Shown one piece after another: positions 1 to 55,532 of a stretch of 55,532 nucleotides of DNA (within the stretch, counting starts at the first letter, position 1; each line of letters opens with the position of its first letter). The position numbers were made by a program, and so were the translations under genes. Location: contig WELA01003463.1 of NCBI GenBank assembly GCA_009602735.1, positions 34,720 through 90,251 on the forward strand, in the 5' to 3' direction. The notes under the pieces were generated by a model, which had not been told where the DNA came from, did not search any database, and was given only the letters and a program-made list of their open reading frames with translations. This DNA is from Mesotaenium endlicherianum. Taxonomy: Eukaryota.

Positions 1-332
1 CCCCTGCGCTCCCCCCCCCTCTTGCCCTCCAGCTCCCTCTCCCTTACTCAAACAAAGAGATAGCAGGACGCGTGCTGCAGTCAACGTGGTGTCAGTCTGC
101 CGTCTTCTGAAGCCAGGGCCAGAGCCAGGGCCAAAGATGCCCATAGCCTGCCCTGGGCGGGGCTCCTCGGTTCTACTCCCCTTGTCCACTAAGCTCCAAA
201 TGTAGGTGCTGGTGCTGGTGCTGCTGCTGGTGCAGCAGGACAAGAGCAGACCAGGGCTAGGGCCAACGCTGTGTGCCCTGGGCTGGGCTGCTCCCCTCCC
301 TCTTCCCCAACCCCAAGCCTCCTCCTGCTCAT

Positions 333-975
333 GCCGCTGCTGCTGCTGCTGCTCATGCTGCTGCTGCTACTTTTGCTGCTGCTGCTGCTGCTGGCGGGGG
401 CGGACGCAAGCAGGACGCGCGGGAGGGGGCGGAGCTGGTGGAGGTGGAGCCGCTGCTGGCGCTGGCGCTGAAGAGCATCCAGCGCGACTGTGGCGACGCC
501 TGCCGCGCGGAGGGCCAGCTGGTGAAGGCGGCGGGCGGGCTGCACGTCGTCGGCACCGCGCTCAATGACTCGCGCCGCATTGACAACCAGGTGCGTGGAG
601 GGCGCTGGGCTGGGCAAGGCATCCCTGCTGCCGCCACCACTGCTGCTGCTGCTGCTGCTGCTGCTGGTGGTGGTCGTGGTGGTGGTGGTGCTGTCGAAGG
701 TTATGCTCCTGCTGTTGCTGCTGGTGGTGGCGATCAAAGAGAGGTCATCGTGATGCTGCTGCTGCTGCATCTGGTGGTGATGGGTGGGGGGGGGTGTTGG
801 TGGTGTTGGATGGGGGCGGGGGTGTGAGCAGCTGAGAGGGCGAGCTGGCAGGCAAGGGGACCCCGGCTCCACCCAGTTCTTCATCAGGTCCACTCCCACC
901 TCTCCCTCCCACCCTCCCTGCGGCAGCTGCCGCTATGCTGCTGCCTCCACTTCTGCTGCTGCTGCTGCTGCTGCT
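333..975. repeat. Intronic (GCT/CTG)n and (GGT)n microsatellite tracts (about 333-393, 641-730, 935-975)
   Basis: Trinucleotide runs are directly visible. They generate the poly-A/L/C/Q ORFs in the ORF track. Confidence 0.9.
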
Positions 976-1882
976 GGTCCGCGTGCTCCTGCTGCAGCTG
1001 CTGCTAGTGGTCCCTGCTGGGAGCACTGCTGCTGCTACTGCAGCTGCAGCTTATCAGAGGAAAGAGTCAGCCGGGAGCTCCGGGCGCGGGGGAGGGAGTG
1101 AGTCCGGCGCCTCAGCTGGGCTCTCAAGTCTCGCCCGCTTCCGCGCACGCGCGTCAACGTTGGGAGAGAGGGGGGGCGGGGGGCGCGGGTGCGCAGCTTG
1201 GACGACAAGGTGTTTGCGCAGCACCTGGAGTGGGTGCGCGAGCTGGCGGCCATGATGGGCTTCGTCGACGCCAGCGACGGCTTTGAGGGCGCCGCCATTG
1301 CCGCCCAGGTCTCCCTCGTCCCAGAGACTCCCCCCCTGCTCCCTGCTCCCTCATCCCTCCTCCCTCTTCTTGTCGTCTCACTTGCCTTTACCTTTGTTGT
1401 GCCAGGTGTTGTGCTGAGCTCAACTGTGCCACCGTATGCACGCCAGGTGTAAGGTGGATCTCAGCAGTGCCAAGTGGCATCATTGGGTGTGTGGAGTTTC
1501 TAGCGCCAGGTTAGATTATAGCGCCAGTCGTTCTGTGTGGCACCGGGTGTGAGCCCGTGTGCCAAGTGTCTGCTCGTGGGGCCAAGTGTTTAGCCAGGCC
1601 ATCGTGCCAATCGTTAGCTCATAAAGCCAAGTGTCAAGCTCATACCATGTGTCAGTGTGTCAAGCTCGTGCCTTCCTGGAGTGGAGTGTGGAGTGCGGCG
1701 GCTCGCTGCCACAAAGAGTTTACTGCTGCTTGCTGGTCATGGGCAGCGGGGGGCGCCAAAACGCAGTCGTCTATCTTTTCTCCCCTACTTCCTCTCCCTC
1801 CCTCTTTGCGTATGTGCACATGCACTCCGAAGCTGGCCTCTCTCAACGCCTGTGCGTGCGTGCCTGCGTGTGTGCGTGCGTG

Positions 1883-1926
<44 letters not shown>

Positions 1927-4900
1927 NNNNNNNNNNNNNNNNNNNNNNNNNNNNNNNNNNNNNNNNNNNNNNNNNNNNNNNNNNNNNNNNNNNNNNNNNN
2001 NNNNNNNNNNNNNNNNNNNNNNNNNNNNNNNNNNNNNNNNNNNNNNNNNNNNNNNNNNNNNNNNNNNNNNNNNNNCCCCCCCGCAGCAGGGGCTGAAGAT
2101 ACCTTCCTAGAATGTTTGGCAAAAGTTTCAGTGCAAGGATGGGGCGAAGATGCCGTCCTGGGAGCATCAGACACAACGATACTTTGTCCAACTCTGGCAC
2201 AGCCAGGCAAAATAATTTGCCAGGATACGAACGTGCTATCTTTCACAAGCTGGCAGAGGTCCTCATTATGTTCAGTGGCAAACACTGACTGACGTTTGCC
2301 ACGTGGCCCACGCGGCATGCGCGTGCGCGTGCGCGTGCGTGCGCATATGCGTGAGGTTGCAGGTGCAGAGGGTGCGCATTTACAACCTGCGGCGGGCTAT
2401 GCTGGATGAGCCGCCCCGCGCCGCCCACGCCCGCGCCCTCCGGTGGGTCTTTTTTGCACTCGCCTACCCACTTGCCATACCCGCTCTTCTCTCTCCCTCT
2501 GCATGCATCGTCTTTTGAAGCATCTCCACGCCTGCGCCCCCTGGCGGGCCCCTTTCACACTCGCGCCAGCTGTCAGCTCACCCTTTTGCATGCTTTGTCG
2601 CTTCACATAATCCCACACTCACGCCCGCGCCGTCTCGTGGTTCCTCTTTCCATCCCCCGCCTATTGCCCTGTGTCCTCCCTTGAGCTCTTCCTTTTGCAC
2701 GCTTTGCCTCTTCACTCAACTCCACGCCCGCGCCCTACGGTGGTTGTCGTTCACACTCGCCCCCGCTTGTCCTCTCGGCTCCCAGCTCTCCCTTCCCGAG
2801 CTCCGTTTTGCCTCAGGGCTCCACGCTCGCGCCCGCGTCGGGTGATGGTTCCTTGTCACACTTGCCCTCGCCCCCGCTTGTCTGCCCTGTGCTTGCACAA
2901 CTTTGCCTCTCCAAAGAGATCCAGGCCCCCGCGCAAATCGGTGGTTCCTCCCCCACTCGCCTGTAGACCATTTCCGCCCCCCGCCCGTTCTTTGCGCGCG
3001 GAAGGGCAGAAGCGTGCCAGCTGTGCACCTGCTGCCTGTGCACCCTCTAGATTGGTAGCTTTGGTGTCAGGCTTTGGGGGCTGAAAGCCAGGCGTCTCAG
3101 GTGGGGTTTTGCTGCTGGTAAAAGCTCTATGTCAAGCCTGCGATAGCTGCCTGGATCGAGGGGGCTGGCTCGAGGGCCCTTTGCGGTGTCCTCTGGGCAA
3201 GAGTCTGCTTTCATTTTGGAGAGACGCTTCTCTCGCAGGACAGCAGGCATGCCCCAGTGTGCCGGCGGGCGCGCTTTGCTCTGCCAGCTGGCACACTCCA
3301 GTGCGCTAACACTTGTGGTATTCTTTGTCCTAGCAAGCGGGCTTGCTGCCGCTGCAGGATCTATTTCTGCTGCTGCTGCTGCTGCTGCTCAAGGGGATGC
3401 CGAGGCTGACGCGCAGAAGCAAGCGGTGTGGCTTGGGGGGGCAACAGATACATCCAGGCAGCCGTGGACGCGCTGGTCTCTCAGTTCTGTGACGCGGCCC
3501 AGGTGGGTGCTTCTCCCCTCCTCCCTCTCCCCCTTTCCCTCCCCCTGCTCCTGCTCCTCCTGCTGCTTCTCCTGCTCTTCCTCCCTTCCCCGTCCTTCTC
3601 TCTTTGCTGCTTCTCCCCTCCATCTCTTTCACATCTAGGGAGGAGTCAATCTCCGGCCCGGGATGGACGCCCTCTAGCGCCACTGCCACACTAGCGTACT
3701 TCTCCCTTCTGAAGTCGGCGTGCCTGTGGCAGCGCCAGCAGCGCAGGAGAGGCAAGAGAGCAAGTCTGAGGTCCAGGGCGCAGGCTGAGCTTTTTGCTGG
3801 CCTCGCGCGGACCCCCTGGGCACAAGTAGCCGGACGATTGTGCTTGGATCTTGAAGGGTCATTTGATGACAATGGAGTGATTGGTTGTTGGCTAGGCTGG
3901 TTGGCGCGCCCACTCTTATGGACCGCAGGACGTGCGATGGTGGCATAGGAGAAGGGAGGCTGAGAGTGATTGGAGGGAGGAGAGGGAAATTGGGGGAGGA
4001 GAGGATGGGGGAGAGGAGGGAGAGAGAGAGGAAGAGGGAGAGATATACTGGGACTGAGACTGAGACTGAGAAAGAGAGGCAAAGAGAGACAGGCTGAGAT
4101 AGAGACTGTGAGGGGTTTTTTCTCTCTCGGTCATCAATGGGATGTCGCAACAGTTCTCCCCGGCCCGCAGCACACTCAACTCTGTTCTCCCAACTACCTC
4201 CTGCCCAAAGAAGGAGTGTATGCCTGTGCTCAAGTGTCCCGAATAAGTCCCCCCCCCCCNNNNNNNNNNNNNNNNNNNNNNNNNNNNNNNNNNNNNNNNN
4301 NNNNNNNNNNNNNNNNNNNNNNNNNNNNNNNNNNNNNNNNNNNNNNNNNNNNNNNNNNNNNNNNNNNNNNNNNNNNNNNNNNNNNNNNNNNNNNNNNNNN
4401 NNNNNNNNNNNNNNNNNNNNNNNNNNNNNNNNNNNNNNNNNNNNNNNNNNNNNNNNNNNNNNNNNNNNNNNNNNNNNNNNNNNNNNNNNNNNNNNNNNNN
4501 NNNNNNNNNNNNNNNNNNNNNNNNNNNNNNNNNNNNNNNNNNNNNNNNNNNNNNNNNNNNNNNNNNNNNNNNNNNNNNNNNNNNNNNNNNNNNNNNNNNN
4601 NNNNNNNNNNNNNNNNNNNNNNNNNNNNNNNNNNNNNNNNNNNNNNNNNNNNGGGGGGGGGAGGGAAGTTGGTGCTATGTAAGACAAAAGGTATCAACTG
4701 CTTGGAGCAGGCAGGCGACGTCAGTGTGCAATAGAAGGCCACTCATTCTCTGCCACTGCCCCTGTCACTGCTTGCCTCTGCCTCTGCCTCTGCCCCTGCC
4801 CCTGCCCCTGCCCCTGCCTCTCCTTGTAGCACTCACGCTGACGCTGACCCTGACCTCGGCCCCGGCCCTTAGCGTCTTATTTTTCGCAGTTTCTCTCACT

Positions 4901-7900
4901 TCTACTTGTCAACGCGGATGTTTGCTGCTGATGCCCCTCGGGTCTCAACTCGATCTGCCATCCCGTTCCCTCGTGCATGCGCACCCCTCCCTCCAAAAGT
5001 TGGAGCCGCAAAACTCCGATCGAACTTTCTCAGATGCTGGGACAAGCGCTGGGAAGAAAAGGCCTCGTTTGTCGCCCGACACGCGCGGCAGCATGCATCT
5101 CACGTGCGCCAAGCCTGTCATCCGACACATGTCATGCTACTTGTGCCCGCACCACGCACGCGCGCGCCCACGCCTGCGTGTCACCACCTGACAGCTGCAT
5201 GCCAAACCCTACGGGCATGCGTGCGTTCGTCCGTGCTTTCATCTGTGCGTGCGTACACGCGTGTGTGTTTTGCATGCGTGCACACGCTTGACGCATCACC
5301 ACCTGACATGTGACATGCCATGCGCGCGTGCGCGCGCACGTGCGTGCGTAAATGTGTGCAGCCCGTGGAGAGATGGGACCTGGAGGCGCTGCTGAAGGGC
5401 CTGCGCGACATAGCCATGGACGCCAAGCTGGTGCGCTTCCGCGACGAGCAGAAGACCAACGTCCGCTTCACGGGGGAGCCCCTGGCCAAGGTCACGGCCG
5501 ACGATCTCCTGGGAGCCCTCCAGGACATGCCGGCGCTGGAGGGGCGGGGCCTTTGGAGGCGGGCCCTGGGCGCGGGCTCGCCCCCCCTGGAGCTGCCGCT
5601 GTCGGCGCTGCAGGCGACGTCGCACGGCCTGGTCGCGTCCGTGGAGTCGCTCAAGCGGTGGAACGACATCGTGGCCGACTTGGCTTCCCTGTGAGTCGCA
5701 CGTCGCTCACGCATGCTTGCACACGTACATGCGCGCACATACAATCTCACACATGCACACGCACCCGCACGCACGCGCACACACATGTGCGCAAGCACGC
5801 ATGCATGCATGGGCATGGGCACGCAGATGGGCACACGCACTCATGCACACGCGCATGCACGTACACCCACATGGGCGCACATGCATGTGCGCGTGCACCC
5901 CGGCAGACACACCTATATGCGTATGCACACATACGCACGCACACCTGTGCAAGCAGATACACGTGCATGCATATGCACCCGCACTCATATAGACGTACGC
6001 ACGCATGTGCACATAGCACACACACACACATACACACGTGCTCACCTGACACACATGCACACAGACGCGCACATGCGCATGCACATGGACGCGCACACAC
6101 GCAGATACACTCCTCTGCACACACACGCATACACGTACACACTCACACATGTTTGCCCATCGGGAGGGGGGGACGCACATTCTATCCCAGAGTAGCTTAC
6201 TCACTGATGGCGTTGCACACTTCCTCCACCCCTGCTTTGAGGAGCCCCTGGCTGGACTGGAGGTACAGCCGCCCGCTTAGTCAGACATACAGTTGTCACT
6301 GTCACATCGCCCTCGCGTGTTCTCTCCTGCACGTGCTCTTCTTCCTCTCCGCTCTCCTCTCCCTCCACAGTTCATCTCCAGCAAGTCCTGCAACCCTCTC
6401 CGTTCTTTCATCTGAGAAGGGGAACCTGATAGTATGGGGGTAGTACTTGGCGTCACAGCAGCAGCTGCAGGGTCGCTCAGAAACTGCCACGTGGCATATT
6501 GCGCGTTGTTCCTCATCTATTGTGAGCCAAACGTCGGGGGATGGGGGGCGGAACGAGGGGGGCAGAGAGGGGAAGTACAAGGTACAGCAGGCGGTGCTGC
6601 GCGCGACACTTGGGGGGCACATGATCGACCACTTCGAGCTGGGCGCCCCCAAGATACCCCTCTACCGCCAGGCCGAGCTCGAGGTACTGTTCCACGCGCT
6701 CGCTTGCTCGCTGCTGCTGCTGCTGCTCGTGGCCCTGCTCTCTCAGCTTGCGCTGCTACTGGCAAGAAGTTTGTGATTTCCTTGTTGGACCAGCTAGCAC
6801 CTCTGGTGTGTGTGTGTGTGTATGTTTGTGTGTCTCTGGGTGGGCGTGCTACTGGCTACCCGCTGTGCTGCCTTAAGCTCAGCCAAGCTTAGCTGAGCTG
6901 ACCTGAGCTGGCCTGAGTTAACCGGAGTTGAACTGAGCTGACCACAGTTTTCCTGGCCTGACCTGAGTCTTATGAGCAAACGTAGCTGACCTGAGCTGAG
7001 CCGAGTAGAGATGAGACCCAGGGGGAGCAGTTCAGTTGTGCCTGATCTCTCTCTGTGCGCATACACAGGGAACTGTTTGCAATGTACGGCTTTCTTTTAG
7101 GCTTCCCTCGGGCTCCGTCTGTGGGTCTGGCTCTGGCGCAGTCTCAGGCTCTGCCGCAGGCTCAGATAGACAGCCAGCCAGGGGCCCCGATTGGCGATTT
7201 GTGCGGTAAGCATGCTGATGTACGTTTGGGGGCCAATTGGTAGTGCAGGAGGGCCTGTGTGTCGGCGTGCTTCGAGAAACTAGCAGCAGCTGTTAGGTAC
7301 TCTGGGATGTGGAGGGTTGCCTAAGGCCCGCATGCCGGGTCGGTCTCCGCGGCCTTCTCCGGGAACGTGCGAGTTTCAACGACGCGCTCAGCCCTTTGCG
7401 GGTGACAGTCGGATGATGCTTTGCGTATGCCAGTGCAGAAGGGGCACCCTCTCGTTCTCGTGACTGGGGGGTTGCCGTTAATTGCGCTGAGACTGAGTCG
7501 AGGCTGACTCCTGCATGTGGCCCTTGTGATGTGGCGTGTTTTTGGTGTGTGTGGGTGTGTTTGTGGGTGTGTGTGTTGTGTGGCGCGCAGAGAATGATCA
7601 TGCTGACGGCGCTGGACAGGCACTGGCAGCAGCACCTGAAGAGCATGACGGCGCTGCGCCTCGCAGTGAGCTTTCCCTCAACCCAGTGGCTTACTTTCTC
7701 TCTATCGTCTTCAGGTGCTAGTCCTTGAGCCATATGGCATGTGCCTCAGTGAGATGAATAGTGCTGCCCCGCCTGGCGCTGCCACCCGACCAAGTAACGA
7801 GCTCTCATCGCGGGGCCACTCGTGCGCATGCTAAACTCAAAACGTGAATTCTGCAAGCCCGAGTGCTTCTCCTCCCCCCCCCCCCTCGTCTTCCTGTTTG

Positions 7901-8272
7901 GCGCAGCCTCAGCAAAGGAGCTTGCCCCTCGCCTGTGTCCAGTACTCCTGTCGCTGACCTTGCTTCCGAGGAGTTTCAACAGACGTACTAGAGTTTGAAG
8001 CTCTGCATCTTGATATTTGTTTGCTCCTTAGTCGGGCCAGGTCCGAGGGGTGTGGCACGGTGGTTTGTGTTTGGACAGAAGTCATTGAAATCGGGGGCCG
8101 TTTGATTGTGTGCGGATGGGAGTAGGTGTCAGTGCGGCAGTACGGGAGGCTGGATCCTCTGGAAGAGTACAAGATTGAGAGCTCCCGGTACTTCATCAAC
8201 ATGCTCGAGAGCATGCAGTACTCCATGGTCAACAGGCTGTTGAGCCAGATATGCGCTCCACATAGTGCTTGA
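414..8272 (+). CDS. SECA2: Plastid preprotein translocase ATPase SecA, plant SECA2 type; 3' part of a spliced gene (5' exons lie upstream of the window)
   Basis: GT-AG exons read by hand: 414-590 (..GGLHVVGTALNDSRRIDNQ), 832-887 (LRGRAGRQGDPGSTQFFIS), 1197-1308, 2363-2442 (VQRVRIYNLRRAML), 3448-3502 (YIQAAVDALV), 5362-5690 (..SLKRWNDIVADL), 6566-6683, 7591-7665 (RMIMLTALDRHWQQHL), 8126-8272 (VRQYGRLDPLEEYKIE..TGA). Phases join in frame. SRRIDNQLRGRAGRQGDPG and DPLEEYK are SecA signatures, and the wing-domain segments resemble SECA2 as I recall it. One ~27-aa exon expected between 1308 and 2363 was not found and probably lies in gap 1927-2075. Confidence 0.9.
1851..1926. repeat. (TGCG)n/(TG)n microsatellite running into an assembly gap
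   Basis: Direct reading; Ns at 1927-2075. Confidence 0.9.
5698..6150. repeat. CA/GCAC-rich low-complexity intronic repeat
   Basis: Alternating purine-pyrimidine tract (gcacac/acatgc) directly after the donor at 5691. Confidence 0.85.
6876..7005. repeat. Degenerate pentamer satellite (CTGAG/CTGAC)n in an intron
   Basis: agctgagctgacctgagctggcctgag...ctgacctgagctgagccgag. Confidence 0.75.
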
Positions 8273-8712
8273 TGCCTGCATTGAACTGAGCTATCACTAA
8301 AGATGACACTTTGATTCGTTATGTGCTCAGGACTTCTGTGCGTTGCCATGTTGTGTGTTAAGCTCGCCCAGTTTCTTCACGATAGGTTCTCATAGTTAGG
8401 GTTTCATAGTTAGGGTTTTCCTTGGGTCAATGAATTCATGAAACGATAGATATGTGTGTACCTCAGTTGGATCTGTGCCTGTCCTTAAATCCTTTCATGT
8501 ATGTGGGGCAAATTTTCAAATGGAAAGGTGTTCGTCATGAGTACCCCACCGAAAGGGCCAATTTGAAATCAATCCCTTGCTCCTTACTCCTTAGTATAGG
8601 CCGAGTAATCATGTGGCACCAAATCAGTTTGGACGCAGTGTCTTCCCTTGACTTTCGAGTTTACAACAAAAACTAGGGTGGCTGTACATGCAGATTAATA
8701 TCTTGCTATCAG

Positions 8713-8715
<3 letters not shown>

Positions 8716-8762
<47 letters not shown>
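8716..8762. repeat. (AT)n microsatellite
   Basis: Direct reading. Confidence 0.95.
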
Positions 8763-8764
<2 letters not shown>

Positions 8765-9187
8765 CCGATCAAAAGTAGCTGTCGACGCCTCATGCCAAGT
8801 ACCCCTTTCCATATTGAATATTTCATACAACATACAGCATTAGGCTCATTTGTCACGATAACTTCCAGGCTGGGCTAACCCCATTTTGAAGCACAAGGGC
8901 TTTCTTAGTTTGGGGGGGTTATTTAACAGCTAGTAACGTATCATACTGAGTGACGCTGTTCTGTAGCAAAGGACATTCGACATGGGGGTGCTTTCTCATC
9001 GCCCACCAAATCGCCAGATCAGGCCAAATCAACCTGCAAAAGACCATAAATTATTGTACATCTTAGAAAGGGGCAAAAGCCTATGCACTTTACTATTTGC
9101 GTATTTTGCGTACAACGATATAAAAAGACCCTTCTTTTGGTCTACATATGCACTCTTTGCGTAGCCCCAATCATTACACTTTTCATT

Positions 9188-9760
9188 CACTAAGGAAATA
9201 TTGTGGAATATTAACTTCGGCATATTGGTGGAAGGTACATTGGGACTTCACTTTTGTATGCCACCTAGAAAGTAATTCTGGTGGGTCACGACTTCCGCAT
9301 AGGACAATAAAGAGATTGCCAAGGTGCTTTGCGGTTTCAGTTATGGCGCAACATTAGAACCACCATTGACAAAAGTGAAGTGGGTACTTTACTTTAGCAT
9401 ATCACTAGAAATGTTGAGGGATTTAGCCAGCTACTTTTTTTGGCGTACTATCCTAGGAAGTTATTTGGCGGCTCAATTTTTGGTGTAACACCTCAGCAAG
9501 TAAATTGACGGCGTACCTAAATCGGCGGTTGGCGCCTCACTTTCCGTGTGCCGCTAAGAGTGAACTTGACAGTTCGTTCTTGGCGTATTACTAGGAAATA
9601 AGTAACTACCGCTATTTGCATACCACTAAAGCGGAACTTAAACGATACTTCCCTGTTTGCGTACCACTACTAGTTACGCGGTGGTCACGATAACTCGTCA
9701 TTGTGCCTCATCCAGACAGTAACTTGACGTTTGACTCTGCAAAATTGTTTACCACCATGC
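9188..9760 (+). mobile_element. Possible end of a decayed CACTA/EnSpm DNA transposon (subterminal repeat array)
   Basis: Begins CACTAAGGAAA at 9188, followed by about 8 degenerate copies of a GGCGYA..CACTAG(R)AA-like motif (e.g. near 9345, 9398, 9441, 9581, 9617, 9659). No partner end or transposase was found. Confidence 0.3.
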
Positions 9761-11835
9761 AGGATGTAACTTGGCAACTCAGTAGGGCAACCATCATCGT
9801 CGCTCTAGCTCCGACCTATATCACCTCACGAGTGCTTAGGACAAGCTCATGACACCTTACATACTCGGTGCGTATTGTAAATTATGAGGGGACCGACAAT
9901 TTTCCCCTCACAGCGTGCACCCGAACAATTGCAACAAAAAATTAAGCTTCGCTATAACGCTCGCAGTCGACGCACTGACTTCCCCCCCTCCCTCCCTCCC
10001 TTCTCCACCATCCCTTCTCCCTCCCTTTTGCACCCTCACTCTCTCTAACATCCTCATAACAAGCATGCGGCAATGGCTGCAACCACAACGAGCGGCCGTG
10101 GCTGCCCCTCAGCATGCGCTCCCAACCTTTGAGCCCCCCAACACAATTAAGGAGCGAGAGCGCCCTCCTTCACACCTCCATCACGAGCTACCTAGCGGCC
10201 CACGCGAGGCTTTGCCTCGCTTCTCCTCACCATGGCTGTTTATGGAAAGCCTCAAGGGTGCATTTTGTGAGCGAAAAAGGGGCCTAGTTTTTGGCGAGGG
10301 TCTGATTTATAGTGGTCGCCGAAGGGCGGGCCGCGGAGAAAAGGTTCATGACGATCGAACGCTTTTGCGTCGATCCAGGTCGTACGCATAGACACACAAT
10401 TTTAATCGCACGTACAAGCCGGAGGTCACACAACCTATGGACCTTACTGATTTTCCCCTCACAAAAGTTACGCGTGGGCACCTCATTGAAGTCAACAAGC
10501 TCAAAGTTTGTAGCAAGATGCAATGGAGAAAGTGTTTTTACTGGGTTTTGGGTGTGGTGCGTGGTCCTCTAAGTGCACCCATGGCAAGCGTGCTAGTTAG
10601 CCAAAGCAGTGCTTGGGCCATTCTTCTAATTTGAGTCTTCAAGTATGAGGTTTGAACTCCATGCGAGAAACCTTGAGCCTGAACTTCACTCGTTTTAGAC
10701 GTTATCTCTGATGTAGCAAGCAAAAGGAGCAGAGGCCAGGGAACCCACACTGAGTTACCCCCTGGAGTTACTTCCCGTCCCCACCCCTCCCAAACCCCCA
10801 AGCTGCCCACCACTTTGGCTGCTTCCACCCTCTAACCTCAAAGCTATACTGTTGTTGTGCTCTTTCATGCTTTTGGTTGCCATTGCAGGTTGGCTCGCAG
10901 GCTCGTTGACTCGCACTGGCAGCCCAACTCTATGAAAGCGCTCTTGTCCCGAGGCACTATGTGCCAATCCTGTGGCCTGCTCGGGTTGAGCAAAAAGATA
11001 AAAGAAAAGACGAGGTCTTCTCTAGTGTTGCAACAAAGAAGCTCGTATTGTCATTGTCCAACTCTCTCTGTGTCTCTGCTTTTGCGTGTACCTACAACCC
11101 TCAGCCTTTTGCCCCACTAAGATTTTCTCTGCCTCCTCTCCGTTCTGGCCCTGGCCCCTACGGCCGCCCCTCTGTCCCCCCTCAGTTGTGCAACAGCAGC
11201 CATGGATGCGCGTTTTTAGGTTCGACAATCTTGCTTTCTTTTGGTTGTCATCCTCAGATTGTGTATGTAGTCACCGTTTGTAGCATCTATCACTATAAAT
11301 ATGGATGAAATGATGGAGAGTCAATGCGGACATGTAGGACTCCTATCTTCTTTTGAATGTTTGATGGGTTTGCTAGAGACAGAAACATATTTGTATTGGC
11401 AAGCATTGAAGGTTTGAGGCCTTGCTTTGGACAAAGATCCAGCAGTGACAACCTCAGGTTTTTGGTGTAAGAAGTGGTCCAAGCGGGTTCATTGCCCGGC
11501 AAGCTGAACCTGCTGGCTTGAACACTTGCAAGGTGCAGCACTGCATACGATTAAGAATTTTCACTATTTATTGGTGTTCATCACTTTCTCCTCAATATCC
11601 CCGCTAGCCTTTTAGCAATCCTACCTAAATCTAAGAGGTTTGGCATTATGTGTTACTGCTAGAGTTGTGAGACTTTTACAGAGTGGAGTTACAAGCGTAG
11701 TTGCAGAAAGTTGTAGCTTGAAATTGTAACTTGATATTAATTTATTTTTGGGATCCACCATAGACTAACCAATACAACTCAAATAATTTATACAACATAT
11801 GTATTATTACAACATTCTTGTGATTTGTGTGGCGG

Positions 11836-12056
11836 TGTCGTGCCTAACAGCGTCGGACCCCTGGCACGTGCGTAGCTTCTCAGCACGTGTGCCTTCAACC
11901 TGGTTGACGTGTCGGTGCGTTGCTGCTCGTGGGAAAATCGACCGAGTTAATGGTCCCCTGCACGTGTGTCAGTGACGGCAACCGGTTTCTCATTCTACCT
12001 TACCAACACTTAGTGGAAATTTCAAAAAACTTATCTCATCCTCAGCTTCCCTTACA
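11836..12056 (-). repeat. Element A repeat X, terminal copy (221 bp)
   Basis: Near-identical to 13278-13497; reads TGTAAG...CACGACA on the - strand. Confidence 0.92.
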
Positions 12057-13274
12057 AGAACAGAAGTGTCTTACTTCCACACAGGCTTTCGCCCAAGTTG
12101 AGGGTCTACAGAATAAACAAGTTTTGTGGTTTGCAAAAATCATATCTAAGCAGCTTAACAGGCAATGCCAATTTCAGAGAAAATTGCCCTTCAAGGCTTT
12201 TGCTTAACTTCCACAAGTCACAGCTTACAAAACTCTGAAACTGCACATCTATGCTGGCCTGGTCTGAGCTCTTTACTCAACACCGCGCCTTAACAGCTCT
12301 TCACTGCTCGGTTGGGCTCACTCAGTTCTTCACTGAGAGCTTTCCTTGTTAAGACTACTCTTGCTATCAGCAATTCAACAATTGGGACTTCTGAGAACTT
12401 AGAAACTAACATAGTACTCACCATTTTAAGTCTCCCTTGCACGCTTGTGGCATTTGACCCAAATCTGTGCTAATCTCCTAGCAGATTCTAGTTTTGCAGC
12501 TCTCTACTTTCTACCAGCGAGATCCTCCCTTGGGAACTCCTGAGGTCTCACCTTTCTATGATACCCTTTAGGAAGAAATCTTCCAGCGTCGGCAGAAGCG
12601 TGGCGTCTCGGTTCTTCTATGGCCTTGGGAACTCCTTCTTCTTCGTGCTCCCTCCGCTTCTTCCTTTGACAACGATGCGAGCAAGAATGAGGCAGCTACA
12701 GGCAGGACTCGTGCCTTTCACAGGCACCACACATTATCCTCTCTTGAGAATGCCAGTGCTTAGTCACAGTGCTTAGCTTGGATGCCATCCTTACCTAGCA
12801 GCTCTCACACAGCTTAGGAGTTGTCATTCCGCATGCATGCATGCCTTGGGATTGTCGCGCGTGACTGCTTAGCCCTTCAGCTGACAATCATGCCTATGTG
12901 GCCGGCTGACAGCGTTTAGAATGAACGCCCAAGCCGTGACTAGTCACCAAAGGGTCTCGGCCGAGGTGGCACACAACGCTTCTGCAACATCCTTGCTGTA
13001 CTTGGCTTAGATAACCAATTGATAAGTACCTTTCCGGGCACTTGCTGGTCCCACTCCTAGCCTTTTGGCTGACAACTCCGTCCAAATCCCCATCCATCCC
13101 TGGGTGTGGGTTTGACGTGTCGTGACGACTTTGACAGTGATAACGACTTTGACATGACCGCTGACTGAGATCACTCGGTCCTTTGGTCGGTTAGTCAACG
13201 CTGACTTCCCGTACCTGGGCGACCGTGGCTTGCGCTGTACGTGCGGTACCGTCAAACGGGTAGCAGTCGCGACA
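12057..13274 (-). repeat. Element A repeat Y, 3' copy (1218 bp)
   Basis: Near-identical to 22628-22772 plus 29073-30145, which also total 1218 bp once the chromovirus and one TSD copy are removed. Confidence 0.92.
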
Positions 13275-13277
13275 AGC

Positions 13278-13497
13278 TGTCGTGCCTAACAGCGTCTGAC
13301 CCCTAGCACGTGCGTAGCTTCTCAGCACGTGTGCTTTCAACCTGGTCGACGTGTCGGTGCGTTGCTGCACGAGGAAAATCAACCGAGTTAATGGTCCCCT
13401 GCACGTGTGTCGGTGACGGCAACCAGTTCCTCATTCTACCTTACCAACACTTAGTGGAAATTTCAGAAAACTAATCTCATCCTCCGCTTCCCTTACA
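13278..13497 (-). repeat. Element A repeat X, internal copy directly after the PPT
   Basis: Matches 11836-12056; separated from Y by AGC (13275-13277). Confidence 0.92.
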
Positions 13498-13509
13498 CCC
13501 CTCCCTTTC
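13498..13509 (-). promoter_or_regulatory. Polypurine tract of element A
   Basis: GAAAGGGAGGGG on the - strand, directly followed by TGTAAG; identical in element B. Confidence 0.85.
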
Positions 13510-13543
13510 AGCTGAGGCGTCCCTGCCTTTCCGCTGAAAGCTT

Positions 13544-16500
13544 CTATTTCGTGGCCTTGTGGCTGGGGTTTTTAGGAAGGCAGTCAGGACATTCCCATTG
13601 TCCTGCCATAATCTCCTCTTCACCAATGCAGAAGGTGTGCCAACGGGCACTACACTTATCACAAGTTACTATTGCTTCTTGATCATCCCGCACTTTGCAG
13701 CTGGCACAAGGTGTGGCTGGCACCAATTCCTCGGGCACAGTCTTAACCGTAGGATCGACATTAGGCAAGTGGCACAGCGAGCAGTTCTGCACGTGATCTC
13801 TCGTGGTCTTACCATCAGAACCTTCCAGTTCCAACACACCATTGTCGAATGCATGTTTCACGCGTAAGATCACTGCACCTGAACTGGTGTCAATGGTGGT
13901 CTTGGTCTGGCGCTTGCGGTAGACGAAGTCTCCTTCTTGGATCTGCGTCATTTGCAGGCGGTAGCTCCCGTCTCGCGTCCTGGCGTAACGCTGTGTGTCT
14001 CTTTTCTGTGCAATTTTCAGATTGTCCAAGGCAGCAGGCATCATGTTCTCAAATAACACCTTGCGGCGTACCATGACCTTTAGCAGTTCATCAGGGTTGC
14101 CCAGGTCTTTCACCTGCTCAATCTCCTGCTTGATGCTGCTGAGCATAACTGGACTTCTGCCAAACAGAATTTGATAAGGCGAGTAATTTGCCAAAGCAGC
14201 TTGCTTGCTAAATCTGTAACCCATAATCAGCCATGGCAGGGCCAAATCCCAATCACGCTTGTCATGCTCAAGGCAAAATTTGCGCAAAGCAAACTTTATG
14301 GTTTGCACCATCCTTTCTGCTAGGCCATCCGCCTGTGGGTGATCTCTTGACGTAGTGCGATGGTCAATGAAGCATCTGTCCAAGAGTTTCTGAAAGATCC
14401 TTGGAACTCAGACTCTTGGTCTGTCAGCACTTCTGCTGGAGCTCCATGACGTACAATCACACCGTTGAGAAGCACTCCCGCGGTCCCCAAGCTTTCCTTA
14501 GCAGTTAAAGGTACAACCTCTATCCACTTAGAGAAATGCTCAATCATGACCATAATGTACTTGTTACCTCGTTTGCACAGCGGTAGCTCTCTTGCGAGAT
14601 CGCAGCTCCATCGATAGCCTAGGCCCATGATTGGCAGAGGTTGCAGGTGTGGGTGTTGCTGCGTGAAACCAGCCTTAACGCGATCACAGCTTTTGCAGGC
14701 CTTGATCACATCCTCACACTGTTGCTTCATGCCCCTCCACCAGTAAGACAGCTCCAAAAGACTATATGTCCTCTTGACACCATAAAGTCCAGTGTTCTCG
14801 TGCATTTCCTGCACCAGAGCTCGCCTTTTGGTGGGTTCTGGCACCAACTTCTCCTGACCAGTTTCTTCAATCTTGAAGAGGTTATTGCGTTTCTAGCAAA
14901 ACCGTTTAGCTCGATGGCTCACCTGGTCTTTTTCTTTCACCGATAATCCTTCCATGTGGACTCTTGTCTTTGGCCAATGCATAGTGGTTTGATCTTTCTA
15001 GATCTCTGGACTGAACAGGGGTAGAGGCTCAGCTTCTCCTGACGCTACCATTCTAGCCATTTCGGCCAGACAGGCTGCCAATTCTGCTGGGCTGCTCGGA
15101 TCTTCAGCTTCTTGAGCTCCCGTACTGTTGTCTGCGGATGGGTCGGGATTCCTGCTGAGTCCATTGGCGTCTTGTTGAGTATACCTGCTCGATTTATCAC
15201 TGTCATCTGGTACTCCTAGAGCTTAAGAGCCCAGCGAGCCAATGTACCAGTGAGGTCTCCATTCTTCATTAGCTAGAGTAATGGCGAGTGATCTGTGATC
15301 AGCGTGGAGGGTCTTCCCCATAGATACTCTCTGAAATGTGCGACAGTCCAAACCACTGCCAGCAGCTCTCCTTTGTAGGACGAGTAGTTGCTCTCCGCGC
15401 GGTTGTTAGAGCGTGAGGCATAGGCAATGACGTACTCCTCTCTAGGACTTGCGGCCTGAGCGAGTACTGCGCCGATTCCCACACGACTCCAGTCGGTGTG
15501 TAGACTGAACGGCTTGGAGTAGTCGGGCATTCGCAAAATTGGGGCCGTTACCAGCCGCTCCTTGAGCTCGTTCATGGCCTTCTCCTGGGCTTCCGCCCAC
15601 ACGAAAGGTACGTCCTTTTTCAGGAGTTTTGTCAGGGGTTTAGCAATTTTGCTACAGTCCTTCACAAATTTACAATAGTATCCGCTTAGTCCTAATAGGG
15701 CTTTCAGCTTAGACACATTCGCCGGTGCAGGTGTCTTGTAAATGGCTTCAGTGTTTACAACCTGAGGGGACATAGCATTGTTCCCAATCTCATGTCCTAA
15801 GTAAGGCACATGTGCCTCAAAGAATCTGCACTTTCCAAGGTGCAGCGTCATCTGGAATTTCTCCAAGCGTTGGAACACTTGTTCCAAGTGCTCGAGGTGC
15901 TCTTCTATGGACTTGCTGAACACCACCACGTCATCAATGTATGGTGTTGCAAAATCCAGCCCCTCCAGCACTTTGTCCATAGTCCTCTGAAAGATGGCTG
16001 GGGCATTCTTCAGCCCAAGCGGCATTCCCGTCCATTGCCAAAGTTCCCTTTGGGCCCAGAAAGCGGTCTTACCTCGATCGTCTGTTTTCACAAGGATCTG
16101 GTTGAAGCCTTGGCGTAGATCGATGATACTGAACACTTTCCCGGTGATAGCAATTGCAAAGATCCGCTCTGGTGTAGGCATCACATAGCTATCTGGCTCC
16201 GTGTGAAGATTCAGTCGTTTGTAGTCTCCACACATACGAGTGGCTGTATAATTGCCAGCCTCATCCTTCTTGGCAACTACTACTGTGGGAGCTCCATGTA
16301 CTGAGGTTGATTTCTCAATCATGCCAAGCTTGTGCAGCTCCTAGCAAGTTTTCTCCACACAGTCCCATTCGGTCTGACTGAGCTTATGGGGCCCAAGTCT
16401 GACTGGTTTATCAGTAGTTAGTGTGATCTCACACACACTGGCAGTGGTTCTACCAATCTCCTCTTTGGTAAAAGCAAACACCCTGCGGTGCTTCTTCAGC

Positions 16501-19500
16501 AGCCTTTCTACTTGTGCTCTCTGTTAGGCTTAGACCATTTTTCAATGGTGAAAACCTCAGTTTCCAGCTGCTTTTCCCCAACACAGACATCCAGTAGTTG
16601 CTACTCTTTGGATTCAGGTGGGGGCTTTTTGCCCTCATCCTGACCTTCAAGCTTCTCTGCTTGATTGTTAGGAGGTGGAGTGGCAGGCTTCGTAGCTTGC
16701 TCCTCCGCTGCTTTAGGCTTGGCTGCCTGCTTCCTAGGCTTCTTACCTATTCCGATGGATCGTCGACACTCGTGTTGAGTGGGGTATGTCGAACGCCTTT
16801 GGATGGGCTGCCTCAAGAACCTTTCTTCCTTTGCAGCAATTCAGCTAGTCCCTGTTCCTCCCTCTTCACGTGGCGGGGGCGGGTTTGGCAACGACCACCC
16901 TGCTCGATCTGCTTTGGGGTCAATTGTCCAACCCCATTCGCGCTCAATAGTAGTAATGCGCGCAACGGATGTGTCAAATTCCTCCCTGGCTGGTGGCGTA
17001 ATCGTCCATGCTTGTGTCAAAGTCTGGTGTCTTTGAGCCGCAGCTAGTTGTGCGTATACAGCATTTTCTGCTGTCAAGCGGCTTATGGTGCTTCTCAGCT
17101 CTACCAGTTCCCTTCCAGAAACTGCAGATGCCCTAGGAGCTGAACTGTCCTTTTCCCACGTTCCAGTGGATGACGGACGCACCATGGGAATGTGAATTTC
17201 CAGTGCCATGGCTTTGCGAATCAAGCCATCCTCTCCTTCTCTCTGCAAAATCTCCAGAATAGGTTGCGGAGGTGGAGCCATGGTTCCTTTTGGAACTCCT
17301 TCTCTCTATGCTGTTCCCCTATACTTGAGATAACGCATCAGCATCCGCCTGAAAGGTGCATTCCCTTCCCGGGCCACCTTTCTTGGTCTGCTTGCGCGAC
17401 CGCGAGGATTACCTTGTGTTGGTTCCACCTTAGCGGTATAGGCAGCCACTTCCTGCGGCTGTTGTATCTGATGGGGGATAGCTTTTGGTGCTGGCAAATT
17501 GGCGGTTGGAGTGCTGGACGTAGGTGACCTCAAATCGTTGTATAGATTTGATGGGCTGGGCCCCTCCATTATCAAGTGGTCGGTCACCCAGTCATCCGTC
17601 CTGAGCTCTTGTAGCTCCAACAGATCCAGCTCTGGAGTAGGAAAACGTGGAATCTTCCTGAATCTCCTCTTCATTGGTGACTGACGGCAGGTCAAACCCT
17701 GGAAGGTCTGGCATTTCTGCGTCATCTTCAGCTGACGTCTCCACACCAGGTGGTGGCGGCTCTTCATCATTATCTGTGTTGAGGTTCGCCAAATTGACAA
17801 TGGCTGATTGCAGCGTGCTTGCTGCCTTAGCCACTTCCTTTCCCTTGTGCTGTCGAGCGTGTGCTTCCAGCATCTGCTCGATGATGTGCCTTGTAATGGA
17901 TTCAGCTGTTTGACTAGCTGAACCCTGCTGTTGCCTCTTAGCCTGCGGCTCTGGACTCACCAAAGCAGGTGTTGTAGACAATTTCTTGTCCAACTCCTCC
18001 TGGCGTTCTTCGAATATCACTTCGAGACATATGGTCTTTGCAGACCCTCCAGAATCTCCTGAATTCTGGCTACTCTCTTCAGCCCATTCACCAATACTGG
18101 CGTTCTTGCTCTATTGCTTGGTTTAGATAATGTCCAATTTCTTTAGGCGTTGGCTCAGGATTCTTCTTCTCAGACTCTTTGACATGTCTTGTAACGGCGC
18201 TTGCTCTGGTGAAGATGATAGACACTTTTGGTTAGCTTCCCAACTACTTGAGCTTTCCTGCCAGTAGTCTCCGCGCCCAGCTGCTCTTGGGCTGAGGTTG
18301 GTATCATACCCTGATCTGGCACCTTCTGGAGTCTCCTTACGTCTTGATGTCGTGGCTCCGAGGGGTGAGCTCCCAAACATCTGGCTGTGAGTGGCGTTTC
18401 TCACAGATGATGGGATGTCCTGCGTATCGTTTTCTACTCTTGGCAGCGGCGTTGCCTGCTCAGGCGCCTGGTCCCCCATGGGTGTATCTTCTCTTTCCAA
18501 AGGTGCTTTTTATTCATTGGTCCGGTTATCAATCCAGTCCAACAGATCCTGGCATCTCCTAAATTCAGCCACCCTAGCTTGCCTGAGTGCTCTGTCTCTG
18601 GCAGCTTCCGCTGCGTCTCTTTGCACACCGTATTCTTCTTGTTGCTGGTGTGCCGTCCTGATAGCTCTTTGATCACATGTTAGCACCACATTGACTCCAA
18701 TTGTCACTGGTCTTGTCCTCGGCATGGGCTTGTCAGTGAAAGTCAGCTGCTGCCACGTCATGATTGTTTCCACCAACCAAGTCGTAGAGTGCTGCCCAAT
18801 CATGTTGCCAAAAATCTTTGCAGCTTCATCTGACCCTACAGCACCAGCTATATGCCGAGCTATGTTGTCGGGTATTCTAAGGCATTTGCCCTTCTCTACC
18901 GCAGTAGGCTCTCTCCAAACGGCGTTTCTTTCATGCATGTCTTTGACCATTCCTGGTCCACCTTCTACGAAGGCTCGGGATCTTGGATATGCTGTGAAGG
19001 TTGGCAGTACCACCCTTGGCTGACCTGGTTCGTTGTGACACACTATGGATAGGAATCCCTCCTGGCCACTGGTCTAGTATGCACCGCCAGCGCCTCTTCC
19101 ATTATCAATGCCGTTGGTGATCGCCGTGTAATGTCCTCCATCTCCCTCAGGACCTCAATAGACATGCCGTTGGTCCAAAATATCCTGGCCCTATGGGATA
19201 ATCCTCCGTGCTTGGCGTCGTTGATTAGCACATGATGGCCCAAAGTGGAGTCAAAAATCAGCCATGGTTCTCCCGGCTTCATCTGCTTGTAATCCATTCC
19301 TGGATGCACATTCTCAATCACAAACACTGGTGGGTAGTAGTGCTGTCGTTCCCGCAGCATGCTGATGATTTTCACCATCCATCCCCAGTGTTGTGCTCGT
19401 GGATCACTGAATCTCCTCCGGTTTCCAGCATGAGGAAACGGTTGACAAGGAAATCCAGCAAAGATTCCGTCAATCCTGTAGCCATACAGGTGTTCAGGCT

Positions 19501-22500
19501 TCACATCAATAATGTTGCCTCCGACGATGCGCTCGACATTGCTATATGCGGGCGCCAATCCTTTATAATGATGCATATGCCGCATCTGACTCATGACTTA
19601 TTTAAATGCTAGAAAAGCGTGGTCGTCATTGTTCACATATAGGACTTTGGCCACCTGTATTCCTCGCTGGATAAATGCTATGGTCCCAGATCCAAGTCCG
19701 GCGAATAATTCCAACACCATTACTCCCCTTTTGCGAAAAGGATCTTCCATCCTGACAATGCCTTGCGGCAGCGGCTCAACTCCAGGCATCAGATTTGCAA
19801 TGGAGGTAATTGGGTAAGGTACTGGCAGCAACTCTTGCGGGCCGCGGTCCCTATTACTCACAGTTTCCAACTGCTTCATGATCTGGGGTTGCCATACCAA
19901 GGGTGTTGGCATGTTGATGTTTGTATAGCCTTCCTCTTCTTGCTTCATGATGTTGTCGGCGGCTTCTAGGTACCTGTTGTTAACGCAGCAATCTAGCAAT
20001 CCGTAGTTTGATTCTCCTGTGCAAACCATCTTCACAGAAATTTCTCCTGCCGGCTGCCAATCTGTTGACTGGTAAGTCACCCTTTGCTTTCGCAGATCAA
20101 TGACCATACCCAAGGGAATCAATGCTTCTGTTCTCAAGAGAACATCATAGTTCTCTGCCTCCGTTACTGTGCACTCCATAAGTGTGATGCCTCTTCAGGT
20201 TTCCCTGGATTTACTGTGAATTTCACAGGCTTGCGAATAATCCCACAAGACTTTGAAACTTGTCCTGAGGCAGTTCTCAACTGGAAAAGACTCTCTTTCA
20301 AGTCCCTTTCCGTCAATCCTAGAGCTTTCACAGCTCGCTTTCCCCAAATGACCGGCTGTGCGCCTGTATCCAACATGATGTTGGGAGCTGCCCAGTTGTT
20401 GAAGATTAATGCACCATCCCTATTTTGCACTCTCACGATGCTAAAATTGGTGGGCAATGAGGCGCTATTTGCACCTTCCTCAGCCATATCAAGCTGATGT
20501 CCGACTTCTTCAACCGTGAATGGGTAAGTGATATGCAAATCAGCGAGAGAAAGCAAAGAAGCATGCTGGATCCGGTGTTCCACCAGGGCCTTCAGCTTCT
20601 CCAGCGAAAAACTAAATGTCTTGCGCGACACGAACCTGGTTTGTCATAGCTGCGAGATCTCGTTTTCATCCAGAGTGATCCGGAAAGTCCGAGGAAGCTT
20701 CCCAGCATTCCTTGGCACCAGACAATTGTGATCTGCTTGCTCGGCAGCCGTTGCATCCACAGCCTTTTCAGACAGCCTCTTCTCGCCCTTGCAGACGGTC
20801 TTTTCTGCAATGTCTGCATCATAATAGACATTGGGCGCATTTAGTTTTGCAAACTGCGCTTTCAACTCAGCGATTTCTGCACTCGTAGCTTCGAACTTCT
20901 AGTTACCCTTGCGGTTACCAGAGCCACCTTTTTCTTTCTTTTTTTCCTTGTTTGCCTCTTCATGGCAGCATTTGCCCATGGCGGTTTTAAATTTGGGTTC
21001 TTAGACCAGCACTCATCTTCTGAATGTCCCTTCTTGCTGCAATGTGCACATATCTGTGCCTTGCTAGCAGATAATTGCTTAGCATCTGGGTACGAACAAT
21101 CCCTCTTCTGATGTCCTGATTTTCCGCAATTCCAACAGCTCTCTGCTGTTTCAGCAGTGTTGGCATGCTTAGCAAACTTATTGAAAGACCCGCTCTTTTT
21201 CTTAAACTAAAAATTAGAGCTGTTGACCTTAGGCGAAGGATATTCCTCCCTCCTCTCAGGAGCCATAAGCGTCCTGGAAGCCTCTTTGTACCACACTTTA
21301 CCTTCTTCGACATTGCGTGCTATTTCAGCCGCCTCGTCGATGTCCCAGTCAATCCCGTGCTTTGCGGACAGATGTGGTCTGACTTCACGATCTGTTTCCT
21401 TGCCCAAGCACAACAAAAACTTGTCAGCCACTATTCTGGGCTCGTATATTGTTGCCTTTTTGGCGAGGTCTACCAATCTGGATTTAGCCTCAAGACTGTC
21501 TCGTTCTTCTGACGAACAAAATGCACATAATGGTGCATCTTAAGACTGCAATCCTCTGGGAATCGTGCTTCAAGCAACTTAAAGAAGCGGCGCAGACAAT
21601 GCTTGGGGTCTAGCTGGTCATTCCCAACCTCCATATCCTTTCAACAACTAGCCAAGGCTTGCACATGGCTTGCCTCTGTCGTGGCGCTATCGCCTTGCTG
21701 ACCATGGAGAGGTGCAGCTCTGCGTGTTACTCGTTCCTGAGCATTAGCAATCTTTTCGGACAGTTCTGCACACAATTTTCGCAACTCTACGACAGAGCCG
21801 GCATCATCGCTCTGAGTAGCAGCCCTTTGCTGACCCTCAGTGAGTTGCCTCATAGCCTCAGTTAATTCTTGTGTTAGTGCAGCTAAGTCTATGCTCTCAA
21901 CAGTTGTCGCTGTTCTTCCTAAAGATAGAGCAGACATTCGGGCTTTCGCACCCTTTTTCTGGATTTTCAAATCTCTTGCCCTTTTCTGTTCTGCAAAGGT
22001 CCATTCCTGGGTGAGATCCTCATCCTTCCGGAATTGGCGATATAGCAGCAGGACATCCTTGTCCAAGTACTGAACCAAGCCTATAAATGCGACAGATTGC
22101 GTATTAGAAGAATCCTTCCGAATCTTCTCAAAGAATTCTGCACAATAGATCTCATCAAACTCTTTGAAAGTGAGACCGTTTGCGCTGGTTCGTTCGCTAA
22201 AGCACTTTGCAGACAGCTTGAACTTAGGATTTTCATCCCGATCATCACCGACCATTTCGAACGGTGACCAGGACTCACTGACTCTTCCCCACACGTCTTG
22301 CTCTCTGCCCAAATCAGGTGCAAAGGCTCGTGTGTTATCCGGGTTCTCACCGCTTGCGGAGATATGGCGAGACTCGTCTCTCGACGGTTGCTCACTCCAC
22401 CGGTTGTCAGTATGCTCAGACGTCTCACTTCCTCGTGGACTCTGGCTAGAATCAGAATCTTCTACAGGCTCCGTAGAGTGGAAGAGTCTTCCACTCCTCA

Positions 22501-22507
22501 ACCGCAT
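13544..22507 (-). pseudogene. Element A Gag-Pol-DNMT polyprotein, broken by many stops and frameshifts
   Basis: Starts MRLRSGR (22507). Protease MLDTGA (~20370). DNMT 18750-19730. RT IDLRQGFNQI / YIDD and RNase H TDWS..E..TDH (15273-16322). Integrase WSCDL / LTDQ / DGLAER (13544-14847). C-terminal PHD. Confidence 0.9.
18750..19730 (-). pseudogene. C5 cytosine DNA methyltransferase domain of element A (frameshifted near 19598 and 19043)
   Basis: Motif I VLELFAGLGSG, IV IFAGFPCQPF, VI FVIENV, VIII HRARIFW, X IFGNMI. Confidence 0.88.
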
Positions 22508-22613
22508 ATACAGTTGAATTCTCCGGGTCCCCTTCCAGGTTGAACACCGGCAGCCTTCACAGGCCTCAATCCTCAACTGACTTGGGAATTCTTGTTCACA
22601 TGAACCAATCAAC

Positions 22614-22627
22614 AAGTTCTCAGAAGT
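22614..22627 (-). promoter_or_regulatory. Putative self-priming primer-binding site of element A
   Basis: ACTTCTGAGAACTT (- strand) abuts the 5' Y repeat and is complementary to a 14-mer within Y (12387-12400 exact; 29258-29271 one mismatch). Confidence 0.7.
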
Positions 22628-22772
22628 AGGACAGAAGTGTCTTACTTCCACACAGGCTTTTGCCCAAGTTGAGGGTTTACAGAATGAACAAGTTTTGTGG
22701 TTTGCAAAACTCACATCTAAGCAGCATAACAGGCAATGCCAATTTCAGAGAAAATCGCCCTTCAAGGCTTTC

Positions 22773-23267
22773 TGTAGTGAAATAGATAGATAAAGTACTT
22801 AGTAAAATAGAATTCTTTATCTATTCAAGACAAGGATCTTTGAACACAAGTGGTAGCTTCTTGAAAGAGAGATGGCTTCTTGATAGTTACTATATTTCTG
22901 GAATGTGGCAAGTACAAGAGTGATTCTGGAAAGTCTTTCTATGTTCTAGCTCTTGTTTATATACTTGTTACATAAGTGATTTTTAGGAAGGTGTATGTTG
23001 ATGTGTTGGCACCCAACACATCCCAAAACTTGCCACCTCTTTCTAGAATAATGTACACATGTCCTTTTGACCTAAAAATGGCACATTTGATTTTTGCCAC
23101 ATGGAGTTCTTCTAGGTCTTTCCTCTAACTTCGAAAATGCCTTGGAAGGTTCAAAGGACATGAATCAAGTCACTAGAGTACCTATTCACACTTGAATCCA
23201 CACCATTCTACTCCAAATATATTTGTGAACATTAAAATATATGCAAACTAAAACTCAAATCACTACA
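22773..23267 (-). repeat. 3' LTR of chromovirus C (495 bp); PPT GGGGGGATAA at 23268-23277 on the - strand
   Basis: Near-identical to 28531-29067; TG...CA termini with a 7-bp inverted repeat. Confidence 0.95.
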
Positions 23268-24032
23268 TTATCCCCCCGACAGAAAAAGCGACGTCTCGGC
23301 GCGTCAAGTAAGATCTTACACATGTGGAGCAGACTAGTCAACAGCTTCAAGTCAGATGCCACACATGTGAAGAGGATTAGTCCAAGGCGCCAAGTCAGGT
23401 GCTACACATGTAAGGTGGACTAGGCAAGGTCGTGGGTGGTGTGACCTTATTGGCTAGCCTACTCCTTGATAAAGAAAATTGTATAAGTTGGCCAGAATCT
23501 GCCACAAATTCAAACATTCATAGCGTCCACAAAATTGCTTCAAATCTAAAAATTTGAGTGCCAGACGGACCGCGTCAAAGAATTTTACCGGGTCACCAAA
23601 TTTGAGAGCATTCAAATTCCTGGAGTGTCGTTGAGAGCTGAGAGAGTAGGCACTCCTCCAAGTCTGTGCAGAAACTTCTGAATATCATAAGTCCTTCTAT
23701 ACTTCTCCAAATGCTGCAAACTAAGTCTCAAACTGGGTGCTGTAAGATGTTTTACCAGAGTCTTGAGTTTCAGAGCATTCCAATTTCAAGGGAGGGCAGA
23801 ATGTCAGAAGGCATATTCTGCCCTAACAATGCCAGCAGCCTGACCCCCTTCTACTTAGAGCATCATATCTCTCTCACCAGTGCTTCAAATTCAACAAACT
23901 TGGACTCTAAACGACCGGCTACTCATGGACTACAGCCAAGTAAAATTTCAGGATTTATTATGCAAAGACCTATCACCAGTAGCAGTTTTAGTTTTCCATT
24001 CAGAAACTGCAAAAAGAGAAGAGTGTCTAATG

Positions 24033-27000
24033 TCAATTTTTCCTCTTTCTTGTTCTTGCAGGCTGCCTCCAAGGGGTCTTCTGCTGCTTCTTGATGGTGG
24101 CAGGCTGCCTCCCTGAAGTTATCGGGCTCCTAGTAGAGAGACTTGGGGCTGGTCCAAGATGGGGGTTGGCGGCATGGAAGCGCTTCAACTTTCTCTGAAC
24201 TTTGTCAAGGTAGTGCGCCGCCACCCAACTATTCTCCGAATCTGGATATCCTTTCCACTTGATCAAGTATTGCTGCTGTCCCCTGAAATTTCTCATAGCC
24301 ACTATGTCTTCCACTTTGTACTCCAAATAATCATCCACTATTGTTGGGGCTGGTGGGGTTGTCACACGTCCTGGGAACTTGTTGTCGGGTTGCACATATG
24401 GCTTGAAGAGGGAAGCGTGGAATACGGGGTCGATGTGCATAGTCTTAGCTTGAAAGTTTTAGCTTGAAAGCAACGGGGTTGACTTGCTGGATAATCTTGA
24501 AGGGTCCCAAATACTTAGGAGAGAACTTGCTGTCGGCAGGCATGTTGTTCAGGGAAATATTCTTAGATGATAGTAACACGTTGTCACCCACTCTGTACGT
24601 AATTTCTCTTCTGGATCTGTTCGCCACTCTTGCTTGAGCATCTTGCGCGTGTTGTAGAGCTTTCTTCGCTGCTGTAAGGGCTGCTTCTAATGTCTCTTTA
24701 AAATTTGTGGCTGCAGGTACTTCATCATGGCCAGCCGTGAAGTTCAGCGGCGTGGTTGGATGGAAGCCATAGTTGAGGAAGAATGGGGACTCTTGGGTAG
24801 AGGCCTGCGTCGTGTTGTTGTAGGCAAACTCCTGGGGGGTCAAGTACATGTCCCAATCTTGCTCCAGAGTAGACACGTAGGCCTTTAGAGAGGTCTTTAG
24901 AGTACGATTCATACGCTCGGTTTGCCCATCTGATTGCGGGTGGTAGGCAGTGGACATATCCAGCGATGTACCCAAGTTCTTGAAGAGATTTGTCTAGAAA
25001 TGTCTTGTGAATCTTGGATCTCTATTCGACACAATTCTTGATGGTAGTCCATGGAGTCGGAAGATGTTGTCAAAGATGAGTCTTGCAAGTTGTGGTGCTG
25101 TAGCCTTAGTCGTCGTGGGAATAAAATGAACCATCTTGGTAAGTCTGTCCACCACCGTGAGTATTGCATTATGGCCTCGAGGTGTCACGGGCAGGTCCAC
25201 GATAAGGTCCATTGAGATGTCCGTCCATTGTCTTTCGGAAATTGGTCATGGTTGGAGGAGTCCTCCCGCCTTTTGCGATGATGGCTTGATTCTTTGGCAT
25301 GTGTCACAGCTCCTGCAGTACTCCTTGACTTGCTTAGACATGCCTGGCCAACAATAAGTTCGGGCTAGAACGCCCGTGGTCTTTAGGATTCCAAAGTGTC
25401 CTCCAAGAGGGTTGTCGTGTGCTTCTCGTAGAAGCAAGAGCCGGAGGTCTAAGTCATTAGGAACACATCTCTGGCCCGTNNNNNNNNNNNNNNNNNNNNN
25501 NNNNNNNNNNNNNNNNNNNNNNNNNNNNNNNNNNNNNNNNNNNNNNNNNNNNNNNNNNNNNNNNNNNNNNNNNNNNNNNNNNNNNNNNNNNNNNNNNNNN
25601 NNNNNNNNNNNNNNNNNNNNNNNNNNNNNNNNNNNNNNNNNNNNNNNNNNNNNNNNNNNNNNNNNNNNNNNNNNNNNNNNNNNNNNNNNNNNNNNNNNNN
25701 NNNNNNNNNNNNNNNNNNNNNNNNNNNNNNNNNNNNNNNNNNNNNNNNNNNNNNNNNNNNNNNNNNNNNNNNNNNNNNNNNNNNNNNNNNNNNNNNNNNN
25801 NNNNNNNNNNNNNNNNNNNNNNNNNNNNNNNNNNNNNNNNNNNNNNNNNNNNNNNNNNNNNNNNNNNNNNNNNNNNNNNNNNNNNNNNNNNNNNNNNNNN
25901 NNNNNNNNNNNNNNNNNNNNNNNNNNNNNNNNNNNNNNNNNNNNNNNNNNNNNNNNNNNNNNNNNNNTCAAGGGTCTTGCTGTAGATAAGGATGTCATCG
26001 ATGAATACCACCACAAATCTGTCCAACATGGGCTGAAATATGGTGTTCATCATAGTCATGAAAGTTGCTGGCGCGTTGGTGAGTCCAAATGGTAGGACCA
26101 TGAACTCAAAATGTCCATATCTTGTCCTGAATGCCGTCTTCTCTATGTCCGGTTCTGCGATGCGAATCTGGTGGTATCCGCTCCGTAAGTCAATCTTTGT
26201 GAAGTACTTGGTTCCAACCAGCCGGTCCATGAGCTCATCCATGCGCGGCAGCGGGTATCGATTCTTGATGGTGATCTTGTTGAGGGCGCGATAGTCCACA
26301 CACATCCTCAAGGTACCATCTTTCTTCTTGACAAATAGCACCGGGGCTCCAAATGGCGACTTGCTAGGTCGAATGAAGCCATGCTCCAGTAGCTCCTTGA
26401 TTTGCTTCTTGACTTCGTCTAGCTCCGTGTATGACATTTTGAACGTAGGCCGAGAGATGGGCTTGCTTCCGGGCTCCAACTCTATCTTGTGGTCTACGAA
26501 TCTTTTGGGGGGTAGGCCCTTGGGCAATTCCGGGGAGAACACTTCTTTGTAGTCCTCAAAGACTTCTTGTATCTCCTTGGGAACGGGGCTGCCTTCTTGA
26601 CTCTCGATGTCTTTCTTGATGTCTTTTGGCGTGATCAAGGCCAAAAGAAGCTTGTGTCCCTTCCTCACAAGTCTCTTGAGTTGGAGGGCGGACAATAGTA
26701 TCTTGTGTGCCGGCTTCTTGATGTCTTGGGTCTGGATATTCTGGATTGCGCGCAAAATACAGATTCTTGAAGTGAGTTCATTCTTGATCTTGATAGTACC
26801 GTCTTTCCAATCAACTTGGGGGTTGTGCTTGGTCAACCAAGGCGTCCCTAGGATGACGTCGTACTTGCCCAATTGCATGGGGGAGAATACTACTCTATCC
26901 TTGAAGGACTTGATAGAGAGTGCCAAGGAGTACGTCTTCTTGGAAGGGGTAGTATAGGAGAATCCATCGGGCATCATAATCTCCTCGTCGTGGTCAAGAG

Positions 27001-27090
27001 TTCGCATAGTAATACCGTGCTTGGTGGCAAAATCTGCAGCAATGAAGTTGCCTTGAGCTCCGCTATCCACCAAGATGTGGACCTTCTAAG
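24033..27090 (-). pseudogene. Chromovirus C pol (protease, RT, integrase, chromodomain), disrupted; RNase H hidden by gap 25480-25967
   Basis: [67 protein letters not shown] (catalytic Asp apparently changed to Asn), QSDGQTER, YLGPFKI; chromodomain EYKVEDIV..YLIKWKGYPDSENSWV. In-frame stops at 24994 and 25246. Confidence 0.9.
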
Positions 27091-27214
27091 TTCTCTCCTC
27101 CAAGGTTACCTCTCAAACTCATTGGGGCTGGGACGTCGTCTTCAACGGGGGTCTCCACCTCACTTGTCTTGATGCCTTCTCGTGAAGTGGGTCTTGGGGT
27201 GGTAGGCTCCAGGC

Positions 27215-28493
27215 CTACCGGCGCTGTCCATTTTTTGACAACTTTTTGGGGCATGAGAGTGCACGATGGCCCTTTTCCTTGCAATAAAAGCATAGTCCAG
27301 CCGTCATGAGAGCTTCTTTTTCAGCCAGGGAGAGTCTTGCTTTCACTCCTTGCTGGTTTCCTGCATCATAAGTGTCATTGGAGGGTCTTCCACTCTTCCG
27401 GGCAGCCGCGGGGTCCCTTTTAAGAACTCCAATTTCCATGGGTGTGGGTCCAGATTCGGATGTGGAAGGGGTTGCATACACCCGCGTCGCCGGTACCCGT
27501 GAAGATGAAGGCACGGAGTGCTTGAAATCCAAGGTATCCACCTTGGGCCACTTCAATGAACTTTGAGAAGTCCGTCAAGTCGCGTAATTCCACTTCCTTT
27601 GCCACCTTGGGTTTGAGGCCAAAGATGTAGCGGTCAATCTTCTCCTTGAGAGACATGTTGGGGATCTCAAGAGTGAGGGCGTGAAATCTGGATGCATACT
27701 CTTGAACGGACGTCGTTTGCTTGAGATGGTGGAGCTTTCCTTGTTCAATCTTCTCCGCATTGATGGGCATGAATTGCTTTTTGAGGGCCTCACGAAAATC
27801 TGCCCATCTTGCATATGATGGTGGGGGCTCTTGGCCGAGCATGGGGTGCGCCATAGCTTGATATATAGCCGCTTGATAGTTACGCCACCATGATGTTGCT
27901 GCTCCTCTAAGTAAGGTAACGGCAAAGGGAACGTAGTCCTCCTCGGGTACTTCAAGGAATGCGAGGTACGTCTCCACTTGGTAGAGCCATAAATTCAGGT
28001 TGGCACCTTTCCCGGGGTTGAAAGTGTCGGGTTTGCCGGGCTTGATGAGTTTCCTTGCTCTCGTTGGCTCTTGTGGAGGCGCTTGAGCCGGGGCTGGATT
28101 TTGAGCATTGCTCGCAATAGGGGCAACCATGGCAGCCATAGCTTCTCTTGACGCTTGCACGGTTGCTTCATAGGTGGCCAAGCCCACTTGGTTGTGGACG
28201 GTCATTAGGAAGGCTGCCCACTCATTTGCGGGAACTCCTTGTGGTGGGGTCAACTTTGCTATAGCGGCTGCCACGGGATTTGACGGTGCTCCTCCTTGTG
28301 GTGCTTCTTGTTGTTGCAGATTTCCTTGAGTAGGCTCTCCCATCGGCGCTGGAGGAGGGTGTGCTCCTCCTTGTGGTGCTTCTTGTTGTTGCAGATTTTC
28401 TTGAGTGGGCTCTCCCATCGGCGCTGGAGGAGGGTGTCTTGGAGAGGAAGGGCTTCCTTCGAAAGCTTGCTGTTGGTCTTGAGGATCGGCCAT
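27215..28493 (-). pseudogene. Chromovirus C gag (one frameshift near 27556), with CCHC knuckle
   Basis: KPGKPDTF..WLYQVETY..LLRGAATSWW..LKQTTSVQEYASRF..YIFGLKP; CFYCKEKGHRALSC. A 75-bp tandem duplication (HPPPAPMGEPTQxNLQQQEAPQGGA x2) lies near the N-terminus. Confidence 0.88.
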
Positions 28494-28517
28494 CTTCTTG
28501 TGCTACCAAAGTGCCTA

Positions 28518-28529
28518 GATTTGATACCA
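28518..28529 (-). promoter_or_regulatory. tRNA-Met(i)-type primer-binding site of chromovirus C
   Basis: TGGTATCAAATC one base after the 5' LTR; the first 8 nt match the canonical TGGTATCAGAGC. Confidence 0.75.
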
Positions 28530-28530
28530 T

Positions 28531-29067
28531 TGTAGTGAAACAGATAGATAAAGTACTTAGTAAAACAGAATACTCTATTTATTCAAGACAAGGATCTTTG
28601 AATACAAGTGGTAGCTTCTTGAAAGAGAGATGGCTTCTTGATAGTTAATATATTTCTGGAATTTGGCAAGTACAAGAGTGATTCTGGAATGTCTTTCTAT
28701 GTTCTAGCTCTTGTTTATATACTTGTTACATAAGTAATTTCTAGGAAGGTGTATGTTGATGTGTTGGCACCCAACACATCCCAAAACTTGCCACCTCTTT
28801 CTAGAATAATGTACACATGTCCTTTTGACCTAAAAATGGCACATCTGACTTTTGCCACATGGAGTTCTTCTAGGTCTTTCCTCTAACTTCGAAAATGCCT
28901 NGTCTAGGTCTTTCCATTAACTTCGAAAATGCCTTGGAAGGTTCAAAGGACATGAACCAAGTCACTAGAGTACCTATTCACACTTGAATCCACACAATAC
29001 TACTCCGAATGTATTTGAAAACATTAAAATATATGCAAACTAATATATTATAACTCAAATCACTACA
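28531..29067 (-). repeat. 5' LTR of chromovirus C
   Basis: Matches 22773-23267 apart from substitutions, a short indel near the end and a duplication around the single N at 28901. Confidence 0.95.
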
Positions 29068-31184
29068 CTTTCGCTTAACTTCCACAAGTCACAGCTTACA
29101 AAACTCTGAAACTGCACATCTATGCTGGCCTGGTCGGAGCTCTTCACTCAACACCGCGCCTTAACAGCTCTTCACTGCTCTGCTGGGCTCACTCAGTTCT
29201 TCACTGACAGCTTTACTTGTTAAGATTACTCTTGTTATCAGCAATTCGACAATTGAGACTTTTGAGAACTTAGAAACTAACACAGTACTCACCATTTTAA
29301 GTGTCCCTCGCACGTTTGTGGCATTTGACCCAAATCTGTGCTAATCTCGTAACATATTCTATTCTGCAGCTCTCTACTTTCTACCAGCGAGATCCTCTCT
29401 CGGGAACTCTTGAGGTCTAACCTATGATACCCTTAGGAAGAAATCTTCCAACGTCGCTAGAAGCGTGGCGTCTCGGTTCTTCTATGGCCTTGGGAACTCC
29501 TTCTTCTTCGTGCTCCCTCCGCTTCTTCAACTTCCTTTGACAACAATGCGAGCAAGAATGAGGCAGCTACAGGCAGGACTCGTGCCTTTCACAGGCACCA
29601 CACATTATCCTCTCTTGAGAATGCCAGTGCTTAGTCACAGTGCTTAGCTTGCATGCCATCCTTACCTAGCAGCTCTCACACAGCTTAGGAGTTGTCATTC
29701 CGCATGCATGCATGCCTTGGGATTGTCGCGCGTGACTGGTTAGCCCTTCAGCTGACAATCATGCCTATGTGGCCGACTGACAGCGTTTAGAATGAACGCT
29801 CAAGCCGTGACTAGTCACCTGAGGGTCTTGGCCGAGGTGGCACACAACGCTTTTGCAACATCCCTGCTGTACTTGGCTTAGATAGCCAATTGATAAGTAC
29901 CTTTCCGGGCACTAGCTGGTTCCACTCCTAGCCTTTCGGCTGACTACTCCGTCCAAATCCCCATCCATCCCTGGGTGTGGGTTTGACGTGTCGTGACCAC
30001 TTTGACAGTGATAACGACTTTGACATGACCGCTGACTGAGATCACTCGGTCCTTTGGTCGGTTAGTCAACGCTGACTTCCCGTACCTGGGCGGCCGTGGC
30101 TTGCGCTGTACGTGCAGTACCGCCAAACGGGTAGCAGTCGCGATAGCGGTTGCACTTCGTGGACCAAACCTGATTTTTGGAAATAGGAGTACATCACTCT
30201 GAGGCTGTGCAAGTGGTGAAGCGGCCTAAATTGCTCAAACAATTTGCAAAACAAAAGTTTGGTCCCGCCAACGGTTATAAAAGTCGTCGACGGGCTTTGT
30301 CAATCCAATATGTATGTTAAAAGTTAACCACGTTTGAGAACGCGCATCCAACAGCTTTCATGAAATTTGTTTGTGATGTATTTTAGTGAAGGTTAGAATT
30401 AAAAGGGTGCAATTTCTTCAACAATTTGAGTGACCAATTTATCCCCCCCACAATCTGCCCCATGCAATAAATTAACAGTATTGACATCGAATAAACTAAT
30501 GATGTATGGGATAACCAAAAGTTTTGAATCTAAATTTTTTGAATTGCTGGTTGCACGTTCGAAGCAATTGCTAGAAAGAGCAATAAGAACCATAAGAGCA
30601 ATGAGAACCACATAAGATTACTTGGCAACATTCATTGATAATAACGAAGTAAATGCTTGGATATCCAAACGCAATTTCGTAGGGCTGGTGACCCATACGT
30701 ATGTATTGTTGAGAATTTTGATATTAGATGATGCAACAGTGCACCAACAATATGATTAATGAGGAAAATTGCTACTTTGTATGTCCTGTTGCATTTTGAC
30801 ATCACTGTTATGAGGTTGTAAAGTTTTAACCTTTTCTAGAATGGCAATTGTCAAGCTTCTCCCCATGAAGATGGAAACTTCTGTCATAAACTTTTAACAA
30901 GTAAGGTGACGATACCTAGACAAGCATCTCTCTTGAGGTGTTAGATGCGCAAAAACTTGAAAATTAGGTTTGCCTAACCTCAAAATGCGTACAAATTGGT
31001 ACCTGAGAAGAGAAGGCAGGGGTTCAGCAAGAGAGATGGCAGGGCATGGGGGGGAAACTCTCTTCTAGAATCCGGGTGAAATAGCGCCCAAAATTCAAAG
31101 TTTTTAATTAGCGCCCTGAAATCAAAACAACAGAATTAGTACAGTGAATTAGTGACCTTTAATCAGACAAATATGTACTAATAG

Positions 31185-31487
31185 TGTCGTGCCTAACAGT
31201 GTCGGTCCCTTGGCACGTGCGTAGCCTTCCAGCACGCGTGCCTTCGGCCTGGTTGATGTGTCGGTGGCCCTCCTCACGTGTGGCAGACATGGTTGATTGA
31301 CCTTTGCACGTGTGTCGATGACAAGCCTTACCAGGGTTAACCCATCCCTGGGTTCCTGAACTTGCACCATGCAGCCTTGACCAACACTCAGGGTGACGTT
31401 CTCTGTCACCCGGCTCTCACCGTCTGCTTATCCTAAGACTTTAGCAGAAAATTTAAAAATACTTGCCTTGCCTTAATTCCTCTTACA
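31185..31487 (-). repeat. Element B repeat X, terminal copy (303 bp)
   Basis: Near-identical to 36013-36315. Confidence 0.93.
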
Positions 31488-31823
31488 AGGACGGAAGTCT
31501 CTTACTTCCACATAGGCTTTATGCCTTAAGGTTCTTGGGTTCACAGGTGAGCAAATTGTAGTTTGCAGAAATCACACTCTAAGCAGCTTGACATGCAACG
31601 TCAGATTCAAAGAAAATCGCCCTTCAGGCTTTTCGCTTAACTTCCACAAGTCAGCTTACAAAACTCTGAAACTTCGTCTATGCCTGGGTCAAGCTCTTCA
31701 CTGCCAGGCTGGGCTCACTCAGTTCTTCACTGAGAGCTTTATCTGTCAATACTACTCTCTCTCTTCGAGATGCGAATGCGACTTCTGAGAAGTTGGAAAT
31801 CAACACACAACTCACCATTTTAA

Positions 31824-34800
31824 CACTAGATTTACTGCCTATAGGACCAAAACCGACACCACAATAGCCTATCTTTGAATGCTCATACTAAAATGAGTGC
31901 TTATGTGGTACATAAGAGCCATATATATACTGAATCTACTTTGAGTAAGCAATCTGGCAATGTACTTTTTCCAATTTTTCCGGGATATTTTAGTGTACGT
32001 TTTTGTACTTCAAGGAAAACACACGTGTGAGGTCCCATAAGTACATTTCTTCTCAGCACAATATCCGGAAAGGTACAACTTATTTCTAGATCCTGATTTT
32101 TTCCAGCATTTATCCTGATGTAAGGAGGACAGTGCACTTTACAGATATGCAATTTATTTAGTATCCTAGCTGCTACACCAGCCCAATGTTTGGGACCCAA
32201 ATTGACACCAAGTTTTTTGGTCATTGGTCCCATAAGGAATCTAGGAAATGCATCATGCAGATTTATTGTTTGGTGCATAACTTTTACAATTCTTGATGGA
32301 AATTATTGAAACAAGTTCAGGCATGCTTAGAATACCTTACACAAGCACTATGAAACATGAAAACACCAAAAATATGTAAAGCAAAAATTATGAGTCTTGT
32401 CATGTATGGCTCCATGGCCGACGCGTCGGAAATCTGGTATATGGCAGATGGTGTGAGGTAAAAAAATATTAGTCTTAGAGTTATGCACCTTTCATCAATG
32501 CTACTGTTTAGGAGCACCAGTGGGCAACCTCTTCCTACCACAATCTAGATGCTCTATGTTTCTGGTAGTGTGAAAAATTTCAAAGCAAGGAGTGGGATGT
32601 AAGGCAACATTACAAGGTATACACATGAATTGGCACCTCTTCTTCCGTGCTGCAGCTCCTAAGTCAAAGTACTTAGCACTACACACCACGTAGCTTGTCC
32701 TTTCTCCTTTCTTCACCTTGTCAAGAAAGTGCCTCCCAGTCCACCTTTGCTCTTCAGCAGCTCCTGCTGCACTTGACCTGGTCTGCCTGTCGCGAGGATG
32801 TACCCACTCCGACATCTCCCTCACTAGTTGCAACATGAACAAGTATCTGTCAGCACCAGGGTGGGCCAGCTCATACAATATGTATGCATTAGCAATGGCA
32901 CCATCAAATAAGCCCCAATACAGGCGGTGCCACCACTTCCTAGCTACTTGCTCAGTCTCCACAGAGTAGTTGTCTCTCAAGCATAACTTGTCAAATTGAT
33001 CGACCGCGTCTTTGTACATGTTATAGTGCTTCACAATCTCTGGTGCAGGTATAGTCTTAGTCTCTCCTCCCTTCTGTCTCCTCTCAACCTCAACTACAGT
33101 AAGACCTTGACAGTTAGACAAAAGATACGCAGGCTTCTTGTCTTGCCAAACTACAGCTACGTGTTCAGGCCATTCTGACACGAGCGCTGTGAATGACCCT
33201 TGCTCCGCCTCTTTCTCTTCTGCAGGTATGTCTAAGACCAGCTGCTTAGTAGGATAGTGCATTCTATTTACAACTGTGCCTGTTGCTCCATGGCCAAGCT
33301 CTGACAGTGCTCTCACAAGTACAGGACTTGTGAAGCCTCTATCTAATACAAAGCTGTAAGTCTGACCCTCTGGCAAAGTGCTGACCATCTCCATAATAAC
33401 AGTGGTATTTTTGCCAGGTCTCTTGACCTTGTCAAATACTACAAAGTCCCAGCAGTAATATGTGACACTATCAACCAGTGTGAACAACTCAATGCCAAAT
33501 TTGTGAGGCTTCTTAGGACAATACACCCGGACTGGATACTGTCTATTTCCAGTTGGAATAAGTCTCTCATCAATTGTCATGTGCACACCTGGATTATAGT
33601 GCTCCTTGAATGCTCTTTAGAGTAGATCTATGAAGGGTTGACACTACCAGAGCTTATACTCTCCAGACTTAGGAGGAAATACATCTCTGCCTGCATTAGA
33701 AATAATATGCATGTTTGCTTTTATCTGGACCCACCTATCTCTAGACATGTATTTGCCATAGGCAGGAAACTTTACAGGACCAAAATTGTCATTCTTCCAG
33801 TACATGGTGTACCTAGGCAAGGAATTCAATGCCATAGCAATACACAAGCCATGCCACATGATGAGCTCACTAGTGGTCAGCTGGTTCCATTGCTTTGCAC
33901 CTTCACTATGTGCATATGCATTGGTAACAGAAACCATGGAGTCATACCAGTCTACACCAATGAGAAGGCTCAAAACAGCAAAAGGGCTGAAGTTGTGAAA
34001 GTGCCTTGTGCTCACTCTGGCCAGGCCTGTGGCCAGAGTGCTGACAGGCTTCACCAGCCAAGGTGGAACTTCACCTCTAGCAGCAGGCCTCCAGGAGTAC
34101 TCCTCTCTGTTGGCAGGCTCCTCAACTTCTTCTTCTTCAGCAGCAGCAGGCACCATTGGCTCTCCTTCAGACTCCAGCTCCGTGTCTGAGCTGTACTCCT
34201 CTTCATCTGAGTGCCTGTTCTTCTTCTTGCTGTAGCCCCTCTTTGCCCTCCTCTTAGCAGTCTCCCTTGCCACTACCACCCTGTTCCTTCTCTCTTCCCT
34301 GTTAGCAGGCACAGACATGTCTGGTCCTGTCTGTTTTGATGGTCTCCCTCTCTTTCGTGTTGACTCTATCGGTTCTAAGCCTGTTTTCGACTCTTCCTCT
34401 GTGTCTATTGTGTCTGCTACTGGTGTGGGGGTGTCTTTCGGTGGTGTGGGAGTGTCTTCTGGTGGTGTGGGAGTGTCTTCAGGTTTGGGGGGGGTGTTTA
34501 CAATGCTAGGAGTAACTTCAATCACATGAGAAGCAGGAAGCTGTGAAAGTGGGTCCGAAGAGGCCTCAACTCTAACAACTCCCTCATATGGGCAAAACCA
34601 ACGAAATTCGGGGATAGAAGGCATGTATTGTAGTATTTGGCTGCGTCCCCATGTTTTGTACTCTCCATCGTAGCCAAAATAGATCTTAAACTTGGTTTCT
34701 TTGGTCTTATGCACCTCTTCCTCTAATATTCCGACCAAAAAAAACTCTTTGTAATGCTTTCCAAACTCTTGTGCTGCCCAAGTTTCACCCCAGATCTTAC

Positions 34801-35165
34801 TAGGTGTCAGTATCTTAGTGCCTACAGCTACCGGGGGGCCTGTAGACGAAGAAGCAATGTCAGCCATGGCTTCTATAGCATGCAAAGCAAAAGAAATGAC
34901 AGACAGGAAGAGGCCTGTTCGAATGTCAAAATCGAAACAGAAGGTGACCTCTTCGTGGCCGGCAAACTTACATAACTTCGTCATATATTGGCCGTTATGG
35001 CTAAAACTAATTTGCTGGAGGGGTTTGAGTTATGACACATCCAATGAGCCTATTTTTAGACAATTCTGATTAAAAAAAAAGTAGGCTAAGGGGGTGTAGA
35101 ATTTTGCCTAGTTATGGGACATAAATTGGTTCAGAACCAAAATAGGACCCACAGTATAGCTAGTG
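31824..35165 (-). mobile_element. piggyBac-superfamily DNA transposon (3342 bp)
   Basis: TTAA TSD at 31820-31823 and 35166-35169 (a single TTAA in the uninterrupted Y copy near 45523). Imperfect 14-bp TIRs CACTAGATTTACTG / CACTAGCTATACTG. Transposase ORF inside. Confidence 0.93.
32501..34867 (-). pseudogene. piggyBac transposase, one reading frame with two premature stops (33644-33646, 33617-33619)
   Basis: MSRDRWVQIK, TIDERLIP (D1), PKKPHKFGI, LDRGFTS (D2), YNMYKDAVDQFD (D3), KWWHRLYW, C-terminal Cys/His domain CQFMCIPCNVALHPTPCFEIFH. The start Met is a best guess. Confidence 0.9.
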
Positions 35166-36012
35166 TTAAGGCTGCTTCACACACACACTTGTGGCGTTTG
35201 GCTGAGTCCGTGCTAATCTCCTAGCAGATTCTATTCTCCAGTTCTCCTTCTTCAACCGTGAAATTCCCTCTTGGGAACTCCTACAATCCTAACTTATCTA
35301 CGATACACAGAAGAATCTTCAGCGTCGTCAGAAGCGTGGGGCTTTGGCCCTCCAGTGGCCTTGGGAACTCCTTCTTCTCTCTCCTTCTGCTTCTTGGCAA
35401 AGGTGCATGAGAGTGAATGACATGTCTCAGGCAAGATTCGTGCCTTTGGCAGGCACCACACAGCGTCATCTTTCGAGAATGCCGTGCTTAGTCACACAAC
35501 TTAGTTGCATGTCGCCTCTGCCTAGCCATGCTCAACTCAAACTCGTAGTCACTCAGCATGCATGCACACCTTGTGACTGTCGCGCGTGGCTGCTTAGCTT
35601 CTCAACTGGCAGTCACGCCTAATTGGCTCATGGCTAAGAATTCCTGAGCGGCGTGCAAGCAAATGCCACTTGCTCAAGTTTTCCCAACGGGGCGGCCGTA
35701 ACCTATCTTGGCATTGCAGCCATGACCTGGCTTAATCTGCCAGTCACACAGTACCTGACCTGGTACTTGCTGGGCGGCTCATTGCTGATCCCCAGCTCCT
35801 AGCCTCGCGGCTGTCTTGTCAAAACCTCCCCCATCCCTGGGTGTGGGGCACACTGACATTGACCCCTTGCCAGTGGTCTTGACGCCGCCATAACCGCTGA
35901 CTGCGATGTAATCAGTCAAGTGGTCGGTGAGTCAATGTTGACTTTCAGCACTAGGTGGCCGTAGCTTGCGCTGCGCGTGCGACACCGTCAAACGGATAAT
36001 AGTCGCGACAGC

Positions 36013-36315
36013 TGTCGTGCCTAACAGTGTTGATCCCTTGGCACGTGCGTAGCCTTCCAGCACGCGTGCCTTCGGCCTGGTTGATGTGTCTGTGGCCCTC
36101 CTCACGTGTGGCATACATGGTTGATCGACCTTTGCACGTATGTCGGTGACAAGCCTTACCAGGGTTAACCCATCCCTGGGTTCCTGAACTTGCACCATGC
36201 AGCCTTGACCATCACTCAAGGTGACGTTCTCTGTCACCCGGCTCTCACCATCTGCTTATCCTAAGACTTTAGCAAAAAATTTAAAAATACTTGCCTTGCC
36301 TTAATTCCTCTTACA
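36013..36315 (-). repeat. Element B repeat X, internal copy directly after the PPT
   Basis: Matches 31185-31487; separated from Y by GC (36011-36012). Confidence 0.93.
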
Positions 36316-36327
36316 CCCCTCCCTTTC
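36316..36327 (-). promoter_or_regulatory. Polypurine tract of element B
   Basis: GAAAGGGAGGGG on the - strand, followed by TGTAAG. Confidence 0.85.
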
Positions 36328-38089
36328 AGCTGAGGCGTCCCTGCCTTTCCTGTTGAAAGCTATTATTTTCCAGCCCTGCGGCTAGGAGTTTTAGGAAGGC
36401 ATCAGGACATTCCCATCGTCTTGCCATAGTTTCTTCCTCGCCAATGCAGAAAGTGTGCCAACGGGCACCACATTTATCGCAAGTTACCATTGCTTCCTGA
36501 TTGTCCAGCACTTTGCAGCTGGCACAAGGCGTGGCCGGCACCAATTCCTCGGGCACAACCTTAACTGTGGGATCAATATTCGGCAAATGGCATAGCGAGC
36601 AATTCTGCACGTGGTCTCTTATGGTTTTACCATCAGAACCCTCCAGTTCTAACACACCATTGTCAAACGCATGTTTCACGCGCAAGATCACTGCACCTGA
36701 ACTGGTGTCGATGGTGGTCTTGGTCTGGCGCTTGCGGTAGACAAAGTCTCCTTCTTGAATCTGCGTCATCTGCAGGCGGTAGCTCCCGTCTCGCGTCCTG
36801 GCGTAACGTTGCGTATCTCTTTTCTGTGCAATTTTCAGATTGTATAGTGCAGCCAGTATCATGCGCTCAAATAACGCCTTACGGCGCACCATCACTTTTA
36901 ACAGTTCATCAGGGCTGTCCAGGTCTTTCACCTGTTCAATCTCCTGCTTGATGCTGCTGGGCATTACTGGACTTCTGCCAAACAGTATCTGATATGGCGA
37001 GTAATTTGCCAAGGCAGCCTGCTTGCTAAATCTGTAACCCGTAACCAGCCATGGCAGGGCTAGATCCCAGTCACGCTTGTCATGCTCAAGGCAAAACTTG
37101 CGCAAAGCAGACTTAATGGTTTGCACCATCCTTTCTGCCAGACCATCTGCTTGCGGATGATCTCTAGACGTAGTGCGATGATCGATGAAGCATCTGTCCA
37201 AGAGTTTCTGAAAAGACCCTTGGAACTCAGACCCTTGGTCTGTCAGCACTTCTGCTGGAGCTCCATGACGCACAATCACACCATTGAGGAACGCTTCCGC
37301 GGTCCCTAGACTCTCCTTAGCAGTCAGAGGGACAACCTCTATCCACTTAGAGAAATGCTCAATCATTACCATGATATACTTGTTACCTCGCTTAGACAGC
37401 GGTAGCTCACCTGCAAGATCGCAGCTCCAACGGTAGCCTAGGCCCATGATTGGCAAAGGTTGCAAGTGTGGATGTTGCTGTGTAAAACCAGCCTTGACGC
37501 AATCACAGCTTTGGCAGGCCTTGATCACATCTTCACACTGCTGCTTCATGCCCCTCCACCAGTAAGACAGCTCCAAAAGACTATATGTCTTCTCGACACC
37601 ATAGTGTCCAGTGTTCTCGTGCATTTCTTGCACAAGGGCTCGTCTCCTGATGGGTTCTGGCACTAACTTCTCCTGACCAGTTTCTTCAATTTTGAAGAGG
37701 TTGTTACATTTCCAGCAAAACTTTTTAGCTCGATGGCTTACCTGGTCCTTCTCCTTCACTAATAGTCCTTCCAAGTGAGTTCCCGTCTTCAGCCAGTGCA
37801 TAGTAGCTTGATCTTTCCAGATCTCTGGACTGAACAGGGGTAGAGGCTCAGCTTCACCTGATGCTACTATTCTAGCCATTTCGGCTAGGCACGCCACCAA
37901 CTCTGCTGGGCTGCTTGGGTCTTTGTCCTCTCGAGCTCCTGTTCTGTCGTCTGAAGATGGGTCTGGGTTCCTGCTGAGTCCATCGGCGTCGTTGTTGAGC
38001 ACTCCAGCTCTGTGCACCACCGTCATTTGGTACTCTTGCAGCTTAAGAGCCCAGCGAGCCAACTTACCAGTGAGGTCTCCATTCTTCAT
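36326..38089 (-). CDS. Element B: end of RNase H, DDE integrase and C-terminal PHD finger
   Basis: LARWALKLQEY..ADGLSR; HENTGHYG..CQSC zinc-binding motif; WSCDLAG, LTDQGSEF, DGLAERM; CASC..CDKC..HTFC..WECPD (last Cys lost by a frameshift relative to A). Confidence 0.9.
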   Translation of the reverse strand: MKNGDLTGKLARWALKLQEYQMTVVHRAGVLNNDADGLSRNPDPSSDDRTGAREDKDPSSPAELVACLAEMARIVASGEAEPLPLFSPEIWKDQATMHWLKTGTHLEGLLVKEKDQVSHRAKKFCWKCNNLFKIEETGQEKLVPEPIRRRALVQEMHENTGHYGVEKTYSLLELSYWWRGMKQQCEDVIKACQSCDCVKAGFTQQHPHLQPLPIMGLGYRWSCDLAGELPLSKRGNKYIMVMIEHFSKWIEVVPLTAKESLGTAEAFLNGVIVRHGAPAEVLTDQGSEFQGSFQKLLDRCFIDHRTTSRDHPQADGLAERMVQTIKSALRKFCLEHDKRDWDLALPWLVTGYRFSKQAALANYSPYQILFGRSPVMPSSIKQEIEQVKDLDSPDELLKVMVRRKALFERMILAALYNLKIAQKRDTQRYARTRDGSYRLQMTQIQEGDFVYRKRQTKTTIDTSSGAVILRVKHAFDNGVLELEGSDGKTIRDHVQNCSLCHLPNIDPTVKVVPEELVPATPCASCKVLDNQEAMVTCDKCGARWHTFCIGEEETMARRWECPDAFLKLLAAGLENNSFQQERQGRLS

Positions 38090-38137
38090 CAGCCATAGTA
38101 ATGGTGAGTAATCCGTGATCAGTGTGAAGGGTCTTCC

Positions 38138-39157
38138 CTACAGATACTCTCTGAAGTGTGTGACCGCCCAAACCACTGCCAGCAGCTCTCCTTCATAGGA
38201 CGAGTAGTTGCTCTCCGCTCGATTGTTAGAGCGTGAGGCATAGGCAATGACATACTCCTCTCTAGGGCTTGTGGCCTGAGTGAGTACTGCGCCAATTCCC
38301 ACACGACTCCAGTCAGTGTGCAGATTGAACGGTTTGGAGTAGTCAGGCGTTCGCAAGACTGGGGCTGTTACCAGCCGCTCCTTAAGCTCGTTCATGGCTT
38401 TCTCCTGAGCTTCTGTCCACACAAAAGGTACATCCTTTTTCAGGAGTTCCGTCAAGGGTTTAGCAATTCTGCTATAACCCTTCACAAACTTACGATAGTA
38501 TCCGCTTAGCTCTAACAGAGCTTTCAGCTTAGACACATTCGCAGGTGCAGGTATCTTGTAAATAGCCTCAGTCTTCACAGCCTGAGGGGACATAGCATTG
38601 TTCCCAATCTCATGTCCTAGGTAAGGCACGTGTGCCTCAAAGGCACACGTCCATTGCCAAAGTTCCTTTTGAGCCCAGAAAGCAGTCTTACCTCGATCTT
38701 TTGTTTTCACAGGGATCTGGTTGAAGCCTTGGCGCAGATCGATAATGCTGAACACCTTTCCGGTGGTGGCAATTGCAAAGATCCTTTCCGGCGTAGGCAT
38801 CACATAGCTATCTGGCTCCGTGTAGAGATTCAGTCGCCTGTAATCTCCACACATACGAGTGGCAGTGTAATTGCCGGCCTTGTCCTTTTTAGCGGCTACT
38901 ACTGTAGGAGCCCCATGTACTGAGGTAGATTTTTCAATCATGCGGAGCTTATGCAGCTCTTCACAAGTTTTCTCCACACAGTCCCATTCTGTCTGACTGA
39001 GCTTATGCGGCCCTAGTCTGACTGGGTTATCAGTAGTTAGTGTGATCTCACACACACTGGCAGTGGTTCTACCAATCTCCTCCTGAGTGAAGGCAAATAC
39101 CTTGCGGTGTTTCTTCAGCAACCTTTCTACTTGTGCTCTCTGCTGGGCTGAGACCAT
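38138..39157 (-). pseudogene. Element B RT/RNase H with the YxDD core deleted
   Basis: RMCGDYRRLN, IDLRQGFNQI, KTAFW, then jumps to FEAHVPYLGH; about 65 aa present in A are missing. RNase H LHTDWS..IAYASR..ELLAVVW. Confidence 0.9.
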
Positions 39158-39220
39158 TTTCCCAATGGCAAAAGTCTCAGTTTCAGGTTGCTTCTCCCCA
39201 ACAAAGGCATCCAGTAGTTG

Positions 39221-42200
39221 CTACTCCTTAGGTGCAGGTGGGGGCTTCCCGCCCTCATCCTGGCCCTCAGGCTTTTCTGCCTGATTTTGGCTCTCAGGCT
39301 TTTCTGCCTGATTCTTAGGAGGTGGGGTAGCAGGCTTTGCAGCTTGCTCCTCCGTTGCCATAAGTTCGGCAGCCTGTTTCTTAGGCTTTTTACCTTTCCC
39401 AATGACGCGTCGCCTCTCCTGCGGTGAGGGGTATGTCAGGCGCCTCCGGATGGGCTGCCTCAAAAACATTTCCTCGTCGACTGCAGTCCAACTGGTCCCG
39501 GTTCCTCCTTCTTCACGTGGCCGAGGTTGGTTTGCCATTGGAAAACCTGCGGGATCTGTCCTAGGGCTGATCGCCCAGCCCCATTCTTGCTCAATAATAG
39601 CCATGCGGGCGACGGTCGTGCCATACTCCTCCCTTGCGGGTGGTGTGACCATCCATGCCTGCGCCAATGTTTGCGGCCTTTGAGGTGCCGCTAGTTGTGC
39701 GAGAAAGGCATCATCTGCTGCGGTCAAGCGGCTGATGGTGTTTCTCAGATCCATCAGTTCCCATCCTGGGATTGCAGGTATCATGGGAGCAGGCTCCTCC
39801 GACCTCTGTATCCTAAGATGTGATAGTTGCAACAAGGGCGTGTTCATGCCTGGCGGCACACTAATGCCCAATGCCATTGCCCTGCGAACCAAATCGTCCT
39901 CTCCCTCTCTCTGCAGAATATCCCGCAGAGGCGGAGGAGGTGGGGCTGTGGTTCCTCGCGGAATGCCCTCTCTCTCTCTGAGCCTTCCCCTTATGTTTGA
40001 AATATCGCTCTAGCATCCTCCTAAAAGATGCGTTACCCTCACGGGCCACCTTCCTTGGTCTGCTTGCGCGACTTTTGGGCTTTCCTTGTGCTGTCTCCAC
40101 TTTAGCAGTGCAGGCAGTCACCTCCTGCCATTGCGGTGGTTGTGCGGTTGACTTGGGTTCTGCTACTGGAAGACTGGCAAAAGGAGAACTGGATGTTGGC
40201 GACCTTAATTCTTCATAAAGGTCTGCCGGGCTTGGCCCCATCAGGTGGTCAGCCACCCAGTCGTCTGTCCTCAGCTCCTGTAAGTCAAGCAGATCCAACT
40301 CTGGCGTGGGAAAACGTGGAATCTCTCCCCTAATGTCCCCTTCATTGTTGAGTGATGGAGACTCCAACTCCGAGAGGCCTTCCATCTCTGCATCCTCTTC
40401 CTCCTCCGGCTTCTCTATTCCAGGAGGCGGTAATTCTTCATCCCCTCCTGTGTTGAGCCTCGCCATGTTGATGATAGCTGACTGTAGAACGAGAGCTGCT
40501 TTCGCCACTTTTTCTTCCTTGAGTCGAGGGGCGTCTGCTTCCAGCAACTGCGCCATGATTTGCCTGGTGATCGACTCAGCTGTGCTGCCAACTATGTCTT
40601 GTGGTTGCCCTTTGGCCTCTGGCCCTGGGCTCATCAGAGCAAGTGTGGCGGGCAATCTCTTGGCCGTCGCCTTCTTGTGTTCTTCAAAAATCACCTCCAG
40701 GCAAATGGTCTTTCCAGACCCTCCAGAATTTCCTGAATTCTGACTGCATTCTTCGGCCCATTCGCCAATATTGCACTGGCGTTCTTCATATTTTGATGTT
40801 ACTGCGTCTGGGGATGGGCTCCCAAAGACTTGGTCTGGAGCCATGTTTCGTAACTCAGAACTGGTACATTCTTCCCATTCCGGCATCCTCCCCAATACTT
40901 GGCTGGAGCGTTCTGCAGATGCTGGGACCTCCTGTGATTTGCTGACTGCAGCGCTCACCAAAGGGTTTGCTGCACCAGTTGCCTGGTCTTCCATGGTTAC
41001 GTCTCCTCGCAGCCTCCGCAGCTCTCTTTCCAGAGGGTCGTGTAGAGTCGCCATCCGATTGTCAATTCGCGTCAATAAGTCTTGACACCTGGTCAGCTCC
41101 ACCACTCTGGTTTCTCTGAGTGTTTCATCTTGGTCAGCCTCAGCTGCGTCTCTTTCAACAGCATATTCTTTTTGTCGCTGATACGCTTCCCTGATAGCTC
41201 TTTGATCAGAGGTTGGCACCACATGGACTCCAATCGTTACCGGCCTCGGCCTGGGCATAGGCTTGTCAGAGAACGTCATCTGTTGCCAAGTCATAATCGT
41301 CTCTACCAACCATGTCATGGAGTGATGCCCAATCATATTGTCGAATATCTTCCCAGCGTTGTCCTGTCCCACCATTGCAACAATTTCTTGTGCAATGGAG
41401 TTGGGTACCCCCAGGCACCTTCCCTTCTCTTCAGCTGTCGGCTCTCTCCACTGAGCTTCTCTGTTGTGCACATCTTTGACCATTCCTGGTCCTCCATTCA
41501 CGAAAGCGCGTGATCCTGGGTATGCTGTGAAGGTGGGCAGCACCACCCTCGGCCGGCCTGGCTCGTTGACGACGTACTGTGGGTAGGAATCCCTCCTGAT
41601 CACTGGCTTGGTTTCCACCATCAGTGCTTCTCCCACAGATACTGCCGTTGGCGTGCGCCGCGTAATCTCCTCCATCTTCCTCAGGATTTCAATGGACATG
41701 CCGTTGGTCCAGAATAGTCTGGCCCGGTGTGAGAGTCCTCCGTGCCTGGCGTCGTTGATCAATACATGATGACCCAGGGTGGAGTCAAAGACGAGCCATT
41801 GATCTCCTGGCTTCATCTGGTTGTAATCCATCCCTAGATGTACATTCTCAATCACAAACACTGGTGGGTAGAGATGCTGGCGTTCCCGCAGCATACTGAT
41901 GATCTTCACCATCCTTCCCCAGTGTTGTGCTCGCGGGTCATTGAATCCCCTCCTGTTCCCAACTTGCGAGAAAGGTTGACAAGGGAATCCCGCAAAAATC
42001 CAGTCAATCGTGTAACCATACAGGTCCTCAAACTTCACATCGAGAATGTTTTCTCCAGCAAGACGCACCACACTAGTGGGCACCAATGCCTTGAAATGGT
42101 ACATTTGCCGCATCTGACTCATGACCTCCTCAAATGCCTTAAAAACATTCTCATCATTGTCCACATACAGCACTTTGGATACCTGGATACCTCGCTGAAT

Positions 42201-45035
42201 CGGTGCGATGGTTCCAGTACCAAGTCCGGCGAACAATTCCAGCACTACTACTCCTCTCCTGCAAAAAGGATCTTCCATCCTCACAATGCCTTGCGGCAAT
42301 GGGTCTACTCCAGGCATCAAATTGGCAGCAGTCTTAACTGGATAAGGAACTGGCAGCAGCTCTTGCGGGCTACGGTCCCTGTTACTCACAGCTTCTAGTT
42401 GCTCCATAATCCAAGGTTGCCAAACCAAGGGAGTCGGCATGTTGATGCTGGTGTAGATCTTCTCTTCGCGTTGCATGATGAGGTCATAATGGTCTGGATA
42501 CTGGTCATTCACATAGCAGTCTAGCAGTCCGTAGTTTGCTTCTCCCGAGCAAACCATTTTTACAGGAATTTCTCCTGTCGGCTGCCGATCTGTCGACTGG
42601 TAAGTCACCCTCTGCTTCCGCAGGTCGATGACCATACCCAGGGGAATCAGAGCTTCTGTCCCCAATAGAACATCATAGTTTTCTGCCTCTGTCACCGTAC
42701 ACTCTATGAACAGTGACGCTTCCTCAGGTTTCCCCAAGTTTACTGTGATTTCCACAGGCTTGCGGGTGATTCCACAAGACTTTGAAATCTGCCCAGATGC
42801 AGTCCTCAACTGGAAAGGACTTTCTTTCAGGTCCCTTGCCGTCAATCCCAGAGCTTTCACAGCTCGCTTTCCCAAGATTACTGGCTGTGCGCCAGTGTCC
42901 AATAGGATATTGGGAGCGGCCCAGTTGTTAAACGTCAAAACTCTATCCTTGTTCTGCACTCTCACAGTGCTGAAATTAGTAGGCAGCGAAGCGCTGTTCG
43001 CGCCTTCCTCAGCTAGGTCCAGCTGCTGTCCGGCTTCCTCAATCGTGAAAGGATATGTAAGACGCAGATCAGCGAGTGAAAGACAAGGAATGTGCTGAAT
43101 CCGGTGTTCCACCAGAGCCTTCAGCTTTTCCAGCGAAAAACTAAATGTCTTGCGTGGCCCAGGCTTGGCTTGTCGTAGCTGCGCAATCTCGTTCTCATCG
43201 AGAGTGATCCGAAAGGTCTGAGGAAGCTTCCCAGCATTCCTTGGAACCAGACGATCATGATCTGCGCGCTCCGCAGCCGTTGCAGCCACGGCCTTCTCAG
43301 GCGTCAGCTTCTCGCCTTTGCAGACGGTCTTTTCGGCCACATCTGCATCATAATAGACATTAGGCACATTTAGTCTTGCAAATTGAGCTTTCAACTCTGC
43401 AATTTCTGCACTCATAGCATCATACTTCTGATTACCCTTCCGGTTACCAGAGTTATCTCTCTCCCGTTTCTTACCCTCATCCGCCTCTTTCGTGGCAGCA
43501 TTAGCCCATGGTGGTTTCAGATTTGGGTTCTTGGACCAACACTCATCTTCTGAGTGTCCCTTTTTACTGCAATGTGCGCATACCTGCGCCTTGCTAGCAG
43601 ACAATTGCTTAGCATCCGAGTACGGACAATCTCTCTTCTGATGTCCTGATTTCCCGCAATTCCAACAGCCCTCTGCTGTCTCAGCAGTGTTGGCGTGCTT
43701 AGCAAACCTATTGAAAGACCCGCTCTTTTTCTTAAATTGAAAATTAGAGCTATTGGCCTTGGGCTGAAAGGATTCCTCCCTTCTCTCAGGAGCCATAAGC
43801 GTCCTAGAAGCCTCCTTGTACCAGACTTTACCTTCCTCAACATTCCGTGCTATTTCAGCAGCCTCGTCGATGTTCCAGTCGATTCCGCGTTTTGCAGATA
43901 GGTGCGGCCTGACCTCCCAATCTGTATCTTTACCCGGACACAATAAGAATTTGTCAGCCACAATCCTAGGCTCATAGATTCCTGCCTTCTTGGCAAGGTC
44001 TACCAATCTGGATTTGACCTCCATCACTGTCTCGTTCTTCTGACGGACAAAATGCACATAGCGGTGCACTTTAAGACTGCGATCCTCTGGGAATGTTGCT
44101 TCAAGCAACTTGAAGAAACGACGCAGACAGTGCTCAGAGTCTAACTGGTCATCCCCAGCCTCCATATCCCTACGGCAACTAGCCAACGCTTGCGCATGGC
44201 TTGCTTCCGTGGTGACACTATCACCATGCTGCCCTGTAAAAGGTGCAGCTCTGCGTGTTACTCGTTCCTGAGCATTAGCAATCTTTTCAGACAATTCTGC
44301 ACACACTTTTCGCAATTCTGCGACAGATCCAGCATCATCATCTCGAGTAGCCGCTCGCTGCTGACCCTCGGTGAGTTGCTTCATGGCATCTGTTAATTCT
44401 TGTGTTAGTGCAGCTAAGTTTACGCTCTCAACAGGTGCAGCAGGTATCGCTCTTCCTGATGACAAAGCGGACAGGCGGGCTTTCGCAGCCTCTTTCTGGA
44501 TTTTCAAATCCCTCGCCTTCTTTTGCTCGTCAAACGCCCATTCCTGGGTAAGGTTCTCATTCTTCCGAAATTGGCGATACAGGAACAAGGCATCCTTGTC
44601 CAAGTACTGAACCAAGCTTATAAAAGCGACTGACTGAGTGTAAGAAGAATCCTTTCGGATTTTCTCAAAGAAGTCAGCCTAATAGATCTCATCAAACTCT
44701 TCGAAAGTTAGACTATTTCCACTAGTTCGTCCACTAAAACACTTTGTAGACAGCTTGAACTTATCCTTATCATCACCAGTCATTTCGAGTGGTGACCAAG
44801 ACTCACTATCTTTATCCCACACGTCGTGCTCTCTGCCCGAATTGGGTACAAAAGCTCGCGTGTTATACGGATTCTCACCGTTCGTGGCAGTATGGCGAGA
44901 CTCGTCTCTCGACGGTTGCTCACTCCACAGGTTATCCGTGTGCTCTGATGTCTCACTTTCTCGTGGACTCTGGCTTGAATCAGAACCTTTTGCAGGCTCC
45001 ACAGGGTAGTAGAGTCTTCCATTCCTCAACTGCAT
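39221..45035 (-). pseudogene. Element B polyprotein N-terminal part: Gag (2 CCHC), aspartic protease, C5-DNMT, uncharacterised region; includes the 1584-aa open frame 39861-44615
   Basis: MQLRNGR start (45035); CWNCGKSGHQKRDC and CAHCSKKGHSEDEC; LLDTGA..DVLLG; DNMT motifs. Breaks near 44679 and 39880. Confidence 0.9.
41285..42260 (-). other. C5 cytosine DNA methyltransferase domain in frame within the element B polyprotein
   Basis: VLELFAGLGTG (I), LYVD (II), IFAGFPCQPFS (IV, catalytic PC), FVIENV (VI), HRARLFW (VIII), REPTAEEKGRCLG (IX-like), IFDNMI (X; GN in A). Confidence 0.92.
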
Positions 45036-45144
45036 GTACAGTTGAATTTCTCCGGGTCCCCTTCCAGGTTGAGCACCGGCAGCCCTCACAGGCCTCAATC
45101 CCCAATTTGCTTGGAAATTTCTATTCACTTGAACCACGGAACTG

Positions 45145-45158
45145 AAGTTCTCAGAAGT
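45145..45158 (-). promoter_or_regulatory. Putative self-priming primer-binding site of element B
   Basis: Exact inverted repeat of 45484-45497 inside the adjacent Y repeat; identical to the A site. Confidence 0.72.
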
Positions 45159-46367
45159 AGGACAAAAGTCTCTTACTTCCACATAGGCTTTATGCCTTAA
45201 GGTTCTTGGGTTCACAGATGAGCAAATTGTAGTTTGCAGAAATCACACGCTAAGCAGCTTGACATGCAACGTCAGATTCAGAGAAAATTGCCCTTCAGGC
45301 TTTTCGCTTAACTCCCACAAGTCAGCTTACAAAACTCTGAAACTTCGTCTATGCTGGCCTGGGTCAAGCTCTTCACTTAACACCGCGTCTTAACAGCTCT
45401 TCACTGCCAGGCTGGGCTCACTCAGTTCTTCACTGAGAGCTTTATCTGTCAATACTACTCTCTCTTTTCGAGATGCGAATGCGACTTCTGAGAACTTGGA
45501 AATCAACACACAACTCACCATTTTAAGGCTGCTTCACACACACACTTGTGGCGTTCGGCTGACTCCGTGCTAATCTCCTAGCAGATTCTATTCTGCAGTT
45601 CTCCTTCTTCAACCGTGAGATTCCCTCTTGGGAACTCCTACAATGCTAACTTATCTATGATACACAGAAGAATCTTTAGCGTCCTCAGAAGCGTGGGGCT
45701 TTGGCCCTCCAATGGCCTTGGGAACTCCTTCTTCTCTTTCCTTCTGCTTCTTGGCAAAGGTGCGTGAGAGTGAATGACATGTCTCAGGCAAGATTCGTGC
45801 CTTTCGCAGGCACCACACAGCGTCATCTTTCGAGAATGCCGTGCTTAGTCACACAACTTAGCTGCATGTCGCCTCTGCCTAGCCATGCTCAACTCAAACT
45901 CGTAGTCACTCAGCATGCATGCACACCTTGTGACTGTCGCGCGTGGCTGCTTAGCTTCTCAGCTGGCAGTCACGCCTAATTAGCTCATGGCTAAGAATTC
46001 CTGAGCGGCGTGCAAGCAAATGCCACTTGCTCAAGTTTTCCCAATCGGGCGGCCATAACCTTTCTTGGCGTTGCAGCCATGACCTGGCTTAATCTGCCAG
46101 TCACACCGTACCTGACCTGGTACTTGCTGGGCGGCTCATTGCTGATCCTCAGCTCCTAGCCTCGCGGCTGTCTTGTCAAAACCTCCCCCATACCTGGGTG
46201 TGGGGCACACTGACGTTGACCCCTTGCCAGTGGTCTTGACGCCGCCATAACCGCTGACTGCGATGTAATCAGTCAAGTGGTCGGTGAGTCAATGTTGGCT
46301 TTCAGCACTAGGTGGCCGTAGCTTGCGCTGCACGTGCGACACCGTCAAACGGATAATAGTCGCGACA
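45159..46367 (-). repeat. Element B repeat Y, 5' copy (1209 bp, uninterrupted)
   Basis: Matches the split copy at 31488-36010; no X copy lies next to it. Confidence 0.93.
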
Positions 46368-47310
46368 ATAGCGCCCTGAAATCAAAACTTTGGAAAATTT
46401 AATGACAAGATTCAAAAATTTAAGGCTCCGAATTCAAAGTCTCGGAAAATTAGCGCCCATTTCCCCCCCCATGTGGCAGGAATATGCGAAGAGAAATGGC
46501 AGGGTACGTTAAAGTGGCAGGGGTACGTGAAGAGAGATGGCGGAAACACGTTCGCAGCAGTGGTGCTTTATGATGATCTACGACATCCCCAGGCATCCTC
46601 CGGTATTTCCTCCGGGTGGGGGTTCGTAGAGTGCAAATGCAACTATTTGCCTGTGGAATGACTGAATAACGGCGGCGCAGCGCCTGATATAGGCTGCTGG
46701 CGCAGTGCCTGCGCTAGCCACAGGCAGTTGATTGGCTGCGCCACTTCCGCGAGGAAGTGGAGGATTCACGATAAGTCTTTTCTTATCAAACTATATTCTG
46801 AATATTTTCATGTACAAAATACTATTATTTCAACAAGTGATTCAGGGCGTATAAGGACGTCATTGGATTTGACATCTCACGAACGTTATTGACAAAGCTG
46901 TTTAGTGACGTCGTGAACCGGCACGATGGGATTGCGACAAAGCGACAAAAAAGCGCTTGAAGGAAGTAGGAAGGGTTTGGATTCTGGAAGCGTTCTCAAC
47001 TGATTCTTGACAAATCTCGTCCAGAACTCTTCCAGACAGACTTTTTTGATACAGGTGCATGAGGAGTAATTGCATACTCTTGTAGGCGCTCCTAGCTCGT
47101 CCTAGCAACACTAAGAGGTGGGGAGATCTTTAGAACGACGTGAGGGAAGGGGTGGAGCACGACGTTCACCCTCGGAAGTCTGAGTTGCTGGTGCTCGCCT
47201 TGTAAAATAACTGAAAAATACCACGCAGATTGCCGATCAGCTGATTTAGGGAGAGCAATCGTCATGAATGGTATCTCTAGATCGTAGGAGCAAGTCATCA
47301 GAGGAAAGGA

Positions 47311-50300
47311 ATGGGAGCTTCATGGGGTCATTTTAATCTCAAAGCTGTGCTACTTTCCTTGGCCGGTTTGTCCTGCCTCGGGGCGTACCTCATACTTTCC
47401 GTCGTGTTTCCGGTGTATTTTGTTGCTCCCTTTGACTTAGCTCTGCGATTGAGAGACGACCACGGCCGATTTTCGCAGCAATCCGTCAATCACACACTAC
47501 TTCTTTCAGCTGGGAATAGTACGACACTCGAGGACTCAAGTTTCCTTAATCCGACCGACTCTGATGTGGAGACAAACAGCAAGGCATTGGATGCGATTGA
47601 TGCCGAAGGGTTTAGCAGTAATGGCAATGAAAGCATTGCAAGTTTGATTCCGTCCCAAGGTAGTCAGGACCTGACAGAGGCGAGTCAGATTATTGGGGGT
47701 GGGAGTGAAGGAGACCCGGGATCTGACGGTGCAGGTATAATTACGGTCCCAATCATCAGCGACTATGAGCAGCAAGTTGCTGCGAGCAAGGAGGGTGAAT
47801 CTGTGCCAACCGGCAAGGGTATCGATGACGCCAATGTTTCACCATATGTGACGCTTCCATCTGCATCTCCTTCAATTTCCGCCTCCTCTCCCCCTCCCCC
47901 CTCTGCCTCCCCCCCTCTTCCGCCTCGTCCACCTCCCCCGCAACGTCCCCCCAAAGAGGCTCCCTGTGACCTGTATGATGGCGAGTGGGTCATGGACAAG
48001 GAGAATTACCCCCTCTACAAGTCGGAGGATTGCCCCTTCATCGAAGCAGGCTTCAATTGCCAGGTGAGAAAGAGCTTCCCCACTTCACCCTCCTCATTCT
48101 TTCATGAACTATACTTATTTTTTCTCGATAAATCCAGAGGTCAGTTCTGAGGCCAGCAGGCTCCCCTTATGGAGTATGCAGAGGAAAGACACTTCAGTAT
48201 ACCGTTCAATCTGTTGTGAATTTCTACTGCATGTGCCGGTCAAGTCCTCTTGACGTCCCCCCCCTCTCTCTCCCCCACCCTCCCCCTCCTCCGTCAATGA
48301 ATCCCATGCCCTCCCTCCCTACTGCATGCAATGATGCTTCTTTCAGAACCGGCCGATGCGCCATTTAATCGCTGATGCTTACATCTTTCCTCACTGGCTG
48401 CTTGTCCTGGCATCTGTTGGAATGTCCAGCTTCTCGTCTGTGCGGTGTGTTTGCCAAAGCATGAGGTGCTCTGCCTCCTGTACTCTTCTTTCCCCCCCCC
48501 ACACTAAGACTACATCATTCTCCTTCACATGGTGGCACTTGCATCCACGAGAAGAGGGTAGTGGGGGACAGGTTCCTTCTCCACACTCATTTTTGACGTG
48601 TTCGAGTCAGGGCACCTTTAGGAGCCTCTTAGAAAGCTGAGGTTGAGCGGCAAGCCTAGGGGACTAGCTGCAGCAGGGCTGAGTTGGCAGGCTGAGATGC
48701 TGACACCTGGTCTCTGTTACAGCTGTCGCGCTTGGCTTCGATCCCTCCAGACCAGCCAGCTCTGCGTCTCTCTGTGTGGAACGACTGTGAGAGGCGGACT
48801 TGCTTTTGCGCGTGGTGCATGTGACAGCTGGCACGTCGGGTTTGGGATTTAGCGGCTGACAGGCTTGGGGCAGCACCAATGCCAGCAGAAGCTGTGGAAG
48901 GGACCGCATGAAAGTTTTCAGAGGAGGGAGAGAGCGAGACAAGACTCCCTCCCTTACCTGGGCAGGGTGCAGGAGGGGAAGCAGGGAGGGAGGGAGAGGG
49001 GCATGCATGTTTGAGGGAATGGAGAAGGGGCAGTGCCGAGAAAAGTGGGGGAGTGCAGCTTGTGCGTGCAACATCTCTGGATGCTTTCAGTGGGTTCTCT
49101 GATTGTCTCGATCAGCATAGACGGGGTTTTGCTTCCGGATGTGAGGGGTGCAGAGAGAGCCAAGCCCCCGGGGTGCATGCCCAGGGGGCAGCCTGAGTGT
49201 GCAGAGGGGTGGCGGGGGGTGTCATCTCAGGGAGGGCGTCTGTGTAGGGCTGTGGGCATAAGGAGGGGGCCTCAGTTTTTTTTGCCCACTTGCATGTACC
49301 GACCCCGGAGCTGTTATCTTACCAAAGTAGATGTGTGTGCGCCTGTGGCTATACATACTAAGTGCGTGTGGGGGTGTGCGTGTGTACGCCTCTCAAGTGA
49401 GCATCAAATGAACGTTGTTTTAGGACGCTGGCATATGTGTAGAGAGTGTCGAGACTCTGCTCGTTGGGCGGGGGTTTATGCTTGGTACGCAAGTCCATCT
49501 GGAAGACCAGGGGTTATGCACGGGGGACAAGTCAACCTCATGCAGTCCAGGGCTGATGCTCGGTGCGGAAGCAGACGGCTGTGCGCAGCTTAGGAGAGAG
49601 GTAACGCTCGGTCGCCACGTTACAGACAACAGAGGGGGTAGGGTTTTTGGAGGCCGGATGAATTAACCTTCGCATGCACTTCTGACATCGATAGCTGATG
49701 GAGTGTGTGTGCGCGCGCTTGCGCGTGTGCGCTTGCGTACAGTACATGCGTGCTTTGTTCGGGCTTGTGCTTGTGCTTGCGCGCGCGTGCATGCGCATCC
49801 GCGTGTGCGCAAGCTCTTACTTTCTCTTCCCCCCCCTCTCTCATTCCCTTCCTTCTCTCTCTCGCTCTGGCCGGAGGGGCGGCAGAAGAATGGGCGGGCG
49901 CTGCGGGAGTACGAGGACTACGGGTGGAGGCCGCGCGCGTGCCGCCTGCCGCGCTTCGACGCGCACGCCATGCTGTCCGCGCTCCGCAACAAGCGCATCC
50001 TCTTCTCGGGGGACTCCATGATGCGCCAGGTGTTGTGCACCCCCCCCCAGCTGCTGCCACCTCTGGGAGAAGCTGCGGCGCGTGCGGCATGTTTGGGGCA
50101 TCGTGTGGGGCAGAGTCCGCAAGTAACGGGCTGGAAGCTGGCGCAGCAGCAGAAGAAGCAGCAGAAGCAGCAGAAGCAGCAGCAGCACGCAGTCGTGCTT
50201 CTCCCAGAGGTTCCTTCTTTGGGAATCTGGGGGGATAGCGGGGCGCAGGGGGTAAAATGTCAAACATGTGTGGGTTTAAGGAGGCTAACTGGTGCTGGTG

Positions 50301-52395
50301 ACTGGATGCAGTGTGTGGAGGCTCTGGGCCCTTCTTCTTCTTCTTCTTCTCTCTCTCTCCACCTTTAGGTTAAGCCCCTCCTGCCTGTCTGTGTGCTTGC
50401 TCCTCTAACTGGCGCCTTCTCCTCCTTATCATCATCATCCTCGTGCTGCTGCTGCTGCTGCTGCTCAGACTAAGGCACACACACGCACACGCAGACGCAC
50501 ACACAAATACACACTCACATTCTCTTACACACACATATAGAAAGAGAAGAAGATAGAGAGAGGATAGGGAGCTGGCGTGGAAGGCTGGCTGGTGCGAGAG
50601 TGTGCATGGGCATGCCCGTCAATGAGGGCGTCACCATCTCTGTTCATGTCTTCCCTCATAAAGCCAGGCTGCCACACCGTATTTCATGTGTTCTCTCAAA
50701 CAGGCAGGCCGTGAGCTTTCATGTGCAGCGCAGGCAGCGAGGAGCAGCTGGACAGCAGCCCTTCTTGGCCCTCCTTGGCACTGAAACACTTCTCCCTGTC
50801 TCCGTCTTGTGTGCGTGCGTGCTTGTGTGTCTCCGTACATGTGTGTGTGTGCGCGTGTGTGTGTATGTGTGTGTGTGTGTGTATGTCCGTGTTTATGCGC
50901 GCCCGTGCGTGTGTATGTGCGCGTGTGCATGCGCATGTGCATTCGCGCATGTACCCGCTTGCGCTTCCGTGCGTGCGTGCCTGTGCGTCCGTGCGCCCCT
51001 TGACACGCGCCTCCCACGAGCGCGCGAGCAGATGTATCAGTCGTTGGTGTGCCTGCTGGCCGTGGGGCCCTCCAGCGCGGGCCGCCCCGTGAGGGTGCGG
51101 GAGGTGCTGAACCGCGTGATCAAGAAGGGCGCGTGGAACTTCCAATTCCAGTTTGCCGACTACAACGCCAGCGTTGACTTTGTGTGGTCCACGCACCTGG
51201 TGCAGGCCAAGGCCGAGTCCAACGAGACACGCCGCCTGCTGCCGCCCGACAGCAAGCGCTCTACTTACGTGGATGTCCGCAGGTACGCCCGCCCACCCGC
51301 TTGCCCGCCTGCCGGCTGGCTTTCTTGCTGCCCGCTGCCGATGGGCGTGGTGCCTGTGTTCCTCTTGAGGCACGTATATGTCTGCCAGCGTGCATGTGTT
51401 GTGCAGAAGCACGAGTGCCTGTGGTCACACGTGTATGCCCATGTCCGTGCGTCTGTGTGCGCCTGTGCGTGCGTGTGCGTGCGTGCATGCGCGCGCTTGT
51501 GTTTGCGCCCATCTGTGCGTCCGTGGGCGTGCCCCCATGTGCGTACGTGTGCATGTATGTGCGCGTTTATGCGTGCTCGACACGTGCGTGCCTGACGAGT
51601 ACGTGCCTGACGAGTACGCGCCTGACGCGTCCTACATCGTGCCTGCGTGCTCGCGCGTGCTCACGTGGGTGTGCGTGCGCGCGTGTGCGCGTGGGCAGGC
51701 TGGACGCGTGGACGTGGTACGCGCTGCACAACCAGGCGGACATGGTGGTGCTCTCTACGGGCCCCTGGTGGTCGTCGTTCATGCGCAACACCTACGGCCA
51801 CCGCGTCTACACCGTTGAGGGGGACGCGTTCGTGGAGCTCCCGCCGGAGCAGGGGCTGACGGCGGCGCTGGCCACGCTGCACTGGGCGATGCGCCACACG
51901 TACACGCGCCTGGGCACGACACCTGTCTACTTCGTGGGCCTGCCGTATGTCCACTTCATGAAGGGCGTGCTGAGCTACGAGTTCGTTGACATCATGAAGC
52001 CCGAGTGGAAGCGCGAGGGCAGCTGCAACTGGGTGCCGCGCCCGCTCAACGCCTCGCAGCTGCCGGGCATCGACCCCCGCGCCGTCATCATTGAGAAGGT
52101 GCTGGGGCGCTCCCCCCGCATCAACCTGCTGCGGATCTCTGAGAGCGTGCGCGCGCGCGCCGACGCGCACATTGGCCTGCTGCGCGCGCCCCCCCCGCCG
52201 CCGCCTGGCGAGAAGCCCGCCCCCTTCCGCCCGCAGGATTGCGGCCACTTCTGCATCCCCGGCGTGCCGGACTCGTGGAACGAGCTTTTTTTCGCGACAC
52301 TTGTCCAGCAGGGCAAGGTCGACCTGCAACCCCCCCCACTGCCTCCAGCGCCGCCGCCAGATAATCCTCCCCCCCGGCCCAAAAAGGGCCCATGA
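47311..52395 (+). CDS. TBL: Trichome birefringence-like (TBL / PMR5N + PC-esterase) polysaccharide O-acetyltransferase, 4 exons, 614 aa
   Basis: Exons 47311-48063, 49886-50029, 51032-51282, 51699-52395 (GT-AG, 1845 nt in frame). N-terminal TM segment, Pro-rich stem, CDLYDGEWV..PLY..CPFI..FNCQKNGR..WRPRACRLPRFD, GDS motif (LFSGDSMMRQMYQSLVCLL), DxxH motif (QDCGHFCIPGVPDSWNELF). Confidence 0.93.
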
Positions 52396-53674
52396 GCAGC
52401 CGCATTGAAATGGGACAGTCGAGCCGTGCCATTTGTGCCTTCCTTCGTCTGACGCTGAGAAAGGAGAGCCCCAGCCGTCGCCTTAGCCCGAGCTTGGGAA
52501 AGTGTCCTGAATGCGATTGCTTGCTCCATACACAAGTTATAACCTGCTCCCTCAAGGTAGCCCCAGCTGCTCCTGTGCCAGGTGGCTGTGAGGCACTTGC
52601 AGCAGTAGTGGAGTAGCGAGTGTCAACGGTGGTAGTTTTGTTGCCGTCTCTCCACTCTCCACCATGGAAGGCATTGGGGGGGGGGTTTTGCTCACAGGCT
52701 TCATCTGAGAGCCTGACTTTGAGCTGCTCCTTCCCTAGTTGGCGCACGTGCTCAAGTATGACGATACACATTACACACGCTGCGTGCGTTTGGCAAGGTT
52801 GCAATTGCAATCAGTTGCGACGGAGGGACTGGTATCACAAATGTCCCAAGACAGTGAGGCAGTGAGGGCGTTTAAGGTCTTCAGCGATGGCGGGGCAATG
52901 TGCTCCCTGTGTCTGACTAGAGGGGAACGATCTTCTTTTGGGTCGAGTTAATTATGGATGGAAAAAGCGTGACCTTACTAGTAGGAGGTGTAGCAGTAGT
53001 GGCGGTAGGAATTGTAGTCATTTATCTGCTGAGTGTCAGCGTGAGGCTAACAAGCGCTCGATATCCAACCCTCATGGGGGCCCGCGCATTCAGATAGGGC
53101 GTGGGCGTTGGTGTCGGTGGTTGTTGCCCTTCACGTGTCCTCTCAAGGTATCTCTTTCTCATTTCGCATGTGGTGCGCCATCGATTTGCTCTTTTTTGAA
53201 ATATTGTGTTGCAATGCCGGTAGCGTAGGCTTATGAAGCGTGGTGCACTTAACGGGCCGTTAAGACCAGGTTGCTATGCTTGTGCTATTCAGAGGTGTGT
53301 TTTGCAACAGCACGGGGTCGCAGCCAGCACATTGTCTGCAGAATTTGCTTGATGGGTGCACTTTGCGGTGTATTTAGACCTGCAATTGAAGTCTTGATTA
53401 AAACACCGGTGGCGGTGTATTGCGCCACATGTGTTGGGGTGCCTGCACAAACCTTGCAAACGCCTGTCGGCACCACCTCTTGGTTGTTGGGCGGACTTGT
53501 TTGTCAGCTACCTTGTATGTAGCTTCTGGTGTTTTGATATACAATTTTGGTTGGCATCTGTGTGTGTGCAATGTTTGCAGACATTTGTTTGTGGATAATA
53601 AGGCGTCAACTAGTTGACAAATCTGGTGCATTACGAATGCCTAAGGTCATGTAATGGTTTGATGAGACAGACAC

Positions 53675-53675
<1 letters not shown>

Positions 53676-53727
<52 letters not shown>
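53676..53727. repeat. (GA)n microsatellite running into an assembly gap (53728-53856)
   Basis: Direct reading. Confidence 0.9.
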
Positions 53728-55532
53728 NNNNNNNNNNNNNNNNNNNNNNNNNNNNNNNNNNNNNNNNNNNNNNNNNNNNNNNNNNNNNNNNNNNNNNNNN
53801 NNNNNNNNNNNNNNNNNNNNNNNNNNNNNNNNNNNNNNNNNNNNNNNNNNNNNNNNGGGGGGGGGTGGCATGCATGCGATAGATTGCCGCCTGCATGGCA
53901 TATGTAGTCAGACTGCTGTGTTGGGTAGTACATATCATGGGTTGATAACAGCTGTCGAAAATAGGAATCATTAAAGTAATGTTAGATTCTTTCACAAAAG
54001 GCGTGCAATAATTTTAATCATCTGCTCAGAGCCTGAAGACTATAGACTATAAAACCAGCAAGAACTCTGATATCCTACAAGAACTAAAATAAAGAGCACA
54101 AGCGCATCCCTCTTTGATAAAGGGGAATAATTGACTACTATGAATGTCTGTCAATGTCAACAGAGTTCTGCTTGTCAATGTGGCATGGACAATCAGCCAA
54201 GAATGCAACGCAGCAGTTTTCACATAATAATTGCGCGCATAAATACTCCCCGATATGCGATTGGTAGGGTTCACGTGCAACCGGAGGGGTCAAGGTGGGT
54301 TCTAGAGATGTGCTCAAGGCCTAACCCTCACCCTAACGCCTTCCGTCTGGCATAGAGAAAGCCATCACGCTTTTGTCTGTCGCACGTTTCACCAGAAAGT
54401 GTCGAAGCATGTTAATGCACTGTTTCAAATGCCCCTCCAATCTATCTGGTGAGGAGTTGCTCGGGTCTGTCGAGCAGCAGCTGGCAAACCTGCACACTCG
54501 CCATTAGAGGGCTCCGGACAGACTCCGAGAGTGAGAGTGCGCCCGGCCCGAGCTGTGTGCCTGCAAGCATGAGTGGAGCCAATAAACAGATCGCAAGAAC
54601 GATCATTAGATGCTCCCCAGAAAGTGCCCCTCCCCCCTCCGACTCGTCAGCACTCTTCCCGCCCGCTGCTCCTAGCTGTACGCTGATGCAGGAACCCTTC
54701 AGCCCTCCTCAAACCCGATGGCAACAATGACAACGCAAGAGCGGCCTCATTCCCATCAGGCATTGGCACGGGTGCACTGCAGCTGGGAGTGCACAGAGGC
54801 ACAACTCATGCGGCTCATGCCGCACGCGCGCGCGCTCATCGCTGCGCTCGCATGCAGGCTGGCGATTGGCTCCTCGTCTGGCAGACATGCCCTTTCCCCC
54901 CCCTTGTGGGCCACCCCTTCCCGCGCTTGAGAGTGCTGAGAGAGAGGAGTCACACAACCCGTAGCTCAAAGACCAGAGTGCAATCCCACAGAGCTCACGC
55001 AAAGCGGGCAAGCATGGCAGAAGTAGCTCGCGGGTGAACTGCAGAGAGGGGAGGGGAGGGGGGGGGAGGGGATTTGAGCCCTTTGAATGCTTGAGTAGCG
55101 ACAAGTCTGTTCCCCAATCTCCTCTAGGGTTACACAGGGCACACACAACTGCAGCACTTGAGCACGCGCTGGTGGTGGTGGTGCTGCTCCCTTCCTGCTG
55201 CTCTTGGTTTGCGATTGGGATTTTCCGCAATGAAGCCCCAGACTCTCCGAAAGCAGGGCTTGCAAATTTGCACGATCCCCACCGTAATGCCTGCCCTCTA
55301 TATGCGGGCTTCCCTTCAGAGTCATTGAAGAGAGGCGGGTCATGACGCGCCATAGCTCCCCCACAGTAGCGCAGGCCACCCTAAAGCCCACAGCGGGCAA
55401 GCAGGTTCCGAGAACTCAGCACACGCCCGGAGTCTGGGGTTTGGAGTCAACGCTTCAGGGTTCAGGGTCAAAGGTTCGGGGTTAGAAGTTGGGCTTCATA
55501 GTTCGAGGTCCAAAAGGAGGGAGAGGGGGGGG

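Follow-up and report, generated by a model that had tools for sequence, protein, structure and literature searches.

Two decayed Ty3/gypsy copies with split direct repeats suggest integration through a palindrome inside the LTR

The window analysed here, a stretch of 55,532 nucleotides from Mesotaenium endlicherianum (contig WELA01003463.1), contains two dead copies of a Ty3/gypsy retrotransposon, element A (11836-30145) and element B (31185-46367), each laid out Y-ORF-X-Y-X and flanked by 4-bp target site duplications (TSDs). The inserted ends of both copies differ from the ends expected of their reverse transcripts. Judging from the sequences, we lean towards the view that the DDE integrase cuts a palindrome inside the repeat while the ends of the reverse transcript are joined, probably in a two-LTR circle. 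The layout itself has already been published for Klebsormidium, and what we add is probable self-priming, ends at an inner palindrome and a Y-ORF-X form.

All features lie on the minus strand, except the TSDs and palindromes, to which no strand is assigned. Element A is bounded by the TSD GCGG (11832-11835 and 30146-30149). Its terminal X (11836-12056, 221 bp) carries the 3′ integration end, where the sense strand ends CGACA, and is followed by the 3′ Y (12057-13274, 1218 bp), whose end abuts the PPT-side start of X base to base (Y-X joint 12057/12056). At 13271-13281 lies an intact internal palindrome, GACA-AGC-TGTC with a 3-nt spacer, the putative integrase attachment site, and then come the PPT-adjacent X (13278-13497, 220 bp), the polypurine tract (PPT, 13498-13509), a polyprotein region decayed by stops and frameshifts (13520-21961), the primer-binding site (PBS, 22614-22627) and the 5′ Y (22628-30145). 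The latter is split by a nested element and measures 1218 bp once this element (22773-29067) and one CTTTC copy are omitted; at its 5′ integration end (30145) it reads GATA instead of GACA, a single C>T change. The initial annotation had placed the X, Y, AGC, X, PPT, PBS, 1218-bp Y and GCGG TSD of element A at these positions, and all of them hold. Element B was said to share the layout and does so, with the TSD ATAG (31181-31184 and 46368-46371), a terminal X (31185-31487), a 3′ Y interrupted by a DDE transposon (31488-36010), an intact palindrome GACA-GC-TGTC (36007-36016) with a 2-nt GC spacer inside the 12-bp palindrome CGACAGCTGTCG, a PPT-adjacent X (36013-36315), a PPT (36316-36327), a polyprotein region with stops and one frameshift (36326-44678), a PBS (45145-45158) and a 5′ Y (45159-46367).

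Some features are those of an ordinary gypsy element: the PPT adjoins the 3′ repeat, and the 4-bp TSD is within the gypsy norm of 4-6 bp. Two full terminal direct LTRs, with TG on the PPT side and CA on the primer side, are absent, and the elements end at the inner palindrome. The primer-side end has no CA, and TG at the PPT is missing in many relatives. The Y-X junction is not palindromic and stays intact, while the palindrome lies 115-300 bp inside. Other copies in public sequencing runs have the same ends. They exit the element exactly at 36010 into unrelated flanks in 45 contigs of run X1 and 14 of run X11, they enter it at 36013 from unrelated flanks in 37 contigs of run X1, and 42 contigs end at 31185, in the terminal X of B. 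For this family, the contigs from the runs are too short to span the PPT, X and flank together.

Relatives with only 41-55% identity in the integrase region have this layout as well, and the named relatives come from liverworts, streptophyte algae and chlorophyte algae. Among 80 related loci, an X could be read after the PPT in 50, which represent 40 distinct loci once near-identical ones are merged; not counted were 3 loci with X cut by a contig end, 1 with a 5′ Y alone and 26 without a match to the X/Y probes. Of the 40, 16 have an X-Y-X end and 20 stop at the first X (L033, whose X is cut by another insertion, was left out of the X-only count), so that the Y-ORF-X form is about as common among relatives as the full form. 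The tree of these loci is poorly resolved, with 2 of 37 inner branches starred. A palindrome with a 2-nt spacer is present in all 16 distinct X-Y-X loci, in two of them decayed; the 3-nt spacer is found in A alone, and GACA-GC-TGTC is kept in distant families. Of 10 loci of other families, 7 have GACAGCTGTC after the ORF with no more than one mismatch, and the PPT-side ends in these families often have no TG. The TSDs of relatives (ATCA, ACAT, CCAA and TACA) are unrelated in sequence, as are GCGG and ATAG. Perfect TSDs flank the Y-ORF-X loci L021 and L034, while a matching TSD is missing at two of four loci of this form. Two loci, L077 and L079, show the order ORF-PPT-X-palindrome-Y-primer site-next ORF, which indicates that the LTR equals X+Y. 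L077 has overlapping ends, as a free circle would, but may be an assembly cycle. A search of viral contigs gave one weak match, L081, without the palindrome.

Within each element, the X pair and the Y pair have diverged to a similar extent, the comparison that the initial annotation had proposed as a check on creation in a single integration event. In A, X-X divergence is 13/220 (5.9%) and Y-Y divergence 56/1212 (4.6%; Fisher p 0.39), and in B the values are 11/303 (3.6%) and 35/1181 (3.0%; p 0.58); the power of this test is modest because X is short. The related full-length elements L026, L039 and L070 gave the same result (p 0.48-0.75), making the divergences equal in 5/5 elements tested. 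Across four coding regions, A and B differ with dS 0.41-0.90 and dN/dS 0.11-0.16. This dS is far above the 3-6% divergence accumulated after insertion in each element, indicating that both lineages replicated for long with this structure, as had been suggested for two subfamilies. The dN/dS of the integrase, 0.11, indicates that the DDE integrase is under purifying selection.

The domain order in A and B is gag-PR-C5 methylase-RT-RH-DDE integrase-PHD, that is, the Ty3/gypsy Pol order PR-RT-RH-IN with a methylase placed between PR and RT. In B we identified a zinc knuckle, protease, C5 methylase (about 41289-42311), RT with a partial deletion in its core near 38645, RNase H, integrase with D-D35-E and a PHD finger. 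The integrase matched Pfam rve (E 3.6e-12), with D240, D300 and E335 in the segment from B. No tyrosine recombinase was present among 30 ORFs scanned with Pfam, and no chromodomain was found in elements of the A/B type, which carry the PHD finger in its place. The methylase matched PF00145 (E 2.4e-16) with motifs FAG, PCQ, ENV and RxR, and its motif HRARLFWTN presumably resembles Dnmt3; against solved structures it gave weak, general matches. A search with the long frame returned no methylase matches, while an alignment-based search gave 41, none of which bears the name of K. nitens. An extra C-terminal domain in four relatives matched no Pfam family.

The PBS of A had been annotated as such, and the site at 22614-22627 was confirmed, but it is no tRNA primer site; it is the exact complement of a 14-nt predicted self-primer site in Y (12387-12400), with TTAAAA located 29 nt upstream. 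The copy of this self-primer in the 5′ Y (29258-29271) differs by one mismatch. In B, the PBS is likewise the exact complement of a predicted self-primer in the 5′ Y (45484-45497). The pair is 14 nt long in both elements while its flanks have diverged, and a TATA-like box lies about 30 nt upstream of the predicted primer. Among eight relatives bearing a 5′ Y, a complement of 10-15 nt was found in five, with helix probabilities of 0.69-0.96, and a complement of just 8 nt or none in three; six further, differing 12-nt primer/primer-site pairs were found. For the B primer, the helix probability is 0.54 on a short RNA and about 0 with 30 more bases. Two raw RNA runs yielded 48 and 141 reads, most of them diverged, from which no transcript start or end sites emerged. 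tRNA priming was rejected since the site is the complement of a stretch in Y, and this complementarity makes Tf1-like self-priming likely.

A, B and two further runs all show an exact Y-X joint. Of 13 joints, from which L026 (deletion), L039 (disrupted) and L059 (other family) were excluded, 11 carry 1-3 extra bases equal to the start of the primer site. Joint type showed no significant clustering by relatedness (p 0.34 and 0.13), while the sister pairs L012/L013 and L016/L027 each share a joint type. In A, B and L026, changes peculiar to the lineage occur at 7-13 nt from the joint in both copies within the element. Slippage in an AT run could also produce joint variants. This and the joint types common to the sister pairs count against the mechanism proposed below, as do the 3-nt spacer of A, the drop in helix probability of the B primer on the longer RNA, the two Y-ORF-X loci lacking a matching TSD and the three 5′ Y copies with a short complement or none.

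From the conserved complementarity, we propose that the RNA begins within Y, some 30 nt downstream of the TATA-like box, and that its first 12-15 nt would prime the minus strand at the site adjoining the 5′ Y. Given the positions of the PPT and primer site, reverse transcription would yield X-palindrome-Y-ORF-X-palindrome-Y, the true LTR being X+Y, and the primer-side end of Y would then be joined to the PPT-side start of X by a putative circle route, giving the observed joint. At the palindrome adjoining the primer site, integrase would cut each strand after CA in staggered fashion, leaving CA-3′ ends and 2-nt overhangs, like retroviral 3′ processing, and insertion by this enzyme with the observed 4-bp TSD would give Y-ORF-X-Y-X. 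The Y-ORF-X copies are fairly likely to come from one-LTR circles or from use of both palindromes; without a 3′ R region, they would be dead ends. If a circle carries two equal palindromes, the mirror form Y-X-Y-ORF-X would be expected as well, and its absence from the four readable X-only loci (0/4) counts against the scheme; one idea is that the primer-side palindrome becomes double-stranded first. More broadly, and more tentatively, at a little under an even chance in our judgement, the integration ends of a green-lineage Ty3/gypsy clade may have become independent of the ends made by reverse transcription, with integrase acting as a site-specific endonuclease for the internal palindrome and circles as the normal substrate, one-LTR circles giving dead Y-ORF-X copies and two-LTR circles alone giving replicating Y-ORF-X-Y-X copies.

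The joining step could proceed differently. Integrase might make the same internal cut on linear cDNA and insert both palindrome halves, leaving host repair to join the leftover ends without a free circle. We regard this as unlikely: the product would be identical, host end-joining fits the variable joints and use of one half of each palindrome would give Y-ORF-X simply, but the exact joints in A, B and the two further runs are tidy for repair of a chromosome break; the present data agree with either route. Slightly less probable is an inherited joint, in which RNA that extends into the terminal X serves as template or splint for the Y-X joint, as PAT/Ngaro split repeats are thought to do, with integrase still cutting the palindrome. 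The exact joints in the window's family, the joint types shared by the sister pairs and the terminal X retained at full length would agree with inheritance; the lack of significant clustering of joint type, the agreement, to within 7-13 nt, of the sequence beside the joint with the 5′ Y and PPT-side X of that element and the match of the extra bases to the primer site argue for joining anew. The Y-ORF-X copies might instead be Y-ORF-X-Y-X elements that later lost Y by X-X recombination, a possibility that we find real but doubtful. Such loss would keep the TSD, as seen at L021 and L034, and the form is scattered over the tree (12 changes versus 12.4 when shuffled); however, half of the loci have this form though X is only 115-185 bp, and Y-ORF-X loci are of no greater age than X-Y-X loci (nearest-neighbour distance 0.077 versus 0.075, p 0.64). 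Judging by these distances, X-only loci are also unlikely to stem mainly from identical X copies collapsed during assembly, and this explanation was rejected.

The two remaining explanations concern the whole element, and both are highly improbable. Insertion by a tyrosine recombinase would explain the likeness to the A1-ORF-B1-A2-B2 layout of PAT/Ngaro elements, as described in the accessible part of PMC4157794, but the domain is absent from the 30 ORFs scanned, the DDE integrase has a dN/dS of 0.11 and the 4-bp TSDs are of unrelated sequence. For stacked separate insertions or a one-off rearrangement we found no support: X-X and Y-Y divergences agree in all five elements tested, a single TSD encloses the whole element, distant families repeat the layout and other copies share the ends, bearing out the initial annotation's case against a one-off event.

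In the accepted view of LTR elements and retroviruses, linear cDNA is integrated by its ends. In elements of the IS3/IS911 type, which are DNA insertion sequences, the ends abut in a circle with a spacer of 2-3 nt, where a DDE enzyme opens it, and the transposase makes the junction, whereas in A and B the junction is carried inside the reverse-transcribed repeat. According to the available parts of the reports on foamy virus and HIV-1, DDE integrase cuts the CA...TG palindrome of the two-LTR circle junction in dsDNA and can integrate the product (PMC1180852, PMC4372172); there the palindrome forms where the two LTRs meet and the route is a side path, whereas in A and B the palindrome is internal to the LTR, at a distance from the junction, and is used by every copy seen. 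If the broader proposal is true, A and B represent a natural LTR element living by the circle route, known in retroviruses solely as a side path. These elements offer a natural system in which to ask if circles can serve as the chief precursor of integration and in what way a DDE integrase cleaves at an internal site. In the accessible descriptions, Tf1/Sushi, Tj1, plant Tcn1 and TAR have a primer site complementary to a 5′ LTR stretch rather than to a tRNA (PMC4600332, PMC6317226), as A and B do, but have ordinary LTR ends, unlike A and B. PAT, TOC, kangaroo, Ngaro and VIPER, as far as PMC4157794 describes them in its accessible part, share the split direct repeats A1-ORF-B1-A2-B2 and use a tyrosine recombinase, whereas A and B have a DDE integrase, protease, PPT, primer site and 4-bp TSD. 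Under the broader proposal, split direct repeats would have originated independently in this clade, and the proposed mechanism suggests a route to the PAT/Ngaro layout. Element finders requiring two terminal LTRs, as in the criteria given in the accessible part of PMC6317226, would miss or mis-cut such elements.

The closest described element is KnitGypsy-Dnmt3 of Klebsormidium nitens, with Gypsy domains and a C5 methylase in Pol (de Mendoza et al. 2018, PMC5890265). One legend line in the accessible text of that report gives its repeats as 'the same as that of a DIRS retrotransposon', A-coding-B-A-B, so that both the methylase inside Gypsy Pol and the repeat order are common to it and A/B; the same text is silent on TSDs, a palindrome, the mode of priming, a Y-ORF-X form and the mechanism. 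In the literature searched, whose scope lay outside Repbase and most subscription journals, the available texts describe a Gypsy element with the split-repeat layout solely in PMC5890265 and the mechanism nowhere. The family in the window differs from KnitGypsy-Dnmt3, and a K. nitens integrase-PHD protein (P0020) is 49% identical to that of B.

Both elements were themselves targets of insertion. The 5′ Y of A holds a conventional Ty3/gypsy LTR element (22773-29067, minus strand) with TG...CA ends, a 5-bp TSD CTTTC, the primer site TGGTATCA, an LTR-LTR difference of 20/495 and Pfam matches to gag, Ty3 capsid and SH3_Tf2-1. No tRNA genes were found within the window. The 3′ Y of B holds a DNA transposon (31824-35165, minus strand) with a match to Pfam DDE_Tnp_1_7, which we take, together with its TTAA target, to be piggyBac-like; it sits in the TTAA of the TATA-like box of B, and the TTAA is duplicated.

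Self-comparison of the window and its junction sequences showed that every landmark of A, one of two broken Ty3/gypsy copies, lies where the initial annotation had placed it: on the plus strand, the target-site duplication (TSD) GCGG is followed by X (11836-12056), Y (12057-13274), AGC, X (13278-13497), the polypurine tract (PPT), the coding region, the primer site, Y (22628-30145) and again GCGG. The second copy, B (31185-46367, TSD ATAG), is laid out as A, and the sense (minus) strand of both reads Y-ORF-X-Y-X, X and Y being the two parts of the repeat. The 5′ Y of A is 1218 bp once an inserted LTR element is left out, the length previously claimed for both Y copies. X-X and Y-Y divergences, which the annotation had proposed to compare, were alike within A (13/220 vs 56/1212, Fisher p 0.39) and B (11/303 vs 35/1181, p 0.58). 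The inserted conventional element (22773-29067, TSD CTTTC, LTRs 20/495 apart) is slightly younger than A, as its nesting demands; it belongs to Ty3/gypsy, carries a TGGTATCA primer site and a 42-bp LTR indel, and has 77 bp duplicated in tandem at 28286-28437. In the 3′ Y of B, a transposon (31824-35165) that we take to be piggyBac-like, multicopy in public runs, sits exactly in the TTAA of a TATA-like box.

Pfam and translation identified a zinc knuckle, protease (PR), C5 cytosine methylase, RT, RNase H (RH), a D-D35-E integrase (IN) and a PHD finger, while no tyrosine recombinase was found among 30 ORFs scanned with Pfam. Both coding regions are broken; dS between A and B was 0.41-0.90 with dN/dS of 0.11-0.16 (gag-PR, methylase, RT-RH, IN), indicating that both lineages kept replicating long after their split, as had been suggested for two subfamilies with this structure. 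Named integrase-region relatives (40-51% identity) occur in Klebsormidium nitens, Calypogeia fissa, Riccia sorocarpa, Closterium, Chrzof1 and Pseudoscourfieldia. Most of the long related loci contain the methylase, in either the PR/RT or the RH/IN interval: the window's family has it in the former, loci L052 and L065 and protein P0131 in the latter, so the domain was relocated or acquired twice. Beyond the PHD finger, an extra domain with methyltransferase-like motifs but no Pfam match was seen in L052:10630-11835, L065:10290-11405, L068:1580-2617 and L079:4170-5372; at this domain, protein P0088 gave a weak adenine-methylase match (E 0.0027). The methylase domain that DIRS/PAT elements carry may be a parallel case.

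Judged by where the PPT and primer site lie, the repeat produced by reverse transcription is X+Y. This repeat lacks CA at its primer-side end, and TG...CA integration-type ends lie instead at the X|Y boundary, inside a palindrome (CGACA-GC-TGTCG in B; 3-nt spacer in A). The Y|X joint of A and B fuses the primer-side end to the PPT-side start with zero bases gained or lost. The primer site had been named a conserved landmark; its location holds, and we re-read it as a self-priming pattern, since the 14-nt stretch that follows the 5′ Y is exactly complementary to a site within Y (A 12387-12400, B 45484-45497; chance expectation ~5e-6), with diverged flanks on either side and TTAAAA 29 nt upstream. 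Such complements are described for Tf1 and Tj1 (PMC4600332), and plant Tcn1 and TAR are predicted to have them (PMC6317226); the pattern in A and B is like theirs. Pairs of 10-15 nt occur in 5/8 related loci having a 5′ Y (predicted helix probability 0.69-0.96), and each of six other families gave a 12-nt pair of its own, compared with two stray pairs among the ten loci of such families. Counting against self-priming, the B helix was outcompeted in folding when downstream sequence was included, and the 5′ copy of the A primer has one mismatch.

In public runs, which are partly non-independent and may include the window's own source, 42 contigs enter B at 31185 out of unrelated sequence; run X1 has 45 contigs that exit at 36010 and 37 that enter at 36013, and X11 has 14 exiting at 36010. 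The exact B joint also occurs in X5 and X7. Contigs in which a single 4-mer joins B's two flanks show the target without its insertion, in the form of a repeat copy; these flanks (31100-31184, 46368-46470) are halves of another repeated sequence, with whole copies in X1 and matching RNA reads.

The related set comprised 80 metagenome loci (41-55% identity), with X readable after the PPT in 50, 40 of them distinct: 16 read X-palindrome-Y-X, 21 X then flank (20 without L033) and 3 X-palindrome-Y then other sequence. The palindrome spacer was 2 nt in 16/16 X-palindrome-Y-X loci, whose PPT-side end often lacked TG. Three full elements had equal X-X and Y-Y divergence and 4-bp TSDs (ATCA, ACAT, GCAT/ACAT), and GACAGCTGTC (<=1 mismatch) followed the ORF in 7/10 loci from other families. 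At L011:1805 the X end abuts an inverted internal Y piece, an insertion into another copy or autointegration. The ends of L077:1-12342 overlap by 20 nt, and this contig has a single X-palindrome-Y repeat, as a one-LTR ring would; it may be an assembly cycle.

The upstream side was readable in four X-only loci. L021 and L034 were Y-ORF-X with perfect TSDs (CCAA, TACA); no matching TSD was found at L010 and L032. In 4/4, X was absent upstream of the 5′ Y, so the mirror form Y-X-Y-ORF-X is missing from these loci. On the tree, X-only and X-Y-X copies were intermixed (12 changes vs 12.4 shuffled), so the X-only copies are no separate lineage, and the two forms matched in divergence (0.077 vs 0.075), making assembly collapse unlikely. 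X-only copies are what would be expected if a one-LTR circle were inserted or both palindromes were used; X-X recombination at a later time is a possible, less likely origin. The 13 readable joints in the largest related family consist of the Y end plus A (5), AA (1), AAT (5) or AT (2). Because the primer site there begins AATT, 11/13 look like primer remnants, and with moderate confidence we suggest that the joint forms afresh every cycle. Joint types did not cluster significantly by relatedness (p 0.34; nearest neighbour 6/13, p 0.13); two sister pairs sharing a type count against joints made anew, and slippage in AT could produce a similar series. Within each element, the copies share lineage-specific changes near the joint.

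From what is seen directly (palindrome ends, 4-bp TSD, joint, primer complement, two product forms), we propose that the complementary site in Y would prime reverse transcription, yielding a linear X-Y-ORF-X-Y cDNA whose ends would be joined, after which integrase would cut at the palindrome adjoining the primer site. Cutting both strands after CA, with a stagger over a 2-nt spacer, leaves ends identical to those from retroviral 3′ processing. The integrases of foamy virus and HIV-1 can also cleave palindromes, those formed where two LTRs meet, but this is a side path there and the cut falls at the LTR-LTR junction (PMC1180852; PMC4372172), unlike the inner palindrome of A and B. The missing mirror form is a point for which the mechanism does not account. 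The split-repeat Gypsy layout is real, recurrent and unusual, and is itself already known: according to a figure legend in De Mendoza et al. 2018 (PMC5890265), KnitGypsy-Dnmt3 combines DIRS-like repeats with Gypsy domains, as A and B do. Split direct repeats are otherwise described for tyrosine-recombinase elements (PMC4157794), from which A and B differ in their integrase. The proposed mechanism, strongly constrained by sequence, appears new to print as far as our literature search goes, which found no published account; the main supplement or figure of PMC5890265 may hold more.

Elsewhere in the window, Pfam matches to PMR5N and PC-Esterase mark the exons of a trichome-birefringence-like gene at 47281-52395 on the plus strand; these flanking exons suggest a green plant as the host. 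Self-comparison also found a 75-bp sequence in opposite orientations at 1851-1926 and 50808-50882, probably a small inverted-repeat element or simple repeat.

What the first reader, a model, noticed from the sequence alone, without database searches (positions are those of the whole stretch)
31185..46367. DDE-integrase retrotransposon with split (circularly permuted) LTRs: Y-internal-X-Y-X
Seen: in sense (-) orientation element B reads TSD-Y(46367-45159)-PBS-polyprotein-PPT-X(36315-36013)-GC-Y(36010-31488)-X(31487-31185)-TSD. Element A has the same layout with its own TSD and a diverged X (221 vs 303 bp), so it is a family property. Known: an A-coding-B-A-B layout is typical of tyrosine-recombinase retroelements (PAT/TOC1/Ngaro type), whereas Ty3/gypsy elements with DDE integrases have two identical LTRs. 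This element has a gypsy RT/RNase H, a DDE integrase, TG..CA ends and a 4-bp TSD, and I see no recombinase motif. Inference: the true LTR is X+Y, the linear cDNA XY-internal-XY is closed into a 2-LTR circle, and integrase opens it at the X/Y boundary of the 5' LTR. That yields exactly the observed order and is the one opening that keeps R at both ends of the next transcript. I do not know of this being described for a gypsy element, and LTR finders would mis-delimit it.
Basis: partly seen in the sequence, partly recalled or inferred. Interest (0 to 1): 0.93.

Follow-up and report, generated by a model that had tools for sequence, protein, structure and literature searches.

The report
Gypsy retrotransposon opened inside its LTR
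This plant-lineage jumping gene and its relatives begin and end in the middle of their end repeat, likely because the DNA copy joins its two ends and the integrase then cuts a conserved palindrome inside the repeat, a layout noted once in an alga but, in my searches, never explained.

Summary
Observation confirmed. Elements B and A read TSD-Y-internal-X-spacer-Y-X-TSD with 4-bp TSDs, encode Ty3/gypsy RT and a DDE integrase, and gave no tyrosine-recombinase hit. The layout is not new: de Mendoza 2018 notes it in a figure legend for KnitGypsy-Dnmt3 (Klebsormidium), which also carries a DNA methylase; I found no mechanism there. This scan also noted it before on other DNA.

What this work adds:
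- A self-priming PBS and the PPT define the cDNA as XY-internal-XY, with ends that are not TG..CA.
- The palindrome GACAGCTGTC at the X/Y boundary is conserved across relatives at 37-50% integrase identity.
- The Y|X joint is where the cDNA ends meet, and it varies between copies (5 forms in 15).
- X1 and X2 are re-copied from one template.

Best model: the ends join into a two-LTR circle and integrase cuts the 5'-LTR palindrome (0.55). Joining after integration is the main rival (0.25). Unexplained: 9 of 9 two-LTR copies with a visible 5' end were opened at the 5' site, none at the identical 3' site. No circle was observed directly.

The parts
46368..46371 (-). Element B left target-site duplication (CTAT)
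45159..46367 (-). B Y1: begins TGTCG; holds distal U3, R and U5 of the true LTR (U3/R/U5 assignment inferred)
45484..45497 (-). Predicted self-primer (14 nt, exact reverse complement of the PBS), about 25 nt below a TTAAAA box; inferred transcript start
45145..45158 (-). Self-priming type PBS directly after Y1
39224..45242 (-). gag (CCHC) - protease - C5 DNA methylase - low-complexity region; broken by a stop near 44679 and a frameshift near 39861-40009
39221..39223 (-). In-frame TAG (TAG CAA CTA) before RT, shared with A and most relatives; likely programmed read-through
38138..39220 (-). RT-RNase H; B lacks the YxDD segment (A has YIDD) and has a stop at 38138-38140
36326..38137 (-). End of RNase H, integrase (H2C2, D240-D300-E335) and C-terminal PHD finger
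36316..36327 (-). Polypurine tract
36013..36315 (-). B X1: proximal U3 of the true LTR, ends CACGACA
36006..36017 (.). Internal palindrome CGACA-GC-TGTCG: inferred uncut integrase attachment junction
   Evidence: conserved in relatives
31488..36010 (-). B Y2 (1181 bp without the nested transposon)
31824..35165 (-). Nested piggyBac-like DNA transposon (DDE_Tnp_1_7, TTAA duplication); not part of the element
31487..31488 (-). Y2|X2 joint: U5 end joined bluntly to the PPT-defined end
31185..31487 (-). B X2, ends CACGACA
31181..31184 (-). Element B right target-site duplication (CTAT)
11836..30145 (-). Element A, same layout: Y1 30145-22628, X1 13497-13278, GCT, Y2 13274-12057, X2 12056-11836; TSD CCGC
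22773..29067 (-). Ordinary gypsy element with two TG..CA LTRs, TGGTATCA-type PBS and 5-bp TSD nested in A Y1; internal control

Best explanation
These are Ty3/gypsy elements with a DDE integrase whose inserted copies start and stop at a conserved palindrome inside the LTR; likely the cDNA (X-Y-internal-X-Y) joins its two ends into a two-LTR circle, and integrase would cut that palindrome in the 5' LTR and insert there. Steps: (1, inferred) the transcript starts in Y1 and ends in Y2; its first 12-15 nt pair with the PBS and prime reverse transcription, as in Tf1. (2, inferred from PBS and PPT positions) the cDNA is XY-internal-XY, with ends that lack TG..CA. (3, product shown, timing inferred) the two ends are joined imprecisely, giving the Y|X joint. 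(4, inferred) integrase cuts CA^GC-TG on both strands, giving recessed CA-3'OH ends with 2-nt 5' overhangs, the normal processed substrate; strand transfer gives the 4-bp TSD and loses the spacer. (5) Only opening at the 5' LTR leaves R at both ends of the next transcript, so a bias for that site would be favoured; how the bias works is untested (the 5' LTR becomes double-stranded first, and its site lies nearer the joint). Y-int-X copies would come from one-LTR circles, cuts at both sites, or X-X deletion.
For: Termini with TSD at the palindrome halves: 2 of 2 window copies exact; of 11 distinct relatives with both ends visible, 5 exact, 4 with one transition, 2 none. 53 contigs of run X1 leave the element at 31185 into unlike flanks (agreement 0.36). 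GACAG[C/T]TGTC lies downstream of IN in 6 of 12 distant loci (0.05 expected) and GACAGCTGTC in 5 of 7 clade-like loci (the other two have under 520 bp downstream). The cDNA ends differ by family (X starts TGTAAG, ATACATG, AGTTG, CACTTG). The PBS/primer pair covaries over four families, 12-15 nt, below a TATA-like box. The Y|X joint has 5 forms in 15 distinct copies while PPT|X starts ATACATG in all 15 (one with an extra A); run X1 shows exact, +1 and +2 nt forms. X1/X2 of one copy are closer (0.070) than permuted pairs (0.105; 0 of 20000), with no X1 or X2 paralogue groups. Poly(A) reads in the presumed sense direction fall from depth 22 to 0 inside Y before the joint (run X24). Foamy-virus IN, the second-closest solved relative, cuts a palindromic junction this way in vitro (PMC1180852 section 8).
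Against: No circle or cDNA was observed. A circle has two identical sites, yet 9 of 9 two-LTR copies with a visible 5' end are Y-int-X-Y-X and none Y-X-Y-int-X (0.5^9 = 0.002 if symmetric). In L021/L022 the Y end is joined to internal fragments with no X in the 1.3 kb that follow, which fits repair after integration better. For B the primer:PBS helix is not the minimum-energy fold once the leader is included (pairing probability 0.002-0.012, 6-7 kcal above MFE), though it is for L025 (0.96). Exact primer matches were short or non-significant in 5 of 16 decayed Y copies. The tree used to ask whether joint forms are inherited is poorly resolved: of three sister pairs with support above 0.94, two share a form and one differs. 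RNA evidence is 42 and 14 reads, strandedness assumed; run X23 has one presumed-sense read reaching the Y end.
Confidence: 0.55

Rival explanations
1. Join after integration: integrase cuts the 5' palindrome on the linear cDNA, holds the short X piece and the Y start in one intasome, inserts both, and host repair then joins the free U5 end to the free PPT end. Same product, no circle.
For: Explains the one-sided opening through timing, since the 5' LTR is completed first (established RT pathway; inference). Imprecise joints and the filler-capture case L021/L022 without a nearby X fit double-strand-break repair.
Against: Needs a chromosome break at every insertion; most joints lose only 0-2 nt (13 or 14 of 15), and both window joints are exact. 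No direct test here.
Confidence: 0.25
2. RT makes the joint itself: at the end of plus-strand synthesis it jumps from the U5 end to the PPT end using 1-7 nt of microhomology and runs on through X to the palindrome, much as proposed for PAT-type elements; integrase still cuts the palindrome.
For: The commonest joint form in the moss-like family (7 of 15) is the one that shares AT between the two ends; in L081/L082 the X start resembles the Y-end/PBS start over 7 nt.
Against: The window family has no such overlap and its joints are blunt; several forms add a base.
Confidence: 0.13
3. The Y-X tail is inherited through a read-through RNA, or the element is integrated by a tyrosine recombinase as in PAT/Ngaro/VIPER (own or borrowed).
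For: The A-B-A-B layout is the one that defines those YR groups (PMC4157794, PMC6681497 passages).
Against: No YR hit in 62 six-frame ORFs of A and B plus the long ORFs, nor in 16 of 27 ORFs of the intact relative L081, whose two long ORFs fill its interior. TG..CA ends with 4-bp TSDs and an intact DDE triad. X1/X2 are homogenised.
Confidence: 0.04
4. Assembly artefact or a one-off rearrangement of ordinary LTR elements.
For: The window holds N gaps and nested repeats.
Against: Two copies 20-23% apart with their own TSDs, 18 distinct X-Y-X ends in other assemblies, the joint in two DNA runs, and a published case.
Confidence: 0.01

Closest known systems
KnitGypsy-Dnmt3 of Klebsormidium nitens (de Mendoza et al. 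2018, PMC5890265; I read passages, sections 9 and 10, and searched 3 supplementary files; Fig. 4c itself not seen)
   Same: Gypsy domains, C5 methylase in the polyprotein, repeats arranged as in DIRS (A-coding-B-A-B). A K. nitens integrase (P0024) falls inside the palindrome-bearing clade (support 0.879).
   Different: The text I read gives no termini, TSD, priming mode, palindrome or mechanism. I could not link P0024 to a methylase-bearing copy, nor place the methylase as Dnmt3-like (best PDB hits are weak: HaeIII methylase 3e-5).
Ty3/gypsy (Metaviridae) elements, including self-priming Tf1/Tcn1 types (PMC6317226 and PMC4600332, passages)
   Same: PR-RT-RH-IN order, best solved relatives Ty3 RT (9e-61) and Ty3 IN (3e-25), DDE triad, TG..CA ends, 4-bp TSD, PBS complementary to the inferred 5' end.
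   Different: Genomic copies lack two identical terminal LTRs; the TG..CA ends lie inside the RT-defined LTR; no chromodomain, a PHD finger instead; methylase and a read-through stop before RT.
PAT, TOC, Ngaro, VIPER split-direct-repeat YR retrotransposons (PMC4157794, PMC6681497, passages)
   Same: A1-coding-B1-A2-B2 layout.
   Different: They encode a tyrosine recombinase; none was found here, and a DDE integrase with TSDs was.
Prototype foamy virus integrase cleaving 2-LTR circle junctions (Delelis et al. 2005, PMC1180852; abstract and section 8)
   Same: A DDE integrase cuts a palindrome after CA on both strands and leaves 2-nt 5' overhangs.
   Different: There the palindrome is the end-to-end joint and the cut restores the normal linear DNA; here it lies inside U3, away from the joint, so the product is permuted.

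Membership tests
Ty3/gypsy LTR retrotransposon | PR-RT-RNase H-IN order with gypsy-type RT | tested here: met
   Pfam order; best PDB hit Ty3 RT
Ty3/gypsy LTR retrotransposon | DDE integrase with H2C2 finger | tested here: met
   rve and Integrase_H2C2; D240, D300, E335; Ty3 IN best PDB hit
Ty3/gypsy LTR retrotransposon | TG..CA termini and 4-6 bp TSD | tested here: met
Ty3/gypsy LTR retrotransposon | Two full direct LTRs at the ends, bounded by PBS and PPT | tested here: not met
   0 of 13 copies with a visible 5' end start with X
PAT/Ngaro/VIPER YR retrotransposons | A1-B1-A2-B2 split direct repeats | tested here: met
PAT/Ngaro/VIPER YR retrotransposons | Tyrosine recombinase | tested here: not met
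   No Pfam YR hit; a 466-aa region after the methylase stays unassigned but is absent from relatives with the same layout
KnitGypsy-Dnmt3 group | Gypsy domains with DIRS-like repeat layout | tested here: met
KnitGypsy-Dnmt3 group | Dnmt3-related methylase in the polyprotein | tested here: inconclusive
   C5 methylase present (4e-15); Dnmt3 affinity not tested by tree; PDB hits weak; no K. nitens protein among 3 hits
KnitGypsy-Dnmt3 group | Common descent with the K. nitens elements | tested here: inconclusive
   K. nitens P0024 nests in the clade but its element was not available
Chromoviruses (Tcn1/Tf1-sushi) | Self-priming PBS | tested here: met
   covarying 12-15 nt complement in four families; sequence-level only, fold of B unfavourable
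Chromoviruses (Tcn1/Tf1-sushi) | Chromodomain after integrase | tested here: not met
   PHD finger instead; 27.5% IN identity to the nested ordinary element
Phygy / Selgy (REXdb) | Clade membership by RT/IN phylogeny | not testable with these tools
   No reference sequences were available

The most novel reading that the evidence does not exclude
A green-lineage-wide clade of Ty3/gypsy elements has moved its integrase attachment sites from the cDNA ends to a palindrome inside U3, so that the two-LTR circle, a dead end for other LTR elements, is its obligatory integration precursor, and it opens only one of two identical sites.
Probability: 0.5. Interest if true: 0.88.

Novelty: new variant of a known kind. 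Interest (0 to 1): 0.72.

Why it matters
Whether two-LTR circles can be true integration precursors for DDE integrases is an old, contested question, argued so far from in vitro cleavage and drug-reversal work in retroviruses. This clade would be a natural case where a joined-end product is in every replicating copy, and the conserved 10-bp palindrome makes the step directly testable. It would also show that the PAT/Ngaro repeat layout arose without a tyrosine recombinase. In practice, LTR finders that need two terminal LTRs with a TSD would mis-delimit or miss a family that is highly repeated in this host and has relatives from liverworts to chlorophytes.

Tried and rejected
No whole host genome was held, so copy forms could not be counted genome-wide. 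No indexed RNA holder was listed; this is no evidence either way. A fold-back joint 31488/31785 in run X23 (4 reads, 2 starts) resembles a self-primed product but lies 4 nt from the predicted point and could be a library artefact or a genomic variant; not used. Viral contigs gave no relative. The protein atlas gave no hit for the region after the methylase. The first tree script returned nothing; one search is a FastTree on 58 IN cores from 28 of 80 loci, 25 proteins and the window, rooted on the nested element, with no named lineage references. L081 is a contig with overlapping ends, read as a collapsed repeat, not as a circle. Rejected: a tRNA PBS at the TGG 23 nt after Y1 (the self-complement abuts Y1 exactly; no tRNA search was run); Y-X as a separate solo insertion beside Y-int-X (the spacer is conserved, no TSD there, ages match). 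Dropped as duplicates of one insertion: L026, L016, L018, L023, L024, L029, L058, L070, L079, L011, L052, L068, L074. 12 of 80 loci had under 250 bp after IN and were uninformative. The 1988 TOC1 paper was not held; from memory it discussed a circular intermediate for split LTRs, unverified. Paper searches for a mechanism found none: (listings only, apart from the papers cited). Subscription journals and Repbase Reports are not searched.
Full report
Observation. The self-comparison and junction read-outs confirm both elements. On the minus strand B is CTAT, Y1 (46367-45159), internal region, PPT, X1 (36315-36013), GC, Y2 (36010-31488, interrupted by a piggyBac-like transposon), X2 (31487-31185), CTAT. 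A has the same order with TSD CCGC and a 3-nt spacer. X and Y pairs have matching divergence within each element (B 3.6 and 3.0%, A 5.9 and 4.5%) while A and B differ by 20-23%. Both copies are decayed; B lacks the RT catalytic segment. An ordinary two-LTR gypsy element nested in A, with a 5-bp TSD, serves as a control. The host was not identified; a PMR5N-domain gene and named integrase relatives in Calypogeia, Riccia, Klebsormidium, Closterium and Chromochloris point to the green lineage.

Coding content. The order is gag with CCHC, protease, C5 methylase, RT, RNase H, integrase, PHD. The integrase has D240, D300, E335; the best solved relatives are Ty3 integrase, then foamy-virus integrase, and Ty3 RT. 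No tyrosine recombinase hit came from 62 six-frame ORFs of A and B (85 and 95 aa or longer), the long ORFs, or 16 of the 27 ORFs of the intact relative L081.

Where reverse transcription puts the ends. X starts right after the PPT. The 14 nt right after Y1 are the exact reverse complement of 14 nt inside Y (45497-45484), about 25 nt below TTAAAA. This is the self-priming arrangement described for Tf1-type elements (PMC4600332 and PMC6317226, passages). The pair changes together in four families (12-15 nt), with a compensatory change between L081 and L003. Against: in 5 of 16 decayed Y copies the longest exact match was 8-9 nt and not significant, and in B the helix is not the favoured fold once the leader is included; in L025 it is (0.96). 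The cDNA is therefore inferred to be XY-internal-XY. In both window copies Y2|X2 is the exact blunt meeting of the two inferred ends.

Relatives. One search found 519 related stretches and kept the best 80; all 80 were examined. 27 loci (18 distinct insertions) end X-Y-X and 23 (19 distinct) end in X alone; 6 were truncated or interrupted within X or Y, 12 had too little sequence after integrase, and 12 belonged to other families. Of 11 distinct insertions with both ends visible, 7 are Y-int-X-Y-X and 4 Y-int-X; none starts with X or Y-X-Y. Their 4-bp TSDs are exact in 5, one transition off in 4, absent in 2. The X/Y boundary is CA-NN-TG throughout, and GACAG[C/T]TGTC appears after integrase in 6 of the 12 other-family loci (0.05 expected) and in 5 of 7 clade-like loci, often inside a longer palindrome (20 bp in L084). 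The RT-defined ends are not conserved. The palindrome-bearing loci, the window copies and a K. nitens integrase fall in one clade (support 0.879, no lineage references). Relatives also carry the methylase, in three loci between RNase H and integrase.

The joint. In 15 distinct copies of one family the joint has 5 forms (7, 4, 2, 1, 1), whereas the PPT side is constant. Contigs of run X1 show exact, +1 and +2 nt forms in the host family (two rows are marked 'between: not known'). X1 and X2 of one copy are closer than permuted pairs (0.070 versus 0.105, 0 of 20000), and X1-X1, X2-X2 and X1-X2 distances between copies are equal (0.108), so both come from one template. The tree test for inheritance of joint forms was inconclusive. 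In run X24 presumed-sense poly(A) reads fall from depth 22 to 0 inside Y before the joint (42 reads laid); this is weak support that the joint is not carried in RNA. At 31185, 53 contigs of run X1 leave into unlike flanks, so the X end is the family's true terminus.

Mechanism. Cutting CA-GC-TG after CA on both strands gives the recessed CA ends with 2-nt 5' overhangs that DDE integrases use; foamy-virus integrase does this to its own palindromic junction in vitro (PMC1180852 section 8). With joined cDNA ends, a cut at the 5'-LTR palindrome gives exactly the observed order, TSD and lost spacer. I put joining before integration at 0.55, after at 0.25 and by an RT jump at 0.13; all three share the internal cut (about 0.9 together). 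The weak point of the circle is symmetry: 9 of 9 two-LTR copies were opened at the 5' site. Only that product can replicate, so a bias would be selected, but its basis is untested.

What is known. PMC5890265 states in the Fig. 4c legend that KnitGypsy-Dnmt3 has DIRS-type repeats with gypsy domains, and defines that arrangement elsewhere as A-coding-B-A-B. Sections 9 and 10 give no mechanism; a search of 3 supplementary files found the terms only in one file, with reviewer exchanges; figures were not visible. The name appears in that paper alone; a 2026 preprint mentions streptophyte Gypsy-DNMT3 only in passing (passages). Searches found no account of the mechanism; subscription journals are not covered. 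Earlier notes of this scan report the same layout in two other plant windows and a bivalve; these are unchecked AI notes, read after my own reading was set, and not counted as support.

Verdict. Real, clade-wide, and a new variant of Ty3/gypsy. The layout has one prior mention in print; the internal palindrome, self-priming, variable joint and one-sided opening were not found in print in my searches. Interest 0.72.

Noticed in passing
window 39221-39223 (-); L081 3489-3491; L001, L003, L037, L044, L075, L078, L080: An in-frame TAG just before RT is conserved (11 of 17 loci examined plus A, B and L081), mostly followed by CAR-YY, the read-through context recalled from tobacco mosaic virus (no paper found). 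It would separate gag-PR-methylase from RT-RH-IN-PHD. One family has TAG TTG instead.
   Followed up: partly
L060, L066, L077: The methylase sits between RNase H and integrase rather than between protease and RT, so it moved or was gained twice within the clade.
   Followed up: no
L021 3986-5156, L022: The Y2 end is joined to an inverted piece of the element's own methylase region and an RT piece instead of X2.
   Followed up: partly
L028, L040, L064: The element ends at an inner copy of the CACGACA sub-repeat, 15 bp short; L040 has an exact TSD there, suggesting a second usable cut site.
   Followed up: no
window 31824-35165 (-): piggyBac-like transposon with terminal inverted repeats and TTAA duplication, inserted at the TATA-like box of Y2.
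   Followed up: partly
window 31080-31180 and 46372-46430: B sits inside another repeat with TTTCAGGGCGCTA units; run X1 shows further insertions in similar sequence, a possible target preference.
   Followed up: no
window 39224-41270 (-): About 600 low-complexity codons between methylase and RT are shared by A and B (75% DNA identity) but absent from relatives; no family or atlas hit.
   Followed up: partly
L081-L087: Contigs of this eukaryotic clade lie in prokaryote genome bins, probably as contamination.
   Followed up: no
L091 7034, L092 7580: The same palindrome core occurs after integrases only 26-27% identical to the query; may be chance or a wider spread.
   Followed up: no

Follow-up and report, generated by a model that had tools for sequence, protein, structure and literature searches.

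The window analysed here, a stretch of 55,532 nucleotides of contig WELA01003463.1 from Mesotaenium endlicherianum, carries on its minus strand two diverged copies, A and B, of one retrotransposon, whose interiors are 75-88% alike in a self-alignment of the window (Table 1). On the sense strand, both copies read TG-X1, primer site, polyprotein, purine tract, Y1-CA, a spacer of 2-3 nt, TG-X2 and Y2-CA, that is, the order X-internal-Y-X-Y between TG...CA outer ends. Within a copy, the Y1/Y2 and X1/X2 pairs are equally diverged (96.4 and 97.0% identity in A, 94.1 and 95.5% in B), as expected for the LTR pair of an ordinary element. The two copies lie head to tail with about 1 kb between them (30146-31184) and separate target site duplications (TSDs), and a local target preference is possible.

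Table 1. Positions of the two element copies and their parts in the window (X2/Y2, joint of the two repeat parts; PBS, primer binding site; PPT, polypurine tract)
Feature	Position	Strand	Basis
Copy A, whole element: TG-X1, PBS, internal, PPT, Y1-CA, GC, TG-X2, Y2-CA	31185-46367	-	self-alignment and end contexts
TSD of copy A, CTAT (sense)	46368-46371 and 31181-31184
Copy A X2/Y2 joint, predicted minus-strand start fused to predicted plus-strand start	31482-31494, cut 31488/31487	-
Copy A Y2, 303 bp, TGTAAG...CGACA	31185-31487	-
Copy A X2, split by piggyBac-like transposon 31824-35165	31488-36010	-
Copy A attachment-like palindrome CGACA-GC-TGTCG, Y1/X2 boundary	36006-36017	.	end contexts
Copy A Y1	36013-36315	-	self-alignment
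Copy A polypurine tract GAAAGGGAGGGG	36316-36327	-
Copy A broken polyprotein	36326-44678	-	Pfam
Copy A self-primer binding site ACTTCTGAGAACTT	45145-45158	-	complementarity
Copy A X1, 1209 bp, TGTCG...GTCCT	45159-46367	-
Copy A predicted self-primer AAGTTCTCAGAAGT inside X1	45484-45497	-
Copy B, whole element, layout as in A	11836-30145	-	self-alignment
TSD of copy B, CCGC (sense)	30146-30149 and 11832-11835
Copy B X2/Y2 joint	12051-12063, cut 12057/12056	-
Copy B Y2	11836-12056	-
Copy B X2	12057-13274	-
Copy B attachment-like site CGACA-GCT-TGTCG, 3-nt spacer	13270-13282	.
Copy B Y1	13278-13497	-
Copy B PPT, directly before Y1 on the sense strand	13498-13509	-
Copy B self-primer binding site	22614-22627	-	14/14 complement at 12387-12400 in X2
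Copy B X1, split by nested Ty3 element 22773-29067	22628-30145	-

The polyprotein is interrupted by stops in both copies. A Pfam scan of the stop-to-stop frames of copy A nevertheless recovers a zinc knuckle, an aspartic protease, a C5 DNA methylase, reverse transcriptase (RT), RNase H, an integrase (rve, E 3.6e-12) and a PHD finger. The integrase retains the DDE triad in the form D-D(35)E (D240, D300 and E335 in the numbering of the last frame of copy A). The DNA_methylase match reaches E 4e-15 in A and 1e-12 in B and is weaker in two relatives, L039 and L062, while a structure search did not place the methyltransferase, its matches to solved C5 methylases of bacteria and eukaryotes all being weak. 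No tyrosine recombinase family was matched in Pfam among the 52 frames scanned (24 + 28, which cover part of the frames of the relatives described below), and with an rve integrase present, an identity as a DIRS or Ngaro element was rejected. Named homologues come from Calypogeia, Riccia, Klebsormidium, Closterium and chlorophytes.

Several other features share the window. The transposon in X2 of copy A is piggyBac-like (DDE_Tnp_1_7), with a TTAA duplication and the ends CACTAG...CTAGTG, and is inserted at the TATA-like TTAAAA of that X2. The element nested in X1 of copy B is an ordinary Ty3 element with TG...CA LTRs about 88% alike, a 5-bp TSD (CTTTC), gag, protease, RT and SH3_Tf2-1, and serves as a control for the normal LTR layout within the window. 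About 1 kb from copy A lies a host gene with PMR5N and PC-esterase domains (Pfam; trichome-birefringence-like, 47281-52395), and the segments 5732-6085 and 50810-51565 are 66% alike in inverted orientation, the frames there giving no Pfam match. In A and B alike, X is closed at its PBS side by a short hairpin, GGAAGT-N5-ACTTCC (31488-31504, 45159-45175), and several CACGTG and GCATGC palindromes occur in the attachment-side parts of X and Y.

The joint and its priming signals

The first-pass annotation had read the X2/Y2 joint as an exact fusion of the minus-strand start and the plus-strand start, a fossil 2-LTR circle junction. Its letters are as described there: the plus strand reads CTTACA/AGGACGG at 31487/31488 in copy A and CTTACA/AGAACAG at 12056/12057 in copy B. 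The left half aligns to 36013-36315 and 13278-13497, both of which end at the purine tract, and the right half aligns, in the self-alignment, to the repeats starting at 45159 and 22628, which abut the PBS. In neither of the two window copies has a base been gained or lost at the joint, and two substitutions in A and one in B set the right half apart from its sister on the PBS side. The PBS-side end does lack a CA, its sense strand reading GTCCT. In element terms, the left half is the start of Y, Y1 itself abutting GAAAGGGAGGGG, and the right half is the end of X, X1 abutting ACTTCTGAGAACTT.

The two sides of the joint had been assigned to PPT and PBS. These boundaries proved exact, but the primer site is not of the tRNA type; it is a self-primer binding site. 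In copy A, ACTTCTGAGAACTT is complementary at 14 of 14 positions to AAGTTCTCAGAAGT inside X, 325-330 nt upstream, and the same 14/14 complementarity between self-primer and primer site is found in copy B and in two relatives (L045 and L062). A chance origin of 14 matches was seen in 0 of 5000 shuffles in each of four tests, and in 1 of 300 in an earlier unseeded run. The predicted self-primer lies 29 nt past the start of a TATA-like TTAAAA (45521-45526) in X1 of copy A. Priming by tRNA was rejected, as the primer site has no TGG and a self-complement is present; the window holds no tRNA gene. Since one half of the joint sits at the PPT and the other at the self-primer binding site, both halves rest on independent priming signals. 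That a repeat boundary should fall exactly on two independent signals, a purine tract and a 14-nt site fully complementary to one inside X, is beyond chance.

The joint recurs in sequencing runs. Contigs from 4 of 24 listed runs (X1, X5, X9 and X11, which come from four studies and carry three different organism names; the window itself may derive from run X1) were aligned to 36011-46420 of the window, and the joint 36315/45159 is present, and is the leading form, in all four runs examined. Among the 15 of 115 joints listed for run X1 together with a table of joint letters, variants comprise the exact register with substitutions, one PBS base kept, and two kept (twice), as well as one added base templated by neither side. 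The Y1-X2 junction in the runs has 2-nt spacers, and in run X5 three contigs pass from the CA end of Y into unlike flanks.

More distant relatives were collected with an alignment of 27 integrase sequences as the query, and the best 80 of 534 confirmed metagenome loci were analysed. After the PPT, 32 of these have Y-X-Y and 27 a single Y, with 21 left unclassed (contig ends or other families). Removal of loci sharing a flank leaves 28 independent Y-X-Y loci and 25 independent single-Y loci. The former fall into two families (24 and 4 loci) with repeats unlike each other and unlike those of the window, the integrase being 42-48% identical in these two distant families. A scan of viral contigs gave 22 pattern matches and no confirmed relative.

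Far from being unrelated to the priming signals, 26 of the 28 independent joints in the two distant families lie within 3 nt of both the PPT and the PBS signal. Scored by eye, ten of the 24 joints of family 1 read TTCAAT/ATACATG; five fall short of this by 2 nt and three by 1 nt, four exceed it by 1-3 nt, and the other two show larger losses, of about 7 nt in L010 and of most of X2 in L052 (2479-2549). Among the four joints of family 2, again by eye, three are in a common register and the fourth carries an extra G. The comparison across copies that had been proposed for the joint has therefore been made, and it gives what was predicted, namely precise joints with gains or losses of 1-3 nt and retention of the first PBS bases. 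The priming signals themselves differ from family to family (AGTTTTTCTAGAAT with ATTCTAGAAAAACT; CATAGTTCTTTGAG with CTCAAAGAACTATG), self-primer and PBS covarying across the three families. In family 1, a TATAAA lies about 25-32 nt upstream of the self-primer; no TATA-like box is evident upstream of the self-primer in family 2. The joint is real, exact and a trait of the family.

The internal site is conserved in its own right. The two halves of the palindrome in copy A are the outer ends of the element, and the joint lies 303 and 1209 bp from it. Its form GACA-NN-TGTC is conserved, with a spacer of 2 nt in 28 of 28 independent Y-X-Y relatives and copy B as the exception. The spacer is mostly GC or one of AC, GT and AT, the last three being what cytosine deamination of GC would be expected to give; the true spacers of L010 and L067 are AC and AT. 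A CA-NN-TG(T/C) site after the PPT occurs in six families, including L001, L047 and L054, whereas the PPT-side start is not conserved (TGTAAG, ATACAT, AGTTG, CATTTG). The 4-bp TSD is exact in both window copies and in 10 of 15 two-ended loci, a count made without L020 and L079, whose ends are decayed; three more match at 3 of 4 positions, two mismatch, and no 5-bp match appeared anywhere tested. L017 has no TSD with either choice of left end. Of the 24 family-1 joints, 5 end at a CA situated 2 nt in from the commonest PBS-side end; some processing of these ends may occur, although AT microhomology explains such joints equally well.

One relative, L054 (1-9171), is a self-closing contig with a 123-bp terminal overlap, long open gag-pol frames and a PHD finger. 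Its PPT, at about 4708, is followed 50 nt on by a CA-GC-TG site. An attachment-like match at 9088 was rejected, being inside the protease frame, and the site 50 nt past the PPT was used; Pfam gave no DNA methylase match in this locus. It is likely a collapsed young repeat.

Probable end joining with internal cutting, and the alternatives

The best explanation overall, which we hold with moderate confidence, is that each cycle joins the ends of the cDNA afresh, a circle being the probable result, and that the DDE integrase cuts the internal CA-GC-TG palindrome and inserts the element at that point of its sequence. Of its parts, renewed joining of the ends together with internal cutting by the integrase seems very probable, while closure into a circle before integration may be called somewhat probable. 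The RNA would likely start at the self-primer in X1, as the TATA spacing suggests, and end in X2. Its 5' end, paired with the site that follows X1, would prime the minus strand there as in Tf1/Tf2. Ordinary strand transfers, applied from the established model, would then yield a linear Y-gc-X-PBS-internal-PPT-Y-gc-X, the ends of which carry no conserved CA/TG. These ends would be joined with small errors, and the observed variants are exact joints, joints with one or two primer-site bases kept, joints with one extra base, and short losses. On the precedent of foamy virus, the left-hand palindrome would be nicked by the integrase behind the CA of each strand, giving a 2-nt 5' overhang at both ends at once and insertion with the 4-bp duplication that is seen. 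Speculatively, use of the left-hand site alone may reflect the order of synthesis: that repeat would be the first to become double-stranded, following the second strand transfer, and would capture the integrase.

A constraint on this cycle comes from the forms that are present and absent. The 19 two-ended copies comprise 12 X-internal-Y-X-Y (10 loci and the 2 window copies) and 7 X-internal-Y; the mirror product X-Y-X-internal-Y is absent from all 19. Upstream of X1, neither the 2 window copies nor 18 independent loci have a Y; in those loci an upstream Y scores 7-13, where a true Y scores 92-122 (one locus offers only 158 nt). A joined linear Y-X-internal-Y-X cut at the left site gives X-internal-Y-X-Y and cut at the right site X-Y-X-internal-Y, and a symmetric free circle, having two identical internal sites, predicts the mirror product about half the time. 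Dead copies do not explain its absence, since X-internal-Y copies should be equally dead and yet are common. The description as a fossil 2-LTR circle thus stands for the exactness of the joint, but a symmetric circle sits poorly with a mirror product seen in none of 19 copies against 12 of the observed form.

A single Y without a joint is found in 25 of the 53 independent loci that have a Y. These loci (L014, L041, L072, L074 and 21 more) have the form TG-X-internal-Y-CA with 4-bp TSDs and no terminal repeat. The annotation had proposed that the cDNA ends are ligated rather than integrated and that circularisation is an obligatory step. Joining of the ends, as opposed to their integration, agrees with 26 of 28 joints, whereas "obligatory" is too wide, for seven two-ended copies are X-internal-Y without a joint and four of them have an exact 4-bp TSD. 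Such copies are without the second X that strand transfer requires; one-repeat circles, cuts at both sites or a later recombination of Y1 with Y2 could each produce them. Single-Y loci are not older than double-Y loci by branch length (medians 0.092 and 0.077, p 0.39), a comparison that does not tell direct formation apart from recombination at a later stage. Joining appears to be needed only for copies with a second X, that is, those able to replicate.

A serious rival, though an unlikely one, is that insertion comes first and joining later. Here, the integrase would cut the left internal site of the linear cDNA and host end-joining would seal the resulting chromosomal break, with no free circle. 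Both the product and the joint variants would be the same, and the two of 28 joints with larger losses (L010 and L052) suit such repair; the other 26, at 3 nt or less, are tidier than a chromosomal break might give, and this order of events supplies by itself no reason why the right-hand site is never used. That reason is supplied by a template jump, in which RT would pass end-to-end to the other cDNA end and copy Y as far as the integrase-bound left site, leaving an RT-made joint in a nicked molecule. The single extra bases at the joint would also fit untemplated addition by RT. However, losses of 1-2 nt at AT microhomology and the larger losses fit end-joining as well, and we regard the jump as a serious rival but quite unlikely.

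Whether the joint is remade in each cycle or inherited as an old scar can be weighed from its variation. Under inheritance of the kind proposed for PAT and Ngaro, the RNA would end in Y2 and the Y1-X2 junction would template the ends each cycle. The layout is indeed that of split-direct-repeat elements, as far as the accessible parts of the reports describe them (PMC13465315; PMC5890265, Fig. 4c legend), and inheritance explains why there is a single form with a joint. Against this, 14 of 24 family-1 joints differ from the commonest length, and the internal spacer is constant at 2 nt in 28 of 28 relatives; a variable joint beside a constant internal spacer is expected if the joint is remade in each cycle and the integrase cuts internally. 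The joint is also far more variable in length than the repeats, where the family-1 background between Y1 and Y2 is 20 indels in 4404 aligned bases, or 0.027 per 6 bp. Moreover, self-primer, PBS and PPT sit exactly at the joint and covary across families below 50% integrase identity, as they would not at an unused scar, and no tyrosine recombinase occurs in the 52 scanned frames. Y1 and Y2 match in length within a copy (303/303 in A, 220/221 in B), although A and B differ, and in L045 (11627-12560) Y is longer in both positions (314 and 305 bp), which shows that Y1 and Y2 share one template. The closest match of Y2 is its own Y1 in 8 of 23 cases, where 1 is expected, and is not in the other 15 (the ranks of L010 and L067 rest on a shortened Y1). 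On the tree, counted without L023 with its long branch from an insertion, joint classes require 12 changes, and 660 of 1000 shuffles need 12 or fewer, so there is no clustering; with 7 of 44 branches well supported the tree is star-like, and the absence of clustering is weak evidence. Taken together, the kept priming signals, the joint variability, the Y1/Y2 ranking and the tree favour fresh joining, and an inherited scar looks very improbable. A one-off rearrangement or assembly artefact, in which tandem or nested ordinary LTR elements look permuted, might be prompted by the nested insertions and N runs of the window but is hardly credible, being largely refuted by recurrence: the layout, each time with its own TSD, occurs in two window copies that have diverged and in 10 two-ended independent loci, and the joint in all four runs.

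A wider version of the preferred reading, joining in each cycle with internal cutting, would extend from green algae to bryophytes, and we consider it evenly poised between true and false. RT-made ends would be uncoupled from integration ends throughout the clade; the cDNA would have to close into a 2-LTR circle, of which one chosen palindrome is opened on both strands in a single step, as in IS3; and the left site would be picked by the order of synthesis or by methylation from the element's own DNMT. If true, the circle, a dead end for retroviruses, would be the only route to a replicating copy. Every full copy keeps a genomic record of an end-joining event, and as the integrase site is a separate conserved 12-bp palindrome, the question of the integration precursor becomes testable. 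The element has a natural integrase that probably accepts circular donors by way of one internal site, and it suggests a route to split direct repeats that needs no recombinase.

Known systems compared

The textbook view holds that LTR elements integrate linear cDNA by its own ends and that 2-LTR circles are by-products, an early model of retroviral integration from the 2-LTR circle having been abandoned for linear DNA. With canonical Ty3/gypsy elements, the window family shares the order gag-protease-RT-RNase H-integrase, the DDE triad, a primer site after the 5' repeat with a PPT before the 3' repeat, and a target duplication within the range of 4-6 bp (4 bp here). Canonical elements, however, have two whole LTRs with TG on the PPT side and CA on the PBS side, whereas here the integrated ends lie inside the repeat, the PBS-side end is GTCCT, and the PPT-side start in relatives is ATACAT or AGTTG. 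The proteins of the element make it Ty3/gypsy, its ends do not, and it stands outside the split-direct-repeat groups with a recombinase. In bacteria, a DDE enzyme of the IS3 family likewise opens abutted inverted ends with a short spacer on a circle, although IS circles are made by transposase, with no RNA.

The closest element in print is KnitGypsy-Dnmt3 of Klebsormidium nitens, the repeats of which are described as arranged like those of a DIRS element and the domains as Gypsy (PMC5890265, de Mendoza et al., 2018, Fig. 4c legend). It shares the cytosine methyltransferase within a Gypsy polyprotein and the A-coding-B-A-B repeats; a K. nitens integrase-PHD protein, P0020, matches the window at 49% identity (E 4e-134, pairwise) and may not be KnitGypsy-Dnmt3 itself. 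The text of that paper gives no junction, primer, TSD or mechanism, though its figure images may say more, and the name is absent from those supplement files that were searched, to which an image-only supplement may add. A 2026 preprint mentions, in its accessible part, streptophyte Gypsy-DNMT3 without repeats (10.64898/2026.05.21.726589). A literature search for split direct repeats and split or permuted LTRs with gypsy/Ty3, integrase or circles, subscription journals and Repbase lying outside it, found no mechanism. New relative to print are the self-primer, the PPT/PBS joint, the CA-NN-TG site, the 4-bp TSD, the joint-less copies and the missing mirror form. A survey of plant LTR elements kept, by its accessible method, solely TG...CA LTR pairs between TSDs (PMC6317226); finders with that requirement would miss the X-internal-Y-X-Y clade, and single-Y copies of LTR elements are likewise invisible to LTR finders.

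Split direct repeats have otherwise been described for tyrosine recombinase elements, and PAT, Ngaro and VIPER share the layout A1-ORFs-B1-A2-B2, with a circle as the proposed intermediate (PMC13465315, PMC7192593, as far as their accessible text goes). Those elements use a tyrosine recombinase, and the window family has instead a DDE integrase, a protease, a PPT, a primer site and a 4-bp TSD. In the accessible reports, the self-primer in R of Tf2 pairs with its PBS (PMC5341516), and Tf1/Tf2 and the plant Tcn1 share a primer site complementary to the predicted 5' end of their own RNA but have two whole LTRs with TG...CA cDNA ends (PMC5341516, PMC6317226). Relative to Tf1 and Tcn1, the window family has a PHD finger and no chromodomain match.

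Circles as real integration precursors have been argued for foamy virus and HIV-1 (PMC1180852, PMC4372172). According to the accessible text of these reports, foamy virus integrase cuts the junction palindrome with 2 nt between the CAs, giving both processed ends at once (PMC1180852), and HIV-1 2-LTR circles can be reopened and integrated (PMC4372172; also PMC1905944). Prototype foamy virus and HIV-1 share with the window family a palindrome with CA on both strands, at the same 2-nt spacing in foamy virus. However, their cut falls at the LTR-LTR junction itself, with a provirus colinear with the cDNA (PMC1180852, PMC4372172, again from the accessible text), whereas in the window family and its relatives the two cDNA ends are 110-310 bp and 290-1200 bp away from the predicted cut site and the junction stays internal. 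By this analogy, the joint would work like a foamy-virus-type circle junction that has been displaced from the site of the integrase.

Follow-up and report, generated by a model that had tools for sequence, protein, structure and literature searches.

The 12-bp palindrome examined here is probably an element-encoded end-to-end junction: its two halves are the termini of a Ty3/gypsy retrotransposon, and the sequence comparisons below suggest that joined cDNA is opened at this site by the element's own DDE integrase. The window, meaning the whole stretch of 55,532 nucleotides that was analyzed, comes from Mesotaenium endlicherianum (contig WELA01003463.1), and relatives were collected from metagenomes. 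Layout, termini, target duplications, tract and primer positions, spacer constancy, joint variability, and spread through the clade are all read directly from these sequences.

Two Ty3/gypsy copies with permuted repeats

Self-comparison of the window identified two related minus-strand Ty3/gypsy copies, A and B (Table 1), which in the coding orientation share the order A1-coding-B1-site-A2-B2. In element B, the repeat pair 31185-31487/36013-36315 is 96% identical (11 differences between B1 and B2), and the pair 31488-31823 plus 35166-36010/45159-46367 is 97% identical over its 845-bp part; the pairs of element A, in the same layout, are ~94% identical. The A pair and the B pair are equally diverged within a copy (96 to 97% in element B, 94% in element A). 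Element B begins with TGTCG at 31185 and ends with CGACA at 46367, between ATAG duplications, and element A begins with TGTCG at 11836 and ends with CGATA (one transition) at 30145, between GCGG duplications. The A2-B2 joint of element B, GTCCT/TGTAAG at 31488/31487, is blunt, with zero bases added or missing.

Table 1. Features of elements A and B, in positions of the window
Feature	Position	Strand	Description
Element B, whole	31185..46367	-	A1-PBS-gag/pol-PPT-B1-GC-A2-B2
Element B target duplications	31181-31184, 46368-46371		ATAG/ATAG
A1 of element B, 1209 bp	45159..46367	-	TGTCG at host border to GTCCT before primer site
B1 of element B, 303 bp	36013..36315	-	TGTAAG after tract to CGACA at site
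A2 of element B, first part, 845 bp	35166..36010	-	97% identical to A1
A2 of element B, second part	31488..31823	-	Beyond piggyBac insertion; GTCCT end
B2 of element B	31185..31487	-	CGACA end at host border
Element B internal junction CGACA-GC-TGTCG	36006..36017	.	B1 end, 2-nt spacer 36011-36012, A2 start
GCACGTGC box, left end of element B	31213..31220	.	28 nt inside; family-level feature
GCACGTGC box, right end of element B	46330..46337	.	30 nt inside; GTACGTGC-like in element A
Polypurine tract AAAGGGAGGGG	36316..36326	-	Immediately before B1
Primer-binding-site-like 14-mer	45145..45158	-	Immediately after A1; without tRNA-type TGG
14 nt perfectly complementary to primer site	45484..45497	-	Predicted transcript 5' end and self-primer
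Coding region, element B	36326..45242	-	Gag (zinc knuckle)-protease-C5 DNA methyltransferase-TAG-RT-RNase H-integrase-PHD
Open stretch, element B	36329..38137	-	RNase H end, HHCC, DDE core, PHD finger
Element A	11836..30145	-	Layout as element B; GCGG duplications
Element A parts	B2 11836-12056, A2 12057-13274, B1 13278-13497, A1 22628-30145	-	
Element A internal junction CGACA-AGC-TGTCG	13270..13282	.	

A1 of element A is interrupted by a nested gypsy (22773-29067) of canonical form, with TGTAG...CTACA ends, a 5-bp CTTTC duplication, and two full LTRs; as an internal control, it shows what the usual arrangement looks like. A piggyBac-type transposon (31824-35165; DDE_Tnp_1_7, TTAA duplication) lies inside A2 of element B, where its target was a TTAAAAT word ~25 to 30 nt upstream of the predicted transcript start. 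Beside element B, at 47281-48150 (+), is a PMR5N-domain exon of a trichome-birefringence-like host gene; like the named homologues of the elements, it indicates a green-plant lineage.

Both elements retain TG...CA termini with the short duplications (4 to 6 bp) typical of Ty3/gypsy, and polypurine tract and primer site bound a direct repeat whose unit is B-GC-A; two full LTRs ending at tract and primer site are replaced by the A1-coding-B1-A2-B2 arrangement. The tract of element B abuts TGTAAG (36315). Because the tract precedes B and the primer site follows A, the reverse-transcription repeat would be B-GC-A, running from TGTAAG to GTCCT, and the integration ends would therefore lie 303 bp inside U3. 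Inserted copies start and stop at the site, with TGTAAG joined to GTCCT at 31487/31488. The original prediction had placed the site in mid-LTR; it lies instead 303 bp into a repeat unit of ~1.5 kb. The TGTAAG and GTCCT ends are unconserved and imprecisely joined, and in run X1 the A-B joint reads 36315>45159 in 2 contigs and 36316>45159, with an extra tract base, in 1.

The complement of the primer site is also kept in element A, at 12400, again perfect over 14 nt, and spans 7 to 16 nt in relatives, lengths taken without a chance control. No cluster of transcript starts or ends was seen in three RNA runs (39, 124, and 99 reads), and the self-primer duplex does not form in the minimum-energy fold.

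The coding region of element B is interrupted by stops. Pfam domains in the elements comprise zinc knuckle, protease, C5 DNA methyltransferase, RT, RNase H, HHCC, integrase core, and PHD finger, and the Gag-PR-RT-RNase H-DDE integrase order is that of Ty3/gypsy. No tyrosine recombinase was matched by Pfam in 14 window frames or 11 frames of relatives, a scan that left out short or decayed frames. The closest solved integrases are those of Ty3 (Gag-Pol 7q5b, the best match, E value of 7.7e-22) and foamy virus, and named relatives, 44 to 56% identical, come from Klebsormidium, Calypogeia, and Closterium. The catalytic triad is D240, D300, and E335, with a D-to-E interval of 34 residues in place of the canonical D-35-E, a one-residue gap relative to both Ty3 and foamy virus. 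The same D-34-E spacing was found in 91 of 92 pattern-matched proteins (28 of 120 were unmatched by the pattern) and in all 41 matched loci of the 80 metagenome loci described below.

The cytosine methyltransferase domain sits between protease and RT in the window (39861-44678, minus strand) and in one relative (L006:976-5082) and is absent from the scanned frames of L065, L072, and L074. An in-frame TAG separates Gag-protease-methyltransferase from RT in the window (39221-39223, minus strand) and in L006 (5083-5085), and the bases after it, CAA-CTA and CAG-TTA, respectively, fit UAG-CAR-YYA, a read-through signal; the fit is missing at four other stops checked, all elsewhere in position. Two relatives have an extra long frame between integrase and tract (L065:11450-13831, with no Pfam match, and L075, downstream of position 1393).

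A constant site and a ragged joint

Positions 36006-36017 read CGACAGCTGTCG, and CGACA-N(0-6)-TGTCG occurs just twice in the window, there and at 13270-13282 in element A, so that both versions of the predicted palindrome are present in the sequence. As also predicted, its halves are the element termini beside the duplications in both copies, and the flanks are conserved: over the 31 nt that surround the site, A and B show 94% identity, versus 67% for the repeats overall, a level matched by 1.5% of 31-nt windows. Palindromes of 12 bp occupy 60 positions in the window, 24 of them outside one TA run; the palindrome taken alone is within chance expectation, and what goes beyond chance is the coincidence of its halves with the termini and the repetition of its core in other families. 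For GACAGCTGTC, the chance expectation is 0.13 occurrences. The GCACGTGC box proposed to lie about 30 nt inside each end is where it was predicted to be in element B, but it has several copies there and its position is unfixed in most other families; as a clade-wide subterminal box it is unsupported in the metagenome families. GCACGT-like words were seen by eye ~30 to 35 nt before the site in several of the Chlamydomonas sequences compared. In run X1, 32 contigs depart from the reference directly past 36010, with dissimilar flanks. Of 25 length changes, the 12 listed include none in the spacer.

Of the 534 loci confirmed in a metagenome scan, 80 were retained; their integrases are 40 to 51% identical. 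The largest family contributed 52 of the 80 (44 distinct once re-sequenced places were removed, with L017 and L049 counted as separate loci); of these 44, 25 run from tract through B and site into A, 17 pass from B into host DNA, and 2 end early. The original prediction regarded a spacer of random sequence and length as a sign of insertion scars. Instead, all 25 spacers are 2 nt long (AC, 9; GC, 7; GT, 5; AT, 2; TC, 1; AA, 1), and 23 of them are either GC itself or differ from it by C>T or G>A changes, which we infer to be the transitions expected from methylated CAG/CTG. A spacer of 2 nt is thus the rule, and the 3-nt spacer of element A (one of the two in the window) is an exception whose additional A most likely arose afterwards by mutation.

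The A2-B2 joint behaves differently. In 22 copies it falls into five length classes (-2 nt, 9; exact, 6; +1 nt, 3; -1 nt, 2; larger deletion, 2), which were assigned by eye on decayed, assembled contigs, and its variability versus the constant spacer gives a Fisher P value of 3.5e-6. Joint classes do not cluster significantly with relatedness (P = 0.21, at the low power of a star-like family); a close trio, L018, L056, and L058, has one common class.

Duplications of 4 bp flank 9 of the 10 copies in which both outer ends are present, six exact and three with one transition. Two of the nine lack A2-B2 and read A-coding-B. The third copy of this form, L051, has no 4-bp match; by eye, it shows an apparent 8-bp duplication with three transitions (2911-2918/11984-11991). 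One duplication encloses the whole structure in all seven distinct complete metagenome copies and in both window copies. That enclosure bears on the idea that the arrangement is an accident of adjacent insertions or an assembly artifact. Such an origin could draw on the commonness of 12-bp palindromes by themselves, but we give it next to no credence: it is refuted by the single enclosing duplications, by the constancy of the spacer (25 of 25), and by recurrence of the site in at least ten families.

Among the 28 loci outside the largest family, 19 had sufficient downstream DNA, and GACA[GA][CT]TGTC was found within 1.5 kb after the integrase in 6 of these versus 0.07 expected from shuffles; upstream, there was none in 128,929 bases. 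GACA-GC-TGTC recurs in families whose flanks are unrelated, and in L065 and L074 the site is farther off or reads GTCA-GC-TGTC. Across ten families the site lies 56 to 359 nt past a G-run, and the bases following the G-run are unconserved. In a quick integrase tree, used for spread alone, every main branch includes carriers of the site; the rows with the site unseen are mostly short contigs or B-to-host copies. Viral contigs gave 4 weak, unrelated matches. The claim that the site is a permanently encoded end-end junction supplying both termini is supported by this comparative evidence and by the fixed 2-nt spacer.

The same junction can be recognized in published Chlamydomonas families. In the available library (PMC9940879), CA-GC-TG follows the tract in Gypsy-2a, -2b, -3, -5a, -6, -7a, -7b, and -7c, whose records, like the window elements, run from tract through a short B and CA-GC-TG into the repeat; the borders of Gypsy-1 and Gypsy-4 look canonical there. 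Counted by eye, GACAGCTGTC occurs at least 11 times in the part of the Chlamydomonas v6 supplement that we used (PMC9940879), 9 of them ~40 to 60 nt from a G-run. A figure legend (PMC9940879) states that the left LTR of Gypsy-7a_cRei is without the last 8 bp of the right, and by our reading of that source, B in this family is precisely those 8 bp. Like the window element, Gypsy-7a_cRei has a PHD finger (PMC9940879). The families differ in being filed as ordinary LTR elements, in the length of B (8 to ~60 bp), and, for Gypsy-7, in a TGG-type primer site, as far as these records go. By their junction layout, they are candidate relatives of the window elements. The same source reports 86 new insertions of Gypsy-7a_cRei in one laboratory strain (PMC9940879), and because this lab-active family carries the junction, the model is testable.

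Proposed joining and opening of the cDNA

In the proposed cycle, transcription would start at the primer-complementary 14-mer and the transcript would prime itself; reverse transcription would then likely give a linear DNA bounded by B-GC-A repeats. Its raw ends would likely be joined by imprecise end-joining; both the joiner and the order, joining before cutting, are what we infer. At the internal CA-GC-TG beside the joint, the DDE integrase would likely nick after CA on both strands, and the opened molecule would be inserted with a 4-bp duplication. End-joining followed by integrase opening predicts what the family displays, a constant symmetric terminal site together with a ragged joint of cDNA ends. 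At L017:3985 and L049:4840, a raw A2 end is fused to inverted internal element DNA, so that this end exists free; the fusions are possibly failed or self-insertion products. One-repeat circles, opened likewise, would yield A-coding-B copies, and such copies exist among the metagenome relatives, although recombination between B1 and B2 is another possible source of them. One contig (L074:1-9171) closes on itself in assembly and has a single B-GC-A repeat, which may reflect either assembly collapse or a genuine circle with one repeat.

Several observations stand against this scheme. All nine complete two-repeat copies, 7 from metagenomes and 2 from the window, have the arrangement expected from opening beside the joint (P = 0.004), and none of three informative B-to-host copies has the A-B-GC-A-coding-B arrangement. 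Since a circle would hold two identical sites, the 9-to-0 outcome requires an unexplained bias to the joint-side site. With a B as short as 8 bp, the binding site could be completed by the joint; a B hundreds of bases long would call for some end-loading of integrase, which is a speculative assumption. In addition, both window copies carry an identical blunt joint.

An alternative order puts cutting first. Integrase would open the left internal site on linear cDNA, both pieces would be inserted, and host repair would seal the raw A2 and B ends in the chromosome, so that the same site and chemistry operate without a free circle. The product would be identical, imprecise joint included, and the nearness of the left site to a DNA end could account for the 9-to-0 bias. 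Failed sealing could also produce the fusions at L017 and L049. Cutting first would nevertheless demand double-strand break repair at every insertion. An integrase footprint is ~16 to 20 bp, and the piece released from Gypsy-7, with its B of 8 bp, would be smaller and presumably too short to be held alone. We consider this order of events unlikely.

A DIRS/Ngaro-like templated route would place the joint in the template: a transcript through A2 into B2 would inherit it, template switches would produce linear DNA with the final ends, and the integrase would meet ordinary ends. The repeat layout is shared with DIRS/Ngaro elements, and the single blunt joint in both window copies and the one class in the close trio suit inheritance. 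The tract, however, sets the plus-strand start at B1, away from the host-border end; the A and B pairs are equally diverged within a copy; joints hold extra tract-side and primer-side bases; and templating gives no reason for a constant 2-nt palindromic spacer. We regard this route as very unlikely.

Closure of the circle by the integrase itself, as in IS3/IS30, with a processed end attacking the other and the encoded site opened afterwards, has a slimmer chance still. Trimming to CA would leave the commonest joint class of the large family, TTCA/ATAC (9 of 22), but a 2-nt microhomology accounts for that class just as well; exact and +1 joints are no less common, and the window copies (GTCCT) and Gypsy-7 are without CA at that end. 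End-joining of raw cDNA followed by integrase opening is the reading that we favor. The further suggestion that the intact internal copy might be re-cut in the chromosome found no support in this analysis.

Relation to known systems

In the textbook account of LTR elements and retroviruses, linear DNA is inserted by its ends and LTR circles are regarded as by-products; whether 2-LTR circles are ever true retroviral precursors is disputed. The genome structure described here records integration by way of an internal junction, in dozens of copies that belong to at least ten families. On balance, we lean slightly toward a clade represented in both green algae and early land plants in which the ends have moved to a fixed CA-GC-TG, circle integration is obligate, the integrase has D-34-E spacing, and a member is active in laboratory Chlamydomonas. 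If so, the clade would be a standing example from nature of integration from circles, a route long deemed a dead end for LTR elements, and the laboratory alga with its 86 new insertions would make a tractable system for studying it. It would also open to study host end-joining within a retroelement cycle and the opening of covalently closed DNA by integrase at a 10-bp site. The permuted layout explains why LTR-pair finders and dating tools mishandle such elements.

No published mechanism for such a junction was found in the full-text literature, a coverage outside which subscription journals, theses, Repbase notes, and figures fall. In the portions of the sources available, the layout (KnitGypsy-Dnmt3 legend) and the 8-bp oddity of Gypsy-7a_cRei are each in print once. 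New here are the conservation of GACA-GC-TGTC across families, the contrast of constant spacer and ragged joint, the bias toward a single arrangement, the D-34-E spacing of the integrase, and a test system that is active.

The legend to Fig. 4c describes KnitGypsy-Dnmt3 of Klebsormidium nitens as having the DIRS repeat structure A-coding-B-A-B (PMC5890265). Like the window element, it combines gypsy domains with a cytosine methyltransferase in Pol, a feature set that we compared by description; it differs in that the accessible account gives no junction sequence, tract or primer analysis, or mechanism (PMC5890265). The best integrase match is a K. nitens protein (56%; K. nitens integrases, 51 to 56%), which is not tied to KnitGypsy-Dnmt3.

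By its domains, the window element is Ty3/gypsy and neither DIRS/Ngaro nor an IS circle. The tyrosine-recombinase retrotransposons PAT, Ngaro, and VIPER share its A-coding-B-A-B split direct repeats, whereas it has no recombinase and instead carries a DDE integrase, protease, polypurine tract, TG...CA ends, and a 4-bp duplication. Membership in DIRS/Ngaro/PAT was accordingly rejected: the split repeats are present, the tyrosine recombinase is not. Self-priming gypsy elements (Tf1/Sushi, Tcn1) likewise have no tRNA match and a primer site whose complement lies within the repeat; in the sections seen they differ by two full LTRs and a chromodomain, where the window element has a PHD finger and permuted ends (PMC6317226).

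IS3, IS30, IS21, and IS256 circles have abutted CA ends with a short spacer that are opened and inserted, as far as the source was available (PMC3299598). The IS3/IS30 analogy originally drawn would hold for this opening step alone and fails elsewhere, since the junction here is reverse transcribed and the circle-closing joint lies at a different site. In IS circles, the junction is the product of the transposase and its spacer comes from host DNA (PMC3299598), with no RNA step; the junction in the window is element encoded and copied by reverse transcriptase, with a constant GC, and the variable host-derived spacer is replaced by one derived from GC in 23 of 25 copies. A closer precedent, by analogy, is foamy virus, whose integrase in vitro cuts the palindromic 2-LTR junction CA-AT-TG after CA on both strands, leaving 2-nt 5'-AT overhangs (PMC1180852). 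HIV-1 integrase similarly cuts its own 2-LTR junction in vitro after CA on both strands and requires the DDE triad (PMC1905944; PMC4372172). In the portions of those reports available, the viral junction consists of ligated cDNA ends and belongs to a side path; in the window element, it is encoded inside U3, apart from the ligation joint, and is the source of every observed terminus.

What the first reader, a model, noticed from the sequence alone, without database searches (positions are those of the whole stretch)
41285..42260. Cytosine-5 DNA methyltransferase embedded in frame between protease and RT
Seen: motifs I, IV (PC), VI (ENV), VIII (RxR) and X occur in order inside the 1584-aa ORF of B and, frameshifted, in A (18750-19730). 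The motifs are conserved despite divergence elsewhere. Known (from memory, not checked): DNMT-carrying retrotransposons have been reported in charophytes and dinoflagellates, so the domain alone is probably not new. Inference: a packaged DNMT could methylate the cDNA or circle, and the CpG-rich att site and CACGTG boxes are candidate substrates that might influence which of the two sites is cut.
Basis: partly seen in the sequence, partly recalled or inferred. Interest (0 to 1): 0.7.

Follow-up and report, generated by a model that had tools for sequence, protein, structure and literature searches.

The report
Gypsy retrotransposon's DNMT3 before leaky stop
Two decayed copies of a jumping gene carry a DNMT3-like DNA-methylating domain, a kind of element already described in a green alga, and here a conserved stop codon that ribosomes likely read through separates that domain from the copying enzymes, so the domain would be made in excess along with the particle shell.

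Summary
The domain is real: Pfam DNA_methylase 4e-15, a confident model closest to DNMT3A/B, and dN/dS 0.17 between the two copies, like Gag and RT. It belongs to a Ty3/Gypsy element with A-coding-B-A-B repeats, the design published for KnitGypsy-Dnmt3 of Klebsormidium, so the domain itself is known. The title needs one correction: the DNMT is in frame with Gag-protease, but a TAG CAA CTA lies before RT. It is the only stop shared by both copies (1 of 19 stop positions), matches the TMV readthrough context CARYYA, shows no listed variant in laid contigs, and recurs as TAG CAG TTA in an uninterrupted distant relative. Most likely the element makes Gag-PR-DNMT abundantly and RT-RH-IN-PHD by readthrough (inferred, not measured). 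This lineage's DNMT is unusually divergent, and the Klebsormidium domain showed no activity in yeast.

The parts
41274..42263 (-). DNMT3-like C5 cytosine methyltransferase domain, copy B (no stop or frameshift inside; Asp at the motif X glycine position)
   Evidence: PF00145 4e-15; model pLDDT 92.4; DNMT3B/3A best structural matches; 203 bits against an HMM of relatives only
18741..19735 (-). Same domain in copy A, broken by two stops and a 1-nt gap
39224..45035 (-). ORF1 of copy B as a homologous reading frame: Gag with two CCHC knuckles, protease, DNMT, about 680-codon low-conservation linker; broken in B at 44681 (stop) and about 39968 (indel). The start ATG at 45035 is inferred
39215..39223 (-). 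TAG CAA CTA: in-frame stop in the CARYYA readthrough context, between ORF1 and RT (copy B)
   Evidence: only shared stop of A and B; only TAGCARYYA on the coding strand of either copy; no variant listed in laid contigs
16595..16603 (-). TAG CAA CTA in copy A
36326..39220 (-). ORF2 of copy B: RT (201-nt deletion that removes the YIDD motif), RNase H (private stop at 38140), H2C2 + rve integrase, PHD finger
45159..46367 (-). Repeat A1 (5' end of copy B, begins TGTCG, after the 4-bp target duplication CTAT)
36013..36315 (-). Repeat B1 of copy B; the B1|A2 junction at about 36012 reads CA-GC-TG
31488..36010 (-). Repeat A2 of copy B, interrupted at 31824-35165 by a TTAA-flanked DDE_Tnp_1_7 transposon
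31185..31487 (-). Repeat B2 (3' end of copy B, ends CGACA, followed by CTAT)
11836..30145 (-). Whole copy A (B2 11836-12056, A2 12057-13275, B1 13278-13497, coding about 13511-22500, A1 split by a nested ordinary Gypsy element; 4-bp target duplication CCGC)

Best explanation
This is a DNMT3-like cytosine methyltransferase domain carried by a Ty3/Gypsy retrotransposon with split direct repeats (the KnitGypsy-Dnmt3 design); it lies in the Gag-protease reading frame, ahead of a conserved TAG-CARYYA stop that is likely read through at low frequency to make RT, RNase H and integrase, so the domain would be packaged in excess and would likely methylate the element's own new cDNA. Shown: domain identity, fold, purifying selection, element anatomy, and position and conservation of the stop. 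Inferred from the TMV and MuLV precedent: readthrough, and an excess of ORF1 over ORF2 products (about 0.75). Inferred from DNMT3 homology and intact catalytic motifs: methyl transfer to cDNA, probably at CG (about 0.5). Both copies in the window are dead.
For: Identity: PF00145. A profile of 72 family sequences ranks DNMT3A at 91.5 bits, DNMT3B about 83, DRM-type 44-54, M.HhaI 46. The AlphaFold model (pLDDT 92.4) has DNMT3A/3B/3C as the top nine Foldseek hits and VIA Z 26.7 (DNMT3B, rmsd 2.9, 274 aligned) and 25.7 (DNMT3A), with M.MpeI close at 24.8. Selection: dN/dS A vs B is 0.17 (bootstrap 0.12-0.24) over 325 codons, against 1.26 and 1.81 in the shifted frames; Gag 0.13, PR 0.10, RT 0.12, IN 0.10. 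Catalytic Cys, Glu-Asn, both motif VIII Arg, Trp and Asn match columns conserved in 70-71 of 71 relatives. Anatomy: A-coding-B-A-B repeats, TG...CA ends, 4-bp target duplications; both repeat pairs also seen in 6 of 24 metagenome loci examined. Stop: of 2843 aligned codon pairs, 16 stops are A-only, 2 B-only and 1 shared, the TAG CAA CTA. The frame is constrained on both sides of it (0.30 before, 0.12 after). Among 95 contigs of run X1 and one contig each of X5 and X6, variants of 2% or more were listed at 39224, 39227, 39230, 39234 and 39237 but none at 39175-39223. Locus L001 (48% identical in IN) has two uninterrupted ORFs of 1369 and 1047 codons joined in frame by TAG CAG TTA at the same place. 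A third family has TAG CAA CCY there in 8 of 8 copies, the only one of 419 codon columns with a stop in all 7 copies counted (next highest 3 of 7). CARYYA is the TMV-type signal (PMC4132726, PMC2194720; passages).
Against: No readthrough, protein or activity was measured. The Klebsormidium domain gave no de novo methylation in yeast, which the authors call inconclusive. This lineage's DNMT departs from 18 (B) and 19 (A) of 45 family-conserved columns, 16 shared, whereas L001 departs at 2 and seven of eight same-architecture relatives at 2-5 (P0168 at 17). Its mean identity to relatives is 0.30 against 0.35-0.42 for the others, while its integrase is ordinary. B has Asp at the motif X Gly. The stop is patchy: P0063, P0064, P0068, P0070, P0076, P0094, P0110, P0116, P0161, L023 and the less decayed copies of the L010 family read through this region without a stop. 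The third family's context (CAA CCY) misses the last base of CARYYA. In one search, differences near contig ends are not listed, so the blank is informative only for roughly 39205-39240. CpG depletion is no stronger than in neighbouring DNA. An in-frame gag stop need not mean readthrough: the Tca2 junction failed a readthrough assay in yeast.
Confidence: 0.6

Rival explanations
1. The domain is a constrained but non-catalytic or re-specialised module in this lineage (DNA or SAM binding, particle structure, or a changed target sequence), not a working CG methyltransferase.
For: 16 family-conserved positions changed in both copies; long branch, 1.56 against a median end branch of 0.58; KnitGypsy domain inactive in yeast; no extra CpG loss.
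Against: Motifs I, IV (PC), VI (ENV), VIII (RxR) and IX (ExxR..G.P in B) are kept. Several changes (FPCQPFS, Asn before motif VIII, Gly-Asn of motif X in A) move towards the bacterial consensus as seen in the HaeIII alignment or as recalled. The fold is complete.
Confidence: 0.25
2. The shared TAG is not read through: pol comes from another route (splicing, internal promoter, reinitiation), or the TAG is an old nonsense mutation in a non-autonomous subfamily.
For: Many relatives lack the stop. TAG arises readily from CAG/TGG in these elements. Tca2 precedent for a non-standard bypass. An ATG lies 21 codons behind the stop in B.
Against: RT, RH and IN stay under strong selection in both copies. 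The exact CARYYA context occurs in two lineages about 1.2 changes per site apart in RT. In L001 no Met occurs in the first 80 codons behind the stop, well into RT. No indel is listed at the site in contigs.
Confidence: 0.2
3. One reading: the DNMT methylates the CpG-rich B|A junction or CACGTG boxes of a circular intermediate and so decides which of two att-like sites integrase cuts.
For: The junction is a CpG-containing palindrome, CGACAGCTGTCG, in B. A CACGACA-NN-TGTC junction recurs in L001, L025 and L033.
Against: No evidence links methylation to cutting. CACGTG is common throughout the window. The central NN differs between families. No sequence preference beyond CG was found for the active retrotransposon Dnmt3s.
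Confidence: 0.1

Closest known systems
KnitGypsy-Dnmt3 of Klebsormidium nitens (de Mendoza et al. 2018, PMC5890265; parts 1-4 of 7 of the text read, peer-review file and Data 1 searched; figures and the main supplement not seen)
   Same: Gypsy domain set, Dnmt3-related unrearranged DNMT inside the coding region, DIRS-like A-coding-B-A-B repeats, purifying selection on the DNMT, streptophyte host.
   Different: There the DNMT is described as being in the same ORF as RT and RNase H; here a conserved TAG-CARYYA separates it from RT. The DNMT-RT spacer is 2.2-2.3 kb here against 0.4-0.5 kb in 35 of 36 related loci. The DNMT is far more divergent. I could not compare the Klebsormidium DNMT sequence directly. 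The one K. nitens protein found (P0166, RT to PHD, no DNMT in that ORF) lies in the same PHD-Gypsy group but is not the sister.
SymbioDIRS-Dnmt3 of Symbiodinium (same paper)
   Same: Dnmt3 domain in a retrotransposon with A-coding-B-A-B repeats; de novo CG methylation shown in yeast.
   Different: Tyrosine recombinase DIRS element, independent capture; here a DDE integrase with TG...CA ends and 4-bp target duplications.
UAG-CARYYA readthrough of tobacco mosaic virus; in-frame stops of MuLV gag-pol, SIRE1 pol-env and Tca2 (PMC4132726, PMC2194720; passages read)
   Same: In-frame amber stop followed by CARYYA (TMV); an in-frame stop used to set the ratio of upstream to downstream products.
   Different: Here the stop lies behind protease and DNMT, directly before RT, not between gag and protease; no 3' structure stood out.
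EpiLTRs and DAM-LTRs (bioRxiv 10.64898/2026.05.21.726589; passages and section 8 read)
   Same: Gypsy-like elements carrying DNA methyltransferases, some between RT and integrase.
   Different: DNMT4-related or Dam enzymes with chromodomains; the authors state these are distinct from streptophyte Gypsy-DNMT3.

Membership tests
C5 cytosine DNA methyltransferase (PF00145) | Profile match above cut-off; motifs I, IV, VI, VIII, IX, X in canonical order | tested here: met
   56.5 bits vs 22; motif positions. B has Asp at the motif X Gly. TIGR00675 scores 45.9, below its 100.65 cut-off for bacterial Dcm.
C5 cytosine DNA methyltransferase (PF00145) | SAM-dependent methylation of cytosine | not testable with these tools
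   No assay possible.
Dnmt3 clade | Closer to DNMT3A/B than to DNMT1, DNMT2, DNMT5, DRM or bacterial enzymes | tested here: met
   Family profile and Foldseek rank DNMT3 first; VIA puts DNMT3B/3A 1-2 Z above M.MpeI. The single sequence alone hit HaeIII first.
Dnmt3 clade | Placement inside Dnmt3 in a tree with reference DNMT3/DRM sequences | not tested
Ty3/Gypsy retrotransposon | Gag, PR, RT, RH, IN in that order with DDE integrase | tested here: met
Ty3/Gypsy retrotransposon | TG...CA termini and short target-site duplication | tested here: met
   B: TGTCG...CGACA with CTAT on both sides; A: CCGC on both sides, 5' end reads TA
Ty3/Gypsy retrotransposon | Two complete identical LTRs flanking the coding region | tested here: not met
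   Repeats are split A...B-A-B, as published for KnitGypsy-Dnmt3
Streptophyte Gypsy-Dnmt3 (KnitGypsy-Dnmt3 type) | Gypsy domains plus Dnmt3-related DNMT under purifying selection | tested here: met
Streptophyte Gypsy-Dnmt3 (KnitGypsy-Dnmt3 type) | DIRS-like A-coding-B-A-B repeats | tested here: met
Streptophyte Gypsy-Dnmt3 (KnitGypsy-Dnmt3 type) | DNMT in the same open frame as RT and RNase H | tested here: not met
   Same phase, but separated by a conserved TAG; hence filed as a variant of the kind, not a plain member
Streptophyte Gypsy-Dnmt3 (KnitGypsy-Dnmt3 type) | Common descent with the K. nitens elements | tested here: inconclusive
   K. nitens P0166 falls in the same PHD-Gypsy group by RT/RH (97 SH-aLRT), but its DNMT was not retrieved
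TMV-type programmed readthrough site | In-frame UAG followed by CARYYA with coding constraint on both sides | tested here: met
   L001
TMV-type programmed readthrough site | Measured readthrough above background | not testable with these tools
   Needs a reporter assay or proteomics

The most novel reading that the evidence does not exclude
A wide, mostly undescribed green-plant clade of PHD-finger Gypsy elements with split repeats captured a DNMT3 once and has since tuned its dose. Some lineages, this one included, put it in the Gag-protease frame ahead of a TMV-type leaky stop, loading each particle with many methyltransferases that mark the new cDNA before integration. Others fuse it openly to RT, and a chlorophyte branch moved it between RNase H and integrase.
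Probability: 0.4. Interest if true: 0.7.

Novelty: new variant of a known kind. Interest (0 to 1): 0.5.

Why it matters
What a retrotransposon does with its own DNA methyltransferase has been open since 2018. The published argument for action in cis rests on the DNMT sharing an ORF with RT. If some lineages instead make it at Gag level through a leaky stop, the enzyme would be an abundant particle component or could act on host DNA in trans. The family would then offer natural variants (open fusion, leaky stop, relocated domain) to compare. It also widens the known range of Gypsy-DNMT3 from one alga to streptophyte and chlorophyte records.

Tried and rejected
No own genome was held, so copies could not be counted. 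Word-indexed searches with the domain gave only bacterial-type Dcm proteins of 26-47% local identity (5 hits; 54 hits). The Atlas returned phage/bacterial DNA methylase clusters. A single-sequence fold failed (pLDDT 37). Viral contigs: 0 loci. Expression: no RNA holder was listed, and one polyA run gave 6 laid reads of 6.9 million, none 95% alike or better; this is no evidence either way. A stimulatory RNA structure behind the TAG: z -3.3 (B) and -3.1 (L001) when the stop is included, but with windows starting behind CARYYA B ranks 28 of 47, A 13 of 25 and L001 3 of 41; not supported. A programmed frameshift at about 39968 was considered and rejected: A and contigs of X1, X5 and X6 lack the extra 4 nt. 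TAG reassigned as a sense codon was rejected: L001 has one TAG in 2417 codons. Single origin of the stop: AU test p 0.045, borderline rejection; the L064 row in the tree was taken from a neighbouring element by mistake and was corrected. MAFFT's gapped alignment of motif X was set aside for the ungapped HMM alignment. Pfam found nothing in the linker. Literature searches found no report of readthrough in Gypsy-DNMT3 elements or of the chlorophyte RH-DNMT3-IN form; subscription journals are mostly not covered, PMC1315901 (SIRE1) was not held, and the main supplement and figures of PMC5890265, which show the KnitGypsy domain order, could not be seen.
Full report
Observation. The window holds two copies of one retroelement on the minus strand, A (11836-30145) and B (31185-46367), each interrupted by another mobile element. 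In B the frame 44678-39864 encodes two CCHC knuckles, an aspartic protease and a DNA_methylase domain (PF00145, E 4e-15); RT, RNase H, an H2C2/rve integrase and a PHD finger follow. The methyltransferase motifs lie in canonical order at 42263-41274; A has the domain at 19735-18741 with two stops and a 1-nt gap. So the domain is real. The '1584-aa ORF' is not the native unit: its start follows a stop found only in B (44681), and its end follows a 4-nt indel in an AG run near 39968 that A and contigs of runs X1, X5 and X6 do not have. B's RT lacks 201 nt including YIDD, and A has 16 private stops; both copies are dead.

What the domain is. A single-sequence search of solved structures gave weak hits led by M.HaeIII, and word-indexed searches found only bacterial-type enzymes. 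A full HMMER scan gave 849 hits; of the 150 listed, 141 were new, and 87 of those also hold PR, RT, RH or IN. A profile of 72 such sequences ranks DNMT3A first (91.5 bits), then DNMT3B, DRM-type (44-54) and M.HhaI (46). With that alignment AlphaFold gives pLDDT 92.4. Foldseek ranks DNMT3A/B/C in the first nine places, and VIA gives Z 26.7 for DNMT3B (rmsd 2.9, 274 aligned), 25.7 for DNMT3A and 24.8 for M.MpeI. dN/dS between A and B is 0.17 (0.12-0.24) over 325 codons, close to Gag, PR, RT and IN (0.10-0.15) and unlike the shifted frames. The catalytic Cys, Glu-Asn and the two motif VIII arginines are kept. Against this, the domain departs from 18-19 of 45 family-conserved columns, 16 of them in both copies, where most relatives depart at 1-5. 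B alone has Asp at the motif X glycine, and the lineage has a long DNMT branch but an ordinary integrase.

The element. Repeats are arranged A1-coding-B1-A2-B2, the ends read TG...CA, and each copy has a 4-bp target duplication. De Mendoza et al. 2018 (PMC5890265; parts 1-4 of 7 read; supplements searched) describe this combination for KnitGypsy-Dnmt3: Gypsy domains, Dnmt3 in Pol, DIRS-like repeats, Ka/Ks under 0.2, and no detectable activity in yeast (called inconclusive). The host was not identified by any search; a TBL-type flanking gene points to a streptophyte.

The family is much wider. An integrase-PHD search returned 328 long proteins; of the best 120, 79 (phmmer) or 85 (family HMM) hold this DNMT. 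In one search, 12 have it before RT, 61 between RNase H and integrase, 6 lack RT/RH in the record, and 41 showed none in that ORF, many of them starting just before RT. B groups, with moderate support (89), with before-RT forms and a Coleochaete protein. The after-RH forms are a separate starred branch with named chlorophyte records, and their DNMTs nest among the before-RT ones, which fits one capture and a later move. Of 80 metagenome loci, 36 have DNMT followed by RT, and 6 of 24 examined show both repeat pairs. Two earlier AI notes report such elements in mosses; I did not test the host of my loci.

The shared stop. Along 2843 aligned codons, A and B share exactly one stop, TAG at 39223-39221 (A 16603), just ahead of the RT N-terminus. 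It is followed by CAA CTA, the only TAGCARYYA on the coding strand of either copy, and the frame is under constraint before and after it. In 95 laid contigs of X1 and single contigs of X5 and X6, the codons just upstream vary but no variant of 2% or more is listed across the stop and its context; differences near contig ends are filtered, so this speaks only for about 39205-39240. L001, a distant relative with no other interruption, has Gag-PR-DNMT (1369 codons) and RT-RH-IN-PHD (1047) joined in frame by TAG CAG TTA. A third family has TAG CAA CCY at this place in 8 of 8 copies, the only all-stop column of 419. CARYYA is the readthrough signal of TMV and other plant viruses (PMC4132726, PMC2194720; passages). 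Many relatives have no stop here, and holding the stop-bearing rows together is borderline rejected (p-AU 0.045), so the signal was gained more than once or lost repeatedly. No 3' RNA structure stood out.

Mechanism. Most likely a transcript running from A1 is translated mainly into Gag-PR-DNMT-linker and, by occasional readthrough, into the full polyprotein. The protease would release the DNMT inside the particle, where it would be in excess over RT and integrase and would methylate the new cDNA, probably at CG by analogy with DNMT3A and SymbioDIRS-Dnmt3. Anatomy, homology, selection and the stop are shown; readthrough (about 0.75) and methyl transfer (about 0.5) are inferred. The last has no support: CACGTG and CpG patterns are not special to the element.

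Novelty. Eight literature searches found Gypsy-DNMT3 only for streptophytes (PMC5890265; passages of PMC6338049, PMC12344493 and bioRxiv 10.64898/2026.05.21.726589). They found no mention of readthrough or of the chlorophyte RH-DNMT3-IN form. The library lacks most subscription journals, and the figures and main supplement of the 2018 paper, which show its domain order, were not seen. Verdict: a new variant of a known kind; interest 0.5.

Noticed in passing
window 31824-35165 (-): A DDE_Tnp_1_7 transposon with TTAA on both sides and CACTAG...CTAGTG ends sits in repeat A2 of copy B; these features recall piggyBac (recalled, not tested). CpG o/e 0.26, far lower than its surroundings.
   Followed up: partly
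window 22773-29067 (-): An ordinary Gypsy element (Retrotrans_gag, protease, RT, SH3_Tf2-1, about 500-bp direct repeats at 22773-23267 and 28531-29067) is nested in repeat A1 of copy A.
   Followed up: no
window 47281-52395 (+): Pieces of a PMR5N + PC-esterase (TBL-type) gene flank copy B, pointing to a streptophyte host.
   Followed up: no
window A vs B, step near 39400: Synonymous divergence is 0.65-1.09 in ORF1 regions but 0.33-0.55 in ORF2 regions, suggesting recombination between subfamilies near the stop.
   Followed up: no
window 36000-36020 and 13265-13285; L001:8658, L025:11979, L033:11980: The B1|A2 junction reads CACGACA-NN-TGTC (three letters between in A), like two element ends joined by two bases; with TG...CA termini and 4-bp duplications this suggests integrase cuts such a junction.
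   Followed up: partly
P0079-P0170 (61 of 120 proteins), L060, L066, L080: A branch that includes records named Monoraphidium neglectum and Chromochloris (Chrzof1) carries the same DNMT between RNase H and integrase; these DNMTs form a starred clade nested among the before-RT forms. P0085, P0104 (Pleodorina) and P0157 (Pseudoscourfieldia) hold shortened, weakly scoring versions.
   Followed up: partly
P0175, P0177, P0179: Sister Gypsy elements with PHD finger carry a Dam methylase (PF05869) instead of a DNMT, probably the DAM-LTRs of the 2026 preprint.
   Followed up: no
L066:4857-4865: In an after-RH element a single in-frame TAG (context GCA CAC, not CARYYA) joins ORFs of 1163 and 2182 codons.
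   Followed up: no
P0090, P0095, L060: Some after-RH elements also carry a G-patch domain.
   Followed up: no
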